A DNA stretch of 64,000 nt. It comes from Escherichia phage UP19. The translations under genes and the position numbers were made by a program. The notes under the pieces were generated by a model. It was not told where the DNA came from, did not search any database, and was given only the letters and a program-made list of their open reading frames with translations. This document shows, in pieces, positions 1 to 64,000 of this stretch; the first letter of the stretch is position 1, and the number at the start of each line of letters is the position of its first letter. The stretch lies in the sequence record OX638288; one strand, given 5' to 3'.

Positions 1-527
1 TTCGTTTTTATGTATCTTTTGCATGTACCTTTAACTTCCACAAGAATATGGAAATCATGGAAGGCAATGCTAAGATTATGAAGTTCATTGCACGTGATGA
101 ACAGCTTCACCTCAAGGGCACTCAGTACATTATTCGTCAACTTCAACTTGGCACTGATGGCGATGAATGGGTTAAAATTGCTCAAGAGTGTGAACAAGAA
201 GCAGTTGATATTTTCATGGAAGTTAACCGTCAAGAAAAAGAATGGGCTGCCCACCTATTCAAAGATGGTACTTGCCCTGGATTAAATACTCAGAACATGG
301 GTGCTTTTGTCGATTACCTGACAGTTTCTCGTATGAAGCAATGTGGCTTACCATGTCCTATTACTGATGCCCCTACTCGCCATCCATATCCTTGGATTCG
401 CGAATACCTGAACTCTGATGCCGTACAGGCTGCTCCTCAGGAAGTGGAAATCAGTTCTTACCTTGTAGCACAAATTGATAATGATGTCGATGAAAAAGTA
501 ATGGCATCATACAAGAAATATTTTTAA
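1..527 (+). CDS. nrdB: ribonucleotide reductase small subunit, C-terminal part (5' end lies outside window)
   Basis: Frame open from base 3 to stop at 525-527; C-terminal NrdB-like sequence (MEGNAKIM..ARDEqLHL..; ..APQEVEISSYLVAQID); followed by denA and rnlA as in T4. Confidence 0.85.
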   Translation, partial: RFYVSFACTFNFHKNMEIMEGNAKIMKFIARDEQLHLKGTQYIIRQLQLGTDGDEWVKIAQECEQEAVDIFMEVNRQEKEWAAHLFKDGTCPGLNTQNMGAFVDYLTVSRMKQCGLPCPITDAPTRHPYPWIREYLNSDAVQAAPQEVEISSYLVAQIDNDVDEKVMASYKKYF

Positions 528-532
528 GGAAC

Positions 533-546
533 GGGGCTTCGGCCCC
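533..546 (+). terminator. GC stem-loop GGGGC-TTCG-GCCCC after nrdB; weak U-tract, may be an RNA stability element rather than a terminator
   Basis: Perfect 5-bp GC stem with TTCG tetraloop directly after nrdB stop. Confidence 0.35.
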
Positions 547-554
547 TTATTGCT

Positions 555-968
555 ATGAAAGAAATCGCAGATGAATTTAGCTTTATCAAGTACGTTACAC
601 TGGAGCTCCAAACAGATGCTACTATAGCCCCTATCACAGTTCCAAATAAACAAAATGTCATATATGCTATAGCGGTTGATGATATACTAGTCTACATCGG
701 GAAGACTAAAAATCTTCGTAAGCGCATCAACTACTACCGAACAGCTATTAATCGTAAGGACCAAACGTCGGATTCGACCAAGTCCATTCTGATTCATGAA
801 GCATTAATGGCAGGTAAAAAGGTAGAGTTCTATGCTAGACAGTGCTTTAATCTGTCGATGACCAACGAACTTGGAACTATGTCAGTTGAGACCATGTCTC
901 TTGAAGAGCCAATGTTCATAAAGAAATTTAATCCACCTTGGAATACCCAACATAGGATAAAGCAATGA
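555..968 (+). CDS. denA: endonuclease II (GIY-YIG-like DNA endonuclease)
   Basis: 137 aa (T4 DenA is 136 aa); ..VYIGKTKNLRKRINYYR.. motif; position between nrdB and rnlA. Confidence 0.85.
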   Translation: MKEIADEFSFIKYVTLELQTDATIAPITVPNKQNVIYAIAVDDILVYIGKTKNLRKRINYYRTAINRKDQTSDSTKSILIHEALMAGKKVEFYARQCFNLSMTNELGTMSVETMSLEEPMFIKKFNPPWNTQHRIKQ

Positions 969-2113
969 TTGAATTATATGATAACTTAATGGGCCTGGTT
1001 AAAAACTCGACTAAATCTAAGTTCTTCTTTAAAGACTTTCAGAGTGCGCTAGGAGTCAACTATCGCATCTTTAGTTATAACTATGCATCGTACAGTGATT
1101 GGTTGGAAGACGGCGCACTAGAGTGCCGAGGCATTATGTTTGAAATGGACGAGAACGGTCCGGTACGTATTGCTGCTCGTCCTATGCAAAAGTTCTTTAA
1201 CCTCGACGAAAACCCGTTGACCATTGGTTTGGATTTATCACAAGGAAATATCGACCTCGTAATGGCTAAGGAAGATGGTTCCTTGATTTCTACCTTCATG
1301 GACCGACAATATCTTTCTGTTAAATCTAAAGGCTCTATCCATTCATCAATGGTGCATGATTCTTTACGTTTCCTTCGACTCCCTGAAAACGAGGCCTTCG
1401 CTGCTCGTTTAGAAGAAATTACTAAAGCAGGCTATACATGTAACCTCGAGTATGTTTCGCCTACTAACCGTATTGTGCTGGCTTACCAAGAAACAAACCT
1501 TATCTTACTTAACGTTCGTAATAACGAAACGGGTGAATATATCCCTTACGCTGAACTGTTTAAAGATGGCGCTCTGCGTAAGCATTTGGTTAAAAGCTAT
1601 GAACTCTCTGAAGGTGATTTTGTTGACAATATCCGTAAACAAGAGGGTATTGAAGGCTTTATCTTTGTACTTAAAGATGGCACGTTCTTTAAACTCAAAA
1701 CCGCTTGGTATAGCGCACTGCATCATACCAAAGATTCCATTAATAATAACGAACGTTTATTTGAAGTTGTAGTGGCTGGTGGAACTGATGACCTCCGAGG
1801 TTTGTTCAGTACGGATTCGTTTGCTATTGAGAAAATCAATACATTTGAACGTATCCATTTAGACTACTTAGAACAGTCCTTGGCTTTGTTAGAAGCAGCA
1901 TATTCTCAGCTCAAGGGCCGCGACCGTAAGGACTACGCTGTTACCGGTCAGTTAATCCTCAAAGACTTCCCAGGGCTGTTCTCTATTCTTATGCAGGCGT
2001 ACGTAGGCGGTATTAATTATGATACGGTCGTAGACCAGATTAACTCTGTGTTCTTGAAAAATCATAAGGCCCAAATCCCTGAAAAATATTTGAAAGAAAT
2101 TGTTATAGAGTAG
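965..2113 (+). CDS. rnlA: RNA ligase 1 (gene 63)
   Basis: 382 aa; N-terminal ..YRIFSYNYASYSDW..ALECRGIMFE.. and KEDGSL nucleotidyl-transferase motif; ATGA overlap with denA stop. Confidence 0.9.
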   Translation: MIELYDNLMGLVKNSTKSKFFFKDFQSALGVNYRIFSYNYASYSDWLEDGALECRGIMFEMDENGPVRIAARPMQKFFNLDENPLTIGLDLSQGNIDLVMAKEDGSLISTFMDRQYLSVKSKGSIHSSMVHDSLRFLRLPENEAFAARLEEITKAGYTCNLEYVSPTNRIVLAYQETNLILLNVRNNETGEYIPYAELFKDGALRKHLVKSYELSEGDFVDNIRKQEGIEGFIFVLKDGTFFKLKTAWYSALHHTKDSINNNERLFEVVVAGGTDDLRGLFSTDSFAIEKINTFERIHLDYLEQSLALLEAAYSQLKGRDRKDYAVTGQLILKDFPGLFSILMQAYVGGINYDTVVDQINSVFLKNHKAQIPEKYLKEIVIE

Positions 2114-2144
2114 TTTACATCTCCTCATGATGTGTTAGTATAGA
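2113..2144 (+). promoter_or_regulatory. T4-type early promoter (GTTTAC -35 at 2113-2118, TAGTAT/TATAGA -10 at 2136-2144) inside a 9-bp inverted repeat (2120-2128 / 2156-2164) that includes the SD
   Basis: GTTTACA ... 17 nt ... TAGTAT; TCTCCTCAT / ATGAGGAGA inverted repeat; ATG of alc at 2172. Confidence 0.55.
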
Positions 2145-2171
2145 CCTACCAACTAATGAGGAGAAAACAAA

Positions 2172-2672
2172 ATGAATATGCAAATGATTACTAACGAAAT
2201 GGTTGTTAAAGCTTTTGGTGATTCTACTGACGGTATCCAAGTTTTTAAAGGTTCTCGTGCGGTAGGTTACCTAACCGATCTTCGTGTTACTTTAGCCAAA
2301 AATGCTAAAAAGAAAATCAAGCAAAAAGAATATTCTACCCGTTATGCAGAAGAAAAGCGTGAAGCCATGCCTGAAGCTGTTAACTCTATGGTTGAGTTTC
2401 TCCAAAACAACCTTTCTAAGTATGATGCTGAGGTATTCATTAATATCAGTCAGCCTAATGTTAAAATCGCAGGAATCACATTCTATTTGATTTGCGACCC
2501 ATTAAGTGACAAGTTTAATCGCCTTGGCATTTCCAGCCCTTACCATACTGCTGAAGAATTGTGTGTGATGTTTGAAACATACAAAATTCAGTGTGAAAAT
2601 CCTAAAACGGTTCTTATCAACTCCCTGTCACGTGATGACATCATCGAGATTATTACCAAATGTCTAAATTAA
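2172..2672 (+). CDS. alc: Alc-like host transcription termination protein (by position and size)
   Basis: 166 aa (T4 Alc is 167 aa); lies between rnlA and pseT.3 as in T4; no motif verification possible. Confidence 0.55.
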   Translation: MNMQMITNEMVVKAFGDSTDGIQVFKGSRAVGYLTDLRVTLAKNAKKKIKQKEYSTRYAEEKREAMPEAVNSMVEFLQNNLSKYDAEVFINISQPNVKIAGITFYLICDPLSDKFNRLGISSPYHTAEELCVMFETYKIQCENPKTVLINSLSRDDIIEIITKCLN

Positions 2673-3013
2673 GTATTTACCTTTTAGCTGGAGCCATTGT
2701 AGTAGGTGCTTACAGTCTTATTTCGTATCAATCAAGCCGTATTGATACCCTTACTGAAGAACTGAAAACAACCCAGCAAACAGCTAAACAGAACGCTGAA
2801 GCTGTTGATGACCTTCGTGGTCAATACTCTGATATTGAATTCCGTACTACTGAAATGAATGCCCGAATGGATAAAATTAAGGCAGAAAATGAAAAGCTCC
2901 GTAAAGATTCGAAGAAGGCGCACGTGGTGGCAAGTAAGCCAGGATTGGTCGAAAAACAAATCAACAAGTCCTTCGATTCCTTTACAGAAGACTTCAGGAG
3001 CATCACAGAATGA
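2660..3013 (+). CDS. pseT.3: i-spanin (inner-membrane spanin subunit)
   Basis: 117 aa; N-terminal TM helix (LSIYLLAGAIVVGAYSLI) followed by charged coiled-coil periplasmic domain; followed by lipoprotein partner. Confidence 0.7.
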   Translation: MSKLSIYLLAGAIVVGAYSLISYQSSRIDTLTEELKTTQQTAKQNAEAVDDLRGQYSDIEFRTTEMNARMDKIKAENEKLRKDSKKAHVVASKPGLVEKQINKSFDSFTEDFRSITE

Positions 3014-3300
3014 TTAAATTGGCTGCTGTAATGTTATCTATTGGCTTGTTAGTTGGATGTGCCCAGGACATCCCTGTAGCGCCTAAGCAACAACTCCACC
3101 CTTCATGGCCACAACCTATTGCCGAACATAATGTTAAATGGCAGGTTAAGGTAATCGACGGTAAGGCTTGGGTTGGTATGCCATTTGAAGACTCGCAAGA
3201 ACACAGAATTTGGTTGAACGACGTAAAAAGATATGTACAAGACCAGAAATCTATGTTATGTTATTATCGTTCCGGACTAAAAGAGGAGAAGTGCAAATGA
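3010..3300 (+). CDS. pseT.2: o-spanin (outer-membrane lipoprotein spanin subunit)
   Basis: 96 aa; signal peptide with lipobox LLVGC; start overlaps i-spanin stop (ATGA). Confidence 0.7.
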   Translation: MIKLAAVMLSIGLLVGCAQDIPVAPKQQLHPSWPQPIAEHNVKWQVKVIDGKAWVGMPFEDSQEHRIWLNDVKRYVQDQKSMLCYYRSGLKEEKCK

Positions 3301-3404
3301 TTGAAGCCTGTATCGATGGGTGGGACGTTTTTAAATTCGGTGCTGCATGTTTTTGCTTTGGTATCGTGTTCAGCCTGTGTATGAATGGTATTTTTGGGAA
3401 GTAG
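3297..3404 (+). CDS. hypothetical 35-aa hydrophobic peptide (MIEACIDGWDVFKFGAACFCFGIVFSLCMNGIFGK)
   Basis: ATG overlaps pseT.2 stop (ATGA coupling); single predicted TM segment; below the 60-aa ORF-track cutoff. Confidence 0.3.
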   Translation: MIEACIDGWDVFKFGAACFCFGIVFSLCMNGIFGK

Positions 3405-3438
3405 TTTACAAACTCTTGGGAGCAGAGTATAATGCTCC
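3404..3438 (+). promoter_or_regulatory. T4-type early promoter (GTTTAC 3404-3409, TATAAT 3428-3433) with GGAGCA/TGCTCC inverted repeat bracketing the -10
   Basis: GTTTACA ... 18 nt ... TATAAT; inverted repeat 3419-3424 / 3433-3438. Confidence 0.55.
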
Positions 3439-3467
3439 TACGGATTATAAAAATTGAGGAAATTATT

Positions 3468-3946
3468 ATGACATTACGTGATAACAGTTTTGTGGCTAAG
3501 CCTGAATACATTTCAAGTATTAAATCTCCTGTATTACAAAAGCTCCTTAAACTAGGGTCCTGTGCAAGCACTCCTATTGAAAAGAAGGCAACTTTCGATT
3601 TTGCTTGGGCTATTGTGGACGGTATTGATGTAGTAAGACAGGTAACTTTTTATGCTCCAGGGTCTATTGAGCCTTCACAGATTATTAATTTGAACGGAAG
3701 TAATTATATTACCATCCAACAGTGGTATCGTATGATGCGACCTGTTTGGGAATACCCTGAATTCATTGAAGAGTACAATGAAAAAGAACGTATTCGTGAG
3801 CTAGTAAAAAGTTTTGAATACGCAGCTAAACGCCACGGCCAGATGCAGCAAGCTGTGGCTTTAGGTGATGTTGATGAAAAATCAGCATATGAAAGTGGTA
3901 AACTTCTGAAAACCTGTCGCGAAGAACTTTATAAGGAGCTTGGTGT

Positions 3947-3950
<4 letters not shown>
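3468..3950 (+). CDS. hypothetical protein (pseT-region accessory ORF)
   Basis: 160-aa ORF with SD GAGG 8 nt upstream of ATG 3468; follows the early promoter cassette. Confidence 0.55.
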
Positions 3951-5168
<1,218 letters not shown>

Positions 5169-5169
<1 letters not shown>

Positions 5170-5366
5170 TGAATAATATCGAAAAGATTTTTCGTACAAT
5201 CGAAGAAATTGAAAAACGTAAATGCTTTTTCTTCGGCGTATGGCCTTTAACTGATGGACGTATTGGCCTGGATGTTATGGACTATAAAGATGAGGACAAG
5301 GTCGATGGTGGTATTTTTAAATCCGCTCCTGAACTCCTTGCCTTCTTGGAAGAACATTATGTATAA
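5169..5366 (+). CDS. hypothetical protein
   Basis: 65-aa ORF, start overlaps pseT stop. Confidence 0.45.
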
Positions 5367-5574
5367 CAAACACCATGAAGTTGAAGAAGAAGCTTATAAA
5401 GAGCTTCAGAAACTGGTAGGTCAGAATATGTCTCCTACCCTCATTAACTCACTAGCGGCTCTCCGTAACGATTTGAATGAACGTTATAAAGGCGAGTACT
5501 ATGTTGAGTTCGTTCCTCTGACTGAAGTCGTTGACCGGTTTATTGTTAACGTGAAGGTCCATACAGTACACTGA
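5359..5574 (+). CDS. hypothetical protein
   Basis: 71-aa ORF starting at internal ATG 5359 of track ORF 5254..5574. Confidence 0.4.
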   Translation: MYNKHHEVEEEAYKELQKLVGQNMSPTLINSLAALRNDLNERYKGEYYVEFVPLTEVVDRFIVNVKVHTVH

Positions 5575-5581
5575 GGTAATT

Positions 5582-5860
5582 ATGTTCCCTACTTATTCCG
5601 AAATTGTTAAAGTAGTTTTTAGTCAGATTGTATCTGATTACCTATACGAACCCGTCGACACCTCGATTGAACTAAAAGTTCACGGACGTTTGTCTGCTAT
5701 TCTGGAAATCATGTTCCCGGATGCAGTTGATGCGATCACTGTCCAACTCACGTCTGGCGCAGCATTTGCAATTGTTCCATTTAAAATTGATAACCACATT
5801 TTGGCTATTTCATGCAAAATGGACTTCCAGAAACAAACGGTAGTTGTCGAAGCAATTTAA
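5582..5860 (+). CDS. hypothetical protein
   Basis: 92-aa ORF. Confidence 0.45.
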   Translation: MFPTYSEIVKVVFSQIVSDYLYEPVDTSIELKVHGRLSAILEIMFPDAVDAITVQLTSGAAFAIVPFKIDNHILAISCKMDFQKQTVVVEAI

Positions 5861-5862
5861 GT

Positions 5863-5901
5863 GTTTACATCATGGTAGGACTGTGGTATAGTAGTCCTAC
5901 C
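5863..5901 (+). promoter_or_regulatory. T4-type early promoter (GTTTAC 5863-5868, TATAGT 5887-5892) with its -10 in the loop of a perfect 9-bp inverted repeat (GGTAGGACT 5874-5882 / AGTCCTACC 5893-5901)
   Basis: Seen directly; followed by leader ..AAACAAATGAGGAA..ATG (5923). Confidence 0.55.
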
Positions 5902-5922
5902 GAAACAAATGAGGAAATCGAA

Positions 5923-6474
5923 ATGGGTAAGTTCTTTGAAGAGCGTAAGTTTTATAAGTTCATTAGCGAATACACTAAAAACAAATTCACTAATAACGGT
6001 GCTTATGCCCTCAATACAGCTTTTGCCAAGTATGTAGGTATGAATCCGTTTGAAGTTGAAATTGATTACCATAATGGGTGTGAACGTGTAAGCCGAATTC
6101 GTGTATATGACGAGATGATGTTTGTCGACCCTAGCAAAATCACCGGTAATCCTGATGATGCAAATACTGTTCTTTTTAATTCAACAGGCCTTTTTGGCCA
6201 TGAATTCGAATACTTCATTGAAGTAGTACGTCCACTGGCCTCGGTGAGTATTCCTGAAAATGGACCTAAACCAGTAAAAGCCACTGCTGATTGGAAAGTG
6301 CTTATTGTTAAAAATGGTAAGATTGAAGTCCATTCTCGCCATAACACAAAGGAACAAGCCGACCGTCAAGCCGAAGAGCTTTTGACCAGTTCGTTCCAAC
6401 AAGTGTGTTATATTGTTAAGGGCGACGTTACCCAAGCTACCACTACCAAACAACTTAAGTTGGAGACCATCTAA
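5923..6474 (+). CDS. hypothetical protein
   Basis: 183-aa ORF from ATG 5923 with SD GAGGAA; follows early promoter cassette. Confidence 0.55.
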   Translation: MGKFFEERKFYKFISEYTKNKFTNNGAYALNTAFAKYVGMNPFEVEIDYHNGCERVSRIRVYDEMMFVDPSKITGNPDDANTVLFNSTGLFGHEFEYFIEVVRPLASVSIPENGPKPVKATADWKVLIVKNGKIEVHSRHNTKEQADRQAEELLTSSFQQVCYIVKGDVTQATTTKQLKLETI

Positions 6475-6707
6475 TGCTGAGCGAACAACCTATTACTGTA
6501 GAGCAGTTCCAAGTTAAAGTTAAAGAATTTGCTCAGGCTCTGATTAATAAGGTTTCTGTACGTTTTCCTGATGCAACTCTGCGAGTAATTCAGGAATCAC
6601 CGCGTGCAGTATTGGTTATCGTTAATCCTAAAGATGGCGACCAGATTACCCAGTTGAAACTCGGTTCTGATGGTCTGGTCGAAGCACAGCGAGTGTATGT
6701 AGAATGA
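6474..6707 (+). CDS. hypothetical protein
   Basis: 77-aa ORF, coupled to flanking genes. Confidence 0.45.
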   Translation: MLSEQPITVEQFQVKVKEFAQALINKVSVRFPDATLRVIQESPRAVLVIVNPKDGDQITQLKLGSDGLVEAQRVYVE

Positions 6708-7249
6708 AAGCAAGCACATATCTTCAGATTGCATATCTTATTTCTCAGGAATCAAAATGTTGTTCATGGAAAGTGGGCGCGGTTATTGAAAAGAATGGCC
6801 GCATTATTTCTACAGGGTATAATGGTTCGCCGTCTGGTGGTGTTAACTGTTGTGACCATGCAGTGGAACAGGACTGGACTCGTGTTGTGTATGACACGGC
6901 CCGAATGTCCCATAAATCGATTCTTCTTAAAGAACATCGTATGGCTCATGCTGCATGGTCATCCAAAAATGAAATCCATGCTGAACTGAATGCTATCCTG
7001 TTTGCAGCTCGTACAGGAAGTTCTATTGACGGTGCTACGATGTATGTGACACTGTCCCCATGTGCAGATTGTGCTAAGTCTATTGCGCAGTCCGGAATTA
7101 AAACGCTGGTTTATGCTGAACTCTATGACCGAAATCCTGAAGGATGGGATGATATCCTCCGTGAATCGGGCATCGAAGTTATCCAGTATAACCGTACCGG
7201 TCTCCGTTCTCTGAACTGGGAATCAATTCAAAACTATTGTGGTGAATAA
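6704..7249 (+). CDS. cd: dCMP deaminase
   Basis: 181 aa; zinc-binding cytidine/deoxycytidylate deaminase motifs HAELNAI and PCADC. Confidence 0.9.
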   Translation: MKASTYLQIAYLISQESKCCSWKVGAVIEKNGRIISTGYNGSPSGGVNCCDHAVEQDWTRVVYDTARMSHKSILLKEHRMAHAAWSSKNEIHAELNAILFAARTGSSIDGATMYVTLSPCADCAKSIAQSGIKTLVYAELYDRNPEGWDDILRESGIEVIQYNRTGLRSLNWESIQNYCGE

Positions 7250-7482
7250 TGAAATTTCGTCTAGTTAAGTTTTCAGGTCTGAATTCAAAAGGTGAAAGCT
7301 TAGTAGCCTATTCAGTAGAATACAAAAAGTACTTTTTCTCTCGATGGAAATCGTACTATAAATCTGAGTGGGTTTATGCCAACATGAAATACAAAACGGT
7401 GCCTATTCTTGATAATTGCCATAGCCTATTAAGAGCTCTAAAAGAGCGTAATGCAACCACTATTAAAACTATTCTGGAATAA
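7249..7482 (+). CDS. hypothetical protein (31.2-like position)
   Basis: 77-aa ORF between cd and gene 31. Confidence 0.45.
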   Translation: MKFRLVKFSGLNSKGESLVAYSVEYKKYFFSRWKSYYKSEWVYANMKYKTVPILDNCHSLLRALKERNATTIKTILE

Positions 7483-7484
7483 TT

Positions 7485-7784
7485 ATGATTTTAACTGAAC
7501 AAGAAACTATTCGACTCCGTGAAAAAGCCAAGACTATTCTGTCTGTAGGTACTCACGAAGTTCTGTTTGAAAAGGCGGATGGTAGTGTTCGTCGTATGAC
7601 TTGTACTCGCGACCTGGACCTCCTCCCGTATAAAGAAATTCAAGCCCCGGGCCCAGAAGCTAATAAAGAACCGGTTAATTATATTCGTGTATTTGATACC
7701 AAGGTTAATGACTGGCGCTCGTTCCGTTTCGATAAACTGATTTCTATTAATGGGCTTCAGACTGAAACTCTGCTTGTCCTGTAA
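7485..7784 (+). CDS. hypothetical protein (31.1-like position)
   Basis: 99-aa ORF between cd and gene 31. Confidence 0.45.
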   Translation: MILTEQETIRLREKAKTILSVGTHEVLFEKADGSVRRMTCTRDLDLLPYKEIQAPGPEANKEPVNYIRVFDTKVNDWRSFRFDKLISINGLQTETLLVL

Positions 7785-7786
7785 TA

Positions 7787-7811
7787 TGCTTTAAGAATAG
7801 CGTGTTATTAT
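7787..7811 (+). promoter_or_regulatory. candidate T4 middle promoter (MotA box TGCTTTA 7787-7793, -10 TATTAT 7806-7811) for gene 31
   Basis: MotA-box consensus TGCTTtA about 12 nt upstream of an A/T-rich -10. Confidence 0.4.
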
Positions 7812-7842
7812 TAACCTATCAACAAAACAACATGGATTAAAT

Positions 7843-8166
7843 ATGGAACTTCCTATTAAAGCGGTCGGAGAATATGTTATTCTCGTTTCCGAACCAAAAC
7901 AAGCTGGTGATGAAGAAACTACTGCATCTGGTATCGTTATTGGCAAACTTCATCAAGGTGAAATCCCTGAACTTTGTGAAATTTATTCTGTAGGACCTGA
8001 TGTCCCTGAAGGTTTTTGTGAAGTAGGTGATTTGACTCCACTTCCTGTTGGTAAGATTGCTAACGTGCCCCATCCGTTGGTTGCATTGGGTATTAAACAG
8101 CCTAAAGAAATTAAACAGAAATTCGTTACCTGTCACTATAAAGCTATTCCGTGTCTTTATAAGTGA
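7843..8166 (+). CDS. 31: GroES-like co-chaperonin for major capsid protein folding (gp31)
   Basis: 107 aa; ..[18 protein letters not shown].. and C-terminal ..[17 protein letters not shown] matching T4 gp31. Confidence 0.9.
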
Positions 8167-8174
8167 TATAAATA
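8167..8174 (+). promoter_or_regulatory. late promoter motif TATAAATA upstream of rIII
   Basis: Exact TATAAATA immediately after gene 31 stop. Confidence 0.45.
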
Positions 8175-8312
8175 ATAATATGGATTGGCTGCCGGACTAG
8201 TTAGTTAACCGGAGAATCCTAAGCGGTGGACTACAACTGAGAGACTTGCCGAAAGGAAGTGAAATTCAGAAGAACGTGTCCACCAATCTTTATCTCGAAT
8301 CGAGAATTTAAA

Positions 8313-8561
8313 ATGAACAAACATCTGAATCACGCTCTTGAACTGCAACGCAACGCTTGGAACAACGGTCACGAAAACTACGGCGCATCTATTGATGTTG
8401 AAGCCGAAGCACTGGAAATCCTGCGTTATTTCAAACATCTTAATCCGGCTCAGGCTACTCTGGCTGCTGAACTGGAAGCAAAAGATGAACTGAAATATGC
8501 TAAGCCTTTGGCTTCAGCAGCTCGTAAAGCAGTACGTCATTTTATTATTACCCTGAAGTAA
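8313..8561 (+). CDS. rIII: RIII lysis-inhibition accessory protein
   Basis: 82 aa from ATG 8313 (MNKHLNH..ELQRNAWNNGHENYGASIDVEAEALEILRYFKHL..) matching T4 RIII. Confidence 0.85.
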   Translation: MNKHLNHALELQRNAWNNGHENYGASIDVEAEALEILRYFKHLNPAQATLAAELEAKDELKYAKPLASAARKAVRHFIITLK

Positions 8562-8913
8562 AATCGAGGAGCCGTCGAACTGTCTGATTAATGATTTGCG
8601 AATCATTATAGTTTTAAGACCCCAGCAGTTTTACGGTGTACCTCTTGAATGTATTTTATAGCGGCAAGTGCATGCTACCCCGAGGTGATGGCCAATCGGG
8701 AGTACGCCTCAAGGCCTATATATCCATCAGTATATATCTTATCCTCGAGAAATCGAACCCGGAACCTTTAAGCTAACGGTGTGCAACAGATAAGAGCTAT
8801 GATGACGAGGTTTACGGTTATCCTGTCGTTAAATATCTAAAACCTATGTTCCCCTTGAGGGCTTGCGCAGGCAATGTCAATAAGTCCTGCATCCTAATTT
8901 AAGAGATTTAAAA
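8562..8913. other. 352-nt ORF-free region with several stem-loops; candidate structured RNA, regulatory region or decayed gene
   Basis: No ORF of 60 aa or more on either strand and frequent stops in all frames; largest non-coding gap in the window. Confidence 0.4.
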
Positions 8914-9075
8914 ATGGCTAAGAAAGAAGTTAAAGTAGTTGACGGAACCTCTAAACGCGCTGGTTACAAGCGTGCGTCTAACAAGCGTATCAATCAGGTA
9001 GTTGATAAGCTTCAAGCTCGTGCTCGTGCAGTATTGCGTGCAGATGCTGCTTGCTTCGGTAAAGTTATTGCATAA
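8914..9075 (+). CDS. hypothetical small basic protein (53 aa)
   Basis: ATG 8914, stop 9073-9075, immediately followed by a strong intrinsic terminator. Confidence 0.45.
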   Translation: MAKKEVKVVDGTSKRAGYKRASNKRINQVVDKLQARARAVLRADAACFGKVIA

Positions 9076-9080
9076 GTTAT

Positions 9081-9104
9081 GGGACTCTTCGGAGTCCCAT
9101 TTTT
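9081..9104 (+). terminator. rho-independent terminator (GGGACTC-TTCG-GAGTCCC + T-run)
   Basis: 7-bp perfect stem, TTCG loop, TTTTT at 9100-9104. Confidence 0.8.
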
Positions 9105-9129
9105 GTTTCTAAATCTTTAAAAAAAAAGG

Positions 9130-9161
9130 GTATACATCTCCGGTAGGCATGATACTATAGA
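9130..9161 (+). promoter_or_regulatory. early promoter-like element (GTATAC -35-like, TACTAT/TATAGA -10) preceded by an A-tract; cassette A
   Basis: A9 tract then GGTATACA..17 nt..TACTATAGA. Confidence 0.45.
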
Positions 9162-9202
9162 CATGTACCAAATAATACGAAAACAAACTGGAGAATAAAA
9201 TG
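9158..9202 (+). repeat. 45-nt leader repeat copy A (TAGACATGTACCAAATAATACGAAAACAAACTGGAGAATAAAATG)
   Basis: 44/45 identical to 9564-9608; ends in start codon of ORF 9200. Confidence 0.9.
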
Positions 9203-9532
9203 AAAACTGTAAACCTGAATGCATCTGTTAAAGCTAAATGTTTCAACGGTGAATATCAAGAAACCATGTGGGTCCTGACTGCAGTTGAAGGTGATATCAT
9301 CGAAGTTGAAACAACTGAAGGTATGGGTACTGATTTCACATTTACCATCGAGCTTCACAACTTCTTTACAGGTTGGATTTATGAACTGAAAACTGTAATT
9401 ACTGGTCGTATCGAAGAAAACAAAATTGGTGAATTCTATTACGTTAATGCCCGTACACGTGCTGAACGTCTGATTGCTCAGATGAAAAAAGTTGGTAAAC
9501 TTGATATGAAAAATTGGAATGTTGTGAAATAA
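9200..9532 (+). CDS. hypothetical protein
   Basis: 110-aa ORF behind leader copy A. Confidence 0.55.
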   Translation: MKTVNLNASVKAKCFNGEYQETMWVLTAVEGDIIEVETTEGMGTDFTFTIELHNFFTGWIYELKTVITGRIEENKIGEFYYVNARTRAERLIAQMKKVGKLDMKNWNVVK

Positions 9533-9535
9533 ATG

Positions 9536-9576
9536 TTTTACTTTGGTACAGGTTGTGTTATTATAGACCTGTACCA
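9536..9576 (+). promoter_or_regulatory. early promoter-like element (TTTTAC 9536-9541, TATTAT 9559-9564) with its -10 in the loop of an 8-bp inverted repeat (GGTACAGG 9546-9553 / CCTGTACC 9569-9576); cassette B
   Basis: Seen directly. Confidence 0.45.
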
Positions 9577-9608
9577 AATAATACGAAAACAAACTGGAGA
9601 ATAAAATG
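9564..9608 (+). repeat. 45-nt leader repeat copy B
   Basis: 44/45 identical to 9158-9202; ends in start codon of ORF 9606. Confidence 0.9.
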
Positions 9609-9971
9609 AACTACATCAACTTCGAACGTAAATATGTTTCTAACGGTAACGCTGGTTCTTCTGAAGTTATTTGTCTGTGGAAACACAACAACGGCACAGT
9701 GTGCGAAATCGAACAGTGCATGACTCCTAACTACGTTTATATGCGCTTTGAAAATGGTATCACGGTTTCAATCACTATGGAAGGTTCTACTTTTAAAATC
9801 GCTTTGGATGATGATTTCCGTCAACGTGATTTAGGCACCCATCCTTGCTGGAACGGTGATAATCGTAAGCTTCTGGTTAAAACCTGGATTCGTCACATCC
9901 TGAGCAACCGTGCTAAACCTGAACACCTGGAAGCAATCTTTGTTGTAGTTCTGAATGAATTTGATATCTAA
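9606..9971 (+). CDS. hypothetical protein
   Basis: 121-aa ORF behind leader copy B; unrelated in sequence to ORF 9200. Confidence 0.55.
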   Translation: MNYINFERKYVSNGNAGSSEVICLWKHNNGTVCEIEQCMTPNYVYMRFENGITVSITMEGSTFKIALDDDFRQRDLGTHPCWNGDNRKLLVKTWIRHILSNRAKPEHLEAIFVVVLNEFDI

Positions 9972-9981
9972 TCTTAAAAAT

Positions 9982-10000
9982 GGAGGCTTCGGCCTCCTTT
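9982..10000 (+). terminator. stem-loop GGAGGC-TTCG-GCCTCC + TTT (terminator or attenuator)
   Basis: 6-bp GC stem with TTCG loop right after stop of ORF 9606. Confidence 0.6.
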
Positions 10001-10012
10001 GAGGAAAATATT

Positions 10013-10300
10013 ATGTTTATGACCACTTATTTCGATACTCGTAAAAATTTCTGTGAAGTTGTTTTCTCTAAGGCAGGTAAAGATGTTCCTGCTGACAAAC
10101 AGCCTACTCGTGAATCCATTAAGGCCTATGCTGATGTGGTTTGTCCAGTAGAATTCCGTACAGTCAATGGTCGTGACACCCTAGCAATCACTAAGCTCAA
10201 CCGCGATATTAACATCGACCCAAGTGTCGCCCGCGAAGTCAATACTTCTGACATCTACGGCGGTAATGTTAAATCACATGGATTTCAGATGAGGTTCTAA
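10013..10300 (+). CDS. hypothetical protein
   Basis: 95-aa ORF from ATG 10013 with SD GAGG; the track's earlier start at 9980 lies inside the terminator hairpin. Confidence 0.5.
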   Translation: MFMTTYFDTRKNFCEVVFSKAGKDVPADKQPTRESIKAYADVVCPVEFRTVNGRDTLAITKLNRDINIDPSVAREVNTSDIYGGNVKSHGFQMRF

Positions 10301-10494
10301 TGCAACTATTCTTATCACAAACCGTTCAGTTAAAAGGTATAGGTATTCCTGGTATGATTTCAAAGGTTCTACCTGCTTTTAAAATTAACGGTAAAGTAAT
10401 TAAAGAAGCCTATGCAGTCCTGTGGGTCGACGGAACTGAAGACGTGCGCATGGGTTCTGAATTGTCTGTAATCAAATGTTTGAAGCGAGGATAA
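10300..10494 (+). CDS. hypothetical protein
   Basis: 64-aa ORF, coupled. Confidence 0.4.
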   Translation: MQLFLSQTVQLKGIGIPGMISKVLPAFKINGKVIKEAYAVLWVDGTEDVRMGSELSVIKCLKRG

Positions 10495-10495
10495 T

Positions 10496-10711
10496 ATGGT
10501 CAAGAAACTGATTCAGAAATTGTTAGGTACGGAAATGGTTGAAGTGACTTATCGTGTGACTGATGTTTCTCCTCATACGGCGGACCATTTAGAACCTTAT
10601 ATCATGACAATTAAAATGCCTAAACATGACGGTGGTTTATCCATTGAAGACCGACTGCCTGGTTATGGTTATTGGGCTGATGTCGAAATTATAAGTGTCA
10701 AAGATGTCTGA
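10496..10711 (+). CDS. hypothetical protein
   Basis: 71-aa ORF. Confidence 0.4.
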   Translation: MVKKLIQKLLGTEMVEVTYRVTDVSPHTADHLEPYIMTIKMPKHDGGLSIEDRLPGYGYWADVEIISVKDV

Positions 10712-11162
10712 GTTAGAAATTAGAAGTAACTTTCCGTGGCCATCATGCGCATTAAGTAACTTTGCTAAATGGCCATTCGTTATGGATGGTATCCAATTTG
10801 GTGGACTCGAAGGATTCCTCCAAGGGTGTAAGGTGAAAAATGTTGAACAACAAAGACGTATATTTAGGATGTCCGGGTTAGACGCGCAAAAAGCTGGACG
10901 AGCTTATGCTAGGGCTCAGGACCGTGGCACGTTGTTCTGGCTTGGGACCCCGTTTTCAAGATATTCCGAAGCATGGAAAGAGCTTTACGAAAGTGCGTAT
11001 TTTGAAGCAGCACTCCAGAACAAAGGATTCCGAGAAGCTTTACAAGCCACTAAAGGTAAGGTTTTAAAGCATTCAATGGCAAGCCACCTCAAAGAATGTG
11101 ATACAATACTAACTGAAAAAGAGTTTATCGACATCCTAAACAAATTGAGAGATTTATTATGA
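10695..11162 (+). CDS. NADAR / YbiA-like (DUF1768) domain protein; putative ADP-ribose or N-glycoside hydrolase
   Basis: 155 aa; motif ..LSNFAKWPFVMDGIQFGGLEGFLQGCK.. resembles the YbiA/NADAR signature (FSNFxxWP...SEHyFQAxK) as I recall it; no profile search run. Confidence 0.45.
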   Translation: MSKMSELEIRSNFPWPSCALSNFAKWPFVMDGIQFGGLEGFLQGCKVKNVEQQRRIFRMSGLDAQKAGRAYARAQDRGTLFWLGTPFSRYSEAWKELYESAYFEAALQNKGFREALQATKGKVLKHSMASHLKECDTILTEKEFIDILNKLRDLL

Positions 11163-11797
11163 AACCAGTTATCTTAACAGATATCGATGGAGTATGTTTA
11201 AGTTGGCAGTCCGGCTTGCCTTATTTCGCACAGAAATATAATTTGCCTTTAGAACATATTTTGAATATGATTCAGGACGAACGTTTCTTATCTCCAGGCG
11301 AACTGTTTAATTGTGACGACGAATTAGGCGCACGTTTAATCGAGAAATATAACCAGTCAGATTTTATTCGTTATCTGTCACCTTACATGGACGCATTAAA
11401 ACACATCAACAAGCTCAAAAAAGACTTCGATTTTGTAGCTGTGACTGCGCTAGGTGACTCAATCGATGCTCTGCTGAATAGACAATTCAATTTGAATGCT
11501 TTGTTCCCTGGCGCATTCAAGGAGATTCTGATGTGTGGTCATTCAGAATCAAAAGAAGACCTGTTCATAAGAGCTAAAAATACGTACGGCAAACGCATTA
11601 AGTTTTATGTTGATGATTTGGCCCACCACTGTGATGCCGCATCTAATATTCTCATGGATATCCAAGTCTATTGGTTAGCCCGTGGTGAACGCGACTTTAA
11701 ACCTAATTTAGCTGTAAAGGTTAATTCATGGGACGATATTGCAGCTATAGAATCCCTTCGTAATAATGCGGCCGTTGAATGGATTGCACGAGGTTAA
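11159..11797 (+). CDS. HAD-superfamily hydrolase (phosphatase/nucleotidase-like)
   Basis: 212 aa; N-terminal HAD motif I ..ILTDIDGV..; C-terminal acidic ..YVDD..; ATGA-coupled to the NADAR-like ORF. Confidence 0.55.
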   Translation: MKPVILTDIDGVCLSWQSGLPYFAQKYNLPLEHILNMIQDERFLSPGELFNCDDELGARLIEKYNQSDFIRYLSPYMDALKHINKLKKDFDFVAVTALGDSIDALLNRQFNLNALFPGAFKEILMCGHSESKEDLFIRAKNTYGKRIKFYVDDLAHHCDAASNILMDIQVYWLARGERDFKPNLAVKVNSWDDIAAIESLRNNAAVEWIARG

Positions 11798-11798
11798 T

Positions 11799-12062
11799 AT
11801 GTTTGTTGTTCATACAATTACTGACGGAACCCCTAAATCCCATGATTACGGAAACGTTAGACAATTCCTTCGATTGAACCCTGTATATTTCCAAGCCAAA
11901 GATGAAGATATCTTTATCCAATGTGTTCGGCGTGGATTTATGTATGTTACTGAATATGATATTAAAGATAAGCGTATTATTTCGTATCACAAAACTTTAA
12001 ATGAGCTTTTAGATGAAGTAGCTTATAATAGAAGTACACAAACTGTAAGGACGGTAAAATGA
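11799..12062 (+). CDS. hypothetical protein
   Basis: 87-aa ORF from ATG 11799 with SD GAGG. Confidence 0.45.
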   Translation: MFVVHTITDGTPKSHDYGNVRQFLRLNPVYFQAKDEDIFIQCVRRGFMYVTEYDIKDKRIISYHKTLNELLDEVAYNRSTQTVRTVK

Positions 12063-13582
12063 TTTTAGATATTTTGAACGAAATTGCGGCTATCGATTCT
12101 ACTAAAGCTAAAGAAGCTATTATTGCTCGTGAAAAGGATAACGAGCTTCTGAAACGTGTTTATCGTATGGCTTATACTCGTCGTCTGAACTACGGTATTA
12201 AAAAGTGGCCAGAACCTGGATTTACGTCTCAATCCTTTGGTATGATTACACTTGAAGACCTTCTTGATTTCGCTGAGTTCACACTAGCCACCCGTAAGAT
12301 TACAGGTAATGCGGCTATTGAAGAACTTGCCCAAATTATTGCAGATGCTAAGGGTCCAGACGCTGAGGTACTACGTCGTGTAATGATGCGCGACCTTGAA
12401 TGTGGCGCATCGATTTCTATTGCTAACAAGGTTTGGAAAGGTTTAATCCCTGAACAACCTCAAATGTTGGCTAGTTCTTATGACGAAGCTTTGATTAAGA
12501 AAAATATTAAATGGCCTGCGTTCGCCCAATTAAAAGCTGACGGTGCCCGTTGTTTTGCTGAAGTTCGTAACGATGGCGTAACATTCCTTACTCGTGGTGG
12601 TAATGAATACCAAGGGCTTAATCTTTTGGCTGCTGAATTAATGGCTATGACCGAAGAAGCTAGACAGCGCCATCCTAATGGTGTTATGATTGACGGCGAA
12701 TTAGTTTACCACACTCCTAAAGTAGAACCTAAAGCGTCTAATGATTTGTTTAGTATGTTTGATGAGGAACTTCCTGAATTAAGTAAAGCCAAGGAATTCC
12801 AAACTGTCGCCGATCGTTCTACTTCAAACGGGCTAGCTAACAAGGCTCTTCAAGGAACTATTACTCCAACCGAAGCCGCAGGTATGGTATTACAGGCGTG
12901 GGATTATGTCCCATTGGATGTCGTATATTCCGAAGGTAAAATTAAAGGCGATAAGTATGATGTACGCTTTGCAGCCTTAGAACTTATGGTTGCTCATAAT
13001 GTCGTATTGCATGGTACAACTCGTGTTGAAGCTATCGAAAACCAGTGGGTTAATAATCTTGACGAAGCTAAAGTCGTTTATAAGAAATATGTCGACCAAG
13101 GCCTGGAAGGTATTATCCTTAAGAACATGGACTCCTACTGGGAAAACCGCCGTTCTAAGAATCTTATCAAGTTCAAAGAAGTAATCGATATCGCTTTAGA
13201 AGTGGTAGGTTATTATGAACACTCTAAAGACCCAAACAAACTTGGTGGTGTCGAGCTAGTATCGCGGTGTCGTCGAATTACATCTGATTGTGGTTCAGGC
13301 TTTAAAGATACCACCCATAAGAAAGATAAATCAGGTAAAAAGGTATTGATTCCATTAGAAGACCGCCCTGATTTAGACCGTGAACTTCTTATGAAACAAG
13401 CTCGTGAAGGTAAGTTGATTGGACGTATTGCTGACTGTGAATGTAATGGTTGGGTTCATTCTAAAGGACGTACTGATACTGTAGGTATTTTCCTTCCAAT
13501 TATTAAAGGTTGGCGTTTCGATAAAACTGAAGCTGATACATTTGAAGATGTATTTAGTGATTGGTCTCAAACTGGACTATAA
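12059..13582 (+). CDS. 30: ATP-dependent DNA ligase (gene 30)
   Basis: 507 aa; N-terminus MILDILNEIAAIDSTKAKEAII..; ligase motif I ..LKADGAR..; matches T4 gp30. Confidence 0.95.
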   Translation: MILDILNEIAAIDSTKAKEAIIAREKDNELLKRVYRMAYTRRLNYGIKKWPEPGFTSQSFGMITLEDLLDFAEFTLATRKITGNAAIEELAQIIADAKGPDAEVLRRVMMRDLECGASISIANKVWKGLIPEQPQMLASSYDEALIKKNIKWPAFAQLKADGARCFAEVRNDGVTFLTRGGNEYQGLNLLAAELMAMTEEARQRHPNGVMIDGELVYHTPKVEPKASNDLFSMFDEELPELSKAKEFQTVADRSTSNGLANKALQGTITPTEAAGMVLQAWDYVPLDVVYSEGKIKGDKYDVRFAALELMVAHNVVLHGTTRVEAIENQWVNNLDEAKVVYKKYVDQGLEGIILKNMDSYWENRRSKNLIKFKEVIDIALEVVGYYEHSKDPNKLGGVELVSRCRRITSDCGSGFKDTTHKKDKSGKKVLIPLEDRPDLDRELLMKQAREGKLIGRIADCECNGWVHSKGRTDTVGIFLPIIKGWRFDKTEADTFEDVFSDWSQTGL

Positions 13583-13583
13583 T

Positions 13584-13754
13584 ATGAAAGCTTATTTAGA
13601 AACAATTGTTGTAACAAACACAAATAACACTGCGGCCTCTCAAATCATCCTAGAGTTTGAGGATGAAATAGCTTTTGCCGATTTTAAAGACGTGTTTGAC
13701 GGCTATGAAAAAGGCCCGACATTCGAAGTATATCGTACGTTGCTACCACTTTAA
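13584..13754 (+). CDS. hypothetical small protein (56 aa)
   Basis: ATG 13584 overlapping ligase stop; ends in terminator. Confidence 0.4.
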   Translation: MKAYLETIVVTNTNNTAASQIILEFEDEIAFADFKDVFDGYEKGPTFEVYRTLLPL

Positions 13755-13770
13755 GGCCTTCGGGCCTTTT
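13753..13770 (+). terminator. rho-independent terminator (AAGGCC-TTCG-GGCCTT + TTTT)
   Basis: 6-bp stem, TTCG loop, T-run. Confidence 0.7.
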
Positions 13771-13804
13771 ATGGCATAAATACGGTTATTAAAGAGGAAT
13801 TATT

Positions 13805-15892
13805 ATGACCGAACAATTGAATGAGGTGTTTGAGTCCGAAGGCACCCTGCCTACTGTAAACTTAAACCCAAAACTTAAAGTACCCCAGATTTGGAAGATT
13901 GGCGACGCCGAATCCCAATTAGTTGCTCGTATGGTATCTTATGCCTCTGAAGGCGATGCTATTAAACAGGTTAAATTAGGTGATAAATATGCCCACGTTA
14001 TTTTGATGAGTTTATCAGCTAAAGGTACTCCAGCCGAACTTAAAGGTGGATTAGGCCTTACTCCTATTGATGCTATTAATACCATTTTCGACGTAGTATT
14101 CGAACAAGTTAAAAAGCTTCGTATGGATGCTGTGATGTTCCGTTTTCCAACCAAGAAAATGAAAGGACAAGGACCTATTGTCCAACGGATTATCCAACGT
14201 TTGGTAGCACAGAAAACCGGTGGACGTTTTAAAGTAGTTCCAGCCATGTACCAATTTACCGGTAAACATACTTATATCCTAGTAGTGCGTAAACAAGCTG
14301 ATATCGAAGATATCAAAGGTATGCCTGGAATTAATGCCGAATTATATACTAAGGTAGATTCTGATGTTGGTGAAGTTTATATTTCTAAAAAAGAAGGCGC
14401 TCAGGTTACTAAAGAAACCGCTATTGCCGGCAGTATTGCTAAAGTTGAAGAACGTCGCACTGATAAAATGGTTATAACCAAGACTAAGATTTCTCGTCGT
14501 GCGATTGCGGCAAGCCAGTCATTAGAAGCAGACCGTAATGAAGGTGAATTATTTCAGAAATATGAACAAACTGCCAATGAGTTCAGTGCGCCTGCTACGG
14601 CGGAATTAATTCCACAAGCAGTCGAAGTTGAATTATCATTATCATCCGAAACAGCTAAGGATAAGCTGGCTACGGCTATTGATTTTAAAATTTATAATAC
14701 TATGGATGATTCATTTAAATTTGCGGATGAAGTTTCTTACGGTGATAAAATTAACTCTTCTTTAGAAAAATTTGTCAAAAAAATTAAAAATGAAAAAACC
14801 ACGTCAGTTAAAGCTTTAGCCGCCTTTGTTGAAGCTGCTAATGAAATCGCAGAATCTATTAAAAGTGATTGGTTTGAAGATTATAGAAAAGACAATTTCC
14901 ATTTGGAAAAAGAGATATTGAATGAAAACAGTGAAAGAGTATGGAAACAACGTAAGTCTTCATTCTTGTCTAAGATAATGTATACATACGCTATAGAATC
15001 AACTAGAGAAATTCTTAATATAACAACATCTCGAGACCCTAAACAATATACACTTGCAGAAAAACGAGCTATCAGAGAATACGCCTCTTCAGCTTATATT
15101 GATATTAACAATGTCCTTCTTGGCCGTTATAAACCGGGCTTTTATGAAGTTTTGGACGAAAGCGAAGTTAAACGTGCTATTGATGGAATGGATTCTGCCT
15201 TTAAAAATGGTGACCGTTTACCTGAAGGAATAATGGTTTATAGAGCACAATCTTTGCGCGCGCCTATCTACGAAGCATTAGTTAAAAATAAGGTATTCTA
15301 TTTTAGAAACTATGTTTCAACCTCATTGGCCCCAATCATTTTTGGTGGCTTTAAAGAGAATGCGGCTATTGGTCTTGCTTCCGATGATGTTCGAAAAGAA
15401 TTAAACATTGATAATAATGACGAAGGCGTTACCATCTCGGCTAGTCAAGTGCGTACACATATGTATGCGCCGGATCAAATCCGTGTTGATGTTGGCTGGG
15501 CTATTAGTGGCGCTCATAAGGTTAACGTGATTTATCCTGGCCAATTAAGCATGCATGCCAACGAAAAGGAAATAATTTTACCACGCGGGCTACTTGTAAA
15601 AATAGATAAAATCGTGGATGCATCAGCCAATACTGGTTCTGGGGCGGTGTCTAACAATAAATTTATTCAAGCTGAAGTTATGACATCAGATGAGCTTCAA
15701 GAATCTGTAGTGTATGATGGTGACGTACTAATGGAAACCGGCGAGTTGGTTGTGTATCAAGATGATTTCGATACTTCCGAAAGCCCTGTATCTTTTGATT
15801 CATTTGTTAAATCTACACGGTTTGATGTACTGCCTCTTTTGGCTTCATGCATAGACCTCTATGGCATCCCAGAAAAATTCATCCAAGGGTAA
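13805..15892 (+). CDS. alt: Alt-type ADP-ribosyltransferase, paralog 1 (virion-packaged, RNA-polymerase-modifying family)
   Basis: 695 aa; Alt-like N-terminus; C-terminal R-S-E ART signature (..YRAQS.. / ..VSTSL.. / ..EIILPRGL..). Confidence 0.9.
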   Translation: MTEQLNEVFESEGTLPTVNLNPKLKVPQIWKIGDAESQLVARMVSYASEGDAIKQVKLGDKYAHVILMSLSAKGTPAELKGGLGLTPIDAINTIFDVVFEQVKKLRMDAVMFRFPTKKMKGQGPIVQRIIQRLVAQKTGGRFKVVPAMYQFTGKHTYILVVRKQADIEDIKGMPGINAELYTKVDSDVGEVYISKKEGAQVTKETAIAGSIAKVEERRTDKMVITKTKISRRAIAASQSLEADRNEGELFQKYEQTANEFSAPATAELIPQAVEVELSLSSETAKDKLATAIDFKIYNTMDDSFKFADEVSYGDKINSSLEKFVKKIKNEKTTSVKALAAFVEAANEIAESIKSDWFEDYRKDNFHLEKEILNENSERVWKQRKSSFLSKIMYTYAIESTREILNITTSRDPKQYTLAEKRAIREYASSAYIDINNVLLGRYKPGFYEVLDESEVKRAIDGMDSAFKNGDRLPEGIMVYRAQSLRAPIYEALVKNKVFYFRNYVSTSLAPIIFGGFKENAAIGLASDDVRKELNIDNNDEGVTISASQVRTHMYAPDQIRVDVGWAISGAHKVNVIYPGQLSMHANEKEIILPRGLLVKIDKIVDASANTGSGAVSNNKFIQAEVMTSDELQESVVYDGDVLMETGELVVYQDDFDTSESPVSFDSFVKSTRFDVLPLLASCIDLYGIPEKFIQG

Positions 15893-15895
15893 ATA

Positions 15896-18019
15896 ATGGA
15901 AAATTTAAACGAGGTTTTTGATAGTGATTCCGCTAAAAACTATCCAGTAACAAATCTTAAACCAGGTTCCGGTATTCCACAGATTTTCTCTATCCAAGCA
16001 CCAGGTAATGATAATCTGGTTGCTCGTATGGTATCTTATGCGTCTCAAGGAGACGCTATTAAAATGGTTAAGCCTGGCGACAAATACGTTCATGTTATTT
16101 TGATGAGTTTGTCTAGCAAGGGTGCTCCGGCTGAACTCAAAGGTGGCCTTGGTTCTGACCCACTTGGTACACTGAATACTATTTTCGATACTGTATACGA
16201 ACAAGTAAACAAACTTAAAATGGATGCAGTTTTGTTCCGTTTCCCTACCAAGAAAATGAAAGGTAAGGGTCCTACCGTTCAGCGTGTATTAGCTCGTTTG
16301 GTGATGGCACGTACCGGTGGTAAGTTTAAAGTTGTCGATGATATGTTCCAGTTTAGTGGTAAACATACATACGTTCTTTTAGTACGTCGTGGTTCTAATA
16401 TCGAAGATATCAAGGGTATGCCTGAAATTGATGCCGATCTTTATACCAAGGTTGAGTCTAAAGTTGGCGAAGTTTATGTTTCTAAGAAAACAGGCCAGGC
16501 CGTAAGTAAGGTCGAAGCCGTAGCGGCATCTATCGCCCAGGTTGAAGAAAAACGTACCGATAAGGCTGTCATCTCTCGTACTAAGATTTCCCGTCGTATG
16601 GCTGCAGCAGCGCAGTATTCTACTTCCGAACCTGAAACTTTATCCCCTAAAGAATTGCAGGTTTATAATGAGTTTGAAGCTTCTGTACCTGTTCATTCGG
16701 CTGAAGGTCCTGAGAACGAAGGTATTGAACAGATTAGCCAGAACTTTAAAAAAGGTGCTATTACTAAAATGCGTCAGGCCTCTCAGTTTAAATCTAAGAG
16801 TGAGGACCTTGCCAACTTTAGATACACCATTGCTCTCACGCACGCTTTAATGACTGATAGTAAATTTAAACTAAATTATGCTAATAGAGATAAACAAGGG
16901 TTTGAAATTTACTCTAATAATATGGCATTTTTTAATACAGAAGTCGATAGACTTTTAAGTGGCCTTTCTCAAATCAATACTACCAATAGTCTGGATATTA
17001 TTAAGAGAATTGTTAATAACCTGAGCGCCCGTTTTCAGGGATCTCCTTCAGAGAAAGCATCCCGAATTGCTTTCGCTATGGAAGCCGTTTATAAACTGAT
17101 TAACGATTCTATTGGCGATGCGTATGCTTATTCAGGTGAGCTCATTAAACCTAAGGGCTTGACTAAAGACGAAAGCAATGCTATTATTGAATATTGCGCA
17201 GCTGAATATGCTCCTATGAACTTATTCCTTTTAGGTAAACCTGAATCCGAAAACAATACAACGGCTATTAAATTGATTAAGGATTTAGACTCAGCATTTA
17301 CTAAGGGTATTAAACTCCCTAAGGGTACTATTTTGTATCGTGGTCAGGATTTGCCATACAAAATTCTGCGTCATAATATCGATAACAAAACATTTTACTT
17401 TAAGAACTTTGTGTCAGCCTCATTAAAGCCTAACATCTTTGGTGAATTCGGTAAAAATTATATGGCCCTCGACAACCAAGCCGTTTTTGTTGGTGGTGAA
17501 GGTTCTTTATCCTCCGCTGATGAGTTGTTTAAATTGGCTAGTGGTAGTTCATCTGATGTGGGTGAAGTCGATGACGAAGAGGTAGAATGGGAAGAAGACG
17601 AGTTTGGTAATCCAATTGCACCTGAAGGCCCTGCAGACAGGATTGCTGAAATCGGTATGGTTATTCGAGGTGCTGAAGCAGTTAAAGTTATCGCTCCTGG
17701 CGACCTTACAGAATATGCTGAAGAAGCAGAAATTATCCTTCCGCGTGGATTATTGATGAAGGTTGATAAAGTAGCGGCTTTTGCTATGAATGATAGGGTA
17801 TCTCACAAATACCTTATGGAAGCTACAGTGACGTCTCCTTCAGAACTCAGTGAATCCGTTTACGATGGCGACCATCTGATGGAAACTGGCGAAGTTAAAT
17901 TGATGAATGGGTTTAAAGAATTCCTAGTTTCAGAATCTGTTTCAGAAAGTAATGAGGCTATGGAAATCCTTGCTGCATCTTTGGACATCTCTTCTTTATC
18001 AAATAAATTCAAAATGTAG
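15896..18019 (+). CDS. Alt-type ADP-ribosyltransferase, paralog 2
   Basis: 707 aa; N-terminal 150 aa closely similar to paralog 1, divergent middle, R-S-E signature retained (..YRGQD.. / ..VSASL.. / ..EIILPRGL..). Confidence 0.85.
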   Translation: MENLNEVFDSDSAKNYPVTNLKPGSGIPQIFSIQAPGNDNLVARMVSYASQGDAIKMVKPGDKYVHVILMSLSSKGAPAELKGGLGSDPLGTLNTIFDTVYEQVNKLKMDAVLFRFPTKKMKGKGPTVQRVLARLVMARTGGKFKVVDDMFQFSGKHTYVLLVRRGSNIEDIKGMPEIDADLYTKVESKVGEVYVSKKTGQAVSKVEAVAASIAQVEEKRTDKAVISRTKISRRMAAAAQYSTSEPETLSPKELQVYNEFEASVPVHSAEGPENEGIEQISQNFKKGAITKMRQASQFKSKSEDLANFRYTIALTHALMTDSKFKLNYANRDKQGFEIYSNNMAFFNTEVDRLLSGLSQINTTNSLDIIKRIVNNLSARFQGSPSEKASRIAFAMEAVYKLINDSIGDAYAYSGELIKPKGLTKDESNAIIEYCAAEYAPMNLFLLGKPESENNTTAIKLIKDLDSAFTKGIKLPKGTILYRGQDLPYKILRHNIDNKTFYFKNFVSASLKPNIFGEFGKNYMALDNQAVFVGGEGSLSSADELFKLASGSSSDVGEVDDEEVEWEEDEFGNPIAPEGPADRIAEIGMVIRGAEAVKVIAPGDLTEYAEEAEIILPRGLLMKVDKVAAFAMNDRVSHKYLMEATVTSPSELSESVYDGDHLMETGEVKLMNGFKEFLVSESVSESNEAMEILAASLDISSLSNKFKM

Positions 18020-18048
18020 TTTACAACACCACAAGGATGTGGTACTAT
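18019..18048 (+). promoter_or_regulatory. T4-type early promoter (GTTTAC 18019-18024, TACTAT 18043-18048) with hairpin ACCACA-AGGA-TGTGGT (18028-18043) in the spacer
   Basis: Seen directly; leader ..ACAAACATGAGGAG..ATG (18077). Confidence 0.5.
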
Positions 18049-18076
18049 TACCTTACACAAACATGAGGAGAACATT

Positions 18077-18367
18077 ATGAAATCTGCATTCCGTTTTAAT
18101 GGTCAGGAACTGGTAGTTGAAAACGTTATCCCTGCTTCTGAAGAGTTCGACAGTGCAGTCGGTAATGAATTACGTCGAGTTTTCGGCGAAGACAAACAGT
18201 TCGACTTACGTCCGGTTGAAAATTTTTCACAACCTGAGCAAACCGAAAATATCTTTAATGGCGTAGTAACCGGTCAGCTTGAATCTGAAGCTCCTATTTC
18301 TATCACAGTCTTTGTTAAAAAGCAACCACTAATGACCGCAGCAGGTTTTATCTCGTTCCGTAAATAA
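18077..18367 (+). CDS. hypothetical protein
   Basis: 96-aa ORF with SD GAGGAG; between alt and gene 54. Confidence 0.5.
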   Translation: MKSAFRFNGQELVVENVIPASEEFDSAVGNELRRVFGEDKQFDLRPVENFSQPEQTENIFNGVVTGQLESEAPISITVFVKKQPLMTAAGFISFRK

Positions 18368-18374
18368 ACCCCTA

Positions 18375-18401
18375 AAGGAGAGCGTAAGCTCTCCTTTTTT
18401 T
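18375..18401. terminator. bidirectional rho-independent terminator (AAAGGAGAGC-GTAA-GCTCTCCTTT + T7) between converging transcripts
   Basis: 10-bp stem flanked by A-run and T-run; separates plus-strand early block from minus-strand gene 54. Confidence 0.8.
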
Positions 18402-18402
18402 G

Positions 18403-19356
18403 TTATAACAACCTGGATATTCCATTATTAATAGCACGCCCACCAAACGTATTAACCAATCCGGTCAATCCACTAGAAGCTCCTGAAAGTCTACTTAATT
18501 TAGCTACAGAAGAACTTAATGAGTTACTCTCACTTATGCCTGCTACGCCTTTAAGGACTTTATCTTCCAGCCATTCATAAGCAGCTTGTTTACCAACTGC
18601 ACCCGTCTGTACACTTCTATAAGCAAATGTAACATCAAACGAAGCAATCTGGTTATCGCCATCATAAGATAATTCCGGCGATGAAACACCTACAGGAACA
18701 CATCCATTAAGCATTACTACTGTATGTGGCAATCCATTACGAGAATGAAGGTTGACTTGGATGTCAGCTTCAACATCTTCAGGCAATGCTCTTAATTGTG
18801 TAATAGGGTCTTGGACACTATTGACCCAATCATTAAAAGCACGGTAGTTGGCAGCTTCAGAATCCATGCGGAAGCTTAATACCAATGGAGAATATTCTCT
18901 TCCGGTAATTTTGATATTAGGCGAGTTGTGGTTCAAATCCATTTCATAGTTCAAAGTATTATCCGGAATTTTAACGGCATGGACTAAAAGACCCGCCGTA
19001 GGATAAGCCATATTGAAAAAATCCATCAGATATGTACCTACTTCAAACTCACCTAGTAAGCTCTGCACAACCCTGGATGACATAGCTCCAATCAGATATT
19101 TACTTATACCTGACTTACGAATCAACTTCTGAGTGCCCGCTGTCACTAATGTCGTAACACCTTGGGTTAAATCTCCTTGGGTAATTCCAAACAAATCGGT
19201 ATTCAACGGGATATTGTTAAATAAAGCTCCACCGAACTGGTCGAGGAGCGCTTGGGATTTAGAAGAAGGAACTGTAGCAAATACTACACTAAACAGGTTA
19301 TTCCTTTGTAGGTCAATATTAATTGCCTGGTTTTGAAATTCTTGTAAAGTATACAT
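18403..19356 (-). CDS. 54: baseplate tail-tube initiator (gp54)
   Basis: 317 aa (T4 gp54 is 320 aa); T4 order alt-54-48-29-28-27-51. Confidence 0.85.
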   Translation of the reverse strand: MYTLQEFQNQAINIDLQRNNLFSVVFATVPSSKSQALLDQFGGALFNNIPLNTDLFGITQGDLTQGVTTLVTAGTQKLIRKSGISKYLIGAMSSRVVQSLLGEFEVGTYLMDFFNMAYPTAGLLVHAVKIPDNTLNYEMDLNHNSPNIKITGREYSPLVLSFRMDSEAANYRAFNDWVNSVQDPITQLRALPEDVEADIQVNLHSRNGLPHTVVMLNGCVPVGVSSPELSYDGDNQIASFDVTFAYRSVQTGAVGKQAAYEWLEDKVLKGVAGISESNSLSSSVAKLSRLSGASSGLTGLVNTFGGRAINNGISRLL

Positions 19357-20450
19357 TAGAATCCTTCCGTATAAAGTGAGCCACGGTTCAAAGTAATGAT
19401 TTCACGGAAAGTAACTTCTAAACTAAACGTGGATGGTAAGTTAGGAGCAATAGCCAAACCATTAAAATGTCCATCAGGAGTTTTATCAAATCGTATACTT
19501 TGGATTTGGCACGGTCCAAAAATATCTTCACGTCCGTCATATGAACTTGTATTACCAAAGTTTCGAATATACCAAATAGTTGGGTTACTTACCACAATAA
19601 CATTAGAAAGGAAACTTGTGATACCTTCTCCTAATAGCTTACCATCAAAGTTATCAATAGCTTCTTTTTTAAACGTGGAACGGTACCATGTATCAATCTT
19701 CTCTTTTAATTCGCCGGCGAAGGCAGAGTTGCCTGTTTCACCATAAGAATAGTAATTAAAGATTTCATATATTTTAATAATCTGAATAAGGTCTTGGGCG
19801 TTTCTAGGGGTCATTTCCCAAGTGAATACCTTAGTACGGTTATCTGGCCCTGCATACATACTACGTGCGGTTGTGTATATTTGCTCACCAGAATCGGCCA
19901 TTACACCGTTAGTTACAGATTCCAATGCACCAAATACAGCAGTACTGGCAACGTTACTCAAAATACCCGTAGCAGTACCACCACCTTTAGTGATTAATGA
20001 TTCGCCTACATCATTAAATTTATGCGTAACCGAATCAACATCAGATTTAGAACGTGGGAGCAAAATATTGGCTAAAGCCTGGCTATCAAATTTAACTCCT
20101 TTAGAGTTGTTACTAAACAGGTTTTTAACAGCACTGAACCCACCGGTATTACCGGTAAGTTTACCTGCAGCTTTTGAAAACTTTTTAGTCATTTGGCTCG
20201 AGCGGTCGTTACGTAAATCAGGTGATACGCGAGAGCTAAAATTATATGCCGTAAAAAGTAATCCATTTTTATATAAATCGTTTAACACCATATCTGTAGA
20301 GGTATCATTGCCCGAGGCCCTTTCGGCTGGATACTGGGCAGTTACCGTAGTTTGGGCCGGTTTAGCTTTAGATTGGCCTGCGGAGGTTTTTGAACCTCCT
20401 TTAAATAAGGAGGCTACGTCAATGTCAATTTCTTTTACTTTCATTATCAA
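19356..20450 (-). CDS. 48: baseplate tail-tube cap (gp48)
   Basis: 364 aa (T4 gp48 is 364 aa); gene order. Confidence 0.85.
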   Translation of the reverse strand: MIMKVKEIDIDVASLFKGGSKTSAGQSKAKPAQTTVTAQYPAERASGNDTSTDMVLNDLYKNGLLFTAYNFSSRVSPDLRNDRSSQMTKKFSKAAGKLTGNTGGFSAVKNLFSNNSKGVKFDSQALANILLPRSKSDVDSVTHKFNDVGESLITKGGGTATGILSNVASTAVFGALESVTNGVMADSGEQIYTTARSMYAGPDNRTKVFTWEMTPRNAQDLIQIIKIYEIFNYYSYGETGNSAFAGELKEKIDTWYRSTFKKEAIDNFDGKLLGEGITSFLSNVIVVSNPTIWYIRNFGNTSSYDGREDIFGPCQIQSIRFDKTPDGHFNGLAIAPNLPSTFSLEVTFREIITLNRGSLYTEGF

Positions 20451-20452
20451 TC

Positions 20453-22189
20453 CTAATTAACTTTAGTAGCTTGACGCATACCAGGAGCAGGAGTGGAAGA
20501 CTGAGGCGGCAAATTATAACTAGTCTTACTCGTTTTCTTGATATTCGTTTGCTGATTTATTTGAGTTGGAGCTTGCTGACTATATTTAGCATTTTCCTTT
20601 GCTCTCATTTGCTCGTCAACCTTTTTAACCTGGGTATTTTCAGGAGATTCCGCTACAGAAGCAGGTTTAGGCTTTTCAGCTTCGTTAAATTTCTCTAAAG
20701 ATTTATTCATCTTATCAAGTAATTGCTGGATATTAAGGTCTTTCGGTGCTCCACCTTTAGCCATAATAGGGTCAGCTAATTGTTTCTCGATATCCGCTTT
20801 AAATGCCTTAGCATTTTCGATATCTTTAGAATCGGGCTTCATTATATTATCGGCGGTTTGGGTTAAACGGATAATATCAGCCTGAGCTTTATCACGTTTC
20901 TTAAAATACTCTAAACGTTCTTCTTCAGGGAGGTCACGGAAGCTTGTGTCAATTCCGCCAGCGCGTAATTGGTCGGCTTGTTCTTTAGTAAGGTTACCGT
21001 ATTTCTCTGCCTGGTTTATAAGCTCAGGTTTACCCTTATACTTCTTATTCATTTTCTCGGCTGTTTCTAAAGCCTCAGCTGAACGTCTATCATGGTACTT
21101 GGCTACTTTAGTTTGGTCTTCGTCATCTAAAGTGGCTCCGGTATTTTGTTGATACGACATTAAAGCGGATGCCTCTACGTTTTCAGCCAAATCACCCATA
21201 CCAGGTATTTTACTTAAAATAGCAGAAATCAATTTAGAAATACCGAGCATTAACAGTTGTGCCATATTTTTGGTAAGATTAACCATACCGCGAATAATAG
21301 CTTCTGCCAGACCTAGCCAATTTCTTTCGCTAAACATAGCTTCAGCATTCTTGGCCCAGGTCATTAAGCCTTCAAGTACGGGTCCCCACTCTTTAAACTT
21401 ATCGTTAAATTTTTTCCATCCTTCATTAAATTGGTCCATGAAATATTGGAAGTATACACGAATAGCATCTATACCAAATATTAAAAGGGCTAGGCCTGCA
21501 GCCAGTTTAGCGGCTTCTGCAGCAGCAGTAATAGTATACTTAAAAAGCATACCTGAAATTCTATCAGCCACGCCCACAGAGGCTTTAAATCCTTTTTCGG
21601 TTATTTTTGTAAGGGCTTCGATTTTATCAGAAAGAGAAGACTTGTCACCTTCTTTACCTTCATTTGAATTTTTAGGAGGTTCTGGTACAAATTCAGCGTC
21701 AGGTTTATTATCTTCAGGCGGAAGAATATCTTCAATAACAGCAGGAACTTTAGGAGTTTCAGCCTTAGGTTCTTCAGGAATAGAGTCTTCAATAACCTTT
21801 AACGAGCTCCCTTCCGGCGGAATAGAAATACCAGAGAATTTAGCCTCCAACATATTAGAAAGCTTATTAATCTTTTCGTTTAATGCATCCGAAAGAGCTT
21901 TAGATTGTTGGGTTTGTTCTGATATAGCTTCGGCCGTTAATTCTGTTCCGGCGACAACATCTTGAACACTTTTATCTACTCGGTCTATAGAATTAATAAT
22001 CTGATTAGACTTTGTTTCAACAACTTCAGAGAGCAATTCAGACGCCGCCTGGGTTTCTGATAAAGCTTCTGTTATATTTCCTAATTCGTCGTTCTGGGTT
22101 TGGGCTAGCGCCTCAGCACGACGCTGAGGAGCCATTTCTTCAATCAGTTTATTGCGACGAAAACTATTCTGATTAGATTCATTCTTCAT
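20453..22189 (-). CDS. 29: baseplate hub / tail length tape-measure protein (gp29)
   Basis: 578 aa (T4 gp29 is 590 aa); extended, Ala/Glu/Lys-rich N-terminal half; gene order. Confidence 0.85.
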   Translation of the reverse strand: MKNESNQNSFRRNKLIEEMAPQRRAEALAQTQNDELGNITEALSETQAASELLSEVVETKSNQIINSIDRVDKSVQDVVAGTELTAEAISEQTQQSKALSDALNEKINKLSNMLEAKFSGISIPPEGSSLKVIEDSIPEEPKAETPKVPAVIEDILPPEDNKPDAEFVPEPPKNSNEGKEGDKSSLSDKIEALTKITEKGFKASVGVADRISGMLFKYTITAAAEAAKLAAGLALLIFGIDAIRVYFQYFMDQFNEGWKKFNDKFKEWGPVLEGLMTWAKNAEAMFSERNWLGLAEAIIRGMVNLTKNMAQLLMLGISKLISAILSKIPGMGDLAENVEASALMSYQQNTGATLDDEDQTKVAKYHDRRSAEALETAEKMNKKYKGKPELINQAEKYGNLTKEQADQLRAGGIDTSFRDLPEEERLEYFKKRDKAQADIIRLTQTADNIMKPDSKDIENAKAFKADIEKQLADPIMAKGGAPKDLNIQQLLDKMNKSLEKFNEAEKPKPASVAESPENTQVKKVDEQMRAKENAKYSQQAPTQINQQTNIKKTSKTSYNLPPQSSTPAPGMRQATKVN

Positions 22190-22700
22190 TTAAGATATCC
22201 ATGATTTTAAGCAATCCTTTAATAGGACCATTAGGACCAGGGATAGCTACAGTAGAAGTTATATCGTCGGCCCATGTAGCAACAAAGGCAGGCATATCCA
22301 GAAAATCTGGTACATCGTCCCCAAGGTAAAGGGATTGTAGTACACTATCAACAGGACCAAATGTTTGGAACGGTTCATGTGATTTAAATTTAAATGTTTT
22401 ACCTTGGAATTGGAATTCAAGACGTTGGCAGATATAAAGGTCATTTAGGTTATACGTAAACCCGTCCTTAGTTACCTTTTCTTTCAACCGTCCGTTGAAT
22501 TCTAAAAGATGAAGAGCAGCGAAATCGGTTTCGGCTGCAGTTAAACCCTTATAAATGGAACTCATTAATATATGAAGAGCTTTATAAGGGTCTTTTTCAT
22601 CTTTGACCAATTTTTGGTGTTTAAGACCCAATTTAGGAATGGAAATCTCTTTATCACCCAGCGTTATTTTCTTGATCGGGAGTATCAGTTTTAAGTTCAT
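22179..22700 (-). CDS. 28: baseplate hub distal subunit (gp28)
   Basis: 173 aa from ATG 22700 (T4 gp28 is 177 aa); track start 22742 would give 187 aa; start uncertain. Confidence 0.7.
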
Positions 22701-23823
22701 TTTTAACCTTCGGTGGCTCTTCAATCTTAATAGGCTTACCATTAGTAAACATATAAAGGTTTGTAATTGATGTATTGTTACTCACTTCATGAATAACTTC
22801 GTCTACATAAAAATCGTATTGGAATTGGTTTTTAGGGTCATAAAAATTAATCTTATCACCCGGAGTTAATTCAAAGTTCCCGTATACCTTGCAATGAGCG
22901 TACCCATCATACTGGGCCATTGTAACTAATCTATCAGCTTCTTCAAATCCATTTCGGTAGGTATAATCGGAATAACCACCAGAGCGAGAAACCAGTATAC
23001 TGTTTTGCCCATCACCAAAAGTAATTCGTGTGGCGTTTTTATCTAGGAACGAATGGGCGTATACTGTAGCATTTTCGTAAGGTTTTCGGGTATGTTGGTT
23101 AGCTTTAGTTAACCACTCAAAATCAAATGCAATAGGAGTATCCATATCTTGGACATATTGGCCTATTAAACGAGGCTCACCAACCACAAAATTGATAGGC
23201 TCCTGATTAACCATAAATTCGTAGTCCATAATAGAAATACCATCTATATCTTCCCAGACAAATACAAATTTATCGGATTCAACAGCCATACCAACTTCTC
23301 GTACAAATTCCATATATCTGTCCATAGAATCACACCACGGAACATTAGGAACATAAACGTTTATCCCGTTCAATGGAGGTGCAAGGAGTGGTCGGTCCTG
23401 GTAAATAACACCAATCATTTCTGTTAATGTTTCTTGAACACTAGGGAAGAACATACGTCCGAATTTAAGATTTTCTAAAAAGTGGATAGGGGCGAGTTGT
23501 ATTGTTATGATATTGTCGCCCTTAGAATCCACCCCTACTGCAAAGTGCTTACTTCCGTAAATTCTTGATTGGGTACGTTCCGAGTTGGCATTCTTAACAG
23601 AAACTTGGATAATTTGTTCACCATCCATTTTAGTATGAAGGTTTTTTGCATCATAAAACTGGAGCAATCCTTCATTATTACCATAAAGACCATCTCGCAT
23701 TGTTAGGGTAGTAAATGTTGCGCCTAGTTCAACAAAACGATGCTCTAACCAGGCGTCATAATCTTCGTAAAGGCGTATACTAATATTAGGAAAGCCTTCA
23801 CGCTGCATAGTTTTTGAACTCAT
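22654..23823 (-). CDS. 27: baseplate hub subunit (gp27)
   Basis: 389 aa (T4 gp27 is 391 aa); gene order. Confidence 0.85.
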
Positions 23824-24572
23824 TTCTTAAGGTCCTTTTCAACCAAAGACAAAGCAATACCGCGTTCGATTGGAATCATCTGCATAATGCTTTCTAATGA
23901 ATAATTGTTCTTTACCAGTAAATGGTTTATTTGGTAAAATAAAAATATCTCATCCGGATTGACTATAAGTTTAAACACTTCTAAAATGTCAGTGTATGTA
24001 ATTGTTCTACGATTACAGCATCCATATTTGAGCTCGAAATGAATAGGGCTTGTTTGTTTGACTATATCCTCTAAAGTAGATAAGTCTATAGCATCTATTA
24101 CGGCTAACTGGTCTTCTTCAGAAAGGTCTGTCCAGTTATAAACCCCATTTTCATCTTCTACTGACTGGATGGTATTCAAAATCAATTCAGATTTATCATG
24201 ATATTCTATTTCAGGGAATTTGAATGTCAATTTCAAGCCAGCCACTTCAATTGTAGGGTTATCTAACTTGGTCTGCTTCAAATTGAATAAAACTTGTCTA
24301 TCCTTTTCACACTTACTGCAAGTGTATCGGATAGGAATTTTGGTCTTGCCGAGAGATGACGTATACAATTCAATAAACATGTATGGACGCCATGACACAG
24401 GGTACTCACCAAAGTATTCTTCCAGTAACTCATCTAAAATTTGTTTTTGCTCTTCAGGTGATTTATTATTCATATCATTTCGAATCAAAATAAAATCACG
24501 ATAATCAGCTACTGTAAAAGGTTTAAATCGGTGGACTCCATCAGGCATTTCGCAACGTACTATATTAGCCAT
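23820..24572 (-). CDS. 51: baseplate hub assembly catalyst (gp51)
   Basis: 250 aa from ATG 24572 with SD AGAGGA (T4 gp51 is 249 aa); track start 24623 is a non-ATG codon. Confidence 0.8.
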
Positions 24573-24592
24573 AAGGTATCCTCTTATTGATG

Positions 24593-24604
24593 TATTTATA
24601 AATA
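24593..24604. promoter_or_regulatory. palindromic bidirectional late promoter TATTTATAAATA (TATAAATA on both strands) for divergent genes 51 and 26
   Basis: Perfect 12-bp palindrome containing the T4 late-promoter octamer in both orientations; 21 nt from gene 51 ATG and 19 nt from gene 26 ATG. Confidence 0.7.
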
Positions 24605-24622
24605 AGCTTAAAGGAGAAGACA

Positions 24623-25246
24623 ATGAATTATACTTTTGACGTAAAAATTAAAAACAAGACCATAAAATGCAGAGCATTTACCCTCAGAGAGTATAAGGAC
24701 TTGCTCCAAGCTAAATTAGAAGACAGAATAGAGCCCTTTATCAATGAACTCATTTTGAATTGCACAGATGCTCGTGGTTTAAACAAGCAAGAATCTGAGC
24801 TTCTGGTGATAAACCTGTGGGCTCATTCATTAGCTGAAGTGAATATAGAACGTGAGTGGGTTTGTAGTTGCGGTCGCTCACAGGTGGTCCCTATGACGTT
24901 AACTCGCGCTACATTAGGTAAAGAGCCTGATATTATTAAGGACTTCGGCAACTTTAAAATAGTGTTCAGATATCCTAAGCTCTTTGAAGACAAAAATAGG
25001 GCTATGATGGTTGCAGGATGTATCGATTATATTTTAACTTCTGCAGGCGAAAAGCTTCTTCTTTCTGATTTAAGTGATGCGGAACTAGACGACCTTTATT
25101 CTGTGATAACAGAAAAAGATGTAAAAGAAGTTTATGATGCTCTAGTCGCCCCTAAGCCTATTTTGGCCATACCTATTTCTTGTGAATGTGGTGAGCATAC
25201 CGTCCACGTTATTGAGGGACTTAAAGAGTTCTTTAAGGTGATGTAA
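24623..25246 (+). CDS. 26: baseplate hub subunit (gp26)
   Basis: 207 aa (T4 gp26 is 208 aa); divergent from gene 51. Confidence 0.8.
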   Translation: MNYTFDVKIKNKTIKCRAFTLREYKDLLQAKLEDRIEPFINELILNCTDARGLNKQESELLVINLWAHSLAEVNIEREWVCSCGRSQVVPMTLTRATLGKEPDIIKDFGNFKIVFRYPKLFEDKNRAMMVAGCIDYILTSAGEKLLLSDLSDAELDDLYSVITEKDVKEVYDALVAPKPILAIPISCECGEHTVHVIEGLKEFFKVM

Positions 25247-25635
25247 TGAATATCGATAAAATGTATTCAGATTTGGACCCTGAAATGAGGACGTCTTGGA
25301 ATAGAGACGTCGCTAAAGCTACAGGGGCCCGTGCAGTAAAAAATAGTTTGTTAGGCATTATTACTACTCGTAAGGGTTCTCGCCCTTTTATGCCTGAATT
25401 TGGTTGTGATATCAGTAATCAACTATTTGAAAATATTACCCCATTAATCACGGATACCATTAAGCGTAATATAGTTTCCGCCGTGCGGAACTTCGAACCC
25501 AGAATTTCTGCTCTTGCCGTAGGAGTTACCCCTGTTTATGATGACAACTCTATTATAGTAACCGTCCAGTTTAGTATTGTTGATGACCCGGATACATTAG
25601 AGCAAATTAGAATCCAGCTCTCACAGAGTGGTTAA
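25246..25635 (+). CDS. 25: baseplate wedge subunit (gp25)
   Basis: 129 aa (T4 gp25 is 132 aa); ATGA-coupled to gene 26. Confidence 0.85.
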   Translation: MNIDKMYSDLDPEMRTSWNRDVAKATGARAVKNSLLGIITTRKGSRPFMPEFGCDISNQLFENITPLITDTIKRNIVSAVRNFEPRISALAVGVTPVYDDNSIIVTVQFSIVDDPDTLEQIRIQLSQSG

Positions 25636-25637
25636 TT

Positions 25638-25662
25638 GCTGTTCAAATGAATAGTGTATAAT
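25638..25662 (+). promoter_or_regulatory. candidate middle promoter for uvsY (MotA-box-like TGCTGTT 25638-25644, -10 TATAAT 25657-25662)
   Basis: Imperfect MotA box 12 nt upstream of a consensus -10. Confidence 0.4.
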
Positions 25663-25693
25663 GGTCCTATGGTTATTACACAGGAAACATGCG

Positions 25694-26131
25694 ATGAGTA
25701 AAGAGATTGAATATAAATTGGAATCATTCCAAGATGCATTGGATGAAGATTTAAAGATTGATGGGACTCGTTTACAGTATGAAGTACAGAACAACGTTTT
25801 GCTGCACAGCAAATGGCTAAGGCTGTATACGAATTGTAAGAAAGAGATAATGCGATTAGAAATCCAGAAAAAGACCTCTCTTAAGAAGCGTTTAGATTTC
25901 TACACGGGACGTGGAGAGCCTGGTGATGAGGTTTGTATGGACCAATACGAGAAGTCAGAATTAAAGACCGTAATGGCCGCAGATTCTAGCGTGATTAAAA
26001 TAGATACATCAATCCAGTATTGGGCTTTATTACAGGACTTTTGTAGTTCAGCACTGGATGCAGTCAAAGCTAGAGGGTTCTCGTTAAAGAATATGTTGGA
26101 GCTCAGGAAATTTGAAGCAGGTGAAAAATGA
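25694..26131 (+). CDS. uvsY: recombination mediator protein UvsY
   Basis: 145 aa from ATG 25694; ..TRLQYEVQNNVLLHSKWLRLY.. and ..YEKSELKTVMAADSSVIKIDTSIQYW.. matching T4 UvsY. Confidence 0.85.
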   Translation: MSKEIEYKLESFQDALDEDLKIDGTRLQYEVQNNVLLHSKWLRLYTNCKKEIMRLEIQKKTSLKKRLDFYTGRGEPGDEVCMDQYEKSELKTVMAADSSVIKIDTSIQYWALLQDFCSSALDAVKARGFSLKNMLELRKFEAGEK

Positions 26132-26226
26132 GACGTACTAAAAATACCAAACCCATTAAAGTAGATGCCGATAAGATGAAACTTCTCCAAGAATTCATTA
26201 ATGCCGCTTTAGCAAGTAATAAATAG
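26128..26226 (+). CDS. hypothetical 32-aa ORF (uvsY.-1-like position)
   Basis: ATG overlaps uvsY stop (ATGA); below track cutoff. Confidence 0.3.
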   Translation: MRRTKNTKPIKVDADKMKLLQEFINAALASNK

Positions 26227-26254
26227 ATATGTAAGTTAAACTAAGGAGACAATC

Positions 26255-26422
26255 ATGTCAGATAAGATTTGCGTTGTCTGTAAAACTCCAATCGATGCTG
26301 CATTGGTTGTTGAAACAGAAAAAGGTCCGGTTCATCCGGGTTCATGTTATAATTACGTTCAAAGCCTGCCTGTTACGGAAAACACTGAAGAACAGCTGAA
26401 CGAAACCCAATTACTACTTTAG
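26255..26422 (+). CDS. hypothetical 55-aa Cys-containing protein (uvsY.-2-like position)
   Basis: SD AGGAG 7 nt upstream of ATG 26255; CVVC...C motif suggests a zinc ribbon; ends at terminator. Confidence 0.45.
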   Translation: MSDKICVVCKTPIDAALVVETEKGPVHPGSCYNYVQSLPVTENTEEQLNETQLLL

Positions 26423-26452
26423 TCTAGTGTGTATAGCCATTTTATGGTTATT

Positions 26453-26480
26453 GGCCCTTCCGAAAGGTTGGGCCTTTTTT
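26453..26480. terminator. bidirectional terminator hairpin (GGCCC..GGGCC) + T6 between converging uvsY-side and uvsW-side transcripts
   Basis: GC stem-loop followed by TTTTTT on the plus strand and A/T-rich on the minus strand. Confidence 0.65.
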
Positions 26481-26483
26481 GTT

Positions 26484-26711
26484 TTAGAACTCTTCTTGCT
26501 CTTCGTCATCCATAGATTCCAATTCAGCTCGTTTACCTGCTAAGGCATCACGAACACTGATATCGTCCGAATCTCGAAGTTCAGCTTCTTTACTACGAGT
26601 TTTGTAATACTTTTCCAATTCCTTCAAACCGTCCATGGTTTGACAAGAACTAATTTTAGACATGAAGCTCTCGATAGAGGCTTCATAGATAACTTCTTTA
26701 AAGGACTTCAT
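26484..26711 (-). CDS. small helical protein, UvsW.1-like by position
   Basis: 75 aa, acidic C-terminus; sits where UvsW.1 follows uvsW in T4 but separated from uvsW by the HNH gene. Confidence 0.45.
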   Translation of the reverse strand: MKSFKEVIYEASIESFMSKISSCQTMDGLKELEKYYKTRSKEAELRDSDDISVRDALAGKRAELESMDDEEQEEF

Positions 26712-27403
26712 AAATCCACCTGTTTCATTAAATTTCTGATTTTGTGACGAGAAAGACCCGTGGCTTCGGAAGCTTGTTTCATCGAGCCATATTCAACACC
26801 ATTTATAGTAACCTTTTTAGCTGCTGGGTTTTTAGATGGGTCTTTATATCTTTCTTTAGCTTTATCTGAAATTTTCTTAGAAGCTTCTGGCGTATGATTT
26901 TTACCATACATGCCGTTGCCAGCACCGGAATTTCTTTCAGATATAGCTTGACATTGTTCTTGCATGTATTTATAAGGATTCGCTTTTTTAGTTGCGGATA
27001 TTTTATCGCCCCATAAAATAGGCCTACCTTTAAATAAATTGCTCATGTATTCTTTATGGGCTTCAGTGTGGTGCTTACCATAAAATGGATTTCCTTCGCC
27101 AGTCTGAAGAATTGCCAATTGTCTACGTTCCCACCCGTATGATTTACTAAATTGTCTTTTATGGGTCCTGGAACTCATACCCATAGAAATAACAGCTTTT
27201 ATGAGACCGTAGTTATTTGGATAAATTTTAGCCAGTAATTTATGAGCTATAAAATGTTCTTCTGGGGTAAGGCGTACTCTATTTTCCCGAGTATCGGGCC
27301 CGCCCATACAAGTCGGGATTATATGATGGGACTCGGTGTACCCGAGAGGTTTAGAAGCCTTTCGGCTTCTAATTAAATTGTCATAAATCTTTTGATAATT
27401 CAA
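26708..27403 (-). CDS. HNH homing endonuclease with NUMOD3-like DNA-binding repeats
   Basis: 231 aa; HNH core ..ESHHIIPTCMGGPDTRENRVRLTPEEHFIAHKL..; repeated GxxxYGKxHTxEx(K)KIS motifs; ATGA-coupled on both sides. Confidence 0.85.
   Translation of the reverse strand: MNYQKIYDNLIRSRKASKPLGYTESHHIIPTCMGGPDTRENRVRLTPEEHFIAHKLLAKIYPNNYGLIKAVISMGMSSRTHKRQFSKSYGWERRQLAILQTGEGNPFYGKHHTEAHKEYMSNLFKGRPILWGDKISATKKANPYKYMQEQCQAISERNSGAGNGMYGKNHTPEASKKISDKAKERYKDPSKNPAAKKVTINGVEYGSMKQASEATGLSRHKIRNLMKQVDL
26708..27403 (-). mobile_element. free-standing HNH homing endonuclease gene inserted between uvsW and uvsW.1-like ORF
   Basis: Same ORF as above; intergenic insertion typical of T4-type homing endonuclease genes. 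Confidence 0.7.
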
Positions 27404-28896
27404 ATTTGGACCTCTTTCATTACGTAATTAAAACGTTCATCTGCGTAACGTTGAATACGTTCAAGACCATGTTTAAGAGCGTAGTTTAAATGAACATATT
27501 TCTTTTTAGCCATAGATGATTTAGGTTTCACACCCATATCATCAATAATATCAAATACCTGGGCTGTTGATTTGGAAGCATGCTTACGTAGTACACGACC
27601 TATGGTCTGAAGTACAATAATTTTTGATTTTACCGGATGAGCAAATACAACATGGTGAAGGTTCTTAACGGAAATACCAGTAGAGAACACACCGTAACTT
27701 GCCACAACAATAATACCCTTACCATTTTCCGCCATTACTTTCAGAGCATTACGCGTTTCGGTATTAACTTCACCTGATACGTAATAAACTTCTTTATGTT
27801 GCTCTTTAACCATTTCAAAAAGAGTTTTACCGTGTTCGATGTTTTTAAACATCAGGAATACATTCTCTTCTTTCTTAGCGAGTTTAACAGCTAAATTAGC
27901 AACCCATTTATTACGACGAGTAGCCTTAGTAATGACCTTTATTTCTGATTGATAATCTTTACCTTTCATCTTAACAGTGAATTCATCCGGATAACGAAGG
28001 AAAATACTGTTGATTTTAAGGTCTGTAACCTGTCCTTCTTCCATTAACTGCGAAGTGGATACCGGCTTAAACACATCACCAAACAAACCCATATATTGCA
28101 TTAAATTAGCTTTACCGTCTTTTAAAGAACCGGACAAACCGAATTTAAACATACAGTTGGTTAGGCCTTCGATGATGGTAGAAATTGATTTACCTGTCGC
28201 CAAATGGCATTCGTCATTCATAAACATACCAAACTGAGCAAACCATTCTTTAGGTTGTTTAATAGCCGTTTGATAAGTTGAAACATAAATCATTGCATCG
28301 GAATCACGTGCAGTACCTGAACGAATACCAAGCATAGCAGCTTTAGGGAACAAACGATAATCGATGAAGTCATTAATCATCTGGTCAACAAGGGCAGTAG
28401 TAGGAACTAAAATAAGGATTTTACCTTCATAGTTCTCAACATAATATCGACTCAGGAGCGCCTGAATCAATGATTTACCTGCGGATGTAGGTAAATTCAG
28501 AATTGCGCGACGTTTTGTCAGACCGTTGTATACGGCTTCATTCTGATACCAATGTGGCTCAATCTTGGTAGAACCCGAATAAATCTCTTGTGAGGCTACC
28601 CATGAGTCAAAATCTTCGCGAGAAATATCTTCCTGTTCAAGAATACGTGGGTCAATCCACAGAGAGTATTCAAACTGGTCAGCGAATTTTTTAATTTGTG
28701 GGACTAGACCATACGGAAGTTTACGGTTATAATCTAGAAGACGAATTCTCCCGTCCCATTGCCCGTACCGGTATTTAGGGTTAAATTTATATCCATCAGC
28801 TTCAAAGCTGAAATAGTCTCTGAGTTCGTAGAAGGTGGATTCATCACACTCAATACGAACATGACTAAAATTATCAAAATGTACTTGAATTTGCAT
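27400..28896 (-). CDS. uvsW: UvsW ATP-dependent DNA/RNA helicase
   Basis: 498 aa; N-terminus ..VHFDNFSHVRIECDESTFYELRDYFSFEADGYKFNP..; Walker A LPTSAGKS; DECH box. Confidence 0.95.
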   Translation of the reverse strand: MQIQVHFDNFSHVRIECDESTFYELRDYFSFEADGYKFNPKYRYGQWDGRIRLLDYNRKLPYGLVPQIKKFADQFEYSLWIDPRILEQEDISREDFDSWVASQEIYSGSTKIEPHWYQNEAVYNGLTKRRAILNLPTSAGKSLIQALLSRYYVENYEGKILILVPTTALVDQMINDFIDYRLFPKAAMLGIRSGTARDSDAMIYVSTYQTAIKQPKEWFAQFGMFMNDECHLATGKSISTIIEGLTNCMFKFGLSGSLKDGKANLMQYMGLFGDVFKPVSTSQLMEEGQVTDLKINSIFLRYPDEFTVKMKGKDYQSEIKVITKATRRNKWVANLAVKLAKKEENVFLMFKNIEHGKTLFEMVKEQHKEVYYVSGEVNTETRNALKVMAENGKGIIVVASYGVFSTGISVKNLHHVVFAHPVKSKIIVLQTIGRVLRKHASKSTAQVFDIIDDMGVKPKSSMAKKKYVHLNYALKHGLERIQRYADERFNYVMKEVQI

Positions 28897-28910
28897 GTCT
28901 AATTCTCAGT

Positions 28911-28932
28911 TATAAATATAACTATATTTATA
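28911..28932. promoter_or_regulatory. pair of face-to-face divergent late promoters: TATAAATA (plus, 28911-28918, for inh/hoc) and TATTTATA (minus-strand TATAAATA, 28925-28932, for uvsW)
   Basis: Both octamers exact; arranged so that the two 5' leaders would overlap. Confidence 0.6.
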
Positions 28933-28951
28933 CACCAACAAGAGACTAATT

Positions 28952-29623
28952 ATGGATACTCAATATATTGAAGAGCTTCGTGCACTCGAAGATAAAAAAG
29001 AAGCTAAAGCTAAGTTAATCGAATACGGCGAACAGTTCGGTTTAAAACTTAAGAAAACCCGTTCGTTTGATAATTTGGTTATCGATATCTCTGAAGGCCT
29101 TAAAGCCTTGGCTGATGAACCACATCCAGAAACCGAAGGTTTGTCTATTTCTGATTTGATTGATGCTGCCGACGAACTAACAGGCGCTAAAGAATTTGTT
29201 GATGGTGCTGAACCTGCCAAAGAAGAGGCTACCCTATTATTTGATGCCCCTGAAGCGGTAGTTGAAGTTATTGAGGTAGCCGAACTCCCTAAGGTAGAGA
29301 TTATTGAAGAAGATGTTCCTTTTGTCGAAGAGAAATTCAAAGAGGCTGTAGCCGAGGTTATTGAATCTGAAAAACCTGTATTCTCTTTGCCTGAAAACTT
29401 TAGTCCTAATCTTTTGCTTATTGGTAAAAACCCTGGTTACTGTACTGTTCCTTGGTGGATTTATCAATGGATTTCTGAAACCCCTGATTGGAAAGAACGT
29501 CCTAAAGATTTCCAACACCCTTCTGCCCACCAAACATTATTCAGTCTGATTTATTACATCAATCGTAATGGCTCAGTATTAGTACGTGAAACACGTAATT
29601 CATCTTTTGTAACTTTAAAATAA
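28952..29623 (+). CDS. inh: Inh-like protein (inhibitor of prohead protease) by position
   Basis: 223 aa; located immediately upstream of hoc as in T4; acidic Glu/Ala-rich middle. Confidence 0.5.
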   Translation: MDTQYIEELRALEDKKEAKAKLIEYGEQFGLKLKKTRSFDNLVIDISEGLKALADEPHPETEGLSISDLIDAADELTGAKEFVDGAEPAKEEATLLFDAPEAVVEVIEVAELPKVEIIEEDVPFVEEKFKEAVAEVIESEKPVFSLPENFSPNLLLIGKNPGYCTVPWWIYQWISETPDWKERPKDFQHPSAHQTLFSLIYYINRNGSVLVRETRNSSFVTLK

Positions 29624-29632
29624 GGGTAAACT

Positions 29633-30760
29633 ATGGCTTTTACTGTAAGTATAGCCGGCACAGCGTCTATTAAAATAGGCGAAAGTGCTAACTACACTGC
29701 TACCGCAACAGGTGCAGCTGTAGAAGGAACCATTACATATGTATGGTCTATTGATGGTGCTTCTAATCCAGAAGCAACCAATGTTTTGAAATATACAGGT
29801 GCTTCACCTGCAGGTAAGAAAGTTTTAAAAGTAGTAGCAACTTCTACTCCAGCTGAAGGCGAACCTGAGGTAGCTGAAGATACTTTTGAAGTTACCGTAG
29901 CTAATAAGACCATGTCTATTTCTTTGGCTTTGGACCCTATTTCTGTTTCTAAAGAAGTTGGCCAATCTCAAGTTGTTACTGCTAACGTGACGGGTGCACC
30001 TGCAGGTGCAACAATCGCTTATGTTTGGAAACGTAACACTAGCGTAATATCAGGTCAAACCGGTAAAACTATTACCATAACCGAAGCGGCGGAAGCAAAT
30101 TACACTTTGAACTGTGAAGTTACTGTTACCGCCCCTGAATATGACCCGGCTACCGCTACCAAAGGTGTTGCGGTAACTTTTGTTAAGAAAACTATGTCAG
30201 GTGTTTCTGTTACTTTAACGCCAACCTCTATTAATGTTCCTGAAGGAACTCCGGCTTCTTTTAAAGCTACCGTAGTCGGCGCACCTGCTGGTGCTACTTT
30301 TGCTTATTCTTGGAAGAAAGACGGTTCATCAGTCGCAGGTGCCACAGATACTTTAGTGGTTGATACTAGTGCTGAAGGTTCGCAGGTTATTGAAGTTTCT
30401 GTTGTTGTTTCGGCTACCAACTATAATCCTGTGACCGTCACAAAATCCGGTAATGTAACAATTACGGCTAAAGTCGCTCCTGAACCGGAAGGTGAACTAC
30501 CTTATGTACACCCACTTCCTGTTCGTAATTCAGCGTATATTTGGGCCGGCTGGTGGGTTATGGATGAAATCCAGAAAATGACCCTTGAAGGTAAAGACTG
30601 GAAAACTGATGACCCTGATAGCGATTATTATCTCCATCGCTATACTCTTCAAAAAATGGTTGCCGATTATCCAGAGGTTGATGTACAAGAATCACGTAAT
30701 GGAAGAATTATCCATCGCACCGCTTTAGAAGCTGGTATTATATACGATTACGTTTATTAA
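29633..30760 (+). CDS. hoc: Hoc outer capsid decoration protein (Ig-like domains)
   Basis: 375 aa (T4 Hoc is 376 aa); three repeated Ig-like modules (..YVWSIDG.. / ..YVWKRNT.. / ..YSWKKDG..); C-terminal ..ELPYVHPLP..WWVMDEIQKMT.. Confidence 0.9.
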   Translation: MAFTVSIAGTASIKIGESANYTATATGAAVEGTITYVWSIDGASNPEATNVLKYTGASPAGKKVLKVVATSTPAEGEPEVAEDTFEVTVANKTMSISLALDPISVSKEVGQSQVVTANVTGAPAGATIAYVWKRNTSVISGQTGKTITITEAAEANYTLNCEVTVTAPEYDPATATKGVAVTFVKKTMSGVSVTLTPTSINVPEGTPASFKATVVGAPAGATFAYSWKKDGSSVAGATDTLVVDTSAEGSQVIEVSVVVSATNYNPVTVTKSGNVTITAKVAPEPEGELPYVHPLPVRNSAYIWAGWWVMDEIQKMTLEGKDWKTDDPDSDYYLHRYTLQKMVADYPEVDVQESRNGRIIHRTALEAGIIYDYVY

Positions 30761-30764
30761 TTAA

Positions 30765-30784
30765 GGGCCGCAAGGCCCATTTTG
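30765..30784 (+). terminator. rho-independent terminator after hoc (GGGCC-GCAA-GGCCC + ATTTTG)
   Basis: 5-bp GC stem with GNRA-like loop and T-run. Confidence 0.65.
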
Positions 30785-30804
30785 CATTAAAGTACAAAAT
30801 TCCT

Positions 30805-30834
30805 GTTTACAAGTTAAAAATTCTATGTTAAGAT
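30805..30834 (+). promoter_or_regulatory. early-type promoter (GTTTAC 30805-30810; -10 about TAAGAT 30829-30834)
   Basis: GTTTACA -35 with A/T-rich -10 at 17-18 nt. Confidence 0.4.
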
Positions 30835-30863
30835 GGATTTACCAACTCAACTAGAGAATTGTT

Positions 30864-31073
30864 ATGGATAAGATTAAAGTACATTTTTTACACGAATCCG
30901 GGTTGAATTTTATAGAAATTGCTAAAAAAATGGGCGGGACCGCTAAAGACATGGCCAAAACATGGGTTGATGTGGAACAAGCCAAAGAGAAATTTAAAAC
31001 AAAAGAGAAAGTGGTATATCGTAAACGTCTAATCAATAAGGTTCGGCGCAAAGCGCGTTCTAGTTCAAAGTAA
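30864..31073 (+). CDS. hypothetical small basic protein (69 aa)
   Basis: ORF with Lys/Arg-rich C-terminus; between hoc and rnlB (24.2/24.3-like position). Confidence 0.45.
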   Translation: MDKIKVHFLHESGLNFIEIAKKMGGTAKDMAKTWVDVEQAKEKFKTKEKVVYRKRLINKVRRKARSSSK

Positions 31074-31075
31074 TA

Positions 31076-31101
31076 TGCTTTAAATTTACGTGTGTTATAA
31101 T
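31076..31101 (+). promoter_or_regulatory. candidate middle promoter for rnlB (MotA box TGCTTTA 31076-31082, -10 TATAAT 31096-31101)
   Basis: Consensus MotA box 13 nt upstream of consensus -10. Confidence 0.5.
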
Positions 31102-31187
31102 GGGTCTAGGTCCTTCCGTTAAACCATTTGGCTTGGTGACAGAAGATTACTAGCTCTTCTATTTAATTATATTTATTATGGTGATTT

Positions 31188-32195
31188 ATGTTCAAGAAAT
31201 ATAGCAGTCTCGAAAACCACTACAACAATAAGTTTATCGAAAAACTCCGTACCAATGGTTTGACTGGCGGTGAATGGGTAGCACGTGAGAAGATTCATGG
31301 AACCAACTTTAGTTTAATCATAGAACGTGACGCAGTCACATGCGCCAAGCGCACTGGCCCAATTCTCCCAGCCGAAGATTTCTTTGGTTATGAAATTGTT
31401 TTAAAGAATTATGCTGATTCCATTAAAGCAGTACAAGATATCATGGAAACTTCAGCTGCTGTATCTTATCAAGTTTTTGGTGAACTAGCCGGGCCTGGCA
31501 TTCAGAAGAATGTTGATTATGGTGATAAAGATTTTTATGTATTTGACATTATTGTTACCACAGAAAGTGGCGATGTGACTTATGTCGATGATTATATGTT
31601 GGAATCATTCTGTAAGACATTTCGATTTAAAGTTGCCCCACTTTTAGGCCGTGGTAAATTTGAAGACCTTATTAAATTGCCAAATGATTTAGATTCTGTC
31701 GTCCAAGATTATAATTTTATGGTAGATAATGTTGGGCTAATCGAAGCTAACGCTCATGTGTGGAATGCCGAAGCAAAAGGCGAAGTATTTACCGCTGAAG
31801 GGTACGTATTAAAACCCTGTTATCCACTCTGGCTCCCTAATGGAAATCGTGTAGCGATTAAATGTAAGAACTCTAAATTCAGTGAGAAGAAAAAATCTGA
31901 TAAGCCTATTAAAGTTGCAGTGGTTTTATCCCAAGATGATATGGATTTGATGTGGCAATTCACTGATTATGTGACTGTTAACCGTATTAACAACGTTATC
32001 AGTAAGATTGGTGAAGTATCTAAAAAGGATTTTGGAAAGGTAATGGGACTGACAGTCCAAGATATTTTGGAAGAAGCAGCCCGTGAAGAATTAGAATTAA
32101 CCGATGCAGAAAATCCTGTTGAAGTTAAAAAGCAGCTCGTTGAGTGTGTAAAAGATACCTTAAGAGCCGTATGGATTGAACTAGTATCCAAATAA
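31188..32195 (+). CDS. rnlB: RNA ligase 2 (gp24.1)
   Basis: 335 aa; ..[17 protein letters not shown].. (motif I KxHG), matching T4 Rnl2. Confidence 0.9.
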
Positions 32196-32200
32196 ACAAT

Positions 32201-32229
32201 AAAGGGACCTTACGGTCCCTTTTATTTTT
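32201..32229. terminator. bidirectional terminator (AAAGGGACC-TTAC-GGTCCCTTT + T-run) between converging rnlB and gene-24 paralog
   Basis: 9-bp stem with flanking A-run and T-run. Confidence 0.8.
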
Positions 32230-33502
32230 CTAGTGGTGGAAGTTTAACACCAAGATAAGAACTCAACTGGCTTTGGTTAGCCATTTTGTCCATATCAGAG
32301 CCATCAATAATGCGGGCTTCTTTATAGTCCTTAGCGACGGTATAAGGGTTTGCAGTCAATGCATAACGAGCAAGCAATGCTACTGTAGGTTGTAAGCTTT
32401 CCGGGTCAACAATAACCTTAAATTCACCTACTGAAGTATCCCCTTCCTCATCAACCTCATTCAAACCTTCCGTATAAGGCGCATAATATAAAGATGCGAC
32501 TGTCTGTCCTTCACCCATCTGAGCATTTACACCAACAATAACATAATCACATGGACTATTCATATCAGCATAAAGAGGCAGACCATTCTTTAATACACCA
32601 TAAGCCAGTTCGTCCTGGTCTTCCTTTTTCTCAACCCAACCAGAAGCGGCGAGAATAGCAGCACAACGAGAACTAGCTACTGCATAAGTCCCGGCGAAAG
32701 AAGTTTGACGTTGGACGGCAGAGTTCATCTCACACATGTAATAATATAATGTACGAGCACGGTCCTGGGCATTATCGTAACGTGGGTTGGTAAGGTCTAA
32801 TACACCCTTTTCAGAAACACCCTGGACTTTAAAACGAGAACTCACCGTAATTAATGACTGCAATACGTCCTTATTAATTTCTTCTGCCATTTGAATGCCT
32901 AGCAGATTTTCAACGAAATTAGGAGCATTAAACCCATTTGATTCTAGGTCTTGGGCCAATTCGACTGTCAAAGAAGTTTTCAGTTTACGTGATTTAACCT
33001 CAGATTGCCATTTATCAATACGGAAGCCTGCTTCAGCAATTTCAGGGTGACCTTGTTCAAATTTAGAAGTAATAGCAGCATCTGATACCATACGAATATG
33101 CCCAGCGGCCACTGCTTCAGAAATAACTTCACCGAGGTCGGTTTCTGTGGTTCCGGCGAAAGGAGATGCTTCTAGAACTTTAAACACTACACTTTCAAAT
33201 TGGAACATATCGCCGGCTGCATAAGCTGTAGACGAATCGGTAAATTCAGGAATATTTTCACGTTCCGACATACCAATCTGGCCTGCAAATGTAGCGCCAC
33301 CAAGATAAGTCATTTTGTCGTCGGGATTAAGTACACGAATCCCGTACAGAGCGGCAACAGGTTGGCTTGTTTTTTGTTCAGCAACTAGGGCTTTAAAGAT
33401 TCGTTTATTAGTTGCTTGGGTGTATGAAAGAAGAGCAGGACGGCCAACCGAGTTGGCAGCCGTCAATGTGGATTCTTTAATTAGGTCTATAATCTTAGAC
33501 AT
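32222..33502 (-). CDS. head vertex protein paralog (second gp24-like gene)
   Basis: 426 aa; alignable end to end with adjacent gp24 (shared blocks RKLKT.LTVELAQD.ESNGF.AP.F.E.LL...MA.EINKDVLQSLITVS; YAPYTEGL; VIVDP.SLQP). Confidence 0.8.
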   Translation of the reverse strand: MSKIIDLIKESTLTAANSVGRPALLSYTQATNKRIFKALVAEQKTSQPVAALYGIRVLNPDDKMTYLGGATFAGQIGMSERENIPEFTDSSTAYAAGDMFQFESVVFKVLEASPFAGTTETDLGEVISEAVAAGHIRMVSDAAITSKFEQGHPEIAEAGFRIDKWQSEVKSRKLKTSLTVELAQDLESNGFNAPNFVENLLGIQMAEEINKDVLQSLITVSSRFKVQGVSEKGVLDLTNPRYDNAQDRARTLYYYMCEMNSAVQRQTSFAGTYAVASSRCAAILAASGWVEKKEDQDELAYGVLKNGLPLYADMNSPCDYVIVGVNAQMGEGQTVASLYYAPYTEGLNEVDEEGDTSVGEFKVIVDPESLQPTVALLARYALTANPYTVAKDYKEARIIDGSDMDKMANQSQLSSYLGVKLPPLEK

Positions 33503-34785
33503 TAATCAGCCTCGTAAATAATTGCTGGAAGTTTAACACCAAGCAGATAAGACATATTGCTCTGACCAGCCATTAAATCCATATTGGTTGCATCGATAAC
33601 ACGAGCTTCTTTATCGTCTTTAGCTACGGTGTACGGGTTAGCGGACAGTGCATAACGAACCATCAGAGAAATAGAAGGCTGTAATGAATCAGGGTCGACA
33701 ATAACCTTATAAGCACCAACGTGTTCTTGGTCATCTAAATCCAGGCCTTCTGTGTATGGGGCATAGAAAATAGAACCGACAACTTCATTACCTCCATAGT
33801 TCTCTTTAACACCTACGATAACATAATCCAATGGGCTGTTAACGTCACAGAACAGAGGTAATCCATTCAACAAATAACCATAGGCAGTTTCTGGGAGCCA
33901 ATTATTATCTTCAGGTTTATGTTTTAACCAGCCAGAACCTGCAAGCATTGCAGCCACACGACTTGAAGCCACAACAAACGTGCCGGAATAAGAAGTAGTT
34001 TTCTGGATTTCAGAATTCATCTCACAAACAATTTCATAAAGTTTACGTGCGGATTCCGGAGCACTGGCATAAGTCAAATCGATGATGCCATTATCAGATA
34101 CACCAGTAACTTTATAGCGTTTAGATACGGTTATTAGAGATTGCAGAACGTCTTTATTAATTTCATCTGCCATTACTGTAGCCAGGAGGTCTTCTAAGAA
34201 TGCAGGGGCGTCGAAGCCATTTGATTCCATATCCTGTGCCAATTCTACGGTCAAAGCAGTCTTCAATTTACGGGTCTTAACAGGAGCATTCCATTTATTA
34301 ACCTGGAATACGGCGTCAGAGATTTCTACATCACTCGCTTCGAATTTAGTGGTATGAGCAGCGTCCGGAACCAGACGACATGTTAATGACACCAAACCTT
34401 CTTGAAGAGCATCAGCCAATCCTGTAGCGCTAGTAGATGCGAGTGGGCTTGCTTGAAGAGCCTTATAAACCACATTCTGATACTTAAAGTAGTCACCCTT
34501 GGCAATAGCCTGGGCTTTATCTGTGAGTTCCTGGATAGTTTCACGGTCTTTAGAACCAACTTCACCACCATAAACAGCACCAGTTTGGAAACTGAATTCA
34601 TTATCAGGGGTAAGATATTTGACACCATACAATGCAGCAATAGGCTGACTAGTACGTTGTTCAGCGATGATATCGCGATAAATTAGTTTAGTGGTAGCAC
34701 GGGTCAAAGCAACAAGATTAGGGCGACCCAATGAGTTGCTGGTAGTAGTTGTTGACTCGCGCAGTAATTCGTTAATCTTTGCCAT
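33502..34785 (-). CDS. 24: head vertex protein gp24
   Basis: 427 aa (T4 gp24 is 427 aa); N-terminus MAKINELLRESTTT..; gene order 23-segD-24. Confidence 0.9.
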   Translation of the reverse strand: MAKINELLRESTTTTSNSLGRPNLVALTRATTKLIYRDIIAEQRTSQPIAALYGVKYLTPDNEFSFQTGAVYGGEVGSKDRETIQELTDKAQAIAKGDYFKYQNVVYKALQASPLASTSATGLADALQEGLVSLTCRLVPDAAHTTKFEASDVEISDAVFQVNKWNAPVKTRKLKTALTVELAQDMESNGFDAPAFLEDLLATVMADEINKDVLQSLITVSKRYKVTGVSDNGIIDLTYASAPESARKLYEIVCEMNSEIQKTTSYSGTFVVASSRVAAMLAGSGWLKHKPEDNNWLPETAYGYLLNGLPLFCDVNSPLDYVIVGVKENYGGNEVVGSIFYAPYTEGLDLDDQEHVGAYKVIVDPDSLQPSISLMVRYALSANPYTVAKDDKEARVIDATNMDLMAGQSNMSYLLGVKLPAIIYEAD

Positions 34786-34813
34786 TGCGCTTTCCTTATT
34801 GAGGGTATATGTT

Positions 34814-34821
34814 TATTTATA
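34814..34821 (-). promoter_or_regulatory. late promoter TATAAATA (minus strand) for gene 24
   Basis: Plus-strand TATTTATA 29 nt upstream of gene 24 ATG. Confidence 0.6.
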
Positions 34822-34827
34822 AAAGTT

Positions 34828-34860
34828 GTTTACAGCAAGGTTCCCACGTGTTACTATAGT
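34828..34860 (+). promoter_or_regulatory. T4-type early promoter (GTTTAC 34828-34833, TACTATAGT 34852-34860)
   Basis: Same architecture and leader (..AAAACATGAGGAG..ATG) as cassettes at 2113, 5863 and 18019. Confidence 0.5.
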
Positions 34861-34886
34861 CCTATCAAAACATGAGGAGATTAAAA

Positions 34887-35156
34887 ATGGACAAGTTAAA
34901 CTTTATTCGTACTACTCTTTCAGCTCTTGATAAAGACATCAAAGCCTTGGTAGAAAAATATGGTTCCAATCCTAATGGTAATGCAGTGAACGCGTTAGTT
35001 AAGAAATACGAAACCATGGCTTATGCTACTGACTTCTGGTGGAATGGTGAATACTCTACCCATACCAAAGACAAATCCGGTAACTGGCTGAAAATCCAAG
35101 AAAATCGTATTGACTTCCGTGATATCATCAACCGCCGGGTCAAAGTAGAGGCCTAA
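34887..35156 (+). CDS. hypothetical protein (89 aa)
   Basis: ATG 34887 with SD GAGGAG; immediately upstream of the GIY-YIG gene. Confidence 0.5.
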   Translation: MDKLNFIRTTLSALDKDIKALVEKYGSNPNGNAVNALVKKYETMAYATDFWWNGEYSTHTKDKSGNWLKIQENRIDFRDIINRRVKVEA

Positions 35157-35159
35157 AAT

Positions 35160-35819
35160 ATGAATTATTTAATTTATAAAATAACTAATCTCATTAATAA
35201 CAAGATTTATGTTGGAGCCCATGCAACCGTAGATATCAACGATTCTTATATGGGCTCCGGGGTTAACGTAGTAAAATCCATAAAGAAATACGGATTGGAG
35301 AATTTTAAAAAGGAAATCCTTTTCAATTTCGAAACATCTGAAGAGATGTATGCTAAAGAAGCCGAACTAGTTGATGAGGCTTTTGTCATGAGAACAGATA
35401 CCTATAATGCGGCCATAGGCGGTAAGGGTAATCCTGTTATAGTAGCTTTACAGGAACCTGGGTATCGTGAGATGTTATCCAAAAAGACTAAGGCCGGTAT
35501 GACTGAAGAAGTTCGGGCCAAAATATCTAAAAAGAAATTAGGTTCTAAAGAATCTAAAGAACATCGAGAAAACAAATCTATAGCAAATAAAAAGTTTTAT
35601 AAAAATAGAGATTCTCATCTTAAAGGTAGAAAACTATCAGAAGAGCATAAAGCAAAAATTAGAAAGAATTCTAATAAAGGTAAGAAATTTGTATTTGTGG
35701 ATATTTCTATTAAAGGTCATGAATTTAACCACTACGATTACGCTGCCGAATTCTTTAACGTATCCGCAAAAACTATAAGAAATTGGATTAATGAACGCGA
35801 TGATTGTTTTAAGCTATAG
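35160..35819 (+). CDS. segD: GIY-YIG homing endonuclease (SegD-like)
   Basis: 219 aa; N-terminal GIY-YIG module ..YLIYKITNLINNKIYVGA..; C-terminal NUMOD3-like repeats (..TEEVRAKISKK.. / ..SEEHKAKIRKNS..); between genes 23 and 24 as T4 segD. Confidence 0.85.
   Translation: MNYLIYKITNLINNKIYVGAHATVDINDSYMGSGVNVVKSIKKYGLENFKKEILFNFETSEEMYAKEAELVDEAFVMRTDTYNAAIGGKGNPVIVALQEPGYREMLSKKTKAGMTEEVRAKISKKKLGSKESKEHRENKSIANKKFYKNRDSHLKGRKLSEEHKAKIRKNSNKGKKFVFVDISIKGHEFNHYDYAAEFFNVSAKTIRNWINERDDCFKL
35160..35819 (+). mobile_element. segD: free-standing GIY-YIG homing endonuclease gene between genes 23 and 24
   Basis: Same ORF as above; opposite orientation to flanking late genes. Confidence 0.7.
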
Positions 35820-35829
35820 AAACAAGAAT

Positions 35830-35847
35830 GGGAGACCGGAGTCTCCC
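35830..35847. terminator. terminator hairpin GGGAGAC-CGGA-GTCTCCC after gene 23 (minus) and segD (plus)
   Basis: 7-bp stem; T-rich flank on the minus strand. Confidence 0.6.
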
Positions 35848-35876
35848 ATAAGGTTATGTATTTTAACGTTAAAGCA

Positions 35877-37436
35877 TTAAATTCCTTTAACGTAGACGCG
35901 TCTAAAGTAACCATTCAGACCAAGGCTATTAACAATGTCCGGCATGCCGTTCTGAATGCGCTTGGTCGGAGCCTGAGCAGCAGGGTCAGCAAACGGGTTA
36001 ATACCGATACCGTAACGAGTTTTGAAGCCCATTACCGGCTGGAAGTTCTTCGGATCGGAACCGCGCAGTGGGGTCAGTGCAACGTAAGGAGCGTAGTAGA
36101 TACCTGCGTCCATTTCGTTGGAACCTTTATAACCGATAGTGAAGTAATCAGCACGGGCATACTGGTCGATGTAAACGCGATATTTACCACCAAGAACACC
36201 GGCAAATACTGCTTTAGTGGTGTCAACGTTGAAACCTTGACCCAGACCCTGAGCGGCATAACTTACAGAAGTATCAACTGCAGCCAGTACGTTAACTACG
36301 TTACGGGAAGCGATGATGAAGTTACCAGCACCACGACCGGTCTGACGAGCGATTTCGGCTGCTTCTTTATCAATCTGGAACAGAAGGGCTTTAAAGCTCT
36401 CACCGGCCCAACGAGCACCACGGATATCAATCGGGTCCTGGAAGTCAAACACACCAGCTTTAGCGCCAACGGTGTTGGTCATACCGGATTTACCAACCTG
36501 TGCAGAGTAGTTAATCCAATCGATAACTTCACGGTTGATTTCCAGCATAATTTCGGTAGCCAGAATACCACTCAATTCAGCATCTGCATCCATACCGTGT
36601 ACTGCACGAAGGTCCTGTGCCAGTTCGATGGAGTAGCTTGCTTTCAGCTGACGGGATTTAGCTTCGATAACTTGTTTATCGATACGGAAGCCCATTTCGT
36701 TCCACGGGTTATCAGTAGAACCGTTGAAGCCTTCCTGAAGTTCAGCGATAGAAGTAGCCATACCTTCAGCCAATTCAGCCAGCTGACCAGCTTCTAACAG
36801 AGCGGTTACGGCAACATCCAGTTTAGCGGCATCGGTAGCAGCGGCATCAACGGTTACGGCTTCAACAGCCTGGAAGTGTGCAGAACCGGTAGCTTCGAAG
36901 AAGTGAGAATAAATTTTACCAACTTCCAGAACTTTACCTGCAGCCAGTGCTTCAAAAGTCTGAGCAGCACCCTGACCAGAGAACATAGCATTCGGAGCAT
37001 ACATCGGGTGGAAAGCTTCTTTAGCACCAGCAGCGATAGGGTCTTTACCGTATACTGCACGCAGTGCAAATACCTGGCCGGTAGGGTTATTCAGAGGCTG
37101 AACACCACAAATATCAAAAGCAATCAGATGAGGAATAGCACGACGAACCATACCCATTACTGCCGGCCCAATCTGAGTTACAGCACCAGAGGTCTGGCCA
37201 GCTGCGATATTGGTAGCATCATAACCGTGGTCACCACCGATTTCAGCTTCAGTCAGGAAAGAACCAAATGCTTCGGAGATTTTTTCGTCACGATATTCAG
37301 GAGCGGTCAGAATATCTTGTTCCTGGTTTTCAAAGATTTTAGCGATGATAGCTTGTTTAGAAGCACCAACGATTTCAGGAAGAGCTTCGTTTTCCAGCAG
37401 AGCGGACCATTTTTGAACTAATGCATTCTTTTTCAT
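35877..37436 (-). CDS. 23: major capsid protein gp23
   Basis: 519 aa (T4 gp23 is 521 aa); gene order 22-23-segD-24. Confidence 0.95.
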   Translation of the reverse strand: MKKNALVQKWSALLENEALPEIVGASKQAIIAKIFENQEQDILTAPEYRDEKISEAFGSFLTEAEIGGDHGYDATNIAAGQTSGAVTQIGPAVMGMVRRAIPHLIAFDICGVQPLNNPTGQVFALRAVYGKDPIAAGAKEAFHPMYAPNAMFSGQGAAQTFEALAAGKVLEVGKIYSHFFEATGSAHFQAVEAVTVDAAATDAAKLDVAVTALLEAGQLAELAEGMATSIAELQEGFNGSTDNPWNEMGFRIDKQVIEAKSRQLKASYSIELAQDLRAVHGMDADAELSGILATEIMLEINREVIDWINYSAQVGKSGMTNTVGAKAGVFDFQDPIDIRGARWAGESFKALLFQIDKEAAEIARQTGRGAGNFIIASRNVVNVLAAVDTSVSYAAQGLGQGFNVDTTKAVFAGVLGGKYRVYIDQYARADYFTIGYKGSNEMDAGIYYAPYVALTPLRGSDPKNFQPVMGFKTRYGIGINPFADPAAQAPTKRIQNGMPDIVNSLGLNGYFRRVYVKGI

Positions 37437-37457
37437 GTGTTGTATAACCTTATTAAA

Positions 37458-38273
37458 TTAAGAAATTCGTGATGCTGCGATTGCAGACAGGTCCGCGAAG
37501 GACAGGGTAGGCTTAGCGCCTTTTTCTTCAACTGCTTCCGAAATATAATTCAGTGCTGCAGCATCGTCTTCAGTTTTATTTATAGCGGCTTCGGTGATTG
37601 GTTTTTCAACGTCAGTCTGGCCTTTAACCATTTCAACGATAGCGCCAATTTTTTTACCAAATGCATCGGAATAATCCATGCCTTCTACCAGAGAACTAAC
37701 TTTTTCTTTCTGAGATTCAGTCAGGTCTTTAGTTGCTTCCATAACAGCTTGTTCACGCTGTACGTAATTAATATATGCGTCACGCTTGCCAACTTCTTCG
37801 AACAAACGAGCGGTTTCGGCTTTCTGTTCAGCCAATTCTTCTTCCATTTCAGAAACAACGTCTACTGCTTCTTCTGGAACAACCACGTTATGTTCAACAA
37901 ACAGTTCTTTCATACCCATCAACATGGATTCGAACAGTTCGGCTTTAATACCTTTATCAACAGCCAGCTGGTTTTCAGCCATCCATTCTTTAGCGACGTG
38001 GTCAAGGAAACGACCAGCAGCTTCTTGGATTTTCTTATCAGCTTTTTCTTCAGCTTCTTCTTTATTTTTCTCAACTTCTTCTTCCGCTTTTTCAGCGATT
38101 TTAGCGATGTGAGATTCCGCCAGTTTAACGGCGTGTTGCTTGACGGTAGCTTCGAATACAGTGCCGAAAGTTTCTTTTGCTTCCGGAGAAATATTAACTG
38201 ATTCGAAAATACTGTCAAGAGCAACGGAAGCATCAATATTCTGTGCTTCGGCGATCAGTTGTTCTTTAAGCAT
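37458..38273 (-). CDS. 22: prohead core scaffold protein gp22
   Basis: 271 aa (T4 gp22 is 269 aa); highly charged, Glu/Lys/Ala-rich helical protein. Confidence 0.9.
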   Translation of the reverse strand: MLKEQLIAEAQNIDASVALDSIFESVNISPEAKETFGTVFEATVKQHAVKLAESHIAKIAEKAEEEVEKNKEEAEEKADKKIQEAAGRFLDHVAKEWMAENQLAVDKGIKAELFESMLMGMKELFVEHNVVVPEEAVDVVSEMEEELAEQKAETARLFEEVGKRDAYINYVQREQAVMEATKDLTESQKEKVSSLVEGMDYSDAFGKKIGAIVEMVKGQTDVEKPITEAAINKTEDDAAALNYISEAVEEKGAKPTLSFADLSAIAASRIS

Positions 38274-38300
38274 TTTGTAGTCCTGTTGTTTAGATAATAA

Positions 38301-38308
38301 TATTTATA
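38301..38308 (-). promoter_or_regulatory. late promoter TATAAATA (minus strand) for gene 22, overlapping gene 21 stop
   Basis: Plus-strand TATTTATA 28 nt upstream of gene 22 ATG. Confidence 0.6.
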
Positions 38309-38939
38309 ACGCTTTTTTCATGGCCTCTGCGAGAGCCATAAAGGCGTCATCGGCACTGGTATCGGTATCTACCGTTTGTGATTCTGTAATTTGTTTAGGA
38401 GTTACATAAGCATCAGGAGCAGATGGACCCCATACTGCATCAACACCGACGGTTAATTTATAACCTTCGTTTACACGCTTATATCCTTTATTGGTTTCGG
38501 TTAAAGAACCTAGACCACGAGAACTAACACCAGGCACCCAACCGGCTCTAATATTAGCAGCTAGTTTATCACCAGGACCATGGTCGCCTTCAATAATACG
38601 AGCACGTCCATAAACGTCATTACCTTTCCACCACATATCTTCAATAATAATAGCGGCTTGCATAGGGTCGACGTTAGCGCGAGGCGGATGATTTAATTCT
38701 CCTAAAGCTTGTTTAGTAGCAACCTGTTCTGCCATATAATCAGCAACAGCTTTTTCCAAAATAGGTTTTGGATAAAGGCGTTTATTACGGTTAACCACTT
38801 CGGCTTGCATGAATATGCCTTCTATATAAAGGCCCGGGGCAAGTCCAGAATCTTTTCCATCATGAGATTCCAACATCGGAACCCCATCGATAATTTCACC
38901 TGGTTGTCCCCAATGTTCGATGAGCAATTCAGGTTTCAT
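38304..38939 (-). CDS. 21: prohead core protease gp21
   Basis: 211 aa (T4 gp21 is 212 aa); gene order. Confidence 0.9.
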   Translation of the reverse strand: MKPELLIEHWGQPGEIIDGVPMLESHDGKDSGLAPGLYIEGIFMQAEVVNRNKRLYPKPILEKAVADYMAEQVATKQALGELNHPPRANVDPMQAAIIIEDMWWKGNDVYGRARIIEGDHGPGDKLAANIRAGWVPGVSSRGLGSLTETNKGYKRVNEGYKLTVGVDAVWGPSAPDAYVTPKQITESQTVDTDTSADDAFMALAEAMKKAL

Positions 38940-39367
38940 TAGTTAAGTCCAAAGGCTTTACGTTTAGAACGAGCTTTCTTACGCTTACGTTCGGCACGTA
39001 CTTGAATAGATGGATTAGCACGTTTGGTTTTAGATGCTTTGCGAGCAATCTGACGGCGTTTTGCTTTAGACAACCCGGTCGTTTGATAAGCGTTGCGTTG
39101 ACGGGTTTTAATATCTTTAGTACGAGTAAGCTCACCTTTAGAAGAGACGTGCTTAACGATAAATTCGTTAAGAGCCATATTTTCATTCAAAGAGGCGATG
39201 GCAATAGCTGTATCGATATCGCCATCAGCAATCATGTTCTCTACAAGATTATTTATATCGCTTTTCTCGAGGGCTTCAGAAAGAGTAGCAAAACGTCCCT
39301 GTGCTTCTGGAATTTTGGCCTCTACGCTTTCTAGAGTTAATTCGTAATCATCAGGGATAAGGAACAT
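38939..39367 (-). CDS. 68: prohead core protein gp68
   Basis: 142 aa (T4 gp68 is 141 aa); gene order. Confidence 0.8.
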
Positions 39368-39642
39368 TATTCGTCGTCCTCGTCGTCTTCATCATCGTCA
39401 TCACCTTCATCCGCATCGTCAGATTCTTTTTTGTCTTTCTTATCTGCTTTATCGGATTTTTCGTCTTTATCTTCGTCTTCGTCATCTTCGTCGGCTTCTT
39501 CGCCTTCAATCATAACGGAGCGAGCAATTTCTGCTTTACGGGCTTCAATCAAAGCGGCTACTCGAGATTCGATAAGCGGGGCTGCTGCTTTACGAACTGC
39601 TACGAGGTCGTTTGATTTAATAGCTTCGATTAAATCTTCCAT
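39367..39642 (-). CDS. 67: prohead core protein gp67 with poly-acidic C-terminal tail
   Basis: 91 aa; position between genes 20 and 68; C-terminal 40 aa almost entirely Asp/Glu/Lys. Confidence 0.75.
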
Positions 39643-41216
39643 TAGAAATCCTCTTCTTCATCATCTGGGTTTTGGAAACGAGCCTCTTTAGACTCTTCTT
39701 CAATTTGCTTAGCTTCTTGATTAATTTCTTCGTCAGTCATCTGAAGGAAATCTTTCATAGCCGTTTGATGCGAAATATACTTACCAATAAATGGTTCAGC
39801 CATCGTTAGCATATTGATTCTGCGTTCCATGATTTCCGCATCTTTCATTTCACTGAAATAGCTATCACGGTTGAACGTAACTTTAATATTATTTATTTCT
39901 CTTTCCCACTCATCTTCTGTAATAATCTTTTTAAGAATGAGGTTTGTTTTTAATGGGTCTAAGAAAATTTCTTCAAATTTATTTTGGAGCTGTCGAATCC
40001 ATTTAGCAAATTTCAACTCATCACGAGTTATAGCCGTACCAGCATCAAACATAACACCGGAATTAGATTCACTAGGGATACGTGACTCCGGGATACGCAG
40101 CGCACGATAAAGTGCTGTGCGGAAATAAAGAACGTCATCCATATCACTCATACCTGTGGCACCAGGCATGGTATCAACTTCTGTTACCGCTTTACCGTCT
40201 CGACGTTGCAACCAATAGTCTTCAGTCATCGACATATTATGTTGCTGGTTTTTAATTTTACCGGTCGAAGCATCATATACCACACGGTTTTTCATCGTGT
40301 TCATGATATGTTGCATTTGTGCCGCAGCCTTACGAGAAGGCATATTTCCTGTATCGATATAAAATACACGACGGTCAGGAGCACGGGTAATACGATAGAT
40401 GACCATTGCATCTTCCATCAATTTAAGCTGGTTTGCAGGCTTAATAGCACGTTGCAAATAGCCAATGATGTTTTTACCACAGCAATCCAATAACCCAGAA
40501 TGTGCATAAACTACAGCAGCACGAGGAATTTTAACTTTAGTCCCAGCTGAATAAATGCGTCCATCAGCACAATAACTTTCATGACCAGTATCGTAAACGA
40601 AAAACTCGCGGTACCCATCTACAATTTTAACACCATCTTCCATACGTGTAACAATTTCACGAATGTATTGGACTTGGCGCGGGTCTAAGCGTCGAAGCTC
40701 TTGTACGCCATCTTTCATTTTTTTAGGGTTTATAATTTTATGAAAGAATATTCTCGAGTCTACATACCAACGTTGGAAATGGTCAGTGCCTTTACGTTGG
40801 AAATTTAAAAGATTCAAAACTTCACTAAATTCAGCCAAAATTTTATCTTTAATTGATTGACTGAACTCCGTCCCGTCTAAATTTAATGCAACTACTTCTT
40901 TATCATCCTCGTAGACAATAGCGTCAGACACAATTTCTTGAACTGCGTTATCGACTTCATAGTTGTTCATCAAATTACGGTAGGTATCAATGAGTTCCCT
41001 GGTGTTTTTAACTTCAGGCTCATTACTACCAAACATTTGTTGCATAAGAGCGTTATAAGGAATATTTTGCTCTTGGGTTTCAATTTCGCGAGCGCCATCA
41101 TCAAGCTTAGGTGCAGTGACAGACTCTAAATTGTTATTAATTTGTTGTTTATATTCTTTTTCGTCTTCATTAGCCCATGGCTTAAGAAAACTTAATATTG
41201 TATTAAAGTTTGCCAT
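39642..41216 (-). CDS. 20: portal vertex protein gp20
   Basis: 524 aa (T4 gp20 is 524 aa); gene order. Confidence 0.95.
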
Positions 41217-41264
41217 TAGAGTCTCCGATGAATGGGATAAGGAGCCGAAGCTCCTTTATAATTC

Positions 41265-41272
41265 TATTTATA
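41265..41272 (-). promoter_or_regulatory. late promoter TATAAATA (minus strand) for gene 20, followed by a 5'-UTR hairpin (41239-41256)
   Basis: Plus-strand TATTTATA directly after gene 19 stop; hairpin AAGGAGC-CGAA-GCTCCTT lies in the leader. Confidence 0.55.
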
Positions 41273-41273
41273 C

Positions 41274-41765
41274 TCATTCCCACCAATCGATAGCGAACGT
41301 AGATTCGAAAGTTTCTACCTCGTTGTTTGAATCCCAATCCATCTGGACTTCACCAACGTTAGTAGGCCATAAGCCATAAATTGTAACTTCTTTAGTCACA
41401 GTCTTACCGTCACGATGGAACTGACGAACAACTGCTTGTTTCTTATATTCTGCAGGTGCTGCACCTGTAATTTCATTGGTCATACCATGGCAGAGGTTTT
41501 GCCAATCGACAATTGCCTGACGGGTGTCATGGGCATCATCGTTGTAAATGGTAATGGTCCAATCATCAAACGTACGGTCGCCAGCTACGTTAATTTTACG
41601 GTTCATGTAGCCAACCGGTACTTTTTCTACAATGCCTGCCGGCATAGGTGCTGCTTTACATTTAAAGCTAAAGTTTTTACCAAGAAATGGAATTTCCACT
41701 TCGAAAAGGTTAGGGCGTGCAAAGTCACCTGACTCAAACGCACGAGTGATATCTGTCAACTCCAT
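41274..41765 (-). CDS. 19: tail tube protein gp19
   Basis: 163 aa from ATG 41765 with SD GAGG (T4 gp19 is 163 aa); ..DITRAFESGDFARPNLFEVEI.. Confidence 0.9.
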   Translation of the reverse strand: MELTDITRAFESGDFARPNLFEVEIPFLGKNFSFKCKAAPMPAGIVEKVPVGYMNRKINVAGDRTFDDWTITIYNDDAHDTRQAIVDWQNLCHGMTNEITGAAPAEYKKQAVVRQFHRDGKTVTKEVTIYGLWPTNVGEVQMDWDSNNEVETFESTFAIDWWE

Positions 41766-41783
41766 GGGAGGCCTCATAAGTCA

Positions 41784-41825
41784 GTTCCTGGCCACACCAG
41801 GAACGTTCTGATTAATTTATTTATA
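41784..41825 (-). promoter_or_regulatory. late promoter TATAAATA (minus strand, plus coordinates 41818-41825) followed by 5'-UTR hairpin GTTCCTGG-CCACA-CCAGGAAC (41784-41804) upstream of gene 19
   Basis: Exact octamer; perfect 8-bp stem directly downstream in transcript orientation. Confidence 0.55.
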
Positions 41826-41972
41826 ACAGTTGATAAATCATATTCCTGATAGTTAATCACTCCCAGGCGCAATTCTACGTGATATACGCTGTAACCAAAC
41901 ACATGGTATAATGGTTTTAGGTTCTTTATATTACAGCCTGGGATAATAGATTATACTAATAATATAATTTAT

Positions 41973-42614
41973 TTAGGATAGTAAGTCCCATAAGTCTATT
42001 GAACTAGACTTACTTTTAGCTCTATTAGATTCCCAAGTGATTATTTCTAAATTTGATAGTTGGGCTATCATTTCAGGAGGAAGATGATTATAAAATCCGT
42101 AAGCTATAGAAACCTTATGGTCTAATTGATACGCACCTTCAACTCCACATCGCCCTATTTTATCCGCATTTTCCCAAGTCATCCAAATCTTTTTAAGTTT
42201 AGGAGACCTAGTCAAAGCATGGACCCTTCCTGCATAAAGGTCGAATTCCTTTCTATTACCTTTCCATCTAGAATGCCCTTCTCCAATTTGCCAAGGCCTT
42301 GGCTTACCTGCTTGGGTTTTAGAATTGGTCTTATTAGCTTGTTTTCTAGAACACTCAAAACAGTGATGCTTATCGGCCCTATTTAAAAGTTGAAGACTTC
42401 TAGTAAATTTTAATCCGCACTCATCACAAGAAGCTTCTACCTCTTTATTAGAGTTTTTAGGGACCAAATGTATAGGAACCTCTATTACATCAGAATAATT
42501 TACAAGATATCCCAATATTTGACTCCATCTTTTGCAGTTGTTTCTTGGATATACTGTAACAAATTTAGAAATAATCACTTTAGAAATCCTTGCGCGTATT
42601 GTGTATACGCGCAT
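41973..42614 (-). CDS. HNH endonuclease with N-terminal Cys4 zinc-finger-like motif
   Basis: 213 aa; ..CDECGLKF..HHCFECS..; HNH core ..GAYQLDHKVSIAYGFYNHLPPEMIAQLSNLEIITWESNRAK.. Confidence 0.8.
   Translation of the reverse strand: MRVYTIRARISKVIISKFVTVYPRNNCKRWSQILGYLVNYSDVIEVPIHLVPKNSNKEVEASCDECGLKFTRSLQLLNRADKHHCFECSRKQANKTNSKTQAGKPRPWQIGEGHSRWKGNRKEFDLYAGRVHALTRSPKLKKIWMTWENADKIGRCGVEGAYQLDHKVSIAYGFYNHLPPEMIAQLSNLEIITWESNRAKSKSSSIDLWDLLS
41973..42614 (-). mobile_element. free-standing HNH homing endonuclease gene inserted between tail sheath (18) and tail tube (19) genes
   Basis: Same ORF as above; non-structural gene interrupting a conserved late operon, with a 195-nt structured spacer downstream. 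Confidence 0.65.
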
Positions 42615-42642
42615 TATATTATAAAGCTTAGAGCAAGTAAAC

Positions 42643-44625
42643 TTAAACTAAAGGTCCAATCAACTCGTCAAAATCCGCACCGGTGGATGTAGCCACGAAA
42701 TTTAAAGTTATGTAATTTATCGATCTCGCAGGTTTAACATAGATATTAGCAATAAACTCATTACGGTCGATAACCGCAGGGGTGTTCACTGTAGTATCAC
42801 AAACCACACGTCCTTCATAAATCCCACCAAGTGCCTTAATACCATCTAAGTACTGAGAAACTTCCATACGGAAGCTTGAACGAGTGAAGTTATCGTTCAA
42901 TTCAAACAGTTTATATTTAGAGGCATCACCGATATTTTTCTTAAGCATGTTGAACAGACGGCGAACGTTAATGTGGTCCATCGGAGATGGAACTTTAGTT
43001 GCAGTCTTATCACCAAACAATACGAAACCATCACCACCAGCAAAACCAACAACTGGGTTAATAGCTTCCTGGTACATGCGGTCGCGTTGTGCTTGACGCG
43101 GTTCAATTGCCAATTTCAGAACGTTAAGAATCTGACCACGGTTATAACCGGCAGGAGACATCCAAGGCTGAGACACATCATCAGTACGTGCACACAAACC
43201 AGCCAAATCGGCAGCCAGTGGTACCCAACGGTTTACGTCGTTATATTTGTCGTATTGATATTTATAGTTACCATCAATAGCGGCATAAGTGGTACTGATG
43301 TTCATGTTGTTGGCATCGAAATTACCGGCACCGGTACGCCAGTCAATAAGGTTATCTACTGCACGAGTCAGTGGAACGTTAACCAACAGACCTTTAGGAG
43401 GAGAAATAAATGCTAAGCAATCCTGTCGTTCATCAGCAATACTCACAACGTGTTTCTGAACAGTAGAAGCCACTTCATCGCCTTCACCGGCAACAGCACC
43501 AGCAATAAGCAGGTTAATATGGAGTGCTTCACGGTCGGCAAACAAATCCCAACCCTGCATCAAATCGCCTGCAGTAACTTTATCGTTGGCGGAAATACCA
43601 CCAGACAGATTAATGATACCACTAAATCCTTTTGGCCAGTTTAACGAGGTAGCATAGATGTAATTAGAAGTACCTTTAGCGAAATAATCATCAAGATAAA
43701 TGTTATTACCGTAAACGTCTTTTTCACCTTCTTTGGTGGAAAGTACGACTGATTCTACGATAGCACCATCGCGACGAACGATAATGGCATATTGGTCATC
43801 TGTTTGAGGTCCGTAATTAAATACTGCCTTGACAATAGAAGCACGGGTACCGCCACCAGGATAAACATCCAACATTTTAGAAGAACCAGCTTCATAAGCT
43901 GCTTTAGAAACGATTTCTACTTCCAGAGTAGAACCAATTTCACCAGGATAAAGGGCCACTACGCCTGGCATAGCAAATTTCTTAAGGGCCGCTTGGAATT
44001 CAAGAGAAGTAATAGCTTCTTCACTATTCTCAGCTTCAGTCAAAAGAATACCGGAATCGGTAACAATTCGGCCGACGGTAATAGTACCGGAAACACCCGA
44101 AGAGGCAGAAGTAACTTCAGCAGTCCAAGCCGGGCCTAGGGTAGGATACTGGTTTAAAGAACGCGCGTAAGCAATAATTTTTGCTGACGGAATAAACACA
44201 GAGAGAATTTTACCGTCTGTATCTACAGAAGTCACACGACCTTCAGATTCGACTACAGTTTGGTTATATTTAATATTAATTTTATCGCCTACAGCGTAGT
44301 TGGAACCAGCCGTAGTAATAGTGGTTTCGATATTACCAGCGACAGGAGATGCGTTTTTAGCAAATTCGCGACTAACAACACGAACTGTACGAAGGTCATT
44401 ACCATACTGGAGGAAGTTCATACCAGACATAAAGTAATCTGCTACTTCGTTATTAGGACCTCCAAACAAATCAACCAGTTCAACTTCATTGGTAATCTGA
44501 GTTACCTGGAAAGCAGGGCCCCACTGGAATTTACCAACCAGCGCTGCACGACCCGTTGCGTTACGAACGACAGTACTCTGTACGGACGTTTCTTTGAGCT
44601 CAATGCCCGGTGATAATAAAGCCAT
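42643..44625 (-). CDS. 18: tail sheath protein gp18
   Basis: 660 aa (T4 gp18 is 659 aa); gene order. Confidence 0.95.
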   Translation of the reverse strand: MALLSPGIELKETSVQSTVVRNATGRAALVGKFQWGPAFQVTQITNEVELVDLFGGPNNEVADYFMSGMNFLQYGNDLRTVRVVSREFAKNASPVAGNIETTITTAGSNYAVGDKINIKYNQTVVESEGRVTSVDTDGKILSVFIPSAKIIAYARSLNQYPTLGPAWTAEVTSASSGVSGTITVGRIVTDSGILLTEAENSEEAITSLEFQAALKKFAMPGVVALYPGEIGSTLEVEIVSKAAYEAGSSKMLDVYPGGGTRASIVKAVFNYGPQTDDQYAIIVRRDGAIVESVVLSTKEGEKDVYGNNIYLDDYFAKGTSNYIYATSLNWPKGFSGIINLSGGISANDKVTAGDLMQGWDLFADREALHINLLIAGAVAGEGDEVASTVQKHVVSIADERQDCLAFISPPKGLLVNVPLTRAVDNLIDWRTGAGNFDANNMNISTTYAAIDGNYKYQYDKYNDVNRWVPLAADLAGLCARTDDVSQPWMSPAGYNRGQILNVLKLAIEPRQAQRDRMYQEAINPVVGFAGGDGFVLFGDKTATKVPSPMDHINVRRLFNMLKKNIGDASKYKLFELNDNFTRSSFRMEVSQYLDGIKALGGIYEGRVVCDTTVNTPAVIDRNEFIANIYVKPARSINYITLNFVATSTGADFDELIGPLV

Positions 44626-44654
44626 TTTGAATCCTCTTGGTTATGCTTTATTGT

Positions 44655-46964
<2,310 letters not shown>

Positions 46965-46968
<4 letters not shown>

Positions 46969-47831
46969 GGGTTTCTCCTTGGTGCTGGAGGTTCTGGTTC
47001 AACAGGCACCGGAATATCTTGTGAATACGTTTGAATGGACTTGCCGTCCCATTCTTTTTCTTCTACACCTCTAGGAACTACTTCGCTATCAACCGATTCA
47101 AAATTACCTTCAGGAGCGAGTTCTTTAGAGTTGGCAAAGAAATCAAGATAAATGGTTTTGATTTCGCCTTCCATTTCTTTAACAGGAGGATATAGCCATC
47201 CATTAACCTCAAACATCATAGACCATTCTAAGCGACGACGTGAAGTGGTATCGCCTTCTAATTGTTCGTCCATTGCTATAGATTGGAACACAATACGAAT
47301 ATCACGGTCAAATTTAATTTCGTTTGTATAGAGTTCGGTAATTGTTGTATTAAAGTGAGGTTGGAAATACGGCATAATTTGTTCCACAATCTGGAACATA
47401 TCATCTTGAGTTCTAGTGTAAATACCCAGTTCAAAAATCATTTTTACTGGAGTAGGAGAATATTGGCTGACTCGTTTACGAGGGTCTCCATTCTCAAATT
47501 GAATTTGTGTTCTATTTTGAAGAGCTGTTTTGTATTGTGAGTTATAAAGCATGTCAACCATTTGGAGGTTCATACGTGGAAGAACAGTTTCCACCTTAGC
47601 TTTTTGTTCAGCCCTTTCTTTTGGCGTCATATTAGGATTTGGGATATTCTGTACTGCCGTCCATTTGCCTAAGTTAGCCATAAATCTTTCTTTAGAAGCA
47701 TACGTAATAGGAACCTTAATAAATTTAAGCCCTGTATCTTCTCTTTGACGTGCTACTTGAACATGGGAAAATAAATCACCCATCAAAACAATATAGCGAC
47801 GTAGCGAACTATTATACCAATGTCCAAACAT
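46965..47831 (-). CDS. 15: tail sheath stabiliser / tail completion protein gp15
   Basis: 288 aa from ATG 47831 with SD AGGAGG (T4 gp15 is 272 aa). Confidence 0.85.
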
Positions 47832-47845
47832 CAAACCTCCTAAAA

Positions 47846-47862
47846 TGGCGCGGGATGCGCCA
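47846..47862 (-). terminator. stem-loop TGGCGC-GGGAT-GCGCCA + TTTTA between genes 14 and 15 (minus strand)
   Basis: 6-bp GC stem followed by U-rich tract in transcript orientation. Confidence 0.45.
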
Positions 47863-47870
47863 TGTATTAT

Positions 47871-48644
47871 TTAATCATCTAAAAAAGCATCATCAAATGC
47901 TGTAGGAGGAGCATCTTCTCCTCTACCGTTAATCACTACATAAGGGTGTACGAATTCCGCCGCTTCAGCATTAATCTCATTAACCTCTTCATATTGGATA
48001 TCAGAGATATCAGCCAACCCATCAATATTCTTAACAGGCATTAAATCAAGCTCACTGAATTCAGGAATATTAATGCCTTCATTTCTCTGTAATTCAGGAC
48101 GAAGTTCTTCACCATTATAAATGAACTTGGTAGCAGTAATGCGACGCTGGACGTTTGTACCGACTTGATAGAATGGGTCATAAGGTTGCACCCAATTAAT
48201 TTCAAATAGACTGTTGTCCATTGGGAAATAAATCAAATCACCTGAAACAGGTTCAGTACCGTTGCATTGATGTTTAAAAAGGTTAGGGTTAATTGTGATT
48301 GTTACTTCATCATTAACCATCATACCGAACTTACTGAAATAAGTATTGTCACCGGAATAACCTTCAAAGGAATCCAAATAACCCGCAAACTTCCAGGCTT
48401 TAGTAAATTTGTTCTGAAGGTCTTCGCCAAATAGCTGGTCAGGATTAACGTATTCGCGTGGTATATAATAAAGCTCGATACCACGCATTTGAATAGACTC
48501 AGCAACTAAAGCATCAGCCAATGTTTGAGTGTTCTCATGGCGATAAAAGTTGACGAAAGGGTTCATTATTTCAGTTTCGTTCGTGTTAGCATAGCCGGTG
48601 TTATTTTCCAGCTTAGCAAATAAACTCGAATCGAAAGTAGCCAT
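47871..48644 (-). CDS. 14: neck protein gp14
   Basis: 257 aa (T4 gp14 is 256 aa). Confidence 0.9.
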
Positions 48645-48646
48645 AA

Positions 48647-49582
48647 TTATCCAATTAAAATAGGTGTTGGTGGGTCGAGCAAATCTAATTCTTCGCGAAG
48701 ACGTTCTTTTTCTAAACGAGCTTCTTCAATCAATCGAATGCCATCTACAGTGGTTCCGCCGGCTAATTGCATGCCTTGGTGTTTGGCTAAAATATTACCA
48801 TTGACCTCTTTAACTAATGCCGTAGCGTAATCTTTGACCCAACGGTTATTATACGCGCCATCTTGTAGTCCAAGGTCCTCACCAGCTCTCATTCCAGAAA
48901 TTCGACGCGCAGGATTGTCCCAAATAGCCCCAGGACTCCATTCATTTTCGTCACAGCCACCAGAAGCATATCCATATCCTGCTGTATTCCCGACCATGGA
49001 ATCAACGCCATTAAATGAACGGGTATAAACTTCAATTACAATAAAGTCGCCTTTAACAAAGTTGCCCATTACCTTCAATTGTTCAGTGGCATCATTATAC
49101 CAATAATCAGGCAGCGGAACCAAAAGGTCTTGCATCATAGAACGATATTGCATTAATTGTGTAAAATAACCAAGGTCAGCGCCGAAGGCATTAGGTCCAA
49201 AACTATTACATGAAGACCCAAGACCACCATTAATACCTGCCAAACCTAGTACAAAATCTGTAAACCATGGATAAGTTGCTTGCCCGTCCATAGATGTTAA
49301 AGAGCCAACGTTAGTTCTCAAAATTTGTGTTACTGCAAATATATTACGTCCTTTAAGGTCGAATACACCATTACGGAATTTTTCTTCATCGTCATGGCCA
49401 ATATAAAAAGCCTGATAACCTTTGTTATACCCGTTATAATGGTATTCGCCGTAGAGCTCTAGAGCACGCTGGATGCAATCATATACTTGGTCTGTAGTTA
49501 CTTCAATATTTGTAATCGGTGCACCCAGGCGGCGCAGGATAGCGTCCTTGAGTTGCTTAGGGTTAAATGATTCGCTTGCCAT
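48647..49582 (-). CDS. 13: neck protein gp13
   Basis: 311 aa (T4 gp13 is 309 aa). Confidence 0.9.
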
Positions 49583-49603
49583 ATTTTATTCCTCTAATAA
49601 CCG

Positions 49604-49611
49604 TATTTATA
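49604..49611 (-). promoter_or_regulatory. late promoter TATAAATA (minus strand) for gene 13
   Basis: Plus-strand TATTTATA 22 nt upstream of gene 13 ATG, SD GAGG in between. Confidence 0.6.
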
Positions 49612-49615
49612 GCAA

Positions 49616-49635
49616 AAAAGGGCCGAAGCCCTTTT
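49616..49635 (-). terminator. terminator hairpin AAAAGGGC-CGAA-GCCCTTTT after wac
   Basis: 8-bp stem with T/A runs on both sides. Confidence 0.6.
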
Positions 49636-49636
49636 A

Positions 49637-51841
49637 TTATGGTGCTGAGTTTAAAGTCACAAAATCAGACAATAATACCCATGCGTTATCAACCAGAACA
49701 TACGGGAGTCCGTCTGCAGCAGGAGCCACTGGTGGACGTTTAGCTAATTCTGTTTCTAAGGCCGTAATTTTACCTTCGGCAGCGGTTAAACGGATTCCTA
49801 AATCGGCAACTTTATCAGATTCAACTTTAACTGCGGCCAAACCTGTTTCAAGAGTACCAACTTTACCTTCGACCGTGCCTAAACGGGTATTGATTCCTGC
49901 TACTTTATCTGATTCGACTTTAACAGCAGCTAAACCTGTTTCAAGAGTACCAACTTCACCTTCAACAGCGGCTAAACCAGACTCAAGGGTAGTTATTTTA
50001 CCTTCAGCTGTGGTCACACGAGTTGTTAAAGGAGCTATTTTAGCGGTATCTAATTTAATATCAGTAATTTCGCCTTCATTAGCTGCTACTCGCCCGGTTA
50101 AAGTAACGATATCACCTTTATTCTTGGTTATATCGGCTTTAATAGGGGTTAATTGTGATTCTATAGAACTCACATCTAAAGCCAAAGCCGTAACATCAGA
50201 ATCGGTTGTATCCGTCTTGGTTTCCAATGCGGTTATTTTGCCATTAATAGTTACGTCACTTTCTTCCAAAGCAGTAATACGATTATCTTGCTCGGTGTCT
50301 TTGGATTTTAGCAAAACGACATCTGCTTTAATTTCTCCTACCGAAGTGTTTAAAGCACCAGTTCTAGTATCAAGAGAAGAAATGGAGGCGTCATTAGTAT
50401 CGACTCTGGAAGTTAAAGCGGTCACTTTACCATTGGTAACAACCAAATCGGCTTTAACAGTTTCTATTTCTGTGGAATTATTAACAACTTCAGCCCATGC
50501 CGCATTTCGACGTGCATAGAGTTTACCATCAGAAGGTGCATCACCCAATTTACCTTGCATCTGGGTTTCTAAAGAAGTAACCGCATTAATAAGACCACGT
50601 TCTTCTACGGTAGCTCCGTTAGGGTTCGTCCCGTCAACCTTATTTGTGAGCTTAAGCAAAGTACCTTTTATACCGGATTGGTTGTTACCAATTTCTACCT
50701 GAATATCCTGGATGGATGAGGTAGATTGGTTTGCTTGAATAATAACATCATTCAAACGCTTATTAATTGTGCCAGCAGCAGGAGACACTTCACTACCAAG
50801 GCGTCGATTAATATCGGAAACCTGGAAACGAAGCCCTTCACTAGAACTATTACCAACAACGGTTTTTAAATCATTTACATCAGTACGAAGTCCACTTAAA
50901 CGTCCATTAATAGATGCCGGTGCAGACTCAGAACCGATTTGAGTTTCTATAGAAGTTACTCTAGGTTTTAAATCATCGTTAACTGAATTTTCTAAGGTAA
51001 AGGTTTTGCTTTCTAAAGTAGTTACTCGGTCCTTTATAGGCATACCAGAGAAATCAATATTATCCTTAATTTCGTCAATAGCCGTATTAAAATTAACTGC
51101 AGCCGTTTCTAATACTGAAATTCGGGTATATGCAGGTTGTTTACCTACCGTATCAGAATGTGGTCCTAATTCGGCACGAATTTCATTTAGTTTAATACCT
51201 AATTGCCCAACATCAGAATCTTCATAGTTTCTTTCAAGGGTATCAATACGAAGACGGTGGTCCACCAATTCAGTGGTATTATCCATGATGCGGCGTTTTA
51301 TACCAGTGGCTTCGCTAGTTTCACCCGGAGGTAAAGGATTACCGTTTATATCCTGGTCCTCATAGTGACCAATTTCATTTTTAAGAAGAACAATATTTTC
51401 ACGTACAGTTAAATATGGGCCGTCTTGTAAAGGGTCATGGTATCCAACATCTTCACGCAAGAAATCAAAATTGGTTGTTAAGGTGTCCAATTTTTCTGTT
51501 GTATCTTCAGTGACTTTTTTAAGGTCTACAATATCAACACGGTTTTTCTCTATTTGTTGAATGATAGAAATATCTGTTGACATTTCTAAAGCGTCATTGA
51601 TATTATTAACGTTTTCTATAAGCTCATTAACTTTATCAGCAGTTTTTAAATCGTTGGCATCAAGAGCTTCTACGTTTTTCTGAACTCCTAAAGCAGCAGC
51701 GTTCAAATTACCTTCATTGCCGTATTTTGTTTTTGCTGCAGACATACAATCACCCTCGCGTATCCATTGGATACGCTTTTGAGGAGCATCAGGTACGCCG
51801 TCAACAAATGGTAACTCACTAAGTTCCAATTTGTTAATCAT
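49637..51841 (-). CDS. wac: fibritin (whisker/collar protein), expanded coiled-coil variant
   Basis: 734 aa (T4 fibritin is 487 aa); N-terminus ..LPFVDG.PDA.QKRIQWI..; heptad-rich rod with internal tandem repeat; C-terminal foldon-like ..DGLPYVLVDNAWVLLSDF.. Confidence 0.9.
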   Translation of the reverse strand: MINKLELSELPFVDGVPDAPQKRIQWIREGDCMSAAKTKYGNEGNLNAAALGVQKNVEALDANDLKTADKVNELIENVNNINDALEMSTDISIIQQIEKNRVDIVDLKKVTEDTTEKLDTLTTNFDFLREDVGYHDPLQDGPYLTVRENIVLLKNEIGHYEDQDINGNPLPPGETSEATGIKRRIMDNTTELVDHRLRIDTLERNYEDSDVGQLGIKLNEIRAELGPHSDTVGKQPAYTRISVLETAAVNFNTAIDEIKDNIDFSGMPIKDRVTTLESKTFTLENSVNDDLKPRVTSIETQIGSESAPASINGRLSGLRTDVNDLKTVVGNSSSEGLRFQVSDINRRLGSEVSPAAGTINKRLNDVIIQANQSTSSIQDIQVEIGNNQSGIKGTLLKLTNKVDGTNPNGATVEERGLINAVTSLETQMQGKLGDAPSDGKLYARRNAAWAEVVNNSTEIETVKADLVVTNGKVTALTSRVDTNDASISSLDTRTGALNTSVGEIKADVVLLKSKDTEQDNRITALEESDVTINGKITALETKTDTTDSDVTALALDVSSIESQLTPIKADITKNKGDIVTLTGRVAANEGEITDIKLDTAKIAPLTTRVTTAEGKITTLESGLAAVEGEVGTLETGLAAVKVESDKVAGINTRLGTVEGKVGTLETGLAAVKVESDKVADLGIRLTAAEGKITALETELAKRPPVAPAADGLPYVLVDNAWVLLSDFVTLNSAP

Positions 51842-51850
51842 TTTTTACCC

Positions 51851-53377
51851 TTATTCTACTTTAATAATAAAAAGAACGGACATTGTCCAAGGACGTGTTT
51901 CATTTGCAATAAGTCCTTCACTATTCAGTGTGGTATGGCCATCACGGTTCCAAGGTTCAGTGGTCTCAAACCCTTCGTTAGTATAATAACTACGGTTATC
52001 CCAGTCAAGTCCTTTACGAGTACCAACATACCCAGAGTTAGCGGTGTTACCAAAAGCACCATAGTTATCATGTTCACCAAAACCACCGGCGTGTTTATGA
52101 TAACGTAATGCTTGGGCTTGAACAGAAGATTGTGGGAACGAACCTACACCGTTACCTAAACGGGCTTTACCTTTACCGTCTTCTCCTCGGTTACCGGCAA
52201 TATGTGGGTTAACTTCACCTTCAGAATATCCACCAACCATGTTAGCACCGCGAGGATACAATCCACGGAAATCTGGAATAGCACCCCACCATCCCCAACG
52301 TCCGCCAACAGCATTTAAATATGCACCACCAGTATAAGTCCCACCTACACAAGCTCGCCATTTGCCCGGGATATTACCTTCATGTCCACCCCACATACAA
52401 ATAGTACCTACCGGAACGCTATCTGATAATTGGTCGTGGGTAACAACATCAACACCATTACGACGTAATGCGCCATTAACGTTTAAAGTACCCCATATTT
52501 CACCACCTGAAGTAGAAATAACGTTAGCATTATAAGCCAGGGCCGTATTACCATCGCCTTGTCCTACTGTAGTAGTTAAACGCACCAAGCCAATTCGTCC
52601 TGTATTACCTGTACGAGCTAGCAAAGATGCCGGAGTAACAGCGGCGGTATGGTCAGTACCATTAGATACCATATCCCAACCTGCGAGTTTAATAATACCA
52701 CTTCTGGCTTCGGTGGAAGTTAATGTGGCTAATCCGGCTGGAGAAATAGCAATACCTACCGAAAGACTTCCATTGCCAACTTCAGCATTAGTAGCTAAAC
52801 GAACCAAACCTTCATTTGTGGTCGTTGCCGTAGAATAAACCGGTAACGCTGCTGTGGCCGCACCAATTGCTTGAGATACTTTAAGTGGGGTCATTGCTGT
52901 GGTATCATCGGTACCAGCTAATGCAGCAGGCGTAGTTGAAATCTTGATAACGCCTGTAGTGTTCTCTGTTGATAAACGGTTCTCAAATGTATAATCCATT
53001 ACCGCTTTCAAAGAGGTTGCTACGATTGCAGCCTGGGGCTCTGTGCCTGCTATAGCTTCAGCATTAGTAGCATAACGGGTAATACCTACATAAGTTTCTG
53101 ATGCCTGAGTAGGAATATCTAAACGTGCTTTTAAAGTTGCAGGGGTCACTGCACTATAAGCATCCAACCCATCCATTACTTCTTGTGTTGTGGCAAGACG
53201 AATAATACCTTGGGATGTTTCTGTGGCTGAAGGAACATTACCTGTGACACCGATTAATGAAATAGCCGCCAATGCTTCTTGAACATTAGTAATATCAGGC
53301 GGGAAATTCGACCCAGTAGGGTCGAATGATTTGAATTCCGATTTATCACTAATGTGTTTTAGTGTGTTTGTTGACAT
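51851..53377 (-). CDS. 12: short tail fibre protein gp12
   Basis: 508 aa (T4 gp12 is 527 aa); ..FDPTGSNFPPDITNVQEA.. Confidence 0.9.
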   Translation of the reverse strand: MSTNTLKHISDKSEFKSFDPTGSNFPPDITNVQEALAAISLIGVTGNVPSATETSQGIIRLATTQEVMDGLDAYSAVTPATLKARLDIPTQASETYVGITRYATNAEAIAGTEPQAAIVATSLKAVMDYTFENRLSTENTTGVIKISTTPAALAGTDDTTAMTPLKVSQAIGAATAALPVYSTATTTNEGLVRLATNAEVGNGSLSVGIAISPAGLATLTSTEARSGIIKLAGWDMVSNGTDHTAAVTPASLLARTGNTGRIGLVRLTTTVGQGDGNTALAYNANVISTSGGEIWGTLNVNGALRRNGVDVVTHDQLSDSVPVGTICMWGGHEGNIPGKWRACVGGTYTGGAYLNAVGGRWGWWGAIPDFRGLYPRGANMVGGYSEGEVNPHIAGNRGEDGKGKARLGNGVGSFPQSSVQAQALRYHKHAGGFGEHDNYGAFGNTANSGYVGTRKGLDWDNRSYYTNEGFETTEPWNRDGHTTLNSEGLIANETRPWTMSVLFIIKVE

Positions 53378-54042
53378 TAATATAATCTCTTATAGTAATA
53401 TAAAGGAATCGTGCCGTTAACTGTACCACCTGCTAACGATTGGGTAGAGTTACCTAAGTATTCCCACTTACCATATCCGGCCCTTGGCTGCTGGACTATA
53501 GTATGGGAAATTGTACAACCCGATTGTTTATATGGTGAAAAAATATGATTCTGATAGTCATTGTATTTAATATTCAAGGTAGATTGGTCTAAGGCGTCAA
53601 TAGCTGTTTCGGCTAAAATATAGCTATTAGCAATGGCGTCTAAAAATACATCATTTACTTTAGATGCAACCAATACAGATGAATCACCAACTAAGACCTC
53701 TACAGGAAGTCCAAACACTTTAATAATAACCGGGTCGCCAAGTTCGCCGCCTGAAGAAATAGAACCGGTAAATGTAATTTTATCAGATTGTTGGATAAAT
53801 CCAGGTGCTCTGTTTTCTGTGGTAATAATAACAGAGTTCACAGGAAGCTCTGTTCTAAATGCAATATCATCTATTGCACTTTGGACTGTAGGAAAATAAA
53901 CACCCTTCTGGGTTTGGTTTGCAGAAGGGCCACCGATAGGTCGTTGGTCAGCGACAGCAGTAGGCTTGTCACTGGTGTAAGATAATTCCAAATAGTCAGC
54001 TAAGCGGGATTTTAACCCGCTTTTCATTTCAGTTAAAGTCAT
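53377..54042 (-). CDS. 11: baseplate wedge protein gp11 (short-fibre attachment)
   Basis: 221 aa (T4 gp11 is 219 aa). Confidence 0.9.
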   Translation of the reverse strand: MTLTEMKSGLKSRLADYLELSYTSDKPTAVADQRPIGGPSANQTQKGVYFPTVQSAIDDIAFRTELPVNSVIITTENRAPGFIQQSDKITFTGSISSGGELGDPVIIKVFGLPVEVLVGDSSVLVASKVNDVFLDAIANSYILAETAIDALDQSTLNIKYNDYQNHIFSPYKQSGCTISHTIVQQPRAGYGKWEYLGNSTQSLAGGTVNGTIPLYYYKRLY

Positions 54043-55853
54043 TATGCAATCCTCATCCAGCGATGAACAGTTAAGTATGGTGGTAGAGTATTAACCGGGA
54101 TAGGAGTGGTCCCTTGAGCCTTATTAATACTGGCTTTATCTTCACGATATTTTGTATAAGCCGGTCCTTGTGAATCAGGGTCAACTAAACATCCACCTAC
54201 AAAAATAGGGCCATCATTATCTGCAATAAGGACTTTATCATCTGTATTAAGTTCTGGGATATTCTCATATTTCAAATTAGCCACATGAGCACCACCGGTC
54301 CCGCCTGCAGTTGATTGTGGAACACCCGCTGAATCCAGGTCGTTATTATTTGCATTAAACAAAGAACTAGCGTCAGGAGACCAACCTACCAAGAACACAT
54401 CAGATAAACGCTTCCATGAACCAAAGCCCATATAAGTTTTAGGGTTATTAGGATTCACCGTGTTCTCATAGATGGTTCCTACAGGGTAAATTAAATCAAA
54501 AAATGTCGATGCCGTATCTATTGTAATATTAGATGGGGCGACAGGTTCAACGTTAGGTGCAAAAGGATTATCTACATCAGTGATACGAACCTGGCCTGAT
54601 ATATCAATAGAAGGGCCTTTAGAAATATAGATGTTGTTGGTATAATCCAAAATCTCATCAATTTCCATGGTAGTGCCGATATCGTTATTGTACCAAATTA
54701 CCGTAAGAATATCGCCATGTTCAAAGTCACGTCCAAATTCGATGGATTCAATCTTATCTTCAGGGGTCAAATTAAAAATATAGTCTGATTTAGATTGAGT
54801 CCATTGCCCACCTGCATTAAAACACTCGGTAGCAGTACGTCCGTCGGCACCTTCACAATAAAACGAAGGAAGGCCTGCAGTACCAGCTTGATGAAGTAAT
54901 GTGCTATTAAGCATGACTTGGCAAGCATTTGGGTTGATAGGACTGTTAACGGAAATATTCAAATCAGCTGCTGATATAACATGTGAAGTACTCAAATCAC
55001 CCACGAAAGAAGAACCAGGAACAGAAACGTCTTTAGTCAATTCTGAACTTTTGATTGTTATATCACGGCGGTTATAAGAACTGCGCCATTGGGCAAGTCC
55101 GTCATTATACGATTTGATAATAACAGTATCACCTGCTTCGCATGGATATTTTAAACGGATGTCCTTACCATTCAAGGCAACCAATTCACCTGGTTGAGCA
55201 CCTGGAGAACCAAACTCTGCGGTAGCAGCATCAAAAATATCATCAACACCATAGAACAAATTGTTACCACGTTGCGAAACGCTTAAACTTGCTACGTTGT
55301 AAGAAAGGCCAGGGAAAACATCTAGAAAATCTGTTTGACCTTCAGTAGCAATAAACTGCTTGGTTGCTACGGTAGCAAGGTCGTTATTTGGAATACGGTT
55401 TACTTGCTTATTTTCAACATATTCCCAACGACCAGGCGCACAATAAACCAATTCAAGGTCAGAGAAGTTGCGAGCAATTTCAACTTGAGTAGCTGAACCC
55501 TTAATGGTATCACCTGTGGCAGGGATTAAGGTTACTGGGTTAGCTTGCCATGAAGAATACACATCACGTACACGGATAACAAAGTTATATTCTTCAGGAG
55601 AGCCTTTAGGAAGCTGGACGTTAATACGCCCACCCTGGGTATTAAGGGTATAGCTATGGCCCATTACGGCATTCAACAAAGCACCGTCTTCAGTAGAATG
55701 TTGTTTCCAAGCGCCTGCGGCATGTGGGTTATTGCCGTCGCCTAATTGGTAATAAAGCTCATTGAAGTTGTTATTAATTTTAAGACCACCTGCACGCAGG
55801 TAATCACCGGACCCGTCATCAACAGCGGAACCTACTTTTAAGTCTTGTTTCAT
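54042..55853 (-). CDS. 10: baseplate wedge protein gp10
   Basis: 603 aa (T4 gp10 is 602 aa). Confidence 0.9.
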   Translation of the reverse strand: MKQDLKVGSAVDDGSGDYLRAGGLKINNNFNELYYQLGDGNNPHAAGAWKQHSTEDGALLNAVMGHSYTLNTQGGRINVQLPKGSPEEYNFVIRVRDVYSSWQANPVTLIPATGDTIKGSATQVEIARNFSDLELVYCAPGRWEYVENKQVNRIPNNDLATVATKQFIATEGQTDFLDVFPGLSYNVASLSVSQRGNNLFYGVDDIFDAATAEFGSPGAQPGELVALNGKDIRLKYPCEAGDTVIIKSYNDGLAQWRSSYNRRDITIKSSELTKDVSVPGSSFVGDLSTSHVISAADLNISVNSPINPNACQVMLNSTLLHQAGTAGLPSFYCEGADGRTATECFNAGGQWTQSKSDYIFNLTPEDKIESIEFGRDFEHGDILTVIWYNNDIGTTMEIDEILDYTNNIYISKGPSIDISGQVRITDVDNPFAPNVEPVAPSNITIDTASTFFDLIYPVGTIYENTVNPNNPKTYMGFGSWKRLSDVFLVGWSPDASSLFNANNNDLDSAGVPQSTAGGTGGAHVANLKYENIPELNTDDKVLIADNDGPIFVGGCLVDPDSQGPAYTKYREDKASINKAQGTTPIPVNTLPPYLTVHRWMRIA

Positions 55854-56713
55854 TATACTGGAACTCCAATAGTTTGGGTTTCTACGACCTTAATTGCAAG
55901 CCTCATAGGGTTGACAGAAGAAACGGTCGCGATAATATAGTTTGATGTATCGAATTTAAAATCCATGGAATAAATTTCATCATCATCTGAAGTTTGTCCA
56001 CGTTTAATAACTGCGTATTCAGTGGAATAAATCTTTTTAGCTTGGTTGTCAATAAACACAAGATATTCTGAAGCTTTGTAAATGGTTTCGTTGGCATTCA
56101 CCGCCGTAACTAAAAGTTTGACCAATGAATACTGGCCTGAATAAACCACCGGGATATCACGAGCTACAGAAGATATATTATATGTCTTATTTAATGGAAC
56201 TCGTTTATCGCCAAACATGCTTTCAATTGAATAATCCCATACAGCCACACCGTTTGTATCCGATACACACCATAAAAGAACTCGTGTATAAGGTGTTACA
56301 ATACGCAGGGTTGAAGTAGGATGACTTGCAAAAGTATCTAATATGCGGATTTCAAGATAATTAGTAGAAGAAATACTTCCATTAGAGTTGATAATCTCTA
56401 TTCCTTCACCAACGGCACCTTTTACAGTAGTCAGTACAATAGAACCGGTAGAAGCATCAATATCCACCAAAGAGCCTAAATCAACAGAACTTGCTTGGTC
56501 GGTATCTCCGAATTTTTGATAGTATCCTGTGGCGTGTAATTTCTGGCCGGTCAATTCACCGGTTAAAGCGGTTTTACGTTGGTCGCCAAAAGTATTATAG
56601 ATGTTATTTAAGTCGGTGTTCAGTTTAACACCACCATCATAAAGGATGTCGCCGGTGCTGGCATTACCAATTTCACCGACGTCAATTAGTTCTTTACCAG
56701 TTTGCTTAATCAT
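55853..56713 (-). CDS. 9: baseplate wedge protein gp9 (long tail fibre socket)
   Basis: 286 aa (T4 gp9 is 288 aa). Confidence 0.9.
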   Translation of the reverse strand: MIKQTGKELIDVGEIGNASTGDILYDGGVKLNTDLNNIYNTFGDQRKTALTGELTGQKLHATGYYQKFGDTDQASSVDLGSLVDIDASTGSIVLTTVKGAVGEGIEIINSNGSISSTNYLEIRILDTFASHPTSTLRIVTPYTRVLLWCVSDTNGVAVWDYSIESMFGDKRVPLNKTYNISSVARDIPVVYSGQYSLVKLLVTAVNANETIYKASEYLVFIDNQAKKIYSTEYAVIKRGQTSDDDEIYSMDFKFDTSNYIIATVSSVNPMRLAIKVVETQTIGVPV

Positions 56714-56755
56714 AGGTATGCCTCATTATTGATATACTGTATTTATTAAACCCGA

Positions 56756-56773
56756 AAGGGCCTTGCGGCCCTT
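56756..56773 (-). terminator. stem-loop AAGGGCC-TTGC-GGCCCTT after gene 8
   Basis: 7-bp stem; followed in transcript orientation by TTTAATAAATA (near-consensus late promoter) and SD for gene 9. Confidence 0.5.
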
Positions 56774-56774
56774 A

Positions 56775-57779
56775 TTAGAATTCGAAGACAATGTTAATTT
56801 CTTCTGTTTGGTCCATGGAACGAATAACCGGAGGACGGTTTTCCATATAAATCATTTCACCGGAATGGCGGGAGAGGTCTATAACATCATAGTACTCTTT
56901 TTCGGCTTTGATGATCGGGTCGGATGGGTGGGCTTTAGCTTCTAACGGGTTAGAAATTATCGAAAGCTGTCTAAAACCTTTGTTTCCTGGGAGACTAAAT
57001 TCAGGGAAATAAACCGAATCTAAGAATGCTTTAAAGCGAATAGTATTGGCTTTAATACGGTAAATTAACCCATAATCGTCTTGTTGCCAAGTGAGGTTAT
57101 TCTCGTATCCCCAACGTTCTGGGTCCTCAGCAATTTCTTCTGGCCATGGAACTACAATATATTCATTAGTGCATCGGTTAATACTTACATCAGGTGGAAT
57201 CTCATACAAATATTCCCAGAGATATCCGTCACCAGTATCCACCATACCTTCCGTATCACCCTGTCCTGCCGGGGCTTTAACTGATTGCACATTTGAAGTC
57301 CATTTGCCACCAAGTTTAACACACTCGGTTTTATTATCAAGGGTCAAAATAGAACATGTACCTGATTCAGGAATATCTACACAACGATAAACCATCCACC
57401 CAGCACCTACATCAGTACGGTTTTGTGGCTGGCTATTCGCTACCACAATTTCGCCGATCTGGAAAGTAAATGGGTTAGGATAAGTTGTGTCACCCCAGTC
57501 TTTGCGTGGGACAACACAATCCAGCATACTCTTATAAACCTTAACACAACCCATCATGTTGGTCCAGACGTCTTCTACGCCTTCAGAATCATCTACAGGA
57601 TAGGGTGGTGCAAAACCAGGGTCATTTTCGTTATCGGCCCACGGTCGGGCCCTTCCGAAAGATACATACATAGTGTTCTGGTCTTCACCGTCACCTATTG
57701 TTCTGTAAAAGTTGTACATTTTTTCCGTTCTAAATTTTGAAGTAACAATAGAACGATAAACTACTGTAGAATTAATCAT
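56775..57779 (-). CDS. 8: baseplate wedge protein gp8
   Basis: 334 aa (T4 gp8 is 334 aa). Confidence 0.9.
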   Translation of the reverse strand: MINSTVVYRSIVTSKFRTEKMYNFYRTIGDGEDQNTMYVSFGRARPWADNENDPGFAPPYPVDDSEGVEDVWTNMMGCVKVYKSMLDCVVPRKDWGDTTYPNPFTFQIGEIVVANSQPQNRTDVGAGWMVYRCVDIPESGTCSILTLDNKTECVKLGGKWTSNVQSVKAPAGQGDTEGMVDTGDGYLWEYLYEIPPDVSINRCTNEYIVVPWPEEIAEDPERWGYENNLTWQQDDYGLIYRIKANTIRFKAFLDSVYFPEFSLPGNKGFRQLSIISNPLEAKAHPSDPIIKAEKEYYDVIDLSRHSGEMIYMENRPPVIRSMDQTEEINIVFEF

Positions 57780-60700
57780 TAATTTTTACCTGAGTTGGAA
57801 CTTTAGGGTCTCTAGGATTTCCAATATCGTCTTTAAGACGCTTATCAACCAGTGCCCGCCAATTGGCAAAAGTCACAGCACTTTGGTCAAACAATGGACT
57901 ATGCTTTTTAATACGTTCGTGTGGTAATTGACCTTGGAATACAGAGAAATCATTTTCTGCATCATAATCAGCAGGAATATCAAACGGTTCACCTGCTTTA
58001 GGTCCAACGTTGTACATCGGAGCACCTGTACGAGGGTCTCGTTCTATATTACCATCAAAACCTATTACAGCAACTCTATCATACCATTCAGATGGCAAAC
58101 CTGAGTCCCATTTATAGTTCTTAAGGATATTAATAATGGTTTCTGTATGTTTTAGTGTTAAACCAACGTTAACAAACATAGAAAGCAAAGTTATACCTAT
58201 AAAGCCGAAACCTACCGGGTGAACAAATCTCAAAACGTCGTTGCGATAACGAGAGGTTGGGAGATTAGACTTAATAGTCATCACATAGTAAGAACGGTTA
58301 CGGTTGATATAATCGATATTGTTACTCAAAAGCTCTTTGCCGCGAACACCTTGAACAATCATACCCTTAAATGAAGTACGTTCAGATTTGATTTCCTGAC
58401 CGACTATAAAACGACCTAAAAGATTATGAATGGTTAAACGCCATTGCAATTTACCATCTTTGTAATTTCGTTCTATATAAGTAACATTACTTCTTCCTGT
58501 AGGAGTATAAATCGTTTGGCCTACGATATCTTCACTGATATTGTCGGATTCTACGATGATATCATATTCGATAGAGTTCTTGGACTCGATATCAATTTCG
58601 ACATCTTCATTATAAAGCAATTTAAACAGGAATTTATATGAAGCTTCAGTACCTTTAGTTGACCAAAAATCAGACTGACGAGCTTGGAAAAATCTAACAA
58701 CTTCGTCGCGTTTTTCTTTTGACAAATAGATATTACGTTTATAAATTTCAGACCATAGGTATTCCCATGAGTCTTCTTCACGAGGATACTGATTACGAAT
58801 AAGGTTTAACAAATTATTATAATGAGTACCAGAACCATCACTAATAAACTGTAGATAATATTCGCAGAATTTTTCAAAATTGGAATCTTGGAGTAAATAA
58901 CTATCCGGAACCATTTTGACCAATAACGGTTTCAAATCAGGGTCTTGTTCGCCAGTCTCTTCTTTAGGGGCCCATGGAATTTCATGCTCTTGGTTTTGGA
59001 GCTCTGCCGTAAACATAATTTCTTTAGGCTTCCAAATAACACGAACTTCATCACGCACACGATAGTCGAATTCAAAATAACCAACTAATTCACCCGTAGA
59101 TTTGTGAATCATCATACCGGAGGAATATTTTTTAAAGCCATTAAATTCGATATTAGGGGACGTAACTTTGCAAAATCCTTTATTCCAAATCTCATGAACA
59201 ATACGTTCTGGTGATGAACCACTATTAAGGTCGATTACTTTCTGATACAAAGCATCGTTATAAACAACCATCGCATGGTCACCTGTAGTAATCCAAGAAC
59301 GGGTTCCATCACGACGTGACCAACTGAAGAATGGTTCAGCATAATAAGCCATACGGCCTGGTTTAAATTCTTTAAAATCTGATTTAGAGTTGGACCTAAA
59401 GCTCATCATCAAATAATGCTTATTATGAATCCACTGTTCGTCTTTAACGTATTTAACGGCCGAAGTAACAATTTCAGGATATTTCCAAGGAAGTTCAGAA
59501 TCAACCTCTACTTCGTATCTAAAGTTGCTTGAACTGAAAAATAATTCTTCACCATCTGTAGACATGCTAGTATATCCATGCTCTATACGACGACGTTCTT
59601 CTTCAGTATTTCCGAATACACGAGTCCAAGTATCTGTTTCTACATCCAACCAATAGACACCTTTAGATTCAGAATCAATTACGTTAGCCTCTACTGTAGG
59701 GTCCATTTTTTCTTCTTTAACTTCGCCTGTAATTAAAGCAAACGTATGCCCTTGGATAGAATCTAATTTATAGCAAACAGCTTTAGGGTTCCCTGTGATA
59801 GTTGAATATCCGCTTTCAAATATCTTCTCGCCGTAAGTTGGTGAGCTAGGGTCAGTGTCTATAGGGGCCTCGGATGTTTTTGCTTTATAAACTCTGTCTC
59901 TACCCGCAACATAAATGAAATCGTCAGAAGCACACATAGCTTCGGCAATAGTGGAAATAGGCAATGGGAGTTTTGCGTATGACCCAAATATTTCTATTTC
60001 AAACGGAAGGTCGATATCACTACCGATTTTAGCAAATGTTACATCCTGAGAACTAAAGCGAACGTCATCAGCAGACCATCTAATATCACTTGATTTACGC
60101 CCGTAAAATATTTGGTCATAACCTAGTACATATGTAGTAGTTTCTGTTTGGTAATGAGCCGTTCTAGATACCGGATTACCCACTCTATCGTTAAACAATC
60201 TAATATAGTGCCAGTTTTGTCCTTTATCATTAGAAACTTTAGCTGTGCTTTGGAATCTTTCTAAAAGATACAGAACTCCACCAAGTTCCATTAAAATAGA
60301 ACGTCTAGGGTCTTTACAAACTGCTTGAATGCTTCCTTGGATTTCATGGAATCGGTCGGCTTTTAAAACATAATTTGATATAGATGACAAATGTGAATAC
60401 GCCGGCGTAAAGTTAAAATCTTCCGTCATTAAGGAAGCCATAATGGCATCAGTATTAAAGTTCACATAATTCTGATTATTTTTTGTGAATTTTTCTTCAA
60501 TAAATTTATTAGACAATGTGAATTCACGCATATGCTCAAATGTATATGCGTTGGTAGAGAAAGTTTCAAATTCTTCAGTGTAAACCCACTCAGACTGCTC
60601 AAACCCCTGAGCAGCGACCGCAACTCGCATTTTATAAAATGAATTAGGAGAAATGAATGCCTCTTCAAACCATTCGTTATTAGGGGTGTAACCTAAATTT

Positions 60701-60867
60701 CTCCAAAATAATCTATCGTCGGGAATTTCTACACCCGCATCCTTCGTTTGGGCCAGTTCTACGAAATAATAGAAGTTGGCGCCTACGTCATCCCAAAGAA
60801 TGCTCACATGGTTAGCCGAGAGCTTATCAATTCTCAGACTAGTAACATAAGGCGCTTGTACAGACAT
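57772..60867 (-). CDS. 7: baseplate wedge initiator gp7
   Basis: 1031 aa (T4 gp7 is 1032 aa). Confidence 0.9.
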   Translation of the reverse strand: MSVQAPYVTSLRIDKLSANHVSILWDDVGANFYYFVELAQTKDAGVEIPDDRLFWRNLGYTPNNEWFEEAFISPNSFYKMRVAVAAQGFEQSEWVYTEEFETFSTNAYTFEHMREFTLSNKFIEEKFTKNNQNYVNFNTDAIMASLMTEDFNFTPAYSHLSSISNYVLKADRFHEIQGSIQAVCKDPRRSILMELGGVLYLLERFQSTAKVSNDKGQNWHYIRLFNDRVGNPVSRTAHYQTETTTYVLGYDQIFYGRKSSDIRWSADDVRFSSQDVTFAKIGSDIDLPFEIEIFGSYAKLPLPISTIAEAMCASDDFIYVAGRDRVYKAKTSEAPIDTDPSSPTYGEKIFESGYSTITGNPKAVCYKLDSIQGHTFALITGEVKEEKMDPTVEANVIDSESKGVYWLDVETDTWTRVFGNTEEERRRIEHGYTSMSTDGEELFFSSSNFRYEVEVDSELPWKYPEIVTSAVKYVKDEQWIHNKHYLMMSFRSNSKSDFKEFKPGRMAYYAEPFFSWSRRDGTRSWITTGDHAMVVYNDALYQKVIDLNSGSSPERIVHEIWNKGFCKVTSPNIEFNGFKKYSSGMMIHKSTGELVGYFEFDYRVRDEVRVIWKPKEIMFTAELQNQEHEIPWAPKEETGEQDPDLKPLLVKMVPDSYLLQDSNFEKFCEYYLQFISDGSGTHYNNLLNLIRNQYPREEDSWEYLWSEIYKRNIYLSKEKRDEVVRFFQARQSDFWSTKGTEASYKFLFKLLYNEDVEIDIESKNSIEYDIIVESDNISEDIVGQTIYTPTGRSNVTYIERNYKDGKLQWRLTIHNLLGRFIVGQEIKSERTSFKGMIVQGVRGKELLSNNIDYINRNRSYYVMTIKSNLPTSRYRNDVLRFVHPVGFGFIGITLLSMFVNVGLTLKHTETIINILKNYKWDSGLPSEWYDRVAVIGFDGNIERDPRTGAPMYNVGPKAGEPFDIPADYDAENDFSVFQGQLPHERIKKHSPLFDQSAVTFANWRALVDKRLKDDIGNPRDPKVPTQVKIND

Positions 60868-60894
60868 TAAATCTCCTTAAACCTCCGAAGAGGC

Positions 60895-62853
60895 TTATAT
60901 TGTAATTGGTTCCAACTCTATAGTTGTGTACTGAGGACGAAGGTCATCTTCAAATACGATTAAAGAGCCGTCTTTGGTAAAGATGTTGTCTTGGTCTGGT
61001 CCTGCATAAAGTTCAATAGACTGGACTTCAAAACGGTCGGAAGTAAGGCCTATTGCGGCGATATCCCAGAAAATAAAGTCTGAGTAATAATCAATTTCGC
61101 CAATAACATAGTAGACCGATTGGTCTGCAGGAGCTGCCATTTTATCGAAGTCATCTCCGGTATAAGGTTGGATGTATTGGTTTTCAATTACATCACCTGG
61201 ACGGAAAGGACCTATAACCATTTTACCATCGCCTCGTTCGTCTTTATCTGTAGCAACAATACGTACGTTATAAGATTTAATATCATCTGATACGTTTGTT
61301 GGGACGAACTCAAATTCACTAGAAGTTACAGAACGGTTGGTGTATTGATTATAGTATTTAATACCCGCTTCAGGTGTTTTGAAGAAGTTTAATACCTCGC
61401 GAACCATTGTTACCGTGGCCGAAGAGCCAAGGATACTGTGGTCTGCGTTATCAATATAAGTCAGCATTTTAGACTTGGCAAATCCATGGTTGAATATTTC
61501 AACTTCGTTAATATAATAACGGTCTATTTGGGAAAGGATTTGAGCCGTTAGCCATTGTTCGGATTCCTGTAATTTGTTCAGTGCATATGAAACCTTAATT
61601 TTATGCTTTAAGAACAAGTAGTCCGGAGAAATAACCGAAGGAGTAATAGGCGCCAAGTTAAATTCTGAAAGATAATTTTGGATATCTTCACGTTGAACCG
61701 CTGTCAAATACAATCCTGATTTTGGTTTAATAGTAACAAAGGCGTAACCTGGTTTATTTGGGTCTGTAAAGGTTTGTACTGCTTGTACAATAGAACCAAA
61801 TCGTTCTGAAACGAATGTATCATAATCTGTACCGGTTACGGCACGCATCTGGGCTTCGCGTTTAACTACAGCCAGTTCACGAATACGTTCGATATCTTCA
61901 GGGTCACCGCCACCATCAGCACCTACATAATCCGGATTCCCATCATAGTTTTCTGTAATTTTTTCAACCGTAATATATGCCAAAGAATCCGCATAACTAA
62001 AGTCCACAGCTCCGTTAGCAACTTCACCATCGGTACGAAGATATTCTATAACAATGGTAGCATCTTTAACAGGTTTTAAACCACCAATATAGTTAGCTTC
62101 TAATACACCACCCGCAACTGATTTTTCGGCAACGCCTTCACCAAAGAAGAATTCAGTATTACCATCTACGGTTTCACGCATATAGTAAATGGTTGATGTA
62201 CTACCAGCATGAACCATGGATTTATTAGTCCAGTTAGTCCATTCTGCACCATCGACATAAAGTTTAACTTCTTGTCTATCAATATCCGGGTCACGAATAA
62301 GAATAGGGGTTTTAGGGTCATACTTAAGTTCAGTACGAATAATACGACCTTGTGCTAAAGATACAATAGGGAGATATTGGTTATTAACATCACGTACGGC
62401 AATAACGTTTTCCGTGGTAACAAAAGCATACGGGTCTGCCGAAGTATCACGAGCATAGGCCAAGAATTTAGTACCACGTGGAATACGAATATTCTTTTCA
62501 TTAAGGGCCTGAGTACAGGTCAACATAATACTTGTTTTTGCCGCTGATTTAGAACTAGGAAGATATCCGTTATCTTGTGCAGCCTGGACAACCGAAGAAC
62601 GAAGGTTTGCCGTTCCTATAAAAGACTCGTATAAAGCTGTGTTAGCAAATTGCTGTATATAAAGAGTATTATAAGCAAGCATATCAATAAGGATATTCAT
62701 TCGAGAACCAACGAAATCGTAATCCTTAAATTCTTCCTGGCTGGAAAGCCAGTCTATAATATTCTTTTTAATTTCTTCAAACGTAGCTCCCACAAATACT
62801 TTTGGGATAGCGTTAACGGTTCTTGTTAATTGGTAATTCGTAGGAGTAGCCAT
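60895..62853 (-). CDS. 6: baseplate wedge protein gp6
   Basis: 652 aa (T4 gp6 is 660 aa). Confidence 0.9.
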   Translation of the reverse strand: MATPTNYQLTRTVNAIPKVFVGATFEEIKKNIIDWLSSQEEFKDYDFVGSRMNILIDMLAYNTLYIQQFANTALYESFIGTANLRSSVVQAAQDNGYLPSSKSAAKTSIMLTCTQALNEKNIRIPRGTKFLAYARDTSADPYAFVTTENVIAVRDVNNQYLPIVSLAQGRIIRTELKYDPKTPILIRDPDIDRQEVKLYVDGAEWTNWTNKSMVHAGSTSTIYYMRETVDGNTEFFFGEGVAEKSVAGGVLEANYIGGLKPVKDATIVIEYLRTDGEVANGAVDFSYADSLAYITVEKITENYDGNPDYVGADGGGDPEDIERIRELAVVKREAQMRAVTGTDYDTFVSERFGSIVQAVQTFTDPNKPGYAFVTIKPKSGLYLTAVQREDIQNYLSEFNLAPITPSVISPDYLFLKHKIKVSYALNKLQESEQWLTAQILSQIDRYYINEVEIFNHGFAKSKMLTYIDNADHSILGSSATVTMVREVLNFFKTPEAGIKYYNQYTNRSVTSSEFEFVPTNVSDDIKSYNVRIVATDKDERGDGKMVIGPFRPGDVIENQYIQPYTGDDFDKMAAPADQSVYYVIGEIDYYSDFIFWDIAAIGLTSDRFEVQSIELYAGPDQDNIFTKDGSLIVFEDDLRPQYTTIELEPITI

Positions 62854-62861
62854 TTTAATTC

Positions 62862-63155
62862 CTATTTTATGAATACTTTAGATGAGGCTTGTGCGACTGT
62901 ATCTCCGCACGAAATAGGGTCTGCCATTTGGACAGCCTTTTTGCCTGTAACATATACCTTTGATGTTCTAGGTTGGGTTACCCCACCGTGGGTTTCATAT
63001 GGTTTTTTAATTTCTGTATGAGGAGTTATTGGGTCCCCATCGACTAATACAGGAATGCCGCCTGTAAATACTTTACCCTGGGTGGCATTTATTACTGTAG
63101 GAGGCCATGCTTCATGACCTGCCGTTACGCATTGGTTATAACTTAAGCCCGACAT
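62862..63155 (-). CDS. 5.4: PAAR-repeat spike-tip protein gp5.4
   Basis: 97 aa (T4 gp5.4 is 97 aa); PAAR-like ..[15 protein letters not shown].. Confidence 0.85.
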
Positions 63156-63652
63156 TATGGCCTCGCATATACATATTCTCTGAGTTGATTAGCCCATTTG
63201 CTCCAATTACCCACTATAACCTTGGTATAAACCTTAGTAAGAGTTTTTCTTACCGGTGCTGGAGGAGGGTCGGTTTCGTTACCGGCTCTAGAATTACTTC
63301 CTCCTGAGCTCCCTGTATCACCTCCTGATGACTCTTCCTGAAAGTCATAGATTAATGTGACGCTATAGGAAAAAGTCTTCTGAAGATTACCAGGGGCTTT
63401 CCAGAGGTATAATTGAGTGCTCTTGTCCTCTGGTAAATCTTTCCATGAACCTGCGGTTTTAAATTCATCACCTAATCGATATTTTAACGCATCTTCAGAG
63501 AATCCAAATACCGATTCATAGGTTCCGTATAAACGAGCCCCATCGACAATAATGCCTTCTGTTGGCTCATATTCTGTTATATTTATTTCAACTAATGTTT
63601 CGTTTGTTTCTAATTGAGCGGTAAACGTAACATCGATTGAGGCTCCTTCCAT
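63155..63652 (-). CDS. 5.1: baseplate-associated protein gp5.1-like
   Basis: 165 aa from ATG 63652, the only in-frame start with a good SD (AGGAG); track start 63736 would overlap gene 5. Confidence 0.6.
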
Positions 63653-63686
63653 GGAGTCTCCTAAATCCGTGCTCATAGGTAAAATA

Positions 63687-64000
63687 TTAGCCAATGTCAA
63701 TCCTCGAACCATCAATAGTATATTGACCGGACGCAATAGAACTCATAGTCGACATAGTTTCAGACCAATTACCGGCAACAGTCATATCAACGTTTCCGTT
63801 TACCGACCATTTAACGTTTCCATTTACTGTATAATCATGGTTGCCTTCGACTAATGTTTTTGCATCACCTTTAACAGTTATATCAGCATTGCCTTCAACA
63901 ATAACCGTAACATTTCCTTTAACAATAAGGGCCCCGTCGCCTTCTACCGTTTTGGTTTCATTACCACGAATATGGATGCTTTCAGAACCGTCAGTCTGAC
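63687..64000 (-). CDS. 5: baseplate central spike / tail lysozyme gp5, C-terminal beta-helix part (5' end outside window)
   Basis: Minus-strand frame open to window edge; translation shows octapeptide beta-helix repeats (..VEGDGALIVKGNVTVIVEGNADITVKGDAKTLVEGNHDYTVNGNVKWSVNGNVDMTVAGN..) ending ..GSRIDIG. Confidence 0.85.
   Translation of the reverse strand, partial: QTDGSESIHIRGNETKTVEGDGALIVKGNVTVIVEGNADITVKGDAKTLVEGNHDYTVNGNVKWSVNGNVDMTVAGNWSETMSTMSSIASGQYTIDGSRIDIG

Follow-up and report, generated by a model that had tools for sequence, protein, structure and literature searches.

An old paralogue of the vertex protein gp24 lies beside gene 24 in a JS98-like Dhakavirus and in other T4-like phages

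Why does strong selection preserve two penton genes in many T4-like phages when T4 lives with one, and do the capsids of two-copy phages have non-equivalent vertices? Both questions are raised by a 64,000-nucleotide stretch of DNA (the window) from Escherichia phage UP19 (record OX638288), a T4-type coliphage that is a JS98-like Dhakavirus. Its minus strand carries 24a (33502..34785), an open reading frame of 427 aa with the N-terminus MAKINELLRESTTTTSN, followed by 24b (32222..33502), an open reading frame of 426 aa with the N-terminus MSKIIDLIKESTLTAAN. A sequence-only reading of the window had described the two as tandem, diverged paralogues of gp24, and the open reading frames agree with it. 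The pairwise comparison that it had suggested gives 238/428 identities (56%) and 76% positives over the full length (BLASTP, E = 3e-176), with three small indels, and Pfam PF07068 is found in both copies (E = 2.6e-98 and 7.5e-97), so that the likeness far exceeds chance. 24a is 71% identical to T4 gp24 across 424 aa. 24b matches T4 gp24 (PDB 1yue) over residues 1-423 with 505 bits (E = 1.6e-150), clearly above the ~46 bits that it scores against gp23 chains, as is typical of a gp24-type vertex protein; it is 57% identical to the T4-type gp24 of RB27 and 28% identical, across 286 aa, to the gp23 of its own phage. T4 has the same head-cluster order with one gene 24, in line with the sequence-only reading (rnlB lies only 29 nt past it), and therefore all 11 T4 vertices carry one protein.

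The gene pair itself is not new, since public records have carried it since JS98 and it occurs in 116 phage records of six genera; as a novelty the second gene 24 is thus not supported. In JS98 (EF469154), JS10 and IME08 the same pair is annotated as 24a/24b, in the order 23, 24a, 24b and convergent rnlB and with the same tight junction. The second copy is called '24(2)' in VR7; VR5, VR20, VR25 and VR26 have 'capsid vertex protein I/II', and Salmonella phage CGG4-1 has the same pair as 'head vertex protein I/II'. These named pairs differ from the one studied here only as alleles do, the JS98 and NC-G proteins being 95-97% (24a) and 91-99% (24b) identical to ours. The sequence-only reading had allowed that the arrangement might be universal and already characterised in this phage group. 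It is universal there and extends to five more genera, but we found no functional characterisation in the literature. Papers on two-copy phages gave no proteomic, genetic, structural or functional data for 24b, and neither Petrov 2010 (PMC2993671), nor the T4 head reviews, nor the F48 and Kosakonia phage papers describe a function of 24a/24b or the virion proteome of a two-copy phage. No PDB chain is closer to 24b than T4 gp24.

We searched for 24b among 50,697 phage records and in a metagenomic set of 5.8 billion proteins. Orthologues were found in the 116 records and on five metagenomic contigs, and the protein set yielded 21 24b-type clusters. Each of the 116 records contains a single unbroken match with at least 80% query coverage, in agreement with the ~118 records that have two gp24 places. 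In 14/14 contexts examined the gene immediately upstream of 24b is of 24a type, and none of the phage records searched has 24b without a 24a partner. In the window the genes stand in the order 21, 22, 23, (HEG cassette), 24a, 24b and convergent rnlB, a location expected of a late head-cluster gene. The bracketed cassette, upstream of 24a, is of the SegD-like homing endonuclease kind, and most Dhakaviruses are without it. Only one gp24 gene is present in T4, Mosigvirus, Karamvirus, PM2, PEi20, EcS1 and Serratia 4S; because these single-gene phages build capsids, 24b is mechanically dispensable for a T4-type head.

The signals around the pair are those of one operon. An exact match to the T4-type late promoter box, TATAAATA (34814..34821, minus strand), stands 28 nt from the ATG of 24a and is a predicted promoter; no further TATAAATA occurs in 32222-34813 on either strand, and thus none between or inside the two genes. 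A candidate Shine-Dalgarno sequence, AAGGA (34793..34797, minus strand), precedes the 24a ATG by 7 nt. At the junction (GAT TAATG TCT) the TAA stop of 24a and the ATG of 24b have one base in common, forming the motif TAATG (33500..33504, minus strand), a signal of translational coupling, which confirms the stop/start overlap read earlier from the letters. Throughout the two-copy loci compared (nine phage genomes and five metagenomic contigs) the stop and start overlap or are no more than 1 nt apart. The putative Shine-Dalgarno of 24b, GAGG (33510..33513, minus strand), lies inside the C-terminal Y-E-A codons of 24a; it is kept at the Dhaka-, Gapriver-, Gelderland- and Kanagawavirus junctions, and GTGAG or GAGTGA takes its place in Marfavirus F48 and Roskildevirus Cronus. 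Between the convergent 24b and rnlB a predicted two-way terminator hairpin (32201..32222; AAAGGGACC-GTAA-GGTCCCTTT) begins at the final base of the 24b stop codon and has a T-rich tail on both strands. The single box before 24a, its absence between the genes and the hairpin after 24b are consistent with the co-transcription proposed earlier: the late promoter, 24a, 24b and the terminator would make up a single late transcription unit, in which translation of 24b would be coupled to termination of 24a.

Trees with T4-like homologues, another check that had been proposed, bear on the age of 24b. With bootstrap support obtained by counting splits over replicates, 24b and the genes annotated as 24b or 'vertex protein II' form one clade, of 6, 9, 14 and 23 members in different trees, at 100%, and no 24a or single-copy gp24 gene falls within it. 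The upstream copy groups with the gp24 of T4, Mosigvirus and Karamvirus at 99-100%, and 24a and 24b were sisters in 0/500 bootstraps; site patterns likewise contradict their sisterhood (9:2:1 and 11:3:2). By these sequence comparisons 24b is an old monophyletic paralogue and 24a is the T4 gp24 orthologue, and the lineage-specific duplicate that the sequence-only reading had implied is not what the trees show. The single-copy genes, T4 gene 24 included, are nested among 24a genes from phages with two copies, which suggests that T4 lost 24b. A gp23 tree could not stand in for the species tree, being too poorly resolved, with two-copy and single-copy genera interleaving at 50-70% support. It is possible, and we put it forward tentatively, that two vertex proteins were ancestral in a large group of enterobacterial T4-like phages including T4, that T4, Mosigvirus, Karamvirus and several others lost 24b, and that where retained it sits at a defined subset of vertices, giving the capsid two kinds of corner. 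A clean convergent substitution accompanying the loss of 24b was not found in 24a-type genes.

An unlikely origin is one without duplication in place: 24b would have come from a distant T4-like phage and settled beside the resident gene 24, after which the pair, or either allele, spread by recombination. That the two copies are never sisters (0/500) is expected of such a capture, and vertex alleles do recombine: 24b of JS98 goes with Gaprivervirus and its 24a with Dhakavirus, and there is a mosaic breakpoint within 24a of the source phage, whose 3' half, together with the whole of 24b, is NC-G/JS10-like, the 5' part being similarly near (90-96%) to JS98, IME08 and NC-G. Moreover, the two-gene module sits in a Jiaodavirus-like backbone whose gp23 is 97% identical to that of phage 5N, although 5N itself has one gene, of ancestral type. 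However, no free-standing 24b-type gene occurs in the 50,697 phage records, or in the five metagenomic contexts checked from the 21 24b-type clusters; the 24a and 24b subtrees branch in the same order (first the Roskilde type, at the base, followed by L024/L025 and finally the core), and the GC content and codon usage of 24b match those of 24a. The single Jiaodavirus gene was also considered as a chimera left by deletion between 24a and 24b, and rejected, as no window of it is near-identical to the 24b on contig L024, a close relative with two copies. Its pattern of A-like and B-like residues reflects ancestral states, because distant outgroups show the same pattern.

We compared the selection acting on the two copies. 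Against orthologues, 24a has a dN/dS of 0.04-0.15 and 24b one of 0.02-0.08, so both are under strong purifying selection, as judged from these coding sequences. Between the copies dS is ~2, that is, saturated, and therefore they have not undergone gene conversion recently. The codon adaptation index (0.49 for 24a vs 0.43 for 24b) and GC content (0.42 in both) were tried as a mark of foreign origin or of unequal expression and set aside, the copies being alike.

The maturation motif of gp24 is kept in both proteins. The first 10 residues of T4 gp24 are cut off by the prohead protease gp21, and gp24* begins at residue 11 (PMC9958956). 24a and T4 gp24 (PDB 1YUE, 5VF3, 7VRT/7VS5) are orthologues of equal length with LLRE|S in both, and the putative propeptide of 24a (residues 1-10; 34756..34785, minus strand) ends in that motif. 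The corresponding putative propeptide of 24b (residues 1-10; 33473..33502, minus strand) ends in LIKE|S. L-I-x-E|S is kept in 8/8 aligned 24b orthologues, as LI(K/Q/H/R/Y)E|S, and L-L-x-E|S is found in a few 24b clusters from metagenomes; (L/I)-x-E|S stands at residue 10 in every aligned 24a and 24b sequence. An AlphaFold2 monomer of 24b, modelled with moderate confidence (mean pLDDT 73.9, pTM 0.72; residues 1-32 below 50) has the gp24 fold: its best Foldseek match is 5vf3_a, gp24* of the mature T4 capsid (E = 2e-51, TM 0.82/0.84), compared with a TM of ~0.6 for gp23 chains. 24b and T4 gp24 thus have in common the propeptide motif and, in the model, the fold (TM 0.82-0.84 to 5vf3_a). Because the gp24 fold is complete and the 10-residue propeptide kept in both, we infer that both proteins would be made late, incorporated in the prohead and cleaved.

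Where 24b departs from its relatives, it does so in a consistent way. Its N-arm motif YTQATNKRIF (residues 27-36; 33395..33424, minus strand) replaces LTRATTKLIY. The form (Y/F)T(Q/K)ATN(K/R)RIF is present in 21/21 24b-type clusters and absent from the other 99 gp24 clusters among the matches listed, which have a TRATT-type motif, mostly LTRATTKLIY. 24b has 21 fixed changes at positions that do not vary among 24a, T4-type and outgroup gp24 sequences, and 12 of the 21 fall within residues 8-72 (binomial P = 3e-5). At L34R (fixed in 24b), Y57V and T204I the residue that is replaced is identical in 34/34 other homologues, and at E335Q it is shared by 33/34. At residues of the N-arm, E-loop and spine helix that do not vary elsewhere, 24b is unlike any single-copy gp24. 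Placed by the model and the general order of the HK97 fold rather than by capsid coordinates, the 24b-specific sites appear to cluster in the N-arm and at the base of the E-loop. After expansion the N-arms of T4 make extensive stabilising contacts with neighbouring subunits (PMC9958956).

We think it rather likely, judging from these features of the genes, that 24a is the canonical penton protein and 24b a specialised second penton subunit, both made from one late unit, incorporated and processed. 24a would fill the canonical penton role. The changes in the N-arm and at the E-loop base of 24b would lie in parts that lock the subunit to its neighbours in the expanded shell, and since its lineage-specific changes sit there, the neighbour environment of 24b is probably different. 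24b may build pentamers of its own at some of the 11 vertices other than the portal, for instance the apical vertex as against the ten shoulder vertices of the prolate head; or it may occupy set positions within mixed pentamers. In either placement 24b would tune vertex stability. The heterogeneous vertices and the unique vertex proposed in the sequence-only reading would be compatible with these data.

Substitution of universally conserved residues could just as well mark a departure from the penton role. 24b might be functional as something other than a penton, keeping the gp24 fold but serving in another place or for a short time: an assembly factor confined to the prohead, the factor that switches on the protease gp21, or a variant capsomer for a special position, for example around the portal. 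Such a role would account for L34R, Y57V, T204I and E335Q, and one protein suffices for the 11 vertices of single-copy phages; the attachment of gp24 to T4 vertices is thought to activate the protease (PMC9958956), a separable sub-function that a paralogue could take over. We nevertheless consider it unlikely, as 24b is conserved over the entire gp24 fold, with its spine helix and both the A and P domains, its predicted structure is nearer gp24* than gp23, the propeptide motif is kept, and the protein shows neither gain nor loss of a domain.

It is very unlikely that 24b is a redundant spare equivalent to 24a, kept for the sake of gene dosage, to stand in as a backup, or to divert host factors aimed at the vertex protein. 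The shared operon and similar codon adaptation and GC content are compatible with a spare, as is the repeated loss of 24b with viability apparently kept; but a redundant copy would not be expected to stay intact at a dN/dS of ~0.05 over six genera at 52-58% identity to its partner. The differences between the copies are, moreover, clade-fixed and complementary, gene conversion has left no trace, and in the phage records searched 24b is never found without 24a. A recent duplication specific to the source phage or its genus, which tandem order and equal gene lengths would otherwise fit, has next to no probability left, being already refuted by the trees, by the saturated dS between copies, by orthologous pairs across six genera and metagenomes, and by 24a being nearer to T4 gp24 (71%) than to 24b (56%).

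The favoured reading, of 24b as a specialised second penton subunit, has a parallel in the T4 head itself. gp23 and gp24 are ~20% identical and occupy distinct positions, as hexamers and pentamers. Like 24a/24b, they are a case of a capsid-shell gene duplicated in tandem with one copy specialised, although 24a and 24b, at 56% identity, are much closer to each other. T4 gp24 arose from gp23 by duplication, and byp24 mutations let gp23 occupy the vertices (PMC9958956, PMC10580926).

Public records have annotated the pair for nearly two decades, and its rediscovery is not news. The vertex protein influences the robustness of the T4 capsid, so a second penton could tune stability in particular environments, and the two-copy group includes therapeutic candidates (JS98/JS10, S16 and F48-type Klebsiella phages). 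If confirmed, the nesting of T4-type single genes among 24a would alter the evolutionary reading of the head of a model phage: the textbook T4 head with its single penton would, if this is true, be a simplified derivative.

Two adjacent minus-strand ORFs encode gp24-type proteins: 24a (33502-34785; 427 aa, N-terminus MAKINELLRESTTTTSN) and, downstream of it, 24b (32222-33502; 426 aa, N-terminus MSKIIDLIKESTLTAAN). As the sequence-only reading had proposed, the two copies can be aligned from end to end (56% identity, with 76% similarity; E = 3e-176), and the stop of the first gene overlaps the start of the second, the junction being TAATG, with one base common to the 24a TAA stop and the 24b ATG. 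Their paralogy as gp24 proteins also held: Pfam PF07068 was assigned to both, and 24b matched T4 gp24 (1yue) with E = 1.6e-150, all chains of gp23 (the major capsid protein) matching far worse. The late-strand gene order in the window is 21, 22, 23, a plus-strand cassette, 24a and 24b, with the convergent rnlB and then hoc, inh and uvsW downstream. T4 has the same order, but a single gene 24, 29 nt ahead of rnlB.

The T4 late-promoter box is matched exactly by TATAAATA at 34814-34821 on the minus strand, 28 nt from the 24a start codon, with a Shine-Dalgarno-like AAGGA 3' of it; no further box was found inside or between 24a and 24b. 24b has a Shine-Dalgarno-like GAGG of its own, which is embedded in the conserved Y-E-A codons that end 24a and is kept in four genera. 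A hairpin of nine base pairs, followed on each strand by a T-rich tail, starts at the 24b stop codon, and a second, separate terminator-like hairpin lies 3' of gene 23. These signals, all of them consensus matches only, describe a putative bicistronic late operon with coupled translation of 24b, and agree with the earlier suggestion of co-transcription. The window as a whole contains 16 copies of TATAAATA where 7.8 would be expected, and no shuffle attained 16; 13 of the 16 boxes are on the minus strand, several closely 5' of late structural genes, and the excess fits T4-type late promoters.

By megablast, the region belongs to the JS98 group of T4-type coliphages (genus Dhakavirus), the neighbouring 24-kb structural block being 97-98% identical to EcWhh-1, JS98, JS10 and NC-G. 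The pair is already annotated within this phage group and beyond, and is therefore not new as a feature. It is named '24a'/'24b' in the records of JS98, JS10 and IME08, '24(2)' in VR7, 'capsid vertex protein I/II' in VR5, VR20, VR25 and VR26, and 'head vertex protein I/II' in CGG4-1. A tblastn search with the 24b protein as query found an orthologue in 116 phage records, with one unbroken match in each (116/116), in agreement with about 118 records that have two gp24 places. The pair is present in Dhakavirus, Gaprivervirus, Gelderlandvirus (S16, Melville, STML-198), Marfavirus (F48), part of Kanagawavirus (IME523, Kosakonia 305) and Roskildevirus (Erwinia Cronus), and on five metagenomic contigs standing for deeper branches. 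In 14 of 14 contexts examined, 24b lies directly 3' of a 24a-type gene, with an overlap or a gap of ≤1 nt. Our literature search found no paper discussing the function of the pair, and no virion proteomics, mutants or structure for a two-copy phage; the PDB holds no chain closer to 24b than T4 gp24.

24a shares 71% identity with T4 gp24. For 24b the figure is 57% against T4-type gp24, and against its own 24a partner it is 54-58% across the four genera that were compared first (52% in Cronus). In neighbour-joining trees, with bootstraps counted by splits, the 24b genes formed one clade (100%) and gp24 of T4, Mosigvirus and Karamvirus joined the 24a genes at 99-100%; none of 500 replicates paired 24a with 24b as sister groups. 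Site patterns, whose counts are independent of branch lengths, agreed with the trees: 9-11 columns have a derived residue common to 24a and T4 with the outgroup state in 24b, against 2 or 3 for each alternative grouping. Trees and site patterns together indicate that 24a is the orthologue of T4 gp24, and that the branching of 24b predates the separation of the 24a and T4 lineages.

A larger tree of 48 sequences, including the paired genes of 14 two-copy genomes, placed the Roskildevirus-type upstream copies basal to a 24a-type clade that itself has 100% support. Metagenomic contig L024 has an upstream copy that was sister (100%) to Karamvirus, CC31, Moonvirus Merlin, Mosigvirus and T4, which are single-copy where checked (Merlin by inference from the host list of 24b matches only). 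The upstream copy of contig L025 grouped with PM2 and PEi20, confirmed as single-copy together with EcS1 and Serratia 4S. Branching in the 24b subtree follows the same order as in the 24a subtree. The simplest account would be one old duplication, with the pair co-inherited and 24b lost at least three times, once towards T4. This reading, which is absent from existing annotation, is drawn from distance trees only, where the placement of 24b relative to gp24 of Jiaodavirus and Acinetobacter phages is ambiguous; we give the loss by T4 slightly better than even chances. A horizontal origin of 24b is unlikely in our judgement. Caveats to the duplication reading are also that vertex alleles demonstrably recombine between phages, and that the two-gene module occurs on a contig with a gp23 97% identical to that of Jiaodavirus 5N, a phage with a single ancestral-type gene.

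That contig (L024 4724-7278) carries the 24a and 24b module together with an additional ORF, in total some 2.1 kb of additional DNA, while the single gp24 of 5N (L008 2501-3781) is only 68% identical to L024 24a; the vertex module is thus polymorphic on nearly the same backbone. A recombination breakpoint lies inside 24a of the window, at about 34200-34350. Identity 5' of it is 90-96% to JS98, IME08 and NC-G alike, whereas the 3' half of 24a and the entire 24b gene match NC-G at 96-99% and JS98/IME08 at only 77-87%; in line with this, comparison of the window with NC-G gives a dS of 0.33 in 24a and of 0.08 in 24b. JS98 24b (pair at L001 3222-5786) groups with 24b of Gaprivervirus VR20 (pair at L003 3220-5784; 95% aa identity, 99% bootstrap), while JS98 24a groups with other Dhakaviruses, so the paralogues are exchangeable independently between genera.

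Between gene 23 and 24a, on the opposite strand, lies a two-gene cassette (34872-35819, plus strand) of a 94-aa ORF and a 219-aa GIY-YIG homing endonuclease 58% identical to T4 SegD; T4 segD has the same place and orientation. The 1.1-kb cassette DNA is 93-94% identical to AV109, JK45, F2 and NRG-P0074, among others, while the endonuclease gene is missing from most Dhakaviruses, IME08 and IME341 being the only ones to cover it, which suggests that the cassette homed across genera. The adjoining last ~150 nt of gene 23 (about 35850-36000) are only 79-83% identical to all other Dhakavirus sequences compared, against 92-100% for the remainder of the gene, and may have been co-converted from the donor of the endonuclease. 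A 313-aa ORF antisense to gene 23 (35856-36797, plus strand) had no support as a gene, and is most likely a by-product of gene 23 codon composition. Roskildevirus-type loci have two more same-strand genes directly 3' of 24b, annotated in Cronus as 'tail fiber protein' (~340 aa) and 'Hoc-like head decoration' (166 aa), and in IME08 a 'tail fiber-like protein' gene separates 24b from rnlB (loci L016 5827-7342, L020 4890-6427, L023 6326-7841 and L019 2226-3413); the window has neither. Its hoc (29633-30760, plus strand) encodes 375 aa with three similar repeated segments apparent, compared with 849 nt (282 aa) in JS98 and 1134 nt in VR20, so Hoc length is polymorphic within the group.

Selection maintains 24a and 24b alike: dN/dS between orthologues (Nei-Gojobori) was 0.04-0.15 for 24a and 0.02-0.08 for 24b, and gp23 of the same genomes gave values similar to both. 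Between 24a and 24b dS was saturated at about 2, so no recent gene conversion has taken place.

The first ten residues of T4 gp24 are removed by the prohead protease (PMC9958956), and the alignment to the 5VF3 gp24* chain begins at residue 11. The corresponding point reads LLRE|S in all 24a sequences and LI-x-E|S in 8 of 8 aligned 24b sequences. An AlphaFold2 model of 24b (mean pLDDT 74) was closest to gp24* of the mature T4 capsid (TM 0.82-0.84; about 0.6 for gp23 chains).

Twenty-one positions are fixed in 24b and invariant in 24a, T4-type and outgroup gp24, against only four such 24a-specific positions; 12 of the 21 fall within residues 8-72 (binomial P = 3e-5). The nearly universal LTRATTKLIY is changed to (Y/F)T(Q/K)ATN(K/R)RIF in all 21 24b-type clusters drawn from a search of 5.8 billion proteins, and in none of the 99 other gp24 clusters listed. 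L34R, Y57V and T204I of 24b alter residues that are the same in 34/34 other homologues compared. Placed by model secondary structure and HK97 domain order, the 24b-specific sites map to the N-arm, the first E-loop strand with the insertion-domain linker, and the spine helix; N-arms and insertion-domain linkers bind neighbour subunits and stabilise the expanded shell (T4 head review, PMC9958956). Within residues 120-300, derived states are common to 24a and T4, while 24b retains those of Jiaodavirus, Acinetobacter and Yersinia phages. The two copies thus diverged in complementary regions.

We consider it probable that both are late structural proteins that would enter the prohead and be cut by gp21, with 24a performing the canonical penton job and 24b serving as a second, specialised penton subunit whose contacts with its neighbours are altered. 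A prolate head has one apical and ten shoulder vertices, whose lattice surroundings differ, and 24b may build its own pentamers at some of them; alternatively, it might sit in mixed pentamers, and we attach much less confidence to any specific vertex location. It is also possible that 24b has a non-penton or assembly-only role. Mere redundancy with 24a is argued against, as 24b is never found alone, has fixed changes at invariant sites and has been conserved over a very long time.

What the first reader, a model, noticed from the sequence alone, without database searches (positions are those of the whole stretch)
34786..35876. SegD-like GIY-YIG endonuclease module with its own promoter, companion ORF and terminator embedded in the late head operon
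Between minus-strand genes 24 and 23 lies a plus-strand unit: early promoter (34828), an 89-aa ORF, a GIY-YIG/NUMOD3 endonuclease, and a terminator hairpin (35830-35847) that also ends gene 23. The gene 24 late promoter (34814-34821) is squeezed next to the cassette promoter. The arrangement looks like a self-contained mobile module.
Basis: partly seen in the sequence, partly recalled or inferred. Interest (0 to 1): 0.35.

Follow-up and report, generated by a model that had tools for sequence, protein, structure and literature searches.

The report
Homing endonuclease gene between capsid genes
This is an ordinary, already catalogued selfish endonuclease gene (segD) of T4-like phages that sits behind a small resident early gene between two capsid genes; the promoter, the small gene and the terminator around it are not part of the mobile piece.

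Summary
On the + strand between minus-strand genes 24a and 23 lie a T4-early-type promoter (34828-34857), an 89-aa ORF (34887-35156) and a 219-aa SegD-like GIY-YIG endonuclease (35160-35819). A hairpin (35828-35849) and a TATAAATA late promoter (34821..34814, minus strand) complete the set.

The interpretation as one self-contained mobile module fails its own refutation test. Relatives show all four states:
- neither gene (T2);
- promoter + ORF89 only (JS10, JS98, QL01, MX01 and others);
- promoter + segD only (T4);
- both (window, IME08, many Mosigvirus).

The indel against empty alleles is about 661 nt, essentially the segD ORF alone, placed between the ORF89 stop codon and the hairpin. The hairpin is the gene 23 terminator and is present even in T2.

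The window's segD is a mosaic. Its 3' half is 100% identical to Mosigvirus alleles, while its 5' half differs from them at about a quarter of synonymous sites (dS 0.28). This indicates recent exchange between genera.

The arrangement is annotated in about 36 public phage records and corresponds to T4 segD. It is already known and of low interest.

The parts
33502..34785 (-). Gene 24a (head vertex protein), left neighbour. It is JS10-like, 95-100% nucleotide identity.
   Evidence: (Pfam Gp23, E 2.6e-98).
34814..34821 (-). T4-type late promoter TATAAATA for gene 24a, 29 nt upstream of its ATG. It is resident and present in every allele, including T2.
   Evidence: 16 matches against 7.8 expected; this site listed; conserved in IME08, JS10, KAW3E185, W143, T4, T2.
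34828..34857 (+). Early-type sigma-70 promoter: GTTTACA, 17-nt spacer, TGnTACTAT. It is resident and serves ORF89. It probably also drives segD by read-through.
   Evidence: only match in the region. (pattern 5 times on the + strand against 0.2 expected); hexamers and spacing are kept while the spacer sequence varies; homologous site in T4; absent in T2.
34887..35156 (+). ORF89, a small conserved early gene of unknown function (phrog_6003, JS98 gp173 family), with a GAGGAG Shine-Dalgarno at 34875-34880. It is resident, not part of the segD insert.
   Evidence: phrog_6003, E 3.8e-49; 119 phage records; dN/dS 0.04-0.17; alpha-alpha-beta hairpin-alpha model, pLDDT 74; no informative fold match.
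35148..35151 (+). GAGG 8 nt upstream of the segD ATG, created by a 3-nt insertion in the last codons of ORF89 (KVEA* instead of KAA*). It is a possible Shine-Dalgarno for segD.
   Evidence: Read directly. The same KVEA ending is found in metagenome loci L017-L023. In L017-L020 a full 223-aa segD follows; in the short contigs L021-L023 only a gene cut by the contig end follows, not checked against SegD.
35157..35817 (+). The stretch absent from empty alleles (JS10, JS98, QL01, MX01). It is about 661 nt: a 3-nt spacer plus the segD ORF.
   Evidence: Homology to empty sites ends at the ORF89 stop codon and resumes at AGAAACAAGAATGGGAGACC.
35160..35819 (+). segD: a free-standing GIY-YIG homing-endonuclease gene of 219 aa. 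It has an N-terminal catalytic domain, a basic NUMOD3-like linker and a C-terminal helix-turn-helix.
   Evidence: TIGR01453 above cut-off; 59% identity to T4 SegD, 98% to Mosigvirus alleles; dN/dS 0.02-0.27.
35496..35910 (.). Tract 100% identical to Mosigvirus segD+ phages. It covers the 3' half of segD, the hairpin, the spacer and the last 34 nt of gene 23. Its left edge coincides with SegD residue 113. Only about 35496-35850 is diagnostic, because segD-less Dhakavirus MX01 shares the right-hand 95 nt with 2 differences.
   Evidence: (mobillu, BEU50 and NRG-P0074 at 100%; 30 records at >=99%).
35828..35849 (-). Hairpin AUGGGAGAC-UCCG-GUCUCCCAU followed by UCUUGUUUCU on the minus strand. It is the intrinsic terminator of gene 23, resident and ancestral. 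It may also stop + strand transcripts but lacks a U-tract on that side.
   Evidence: Equivalent hairpins occur in JS10 and MX01, T4 and T2.
35877..37436 (-). Gene 23 (major capsid protein), right neighbour.
   Evidence: (Pfam Gp23, E 2.7e-122).

Best explanation
The window comes from a Dhakavirus, a JS98/JS10/IME08-like T4-type coliphage. Its 23-24 intergenic region holds three things.

1. Two resident signals of the late head genes: the TATAAATA late promoter of gene 24a and the intrinsic terminator hairpin of gene 23.
2. A resident small early gene, ORF89, with its own T4-early-type promoter. It is transcribed antisense to the capsid genes.
3. A free-standing GIY-YIG homing-endonuclease gene, segD, orthologous to T4 segD. 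It is inserted alone, as about 661 nt, between the ORF89 stop codon and the hairpin.

segD brings no promoter or terminator of its own. It is inferred to be expressed as the second cistron of the ORF89 early transcript. The gap between the cistrons is 3 nt, and in this phage a GAGG lies 8 nt upstream of the segD ATG.

Its spread is inferred to follow the usual Seg mechanism. In mixed infections the enzyme cuts a segD-less allele near this locus, and recombinational repair copies segD and adjacent markers into it. The patchy distribution across three genera at one exact site fits this.

The window's allele is a recombinant. Its catalytic half is diverged, while its DNA-binding half is identical to the allele circulating in Mosigvirus.

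Shown here: the anatomy, the independent presence or absence of the parts, the insert boundaries, the mosaic pattern, and purifying selection on both ORFs.

Inferred only: co-transcription, endonuclease activity, the target site, and whether SegD cleavage drove the exchange.
For: - Identity of the phage: JS10 95.5% over 20 kb.
- Anatomy.
- SegD homology.
- Same position and antisense orientation as T4 segD.
- Empty-site alleles with the promoter, ORF89 and hairpin intact.
- T4 state (promoter + segD, no ORF89). T2 state (neither).
- Record counts of 119, 36, 53 and about 450.
- Incongruence: SegD is 97.7-98.2% identical to Mosigvirus proteins, whose gp23 and gp24 are only 83% and 71% identical. 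It is 87% identical to SegD of IME08, whose gp23 is 98.5% identical.
- The 415-nt identical tract. Against KAW3E185, synonymous divergence is 0.28 in SegD codons 1-112 and 0 in codons 113-219.
- Both ORFs are under purifying selection. PP01's copy is frameshifted, as expected for the gain and decay cycle of a homing endonuclease gene.
Against: - No experiment here shows transcription, cleavage or homing.
- The + strand side of the hairpin has no U-tract, so where the early transcript ends is unknown.
- The left edge of the identical tract lies inside segD. That event was therefore recombination between two segD-bearing genomes, or with an unsampled mosaic donor. It was not a simple homing into an empty site.
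- The right-hand flank type also occurs in segD-less Dhakavirus MX01. Co-conversion into gene 23 is therefore not demonstrated.
[quoted passage not shown] Only the title was seen here, in a reference list; the paper is not held.
- IME08 and Mosigvirus alleles lack the GAGG upstream of segD, so translation signals are weak in most carriers.
Confidence: 0.8

Rival explanations
1. Promoter, ORF89, segD and terminator form one self-contained mobile cassette that is gained and lost as a unit, with ORF89 as a functional companion of the endonuclease.
For: All four parts are contiguous on one strand. T2 lacks the promoter, ORF89 and segD together. About 36 records carry ORF89 and segD side by side.
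Against: ORF89 with the promoter and hairpin occurs without segD in roughly 83 records (119 minus 36), seen directly. segD occurs with the promoter but without ORF89 in T4-type phages. The hairpin is present in T2 with nothing else. The indel boundaries enclose only segD. An ORF89 homologue sits in an unrelated Acinetobacter phage with no endonuclease nearby.
Confidence: 0.04
2. SegD here no longer homes. It would be a retained or domesticated site-specific nuclease, for example one acting against co-infecting phages or without mobility. The mosaic would then come from ordinary homologous recombination between co-infecting T4-like phages, unrelated to SegD cleavage.
For: The title of the T4 SegD study states that the enzyme does not initiate homing. 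The recombination breakpoint lies inside segD, at a stretch conserved among all alleles. The whole region is a fine-scale patchwork: ORF89 is IME08-like, gene 24a is JS10-like and the gene 23 end is MX01-like. Strong purifying selection is compatible with a function useful to the phage.
Against: The gene is patchily distributed at one precise site in three genera. It shows decay in PP01. Near-identical alleles are shared by phages whose flanking genes are 70-85% identical. This is the classical signature of an active or recently active homing element.
Confidence: 0.2
3. The main role of the + strand unit is regulatory. Early transcription from the 34828 promoter runs antisense into gene 23, because the hairpin lacks a + strand U-tract, and dampens premature capsid gene expression. 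ORF89 and segD would be passengers.
For: The promoter class is strongly over-represented and strand-specific. The promoter is conserved across genera. The hairpin scores as a terminator only on the minus strand.
Against: T2-type phages, about 450 records, do without the promoter altogether. ORF89 and SegD are both under purifying selection as proteins. The hairpin is stable on either strand and may still pause or stop transcription.
Confidence: 0.05

Closest known systems
Phage T4 segD, a free-standing GIY-YIG endonuclease gene between genes 23 and 24
   Same: The proteins are orthologous: 59% identity overall, with a far more conserved N-terminal catalytic half. Both lie in the same intergenic region, antisense to genes 23 and 24. 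Both sit behind a homologous sigma-70-like promoter next to the gene 24 late promoter and in front of the gene 23 terminator hairpin.
   Different: T4 has no ORF89; segD follows the promoter and 5' leader directly. The C-terminal DNA-binding half is strongly diverged, dN about 0.57, so target specificity may differ.
segD alleles annotated in Dhakavirus IME08 and IME341 and in Mosigvirus phages (KAW3E185, NRG-P0074, mobillu, F2, JK45 and others)
   Same: The arrangement is identical: promoter, ORF89, 3-nt gap, segD, hairpin. The Mosigvirus proteins are 97.7-98.2% identical and the IME08 protein 87% identical.
   Different: The window combines a Dhakavirus backbone with the Mosigvirus-type 3' half of segD. 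No database record has this combination; the best full-length match is 90.2%. The window also has a 3-nt insertion that creates GAGG upstream of segD.
Other T4 Seg homing endonucleases (SegA, B, C, E, F, G)
   Same: These are free-standing GIY-YIG genes placed between conserved genes. They are variably present among T-even phages and spread by double-strand-break repair with co-conversion of flanking markers (review; SegG reference).
   Different: In T4 those genes lie in the same orientation as their neighbours and use middle or late promoters. This one is antisense to its neighbours and sits behind an early-type promoter. Homing has not been shown for SegD.
I-TevI and the TIGR01453 group I intron GIY-YIG endonucleases
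   Same: The domain plan matches: an N-terminal GIY-YIG catalytic domain, a flexible basic linker and a C-terminal helix-turn-helix. TIGR01453 matches above its cut-off across residues 5-214.
   Different: The gene is not inside an intron. No match to any solved structure was found by sequence.

Membership tests
Seg-type free-standing GIY-YIG homing endonuclease (T4 SegD orthologue) | GIY-YIG catalytic domain at the N-terminus | tested here: met
   TIGR01453 scores 59.0 bits against a cut-off of 56.05 and phrog_314 gives E 9e-53. The N-terminal 112 residues are highly conserved with T4 SegD, including the IYKIT, YVG, YMGSG, E67 and YNA motifs. Pfam GIY-YIG and SegE_GIY-YIG match only below their gathering scores.
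Seg-type free-standing GIY-YIG homing endonuclease (T4 SegD orthologue) | Full-length homology to T4 SegD, in the same locus and orientation | tested here: met
   59% identity over the full length. The gene lies between genes 23 and 24 on the opposite strand, as in T4.
Seg-type free-standing GIY-YIG homing endonuclease (T4 SegD orthologue) | Free-standing ORF, not in an intron or intein, variably present among close relatives at a precise site | tested here: met
   An indel of about 661 nt separates the window from JS10, JS98, QL01 and MX01, with clean boundaries.
Seg-type free-standing GIY-YIG homing endonuclease (T4 SegD orthologue) | Site-specific double-strand cleavage of the endonuclease-lacking allele | not testable with these tools
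   This needs protein expression and cleavage mapping on JS10-type and MX01-type empty sites.
Seg-type free-standing GIY-YIG homing endonuclease (T4 SegD orthologue) | Nuclease-dependent, non-reciprocal transfer (homing) with co-conversion of flanks | tested here: inconclusive
   The allele is shared across genera, with a 415-nt identical tract. However, the left breakpoint lies inside segD, and the right flank type also exists in segD-less MX01. T4 SegD is reported not to home (title only).
Self-contained mobile cassette (promoter + ORF89 + segD + terminator) | All parts co-vary in presence and absence among relatives | tested here: not met
   All four combinations exist: neither (T2), ORF89 only (JS10 and others), segD only (T4), and both.
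Self-contained mobile cassette (promoter + ORF89 + segD + terminator) | Indel boundaries enclose the promoter and the terminator | tested here: not met
   The boundaries lie at the ORF89 stop codon and just upstream of the hairpin. The hairpin is present in T2.
T4-type early (sigma-70) promoter | GTTTAC-type -35 element, 17-nt spacer and extended -10 element; conserved elements with a variable spacer sequence | tested here: met
   (5 matches against 0.2 expected, all on the + strand). The transcription start itself was not tested.
Intrinsic (factor-independent) terminator | G+C-rich hairpin directly followed by a U-tract | tested here: met
   This is met on the minus strand, for gene 23. It is not met on the + strand, where no T-run follows the stem. 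'Bidirectional terminator' is therefore unproven.
T4 late promoter | TATAAATA upstream of a late gene | tested here: met
   The motif lies at 34821..34814 on the minus strand, 29 nt upstream of the gene 24a ATG. It is enriched in the window and conserved in all alleles.

The most novel reading that the evidence does not exclude
The window's SegD may be a natural domain-swap chimera. Recombination at the junction between the conserved catalytic half and the divergent DNA-binding half (codon 113) would have grafted the Mosigvirus-type recognition module onto a Dhakavirus-resident catalytic module. If so, the allelic types of the C-terminal half would be a shuffling set of specificity modules. 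Four such types were seen: Mosigvirus, IME08, the metagenome L017 type and T4. The alternative forms of the hairpin, spacer and gene 23 3' end would then be their sensitive and resistant target variants. Those forms differ only by an indel and by synonymous changes.
Probability: 0.2. Interest if true: 0.4.

Novelty: already known. Interest (0 to 1): 0.12.

Why it matters
It matters little beyond correct annotation. The result shows which bases are the selfish element (segD alone) and which are resident: the ORF89 early gene with its promoter, the gene 24 late promoter and the gene 23 terminator. It adds one more example of a homing endonuclease gene marking a recombination breakpoint next to an essential capsid gene.

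Two modest points could interest T4 specialists. First, segD here, and apparently in T4, sits behind a conserved sigma-70-type promoter, although a 2010 review reported none for T4 segD. Second, segD alleles exchange their DNA-binding halves between genera.

Tried and rejected
- ORF89 function. Pfam gave nothing and NCBIfam gave only noise. PHROGs gave only an unknown-function family. The two large protein searches found a handful of close homologues.
- Multi-stretch hits of ORF89 to 1633-aa and 772-aa repeat proteins (P0009, P0012) look like summed weak matches to 'DESGNW'-like repeats. I rejected them as homology.
- The AlphaFold model of ORF89 (pLDDT 74) matched nothing informative in BFVD or PDB, only its own Acinetobacter-phage homologue.
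- An RBS-sequestering RNA hairpin at the segD start, as known for several T4 endonuclease genes, was not found. Folds were no better than shuffles in the window, IME08 and T4.
- A PDB sequence search for SegD gave only a chance hit to ribosomal protein L5.
- IMG/VR yielded only 7 loci for ORF89. One has the length I recall for the JS98 genome (170,523 bp) and is 97% identical over ORF89, so I take it that the window is not JS98.
- I first read the 415-nt identical tract as co-conversion from a Mosigvirus donor reaching 34 nt into gene 23. I withdrew the directional and gene 23 parts after finding that segD-less Dhakavirus MX01 carries the same right flank.
- The experimental T4 SegD paper (Sokolov et al. 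2018) is not held, so its cleavage-site data could not be used.
- No other SegD paralogue exists in the 64-kb window.

Full report
**What the window is.** Megablast of 25000-45000 finds Dhakavirus phages as the closest relatives: JS10 at 95.5%, then Esco_phi_B-01, dhabil, dhaeg and IME08. The locus is the T4-type head gene block. Gene 23 is at 35877-37436 (-). Two tandem gene 24 paralogues lie at 33502-34785 and 32222-33502 (-). All three match Pfam Gp23.

- An 89-aa ORF lies at 34887-35156, preceded by GAGGAG. A 219-aa ORF at 35160-35819 follows after a 3-nt gap.
- TTTACA-17-TACTAT with an extended-10 TG at 34829-34857 is the only sigma-70-like site in 34300-36300.
- That generic scan is not enriched over shuffles. 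The stricter T4-early-like pattern GTTTAC-N14-16-TGnTAnnnT, however, occurs five times in the window, always on the + strand, against 0.2 expected.
- TATAAATA lies on the minus strand at 34821..34814, 29 nt upstream of the gene 24a start codon and 6 nt from the early promoter. The motif is twice as frequent as expected in the window.
- The hairpin at 35828-35849 is stable on both strands. It is followed by a U-tract only on the gene 23 strand.
- The 219-aa protein passes the TIGR01453 cut-off and matches the PHROG homing-endonuclease family 314. It is 59% identical to T4 SegD over its whole length.
- Pfam GIY-YIG, SegE_GIY-YIG, NUMOD3 and HTH matches are all below threshold.

**Testing the 'self-contained module' idea.** That comparison is decisive.

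- IME08, IME341, vB_EcoM_005, the Mosigvirus phages KAW3E185 and NRG-P0074, and the metagenome contigs L017-L020 have the same promoter-ORF89-segD-hairpin arrangement.
- JS10, JS98, VR5, IME281, QL01, VR25 and MX01 have the promoter, ORF89 and the hairpin but no segD. W143, a Tequatrovirus, likewise has the promoter and ORF89 without segD.
- T4 and PP01 have the homologous promoter and 5' leader joined directly to segD, with no ORF89.
- T2 has an 83-nt spacer holding only the late promoter and the hairpin, with no sigma-70-like site.
- By record counts, ORF89 occurs in 119 phage records and ORF89 + segD in 36. T4-type segD without ORF89 occurs in 53, and roughly 450 Tequatrovirus records have neither. 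Records include GenBank/RefSeq duplicates and are not independent lineages.

ORF89 and segD therefore assort independently, which is the stated refutation criterion. Alignment with the empty alleles places the indel between the ORF89 stop codon and AGAAACAAGAATGGGAGACC. It is about 661 nt, essentially the segD ORF alone. The hairpin belongs to gene 23. The early promoter belongs to whichever + strand ORF is first.

**ORF89.** It is a real gene.

- dN/dS is 0.04-0.17 against five relatives, and its length of 88-90 aa is kept down to 33-38% identity.
- It belongs to phrog_6003, of unknown function.
- An Acinetobacter Vequintavirinae phage has a homologue among small hypothetical genes, with no endonuclease next to it.
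- A moderate-confidence model (pLDDT 74) gives helix-helix-beta hairpin-helix with no informative fold match.

Its function remains open. Nothing links it to SegD except adjacency.

**Evidence that segD moves.**

- The window's SegD is 97.7-98.2% identical to Mosigvirus proteins, whose gp23 and gp24 are only 83% and 71% identical to the window's. It is 87% identical to the SegD of IME08, whose gp23 is 98.5% identical.
- At the DNA level the window is JS10-like through gene 24a. It is IME08/JS98-like in ORF89. It is about equally distant from all alleles in segD codons 1-112.
- From 35496 to 35910 it is identical to mobillu, BEU50 and NRG-P0074.
- Against KAW3E185, synonymous divergence is 0.28 in the first half of segD and 0 in the second.
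- The left breakpoint falls at the border between the conserved catalytic half and the divergent DNA-binding half.

I first took the right end, which lies 34 nt inside gene 23, as co-conversion from a Mosigvirus donor. However, segD-less Dhakavirus MX01 has the same hairpin, spacer and gene 23 end with only two differences. The window's gp23 C-terminus is also Dhakavirus-type in protein. Only about 35496-35850 is therefore diagnostic of exchange between genera, and its direction is not established. All differences between this flank type and the JS10 type within gene 23 are synonymous.

**How it most likely works.**

- segD has no promoter of its own. It lies 3 nt after ORF89, so it is most simply expressed from the ORF89 early transcript. 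This is an inference.
- In this phage and in the metagenome relatives L017-L023, a 3-nt insertion in the last codons of ORF89 creates GAGG 8 nt upstream of the segD ATG.
- IME08 and Mosigvirus alleles lack the GAGG, so translation may depend on coupling or be kept low.
- No RBS-sequestering hairpin is predicted.
- Both halves of SegD are under purifying selection, so the protein is maintained. PP01's copy is frameshifted, which is typical decay for a homing endonuclease gene.
- By analogy with SegA, B, C, E, F and G (review), the enzyme would cut a segD-less allele nearby and be copied in by recombinational repair.
- The caveat is that the one experimental study of T4 SegD, by its title, reports no homing (paper not held).

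**Comparison with what is known.** T4 segD is listed as a free-standing GIY-YIG gene between 23 and 24. It is uniquely antisense to its neighbours, and no promoter was identified for it. The window's gene is its orthologue in the same place. The same ORF89-segD arrangement is already deposited and annotated for IME08 ('SegD homing endonuclease') and for many Mosigvirus genomes. The feature is therefore already known. The only new detail is this particular recombinant allele in a Dhakavirus backbone. Interest is low.

Noticed in passing
L014 (T4, NC_000866) 794-822; window 34828-34857: T4 has a good sigma-70-like site immediately upstream of segD: TTTACA-17-TATTAT, 10 of 12 matches, with TG. 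It is positionally homologous to the ORF89 promoter of the window. A 2010 review states that no segD-specific promoter could be identified in T4. This is a consensus match only.
   Followed up: partly
window 32222-33502 and 33502-34785: Two tandem gene 24 (vertex protein) paralogues, 56% identical to each other, with overlapping stop and start codons. The pair is also annotated as 24a/24b in JS10 and IME08. Mosigvirus and Tequatrovirus relatives have a single gene 24.
   Followed up: partly
window 2113-2141, 5863-5892, 18019-18048, 30805-30834, 34828-34857: There are five matches to GTTTAC-N14-16-TGnTAnnnT, all on the + strand, against 0.2 expected. They are probably the early promoters of this segment. 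The sites at 18019 and 30805 lie at the edges of minus-strand late gene blocks, like the one studied here.
   Followed up: no
L004 (PP01) 2501-3162: PP01's segD is split into two reading frames. tblastn returns two overlapping pieces and the annotated CDS is truncated to 158 aa. This is a decaying copy of the T4-type allele.
   Followed up: partly
L009 (vB_EcoM_005) about 4993-5148; equivalent to window about 36000-36150: In this record gp23 aligns in two overlapping pieces, and about 130 nt near the 3' part of gene 23 are missing relative to the window. Its gene 24 is also only 68% identical. This could be a deletion, a recombinant or an assembly problem next to segD.
   Followed up: no
L013 (W143, Tequatrovirus) 1652-2071: This Tequatrovirus has T4-like genes 23 and 24 but carries the Dhakavirus-type early promoter and ORF89 (97% identical) without segD. 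The switch in similarity is right at the gene 24 start codon. Promoter + ORF89 can therefore be exchanged between genera on their own.
   Followed up: partly
L016 (Acinetobacter phage ABPH49, Vequintavirinae) 2501-2767: An ORF89 homologue (38% identity, 88 aa) lies in an unrelated phage subfamily, within a run of small same-strand hypothetical genes. The family is not restricted to T4-like phages.
   Followed up: no
window 35850-35862 and relatives: At least three spacer types lie between the gene 23 hairpin and the gene 23 stop codon. JS10, JS98 and QL01 have a short spacer. The window, Mosigvirus and MX01 have a 12-nt GGTTATGTATTT insertion. IME08 and vB_EcoM_005 have a different insertion of about 13 nt. 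Whether these correlate with SegD sensitivity is unknown.
   Followed up: partly

Follow-up and report, generated by a model that had tools for sequence, protein, structure and literature searches.

A probable cassette for a free-standing homing endonuclease of the T6 ORF19.1 family at the tail sheath-tail tube junction of a JS98-like Dhakavirus

HNH homing endonucleases occur both as free-standing and as intron-encoded enzymes, MobA-E of phage T4 and I-HmuI being examples. The mob genes are free-standing and lie between essential genes, their products place an HNH domain at the N-terminus and a DNA-binding domain at the C-terminus (PMC2988022), and MobA is predicted to start at a GTG codon. 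Seven free-standing endonuclease genes of T4, four of the five mob genes among them, are without a promoter of their own (PMC2988022). I-TevIII, from the nrdB intron of phage RB3, joins an HNH catalytic domain to a zinc-finger DNA-binding domain (PMC1865063). The PeSL cassettes of T4-type phages (Arbiol et al. 2010, PMC2839356) are units of a different kind, in which a strong sigma-70-like promoter and a stem-loop precede a variable open reading frame (ORF) with its SD sequence.

The closest described relative of the locus studied here is ORF19.1 of phage T6, which sits between genes 18 and 19 (g18 and g19), begins with a GTG after a hairpin and an SD, and lies next to a recoded gene 18 tail. 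The T6 record, which dates from 1994, already documents the ORF polymorphism of this locus, reportedly described by Repoila et al. (1994, EMBO J 13:4181). Petrov et al. counted one "other HNH" gene for T6, which they left unnamed, and the review of T4 mobile elements (PMC2988022) does not mention the locus. Our literature search for ORF19.1 or gp19.1 returned Candida gene names only, and no functional study of ORF19.1 was found in the literature searched.

Here we describe an ORF between genes 18 and 19 of Escherichia phage UP19, within a stretch of 64,000 nucleotides (OX638288) that we refer to as the window (Table 1). By sequence similarity the ORF belongs to the T6 ORF19.1 family (phrog_5104), and it shares with the T6 gene its position, the GTG start preceded by a hairpin and an SD, and the recoded gene 18 tail. 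We consider it probable that the ORF and its flanks, 692 bp in all, are a cassette for a free-standing homing endonuclease of this family, inserted just after the gene 18 stop codon. The anatomy of the cassette, its family membership and patchy distribution, the recoding beside it and the modelled fold of its product can all be read directly from the data.

The resemblance to the known systems is partial in each case. Like the T4 mob genes, the ORF is free-standing and intergenic between essential genes, it is predicted to start at GTG as mobA is, and the D-H...N...N chemistry of MobA-E and I-HmuI is predicted for its product too. However, the domain order is reversed with respect to the Mob proteins, and neither HNH_3 (the Mob-type profile) nor any other Pfam HNH profile matched the protein, so the product is not of the Mob type. 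Unlike the seven promoterless T4 genes, the ORF appears to carry its own promoter. I-TevIII likewise combines an HNH-type domain with a zinc finger; in contrast to the ORF product, it is intron-encoded, dimeric, and has an N-terminal HNH domain followed by two C-terminal Cx2C...Hx3C fingers, and we detected no sequence similarity between the two proteins. By analogy, the element may work in the manner of the free-standing Mob and Seg endonucleases of T4.

Table 1. Positions of the features of the locus within the window.
Feature	Position	Strand	Basis or remark
Gene 19, tail tube, 163 aa	41274..41765	-	Pfam Phage_T4_gp19, phrog_45, JS98 annotation
Native g18-g19 intergenic spacer, 185 nt in JS98	41766..41950	-	Nearly identical in JS98, L091, L093 and L094, which have no homing endonuclease gene
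Perfect 8-bp hairpin GTTCCTGG/CCAGGAAC	41784..41804	-	Predicted 5' leader of gene 19 late mRNA
Gene 19 late promoter box TATAAATA	41818..41825	-	Invariant in 8 Dhakavirus sequences
Long imperfect stem closed by CCCAGGC/GCCTGGG	41862..41942	-	Minimum-energy and consensus folds
Conserved motif CATTATACCATG in hairpin enclosed by long stem	41904-41915	-	
Relic of original gene 18 end (Leu-Val-stop), TTAGTATAA	41951..41959	-	9 nt, downstream of insert; JS98 alignment
Homing endonuclease gene proper (predicted), 201 aa + stop	41973..42578	-	GTG start 42578-42576; phrog_5104; PSD9 CDS
C-terminal HNH-like (beta-beta-alpha-Me) domain, residues 96-201	41976..42293	-	
Putative catalytic residues D153, H154, N176, N185	42024-42122	-	
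Mosaic middle of the ORF gene	42190..42560	-	32-65% nt identity to PSD9/QL01 allele at same site
Zinc ribbon Cx2C-x18-Cx2C (C51, C54, C73, C76)	42351..42428	-	Four Cys invariant in 34 sequences
Leader hairpin GCGCGTAT-ACACA-ATACGCGC	42592..42612	-	Between -10 box and SD
Early-type sigma-70-like promoter, GTTTACT-17 nt-TATAAT	42613..42642	-	Consensus match; function inferred
Promoter boxes	-35 at 42641-42636, -10 at 42618-42613	-	
Gene 18, tail sheath, 660 aa	42643..44625	-	Pfam Gp18_dom_I, Phage_sheath_1, sheath_1C and others; upstream of insertion
Recoded 3' tail of gene 18	42646..42729	-	18 of last 29 codons, 20/87 nt vs JS98
Diagnostic core of recoding, codons R-S-I-N-Y-I-T-L-N-F-V	42694-42726	-	33 nt

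The sheath-tube junction and its native spacer

The window is from a JS98-like Dhakavirus. Its g17-g20 region is 97.9% identical to that of Escherichia phage JS98 (Dhakavirus, Straboviridae), all genes of this region are on the minus strand, and Pfam searches confirmed the portal gp20 (39642-41216), the tail tube gp19, the tail sheath gp18 with five sheath domains, and the terminase gp17. Gene 18 shares 97% nucleotide identity with its JS98 counterpart. The original prediction had taken genes 18 and 19 to be adjacent in T4 and had placed a 213-aa ORF between them here, and both points hold: only a 116-nt gap separates the two genes in T4, and the ORF is found at 41973-42614 (-), with 213 aa if counted from its ATG. 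The distance to gene 19 had been given as a spacer of 195 nt. This has to be corrected to 207 nt, because gp19 starts at ATG 41765, as it does in JS98, with its SD GAGG at 41772-41775; the in-frame ATG upstream of it, at 41777, reads AAG in relatives.

Alignment with the empty site of JS98 delimits an insert of 692 bp that runs from directly after the g18 stop codon to 13 nt past the ORF stop codon. The original end of gene 18 survives as a relic on the far side of the insert, and its counterpart TTAGTTTAA (42643-42651) now terminates gene 18.

We found the empty junction, consisting of the spacer only, in JS98, in about 40 other Dhakavirus records and in T4. Carriers of the family at the g18-g19 junction comprise PSD9, QL01, UGJNEcP3/4, T6, VR7 and many Tequatroviruses, and the order g18-ORF-g19 is common to T6, VR7, PSD9, QL01 and two metagenome contigs (L004 and L005). 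Seven inserts were present among 79 g19 loci from IMG/VR, and all seven were from the ORF19.1 family. Conversely, at least 32 of 80 IMG/VR relatives lie at the g18-g19 junction, including some from phages whose gp18 and gp19 are only 33-50% and 26-40% identical, respectively. Presence or absence at one site in close relatives, combined with family members across lineages, is the pattern by which a free-standing homing endonuclease gene is recognised. The comparison of related junctions, which the original prediction had proposed as its own check, thus shows an ORF that is patchy at the same junction across genera and missing from JS98 and T4. A conserved structural accessory gene, the case named as counting against an endonuclease, would not be distributed in this way.

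The spacer between the ORF and gene 19 had been linked with the endonuclease as a structured element. It is true that the spacer RNA folds better than 200 of 200 shuffled sequences (z = -3.8), but this is a native Dhakavirus region and not an inserted one. Because the Dhakaviruses with an empty site have the same 185 nt, the spacer lies outside the mobile element, and the idea that it forms part of the insert was ruled out by JS98, which has the spacer without the ORF. Across T4-like phages, this intergenic region can be as short as about 15 nt and as long as 204 nt. A search of 41600-42800 against Rfam returned no match, and we found no sign of an intron.

Two elements predicted for the spacer were recovered as described. 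One is the late promoter of gene 19, whose box TATAAATA was found at 41818-41825 (-); the late box acts as a promoter in T4. The other is the perfect 8-bp hairpin, present at exactly the positions given for it. Flanked by the late promoter and the SD, it is some 7 nt away from the predicted 5' end of the late g19 mRNA, and in eight Dhakaviruses its stem is invariant and its loop variable. In VR7/L102 and in L120 this position is taken by unrelated hairpins. The hairpin would likely serve as a 5' stabiliser or as a barrier to upstream transcription.

A third element, a 7-bp inverted repeat, is also present, at 41862-41868 and 41936-41942 (+ strand), with its first arm 5 nt away from the position "around 41857" that had been reported. 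An inverted repeat of 7 bp in about 200 nt is roughly at chance level, and it is conservation and the minimum-energy fold that speak for this one. The motif CATTATACCATG, which lies inside the long stem closed by the repeat, is common to the spacers of VR7/L102 and L117. Across the eight Dhakavirus spacers we counted five one-sided, wobble-compatible changes in the stems and no compensatory pairs, and variation was concentrated in the loops. An RNA structure in the spacer is therefore best described as plausible but unproven. We rejected a 42-aa reading frame within the spacer (41774-41902), as the variation among relatives would alter its peptide and it has no SD, and also the motif ACCATTATACCATG as a repeated regulatory signal, for which the window contains one near-match (6813), inside a coding region.

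The cassette and its product

The predicted promoter of the cassette is the top promoter-like site of the region, with 10 of 12 matches and an exact match to GTTTAC-N18-TATAAT. It is kept in PSD9/QL01 and in VR7, and the VR7 leader has the same layout, the stem being identical and the loop different. At the corresponding place T6 has a GGGGC-TTCG-GCCCC hairpin, and no obvious promoter. Both the promoter and the early timing of expression are suggested by these consensus matches. Because the predicted start point of this promoter falls within the 5' arm of the leader hairpin, the complete hairpin could form only in RNA that reads through from g18, and early and late transcripts may accordingly be handled separately. 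The combination of a strong sigma-70-like promoter, stem-loop, SD and variable ORF resembles that of the PeSL cassettes, with some differences: there is a single unit here, it lies in a conserved structural module rather than in a hyperplastic region, its stem is GCGCGTAT rather than G/C tracts, and there is no second flanking copy able to form a mini-circle. Indeed, we found no second direct PeSL copy downstream of the ORF, where the spacer hairpin has a TATAAT on the opposite strand only.

The ORF most likely starts at GTG 42578, giving a protein of 201 aa, 12 codons past ATG 42614, which is probably unused. An SD, AAGGA, is located at 42590-42586, 7 nt upstream of this GTG. The annotation of PSD9 places the start at the same codon, and the 1994 T6 record also has a GTG start ("likely begin by GTG"). 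Moreover, the PHROG and tblastn alignments start at residues 11-13, and the homologues begin at MIISKF, whereas the upstream peptide extensions proposed by gene callers differ completely between lineages. The original prediction was right that no SD precedes the ATG, because this codon (42614-42612) overlaps the -10 box of the promoter; what it missed is the likely start downstream, which does have an SD.

The match to phrog_5104 (E = 3.7e-72) covers residues 13-212. The ORF protein has 39 homologues at E <= 1e-3, the best of them 91% identical, and tblastn retrieved 239 phage records, nearly all ORF19.1 records being labelled hypothetical. Amino acid identity to the Tequatrovirus and Gaprivervirus copies is 64-67%. 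This allele was absent from the 50,697 phage records searched, where the best match reached 67% at the amino acid level, and its nearest relatives are the metagenome contigs L004 and L005 (91%), in which the gene is intact and at the same site. The ORF of the window is intact as well, with all 20 invariant family residues present, and the window contains no second copy of the family.

The N-terminal half of the protein (residues 1-95), which holds the zinc ribbon, presumably binds DNA. The zinc module had been described as CxxC...HxxC; the actual module is CxxC-x18-CxxC, formed by C51, C54, C73 and C76. Weak matches to DUF4379 treble-clef and Zn_ribbon_8 profiles were seen among family members, along with a weak match to the zinc ribbon of mS66.

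This half of the protein is also where the allele departs from that of its relatives. Identity to PSD9/QL01 is 85-97% from g18 through the first codons of the ORF and 87-100% over the last 215 nt, while the intervening 370-nt stretch, which encodes most of the N-terminal half, is divergent, and no phage record exceeded 65% nucleotide identity over it. The allele thus consists of a T6/VR7-like N-terminal half and a leader and C-terminus of the Dhakavirus PSD9 type. As judged from these comparisons, alleles at the same site seem to have the leader and the catalytic domain in common and to differ in the presumed DNA-binding half.

We next considered whether the C-terminal half is an HNH nuclease. 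We used two alignments, A1 with 34 sequences and A2 with 41 C-domains (36% mean column identity). Across the 41 C-domains only Y115, Y150, D153, H154, N176 and N185 are invariant, and D153, H154, N176 and N185 are invariant in both A1 and A2, at the expected secondary-structure positions. We take this D-H...N...N arrangement to be comparable to D74/H75/N96 of I-HmuI. The AlphaFold models were confident (pLDDT 89 for the whole protein; pLDDT 88 and pTM 0.77 for the C-domain). In the modelled C-domain the D-H pair ends a strand, N176 precedes the next strand and N185 falls in the following helix, giving a beta-beta-alpha arrangement, and this beta-hairpin plus helix resembles solved HNH domains.

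Profile searches gave a different picture. No curated HNH profile (HNH, HNH_2-5) passed threshold in Pfam/NCBIfam searches of the protein, and Pfam searches of 34 family members and 20 distant relatives found no HNH above threshold, the best being HNH_4 in one of the 34 (E = 0.078). PDB searches with phmmer, with the 34-member profile and with the C-domain profile returned no HNH chain; the matches were to eukaryotic C2H2 fingers, a trypanosome mitoribosomal zinc-ribbon protein and spurious leucine-rich repeats. Foldseek with the full model against the PDB found nothing at E <= 0.001. The HNH assignment is therefore based on the motif and the modelled fold: these two speak for membership in the HNH superfamily, the curated sequence profiles do not, and an HNH-like nuclease is the best reading of the C-domain. 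The C-domain has 3,692 cluster representatives (50% identity clusters) at E <= 1e-3, and elsewhere it is fused to treble-clef/CapR-like zinc fingers, to DUF7487 or to multi-HTH N-termini. Modularity of this sort is typical of phage homing endonucleases. The endonuclease reading of the original prediction is thus supported by motif, modelled fold, patchy distribution and recoding, cleavage itself being predicted.

Silent recoding beside the insert

If the cassette is a homing endonuclease gene, the DNA that it abuts should show traces of its spread. The window and JS98 are 100% identical over g18 nt 1651-1860 (210 bases). In the last 29 g18 codons, by contrast, there are 18 synonymous and no non-synonymous changes, compared with 34 of 631 codons that differ in the rest of the gene (Fisher p = 1.2e-14 versus the tail). 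Two of the recoded codons are double changes (AGA/CGT and TCC/AGC). The same tract is recoded from the same Arg codon in three further carrier/empty pairs, drawn from other genera, when QL01 is compared with L091, VR7 with L102, and T6 with T4. Over the 33 nt that encode RSINYITLNFV in these four lineages, carriers differ from each other at a mean of 6.8 positions versus 11.2 between carriers and empty alleles. All seven carriers spell the Ile as ATA, where every empty allele has ATT or ATC; for the adjacent Asn, six of the seven carriers use AAT, and the empty alleles without exception AAC. When we searched IMG/VR for the recoded motif as a pattern, seven contigs were found, six of them with the family gene between g18 and g19; contigs with both motif and gene included phages whose gp19 is only 35% identical.

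Not every recoded tail is accompanied by this gene. L107 has a recoded g18 tail without the gene, and L103 has a recoded tail and, as its only family member, one from a second and distant branch (about 30% identity) that is inserted immediately before the g19 ATG. From their arrangement, L107 and L103 look like later stages of a homing cycle. Members of the g19-side branch stand in place of the native late promoter and hairpin. They offer a natural control: in four carrier/empty pairs g19 codons 2-12 are densely and silently recoded, with g18 untouched. In the window, the 5' end of gene 19 is not recoded. Silent recoding on whichever side the insert abuts is what target-site immunity plus co-conversion would predict, and it would be hard to obtain from random divergence of the donor. 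We infer that the recoded gene 18 tail is a co-conversion and cleavage-immunity tract.

Cleavage, its target site, the timing of expression and homing itself are predicted from these patterns, and the sequence of events would be as follows. If a gene-free relative such as JS98 infected the same cell, the enzyme would be produced early. It would recognise the RSINYITLNFV-coding sequence near the 3' end of gene 18 in the empty allele and nick or cut it, and T4-type recombination-dependent repair would then copy the cassette, together with the adjacent gene 18 tail, from the carrier genome. The gene 18 tail of the carrier would be spared, because it encodes the same amino acids by different codons. 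Expression of the tail tube is probably unaffected by the insertion, because the native spacer still supplies gene 19 with a late promoter and leader hairpin of its own. It should be noted that recoding and co-transfer could in principle also arise, without any nuclease, from ordinary recombination with a diverged donor.

Alternative readings and significance

This caveat leads to a reading in which the ORF is a passive cargo gene, perhaps a zinc-finger regulator that binds DNA or RNA, moved by PeSL-type shuffling or homologous exchange with the gene 18 tail hitch-hiking. The leader is indeed a promoter-plus-stem-loop unit of the PeSL kind, the insert is flanked by 9 nt duplicated from the end of gene 18, the mosaic gene combines conserved ends with an exchanged middle, and no curated nuclease profile matches. 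However, there is a single PeSL-like unit and no flanking direct pair. Moreover, the recoding is purely synonymous and begins at the same first codon in four lineages, as expected of target-site immunity and not of random divergence, and it shifts to gene 19 for the branch that is inserted beside gene 19. Given in addition that the D-H...N...N tetrad is invariant and that the neighbours are HNH folds, we regard passive cargo as quite unlikely. An inactive relic, an enzyme that once homed, is no longer active and persists since deletion is rare, would fit the mosaic and recombinant alleles, the GTG start codon and the lineages that have a recoded tail without the gene, which suggest cycles of loss. 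Yet the reading frame is complete with 20 of 20 invariant family residues, the closest relatives (91% aa) are likewise intact, and the promoter, SD and hairpin are conserved, which makes a relic highly improbable.

A domesticated or dual-use nuclease, kept for the benefit of the phage with its own mobility secondary, is harder to set apart from homing, and we consider it unlikely. Such an enzyme might act in marker exclusion, by cutting the essential tail sheath gene in relatives that compete with the phage, or, less likely, aid DNA processing near the packaging genes. The association with the junction is long-lived, being found in at least 32 of 80 IMG/VR relatives even where gp18 and gp19 are distant, the ORF is intact, and T4 reviews report that homing nucleases contribute to the exclusion of T2 by T4. 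Against this, the gene is missing in about 40 of 45 full-length Dhakavirus matches; being absent from most close relatives, it is not needed by the phage. Nothing ties the gene to packaging, and exclusion and homing are the same cleavage event, so that exclusion would be an added consequence more than an alternative.

The homing endonuclease reading makes the ORF a selfish mobile nuclease gene of a little-studied family, an ordinary phage parasite whose spread has left unusually clear comparative traces. It is conceivable, and we propose it tentatively, that ORF19.1 represents a previously undefined homing endonuclease family of the sheath-tube junction with two opposed branches and swapped DNA-binding halves. 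The family seems to be dedicated to this junction across the whole T4-like superfamily. Its two branches may attack the same intergenic region, one at the 3' end of gene 18 and the other at the 5' end of gene 19, and alleles at the same site appear to exchange their DNA-binding halves by recombination while retaining the leader and catalytic domain. To the new mosaic allele the comparisons add two branches on either side of one intergenic region, the diagnostic immunity codons and a domain family outside Pfam.

For the window itself, the practical outcome is a corrected annotation. More broadly, the locus points to a large nuclease-domain family outside the curated annotation libraries; because these libraries miss it, hundreds of phage records say hypothetical or extend the gene from a wrong upstream ATG. 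Phages UP19 and JS98 form a natural pair of carrier and empty genomes, 100% identical up to the predicted target, with a 33-nt candidate recognition sequence in the essential and highly conserved gene 18. Free-standing homing endonucleases, few of which have been tested, shape mosaicism and exclusion among T4-like phages, therapeutic ones included.

Motifs and hairpins of the g18-g19 spacer

We found the motif CATTATAC(C/A)(A/G)TG within a hairpin 35-45 nt past the stop codon of g18, the tail sheath gene, in three lineages; apart from this motif, their spacers cannot be aligned with one another. The stems around this motif are not alike from lineage to lineage. On the antisense strand, its reverse complement gives a perfect TATAAT with a (T/C)GCTnnA box 12-13 nt upstream, an arrangement similar to that of T4 middle promoters. 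Judging from sequence, the motif may be an antisense promoter inside a stem-loop. A separate observation is that CCWGG (CCTGG or CCAGG) occurs within the stems of many g18-g19 intergenic hairpins, across different genera.

Positions of the described features in the window, at comparison loci (L numbers) or in family proteins (P numbers)
Feature	Window	Elsewhere	Remarks
CATTATAC(C/A)(A/G)TG motif	41904-41915	L007 2322; L102 1841; L117 1850	
TATAAT	41908-41913		+ strand; reverse complement of the motif
g18 end, two copies flanking insert	41951-41959; 42643-42651		TTAGTTTAA / TTAGTATAA
CCWGG-stem hairpins	41784-41804; 41862-41868 / 41936-41942	spacers of T4, L095, L097, L105	
g19-side family element		L090 1132-2001; L096, L103, L111	IMG/VR contigs
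Upstream-extended starts	42612-42614	P0004, P0005, P0011, P0012, P0014, P0017, P0028, P0030	

Start codons of the family

In several databases, automatic annotation places the start of T6 ORF19.1 family members 10-16 residues upstream of the conserved MIISK start. Because these extra N-terminal residues are translated promoter/hairpin leader, the extensions are probably a systematic mis-annotation.

Genes at g19 and neighbouring junctions

A distant branch of the family (220-227 aa, about 30% identity) is inserted directly upstream of the start codon of g19, the tail tube gene. There the element takes the place of the native g19 late promoter and hairpin, supplies its own TATAAATA and ends 0-3 nt before the g19 ATG, and g19 codons 2-12 are silently recoded. 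At the g19-g20 junction (L003 575-1156), QL01 (NC_028847.1) has a further gene with the annotation HNH endonuclease; the same junction of the window consists only of a 57-nt gap (41217-41273). Two environmental contigs (L032 2890-3477, L046 2914-3135) have a family member in the g18-g19 interval, but on the strand opposite to both genes.

Insertion and possible loss of the g18-side gene

The insert in the window is flanked by two copies of the final two codons and stop of g18, and in QL01 the downstream relic of this end has decayed. This duplication and decay hint that the element first arrived by an ectopic event of the microhomology type and not by clean homing. The carrier-type recoded g18 tail is also found where the g18-side gene is missing, namely in L107/L173 (IMGVR_UViG_2706796116), whose g18-g19 gap is an empty 118 nt, and in L103/L172 (IMGVR_UViG_2706795394), where only a g19-side element accompanies the recoded tail. 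From these sequences, both look like cases in which the endonuclease gene was lost and the resistant target kept.

Follow-up and report, generated by a model that had tools for sequence, protein, structure and literature searches.

The wac gene of Escherichia phage UP19, which encodes fibritin, the neck whisker protein, occupies positions 49637–51841 on the minus strand of the 64-kb stretch of DNA analysed here (the window), where the ORF list gives an open reading frame of 734 amino acids (aa) plus stop codon. All wac features described below are located on this strand. The predicted product is 100% identical to protein CAI9865876.1, recorded as the neck whisker fibritin of this phage, and the identical 734-aa protein is recorded in NCBI nr and in one Logan assembly. 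At the DNA level, wac is 93% identical to the corresponding genes of phages JS98 and NC-G, in both of which the ORF is annotated wac, and it shares 98% identity with that of Esco_phi_B-01 over its first 1887 nt. The gene is flanked by a gp12-like ORF (51851–53377, minus strand) and a gp13-like ORF (48647–49582, minus strand), annotated gp12 and gp13 in JS98, NC-G, JS10, MX01 and VR5, so that its neighbours are the short tail fibre gene 12 and the neck gene 13, the gene order of a fibritin. The sequence is that of a Dhakavirus, a JS98-like T-even coliphage. An ORF of 348 aa on the opposite strand (49473–50519, plus strand) was attributed to the repetitive way in which wac uses codons. A first-pass annotation of the window had already named this gene as a wac of 734 aa, in agreement with the ORF and with the fibritin matches reported below, and its estimate that the protein exceeds T4 wac by about 250 aa corresponds to a measured difference of 247 aa, T4 fibritin (PDB 2bsg_A) and T2 wac both consisting of 487 aa.

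The N-terminal portion of the protein follows the T4 plan. In a phmmer search against the PDB, the neck-attachment domain and the segmented coiled-coil shaft (aa 5–428; 50558–51829) matched the T4 fibritin entries 2bsg_A and 3j2o_A with an E value of 2.5e-73, in a single alignment colinear with T4 residues 4–430, and full-length T4 2bsg aligned to the wac protein from T4 residue 4 onward. Residues 5–68 matched the T4 fragments 1ox3 and 2ibl (E 1.2e-13), as befits a fibritin N-terminal domain, and the shaft is a long segmented coiled coil colinear with that of T4 wac. In T4-like fibritins, a conserved N-terminal domain of about 50 aa fixes the fibre to the neck.

Beyond the shaft, the protein contains two foldon motifs separated by a spacer. 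An internal foldon-like motif (aa 433–455, GDAPSDGKLYARRNAAWAEVVNN; 50477–50545) was recognised by the pattern DG..Y......W and by a predicted hairpin; aa 433–453 read GDAPSDGKLYARRNAAWAEVV, a second foldon-like motif when compared with the T4 foldon. The Pfam Fibritin_C profile matched in the middle of the protein (aa 371–454, 100.5 bits), covering this internal motif. The terminal foldon (aa 702–728, RPPVAPAADGLPYVLVDNAWVLLSDFV; 49658–49738) aligned with T4 foldon residues 457–484 and was likewise modelled as a hairpin, and it is preceded by the last coiled-coil heptads (aa 690–701, GKITALETELAK; 49739–49774), which align with the last coiled-coil segment of T4. The DG..Y......W motif reads DGKLYARRNAAW in the internal copy (aa 438) and DGLPYVLVDNAW in the terminal one (aa 710), and each of the 18 Dhakavirus-type (JS98-type) fibritins that were examined carries it twice. 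The inter-foldon spacer comprises 246 aa (aa 456–701), follows a heptad register, is predicted to be helical and differs in length among isolates; its proximal part (aa 456–597; 50051–50476) shows an unbroken heptad register and was modelled as a helix.

A monomer model of aa 371–734 was predicted with AlphaFold2 (mean pLDDT 77, pTM 0.29), from an alignment that was shallow in the spacer region. The model placed β-hairpins at aa 442–445/448–451 and aa 714–717/720–723, and helices at aa 455–592 (pLDDT above 90) and aa 599–700. The predicted helix continued through the repeats and +3 register shifts described below with a pLDDT of 85–90, which, for a monomer, is weak evidence, and the break at aa 593–598 probably reflects the modelled chain folding back on itself. 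Taken together, the mid-protein Fibritin_C match, the second foldon-like motif and the predicted hairpins and helix lead to the conclusion that the approximately 250 extra residues are a post-foldon extension, made up of a coiled-coil spacer and a second foldon. This corrects the picture given in the first-pass annotation, which had reported the extra length together with a duplication within the coiled-coil rod: the duplication adds only 31 aa, the remainder being spacer and second foldon, and the repeat is found in the post-foldon spacer, outside the T4-homologous aa 5–428. The combination of a pair of T4-like foldon motifs with a coiled-coil spacer that varies in length has been described as the JS98 type of fibritin (Letarov & Krisch 2013, PMC3797505, where Latypov et al. 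2007 are cited for it).

Tandem Repeats Finder (TRF) detected one array in wac (49809–49977), with a period of 93 nt, 1.8 copies, 86% matches, no indels and a score of 268, which makes it the top-scoring tandem repeat of the whole window. TRF, self-matching and module parsing delimited two adjacent units of 31 aa each: unit 1 spans aa 628–658 (GEVGTLETGLAAVK VESDKVAGINTRLGTVE; 49868–49960), and unit 2 spans aa 659–689 (GKVGTLETGLAAVK VESDKVADLGIRLTAAE; 49775–49867). The units are identical at 73 of 93 nt (78.5%) and at 24 of 31 aa. Within them, a 19-aa core, VGTLETGLAAVKVESDKVA, occurs twice, at aa 630–648 (49898–49954) and aa 661–679 (49805–49861); the two 57-nt core sequences share 50 nt, and their codon differences comprise seven synonymous and no non-synonymous changes. 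Since the copies have diverged at synonymous sites, the longest perfect run between the units measures only 25 nt (49932–49956 and 49839–49863). The repeat positions of the first-pass annotation fall within 5 nt of those found here, whereas its description of the core as nearly identical overstates a match of 50/57 nt, for which similar is the better word.

Coiled-coil sequences may come to resemble each other without common descent, and the spacer has a biased composition throughout (T, L, E, A, V, G, K), with weaker similarities of 42 nt (64–71%) at other wac sites, as a purely convergent origin of the two units would have it. Nevertheless, when codons were shuffled 200 times, either across the whole ORF or only within the spacer, these composition-preserving controls gave top self-matches over 93 nt of 54/93 at most (mean 47, sd 1.5–1.8), as compared with 73/93 for the observed units and 50/57 for their core. 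Moreover, the units are spaced exactly in phase, with no indels, and the same units recur in relatives at one to five copies. The distance between the observed and shuffled values argues for a real duplication, and we regard convergence of heptads, which the first-pass annotation had itself put forward as the reading that could overturn its claim, as extremely improbable. The nucleotide comparison thus shows that the 93-nt repeat is a true tandem duplication, with the period originally proposed.

Parsing of 16 relatives resolved the distal spacer into two kinds of module: module A, of 14 aa, consisting of two heptads (GKITTLETGLAAVK), and module B, of 17 aa, in which a register shift of 3 residues is added to two heptads (VESDKVAGINTRLGTAE). 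In these terms, the array of UP19 wac, situated in the distal third of the spacer, reads P-A-AB-AB, and the 93-nt duplication is the AB-AB pair. Module P (aa 598–613, DTAKIAPLTTRVTTAE; 50003–50050) is of the B type and carries the first +3 register shift. It is followed by an extra module A (aa 614–627, GKITTLESGLAAVE; 49961–50002) of 14 aa, or two heptads, which accounts for the difference between the 734-aa allele and the 720-aa P-AB-AB alleles and is 98% identical in nucleotide sequence to the corresponding module of CLBP2 and Esco_phi_B-01. Heptads were assigned with our own simple register-scoring model, which is not a calibrated predictor; it gave no break between aa 456 and 601 and three +3 shifts, at aa 601/602, 643/644 and 674/675, one per B-type module. 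The term heptad-register duplication used in the first-pass annotation consequently does not apply, given that 31 = 4×7+3 and that each unit carries its own 3-residue shift; its proposal that repeat number changes length is supported, for the fibritin chain, by the series of 515–827 aa found in relatives.

The comparison of wac length across isolates suggested in the first-pass annotation yielded a graded series of A and B modules, with which the spans of tblastn matches in more than 60 phage records agree; about 85 double-foldon fibritins were found by this tblastn survey of phage genomes. Fibritins of 689 aa have the array P-AB (PSD2002 and dhaeg), those of 720 aa P-AB-AB (MX01, ABTNLsp5, ABTNLS3 and dhabil), that of EcoM_005, with 737 aa, P-AB-AB-B, and those of 751 aa P-AB-AB-AB (JS98 and NC-G), the UP19 allele of the window being P-A-AB-AB (734 aa). 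Arrays in which A, B and a 7-aa piece are combined in more complex ways occur in VR5 and EcWhh-1 (768 aa), CLBP2 (772 aa), JS10 and IME08 (799 aa) and Esco_phi_B-01 (827 aa), and near-total loss of the spacer is seen in JS98-C3 (515 aa) and KIT01 (529 aa). All of the length variation among these relatives (515–827 aa) maps to the spacer, and the grammar of 14-aa A and 17-aa B modules accounts for all of the length classes observed among Dhakavirus fibritins. Array copy numbers taken from short-read phage assemblies may contain errors. TRF returned periods of 93, 51 and 21 nt in wac of relatives, and found no tandem repeat in the single-unit PSD2002 allele or in T2 wac. A word-index protein search with aa 425–734 was saturated by coiled-coil words (8000 candidates scored) and yielded short-spacer fibritins together with unrelated coiled-coil proteins, the long JS98-type alleles being absent from its results.

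The survey also bears on the age of the duplication. A 734-aa wac was not found in any other record of the phage collection searched by tblastn (more than 60 records), and no tandem repeat in the window scores higher than this array, both of which would suit a recent, isolate-specific slippage product that sets UP19 apart from its relatives. The AB-AB pair, however, is common to most Dhakavirus fibritins, including those of MX01, ABTNLsp5, ABTNLS3, dhabil, JS98, NC-G, JS10, IME08 and others, and the step from the common 720 aa to 734 aa consists of the single 14-aa A module, which is present in CLBP2 and Esco_phi_B-01 too. Furthermore, the copies differ at 20 of 93 nt, including the seven synonymous changes in an otherwise identical core, and the UP19 modules are 92–100% identical in DNA to their positional orthologues in other phages, as against 67–90% to the paralogue. 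A recent origin is accordingly very improbable. The higher identity to orthologues, together with the synonymous differences in the core, indicates that the AB-AB duplication is older than the divergence of the sampled Dhakavirus isolates.

The shaft and the spacer resemble different relatives. In alignments produced with the Biopython pairwise aligner, the UP19 shaft was 99% identical to those of JS98 and NC-G, but the proximal spacer only 77%, whereas the comparison with CLBP2, dhabil and dhaeg gave 69% for the shaft and 93% for the spacer. These contrasting identities place a recombination junction near the internal foldon, with the spacer and terminal foldon moving as a cassette, and the wac gene of UP19 is a mosaic of a JS98-like shaft and a spacer like that of CLBP2 and Esco_phi_B-01. 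Two N-terminal lineages, beginning MINKLELS... and MIDKLSIK..., both contain forms of 689, 720 and 799 aa, so that array architecture is decoupled from shaft ancestry.

A single event within the array could be delimited by comparison with Esco_phi_B-01. The two alleles differ by 20 mismatches in the first 1856 nt of wac, after which Esco_phi_B-01 contains 279 nt (93 aa, seven modules) that are absent from UP19. In the longer allele this block carries a 21-nt direct repeat, GAAGGTAAAATAACTACCCTT, at both ends, of which UP19 keeps one copy. The difference has the footprint expected of unequal recombination or slippage, and would fit a deletion in one phage as well as an insertion in the other. 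The view expressed in the first-pass annotation that the repeat is a hotspot for such events is borne out by this 279-nt indel, bounded by a direct repeat, between alleles that are 99% identical. A mis-join would nonetheless look alike, and a clean block bounded by a 21-nt direct repeat, in an allele whose 734-aa length was seen only once in the phage collection, raises the question of whether P-A-AB-AB is an assembly artefact, produced by collapse or mis-joining of an array with more modules, like that of Esco_phi_B-01 (827 aa). Several observations speak against it: the identical protein is found both in NCBI nr (phage UP19) and in the Logan assembly, although possibly from the same reads; typical reads and k-mers are long by comparison with a repeat of 21 nt; events of this kind do occur in nature, as the alleles of many other lengths show; and 17 positions differ between the two phages in the 3' 369 nt of wac, so that the UP19 gene is not the Esco_phi_B-01 allele plus a collapse. 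We therefore consider an artefact improbable, while noting that the repeat region of wac is prone to assembly error.

On the evidence presented above, the repeat very probably belongs to a polymorphic module array in the coiled-coil spacer of a double-foldon fibritin of the JS98 type. Comparison of the alleles suggests a mechanism in which unequal recombination or replication slippage at short identical stretches between modules would cause whole modules to be gained or lost in frame, and, the register shift being located inside the unit, each gain or loss would recreate the same local structure. A coiled coil rises by approximately 0.15 nm per residue. A 31-aa unit would thus add about 4.6 nm of extended trimeric coiled coil, and a length of about 36 nm would be expected for the whole spacer. 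Trimerisation would be nucleated by the terminal foldon, in line with the literature on the T4 and JS98 fibritins, and the internal foldon would re-lock the T4-like shaft; with both in place, the spacer could be tolerant of indels. JS98 fibritin has been reported on biochemical grounds to trimerise by its foldons alone, without a chaperone (PMC3797505).

A further reading concerns the function of the distal part. The spacer and distal foldon might do more than adjust length and form a functional cassette that evolves on its own, perhaps as a second tip for binding or sensing, with the internal foldon docking the long tail fibre. The internal foldon indeed lies near the T4 position (aa 433–453, against T4 residues 457–483), the roughly ten-fold range of spacer length in close relatives is hard to fit with docking at a fixed distal tip, and spacer and second foldon are exchanged as a block, as the shaft and spacer identities to JS98 (99% and 77%) and to CLBP2, dhabil and dhaeg (69% and 93%) suggest. 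Yet the terminal foldon is better conserved with respect to T4 than the internal one (WVLLS.F is kept), the spacer has no recognisable binding domain, and the JS98 and T4 types are treated in the literature as one functional variant (PMC3797505), which together make a separate function unlikely. In its fullest form, which we offer as an equally speculative possibility, the spacer would be a freely evolving, horizontally exchanged cassette flanked by two trimerisation clamps that act autonomously: the internal foldon would maintain a whisker geometry like that of T4 and dock the long tail fibre, and the distal coiled coil, changing in steps of 7, 14, 17 or 31 aa (about 1–4.6 nm), would serve with the terminal foldon in a second role such as environmental or surface sensing. 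Such a double clamp would, if true, also account for the free tolerance of in-frame module gain and loss.

Returning to the module array itself, the 93-nt repeat is an ordinary, old and genus-wide feature of a published fibritin type. A literature search on phage UP19 and on fibritin duplication or length, covering sources other than Latypov et al. 2007, returned nothing beyond PMC3797505. The wider significance is small, since the fibritin type is known and GenBank has an entry for the protein; modest new details are the module grammar, the mosaicism of the cassette and the indel at a direct repeat. With their graded lengths between foldons, the alleles form a natural set of putatively trimeric coiled-coil fibres, of possible use in foldon-based protein engineering, and the wac array might serve as a typing marker for Dhakavirus isolates.

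Among known systems, T4 fibritin (2bsg, 3j2o, 1aa0, 1avy) shares with UP19 the homologous N-terminal domain, the shaft and the C-terminal foldon. The T4 and T2 proteins differ in that they have a single foldon and lack a spacer, and their wac genes contain no tandem repeat; UP19 has an internal foldon-like motif right after the position of T4 residue 430, plus 279 residues. The Gaprivervirus fibritins (VR26, TH44, MN01 and VR7) are likewise double-foldon proteins with a variable spacer (528–789 aa) and tandem-repeat changes, but there the amplified unit is one of 72 nt or 24 aa (GEITAIK + LDTAKIAPLTTRVTSSE, 21+3), which corresponds to the single-copy P segment of UP19.

Outside the fibritins, the P-A segment (aa 594–645) resembles residues ~90–152 of the P22 tail needle gp26, with 20 of 52 residues identical, an E value of about 1e-10 and a shared RVTTAEG.I motif. 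In the engineered, lengthened gp26 fibre 4LIN, the matched segment is present twice in one chain; this protein was reportedly built to lengthen the fibre by duplicating its helical core, and the UP19 repeat would then follow an identical principle. On the other hand, gp26 is another protein at another position in the virion, the match extends over only ~50 coiled-coil residues and may reflect compositional convergence, and the remainder of the UP19 protein is fibritin and not the gp10-binding N-terminal tip, triple β-helix and inverted coiled-coil domains of a gp26-type needle. The resemblance, as an analogy, would bear on whether the segment works as a trimeric coiled coil and not on family membership, and the likeness to the solved trimeric gp26 structure makes a trimeric coiled coil plausible for the spacer.

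The closest counterparts are the JS98-type fibritins of JS98 and JS98-C3, with which UP19 wac shares its position between gp12 and gp13, the 93% nucleotide identity to JS98 wac, the two foldon motifs and the variable spacer; it differs from them in its P-A-AB-AB array and in its length of 734 aa, the JS98 and JS98-C3 proteins having 751 and 515 aa, respectively. The published account of this type includes the variable length of the spacer without the grammar of 14-, 17- and 31-aa modules (PMC3797505) that the present comparison adds to it.

The fibritin gene of the window, wac (49637-51841, minus strand), encodes a foldon-like beta-hairpin motif in mid-protein (aa 433-455; 50477-50545, minus strand), which accounts for the internal Pfam Fibritin_C match and marks the end of the T4-colinear part. 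Compared with its counterpart in phage JS98, the window wac is 99% identical in the shaft and only 77% identical in the spacer, a pattern that places a recombination junction near the internal foldon-like motif.

Opposite wac, a 348-aa ORF was found on the plus strand (49473-50519). In all likelihood it is no gene but a side effect of coiled-coil coding, since the reverse complement of the coiled-coil codons is repetitive and poor in stops. Its predicted product is repetitive and rich in S, T, A, V and P, with TLSDSTLTAAKPVSRVPT present twice. Elsewhere in the window, two weak short tandem repeats were recorded, one of period 27 (2.1 copies; 52032-52087) inside the gp12-like short-tail-fibre ORF, shared with gene 12 of phage JS10, and another of period 21 (1.9 copies; 38043-38083).

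Within the wac spacer, aa 594-645 (about 49907-50062, minus strand) resemble the trimeric coiled-coil core of the P22 tail needle protein gp26, with 20 of 52 residues identical (E about 1e-10) and a common RVTTAEG.I motif. The gp26 chains matched include 4LIN, in which the matched segment occurs twice. This similarity may reflect either homology or coiled-coil convergence.

Fibre-like proteins of 312-458 aa are also encoded by metagenomic phages unrelated to T4 (P0011-P0014; positions 6001-7125 of L024, a contig that also carries TerL, an S78 protease, an HK97-type capsid protein and a portal protein). These proteins consist of a foldon-like motif, a repetitive coiled coil with AEGKITTAEGEIDAL-type heptads, a second foldon-like motif and a globular C-terminal domain, in that order. 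An adjoining gene (L024 2921-5002) encodes a 693-aa protein showing, like the fibre-like proteins, faint Fibritin_C and DUF7310 matches. The foldon / coiled coil / foldon cassette thus occurs beyond T4-like whiskers.

Double-foldon fibritins of 528-789 aa were likewise found in a second genus, Gaprivervirus (VR26, TH44, MN01, VR7 and Yersinia phage P8). Their spacer is enlarged by a tandem unit different from that of the window wac, namely a 72-nt (24-aa) unit, GEITAIK+LDTAKIAPLTTRVTSSE, present in three to more than five copies.
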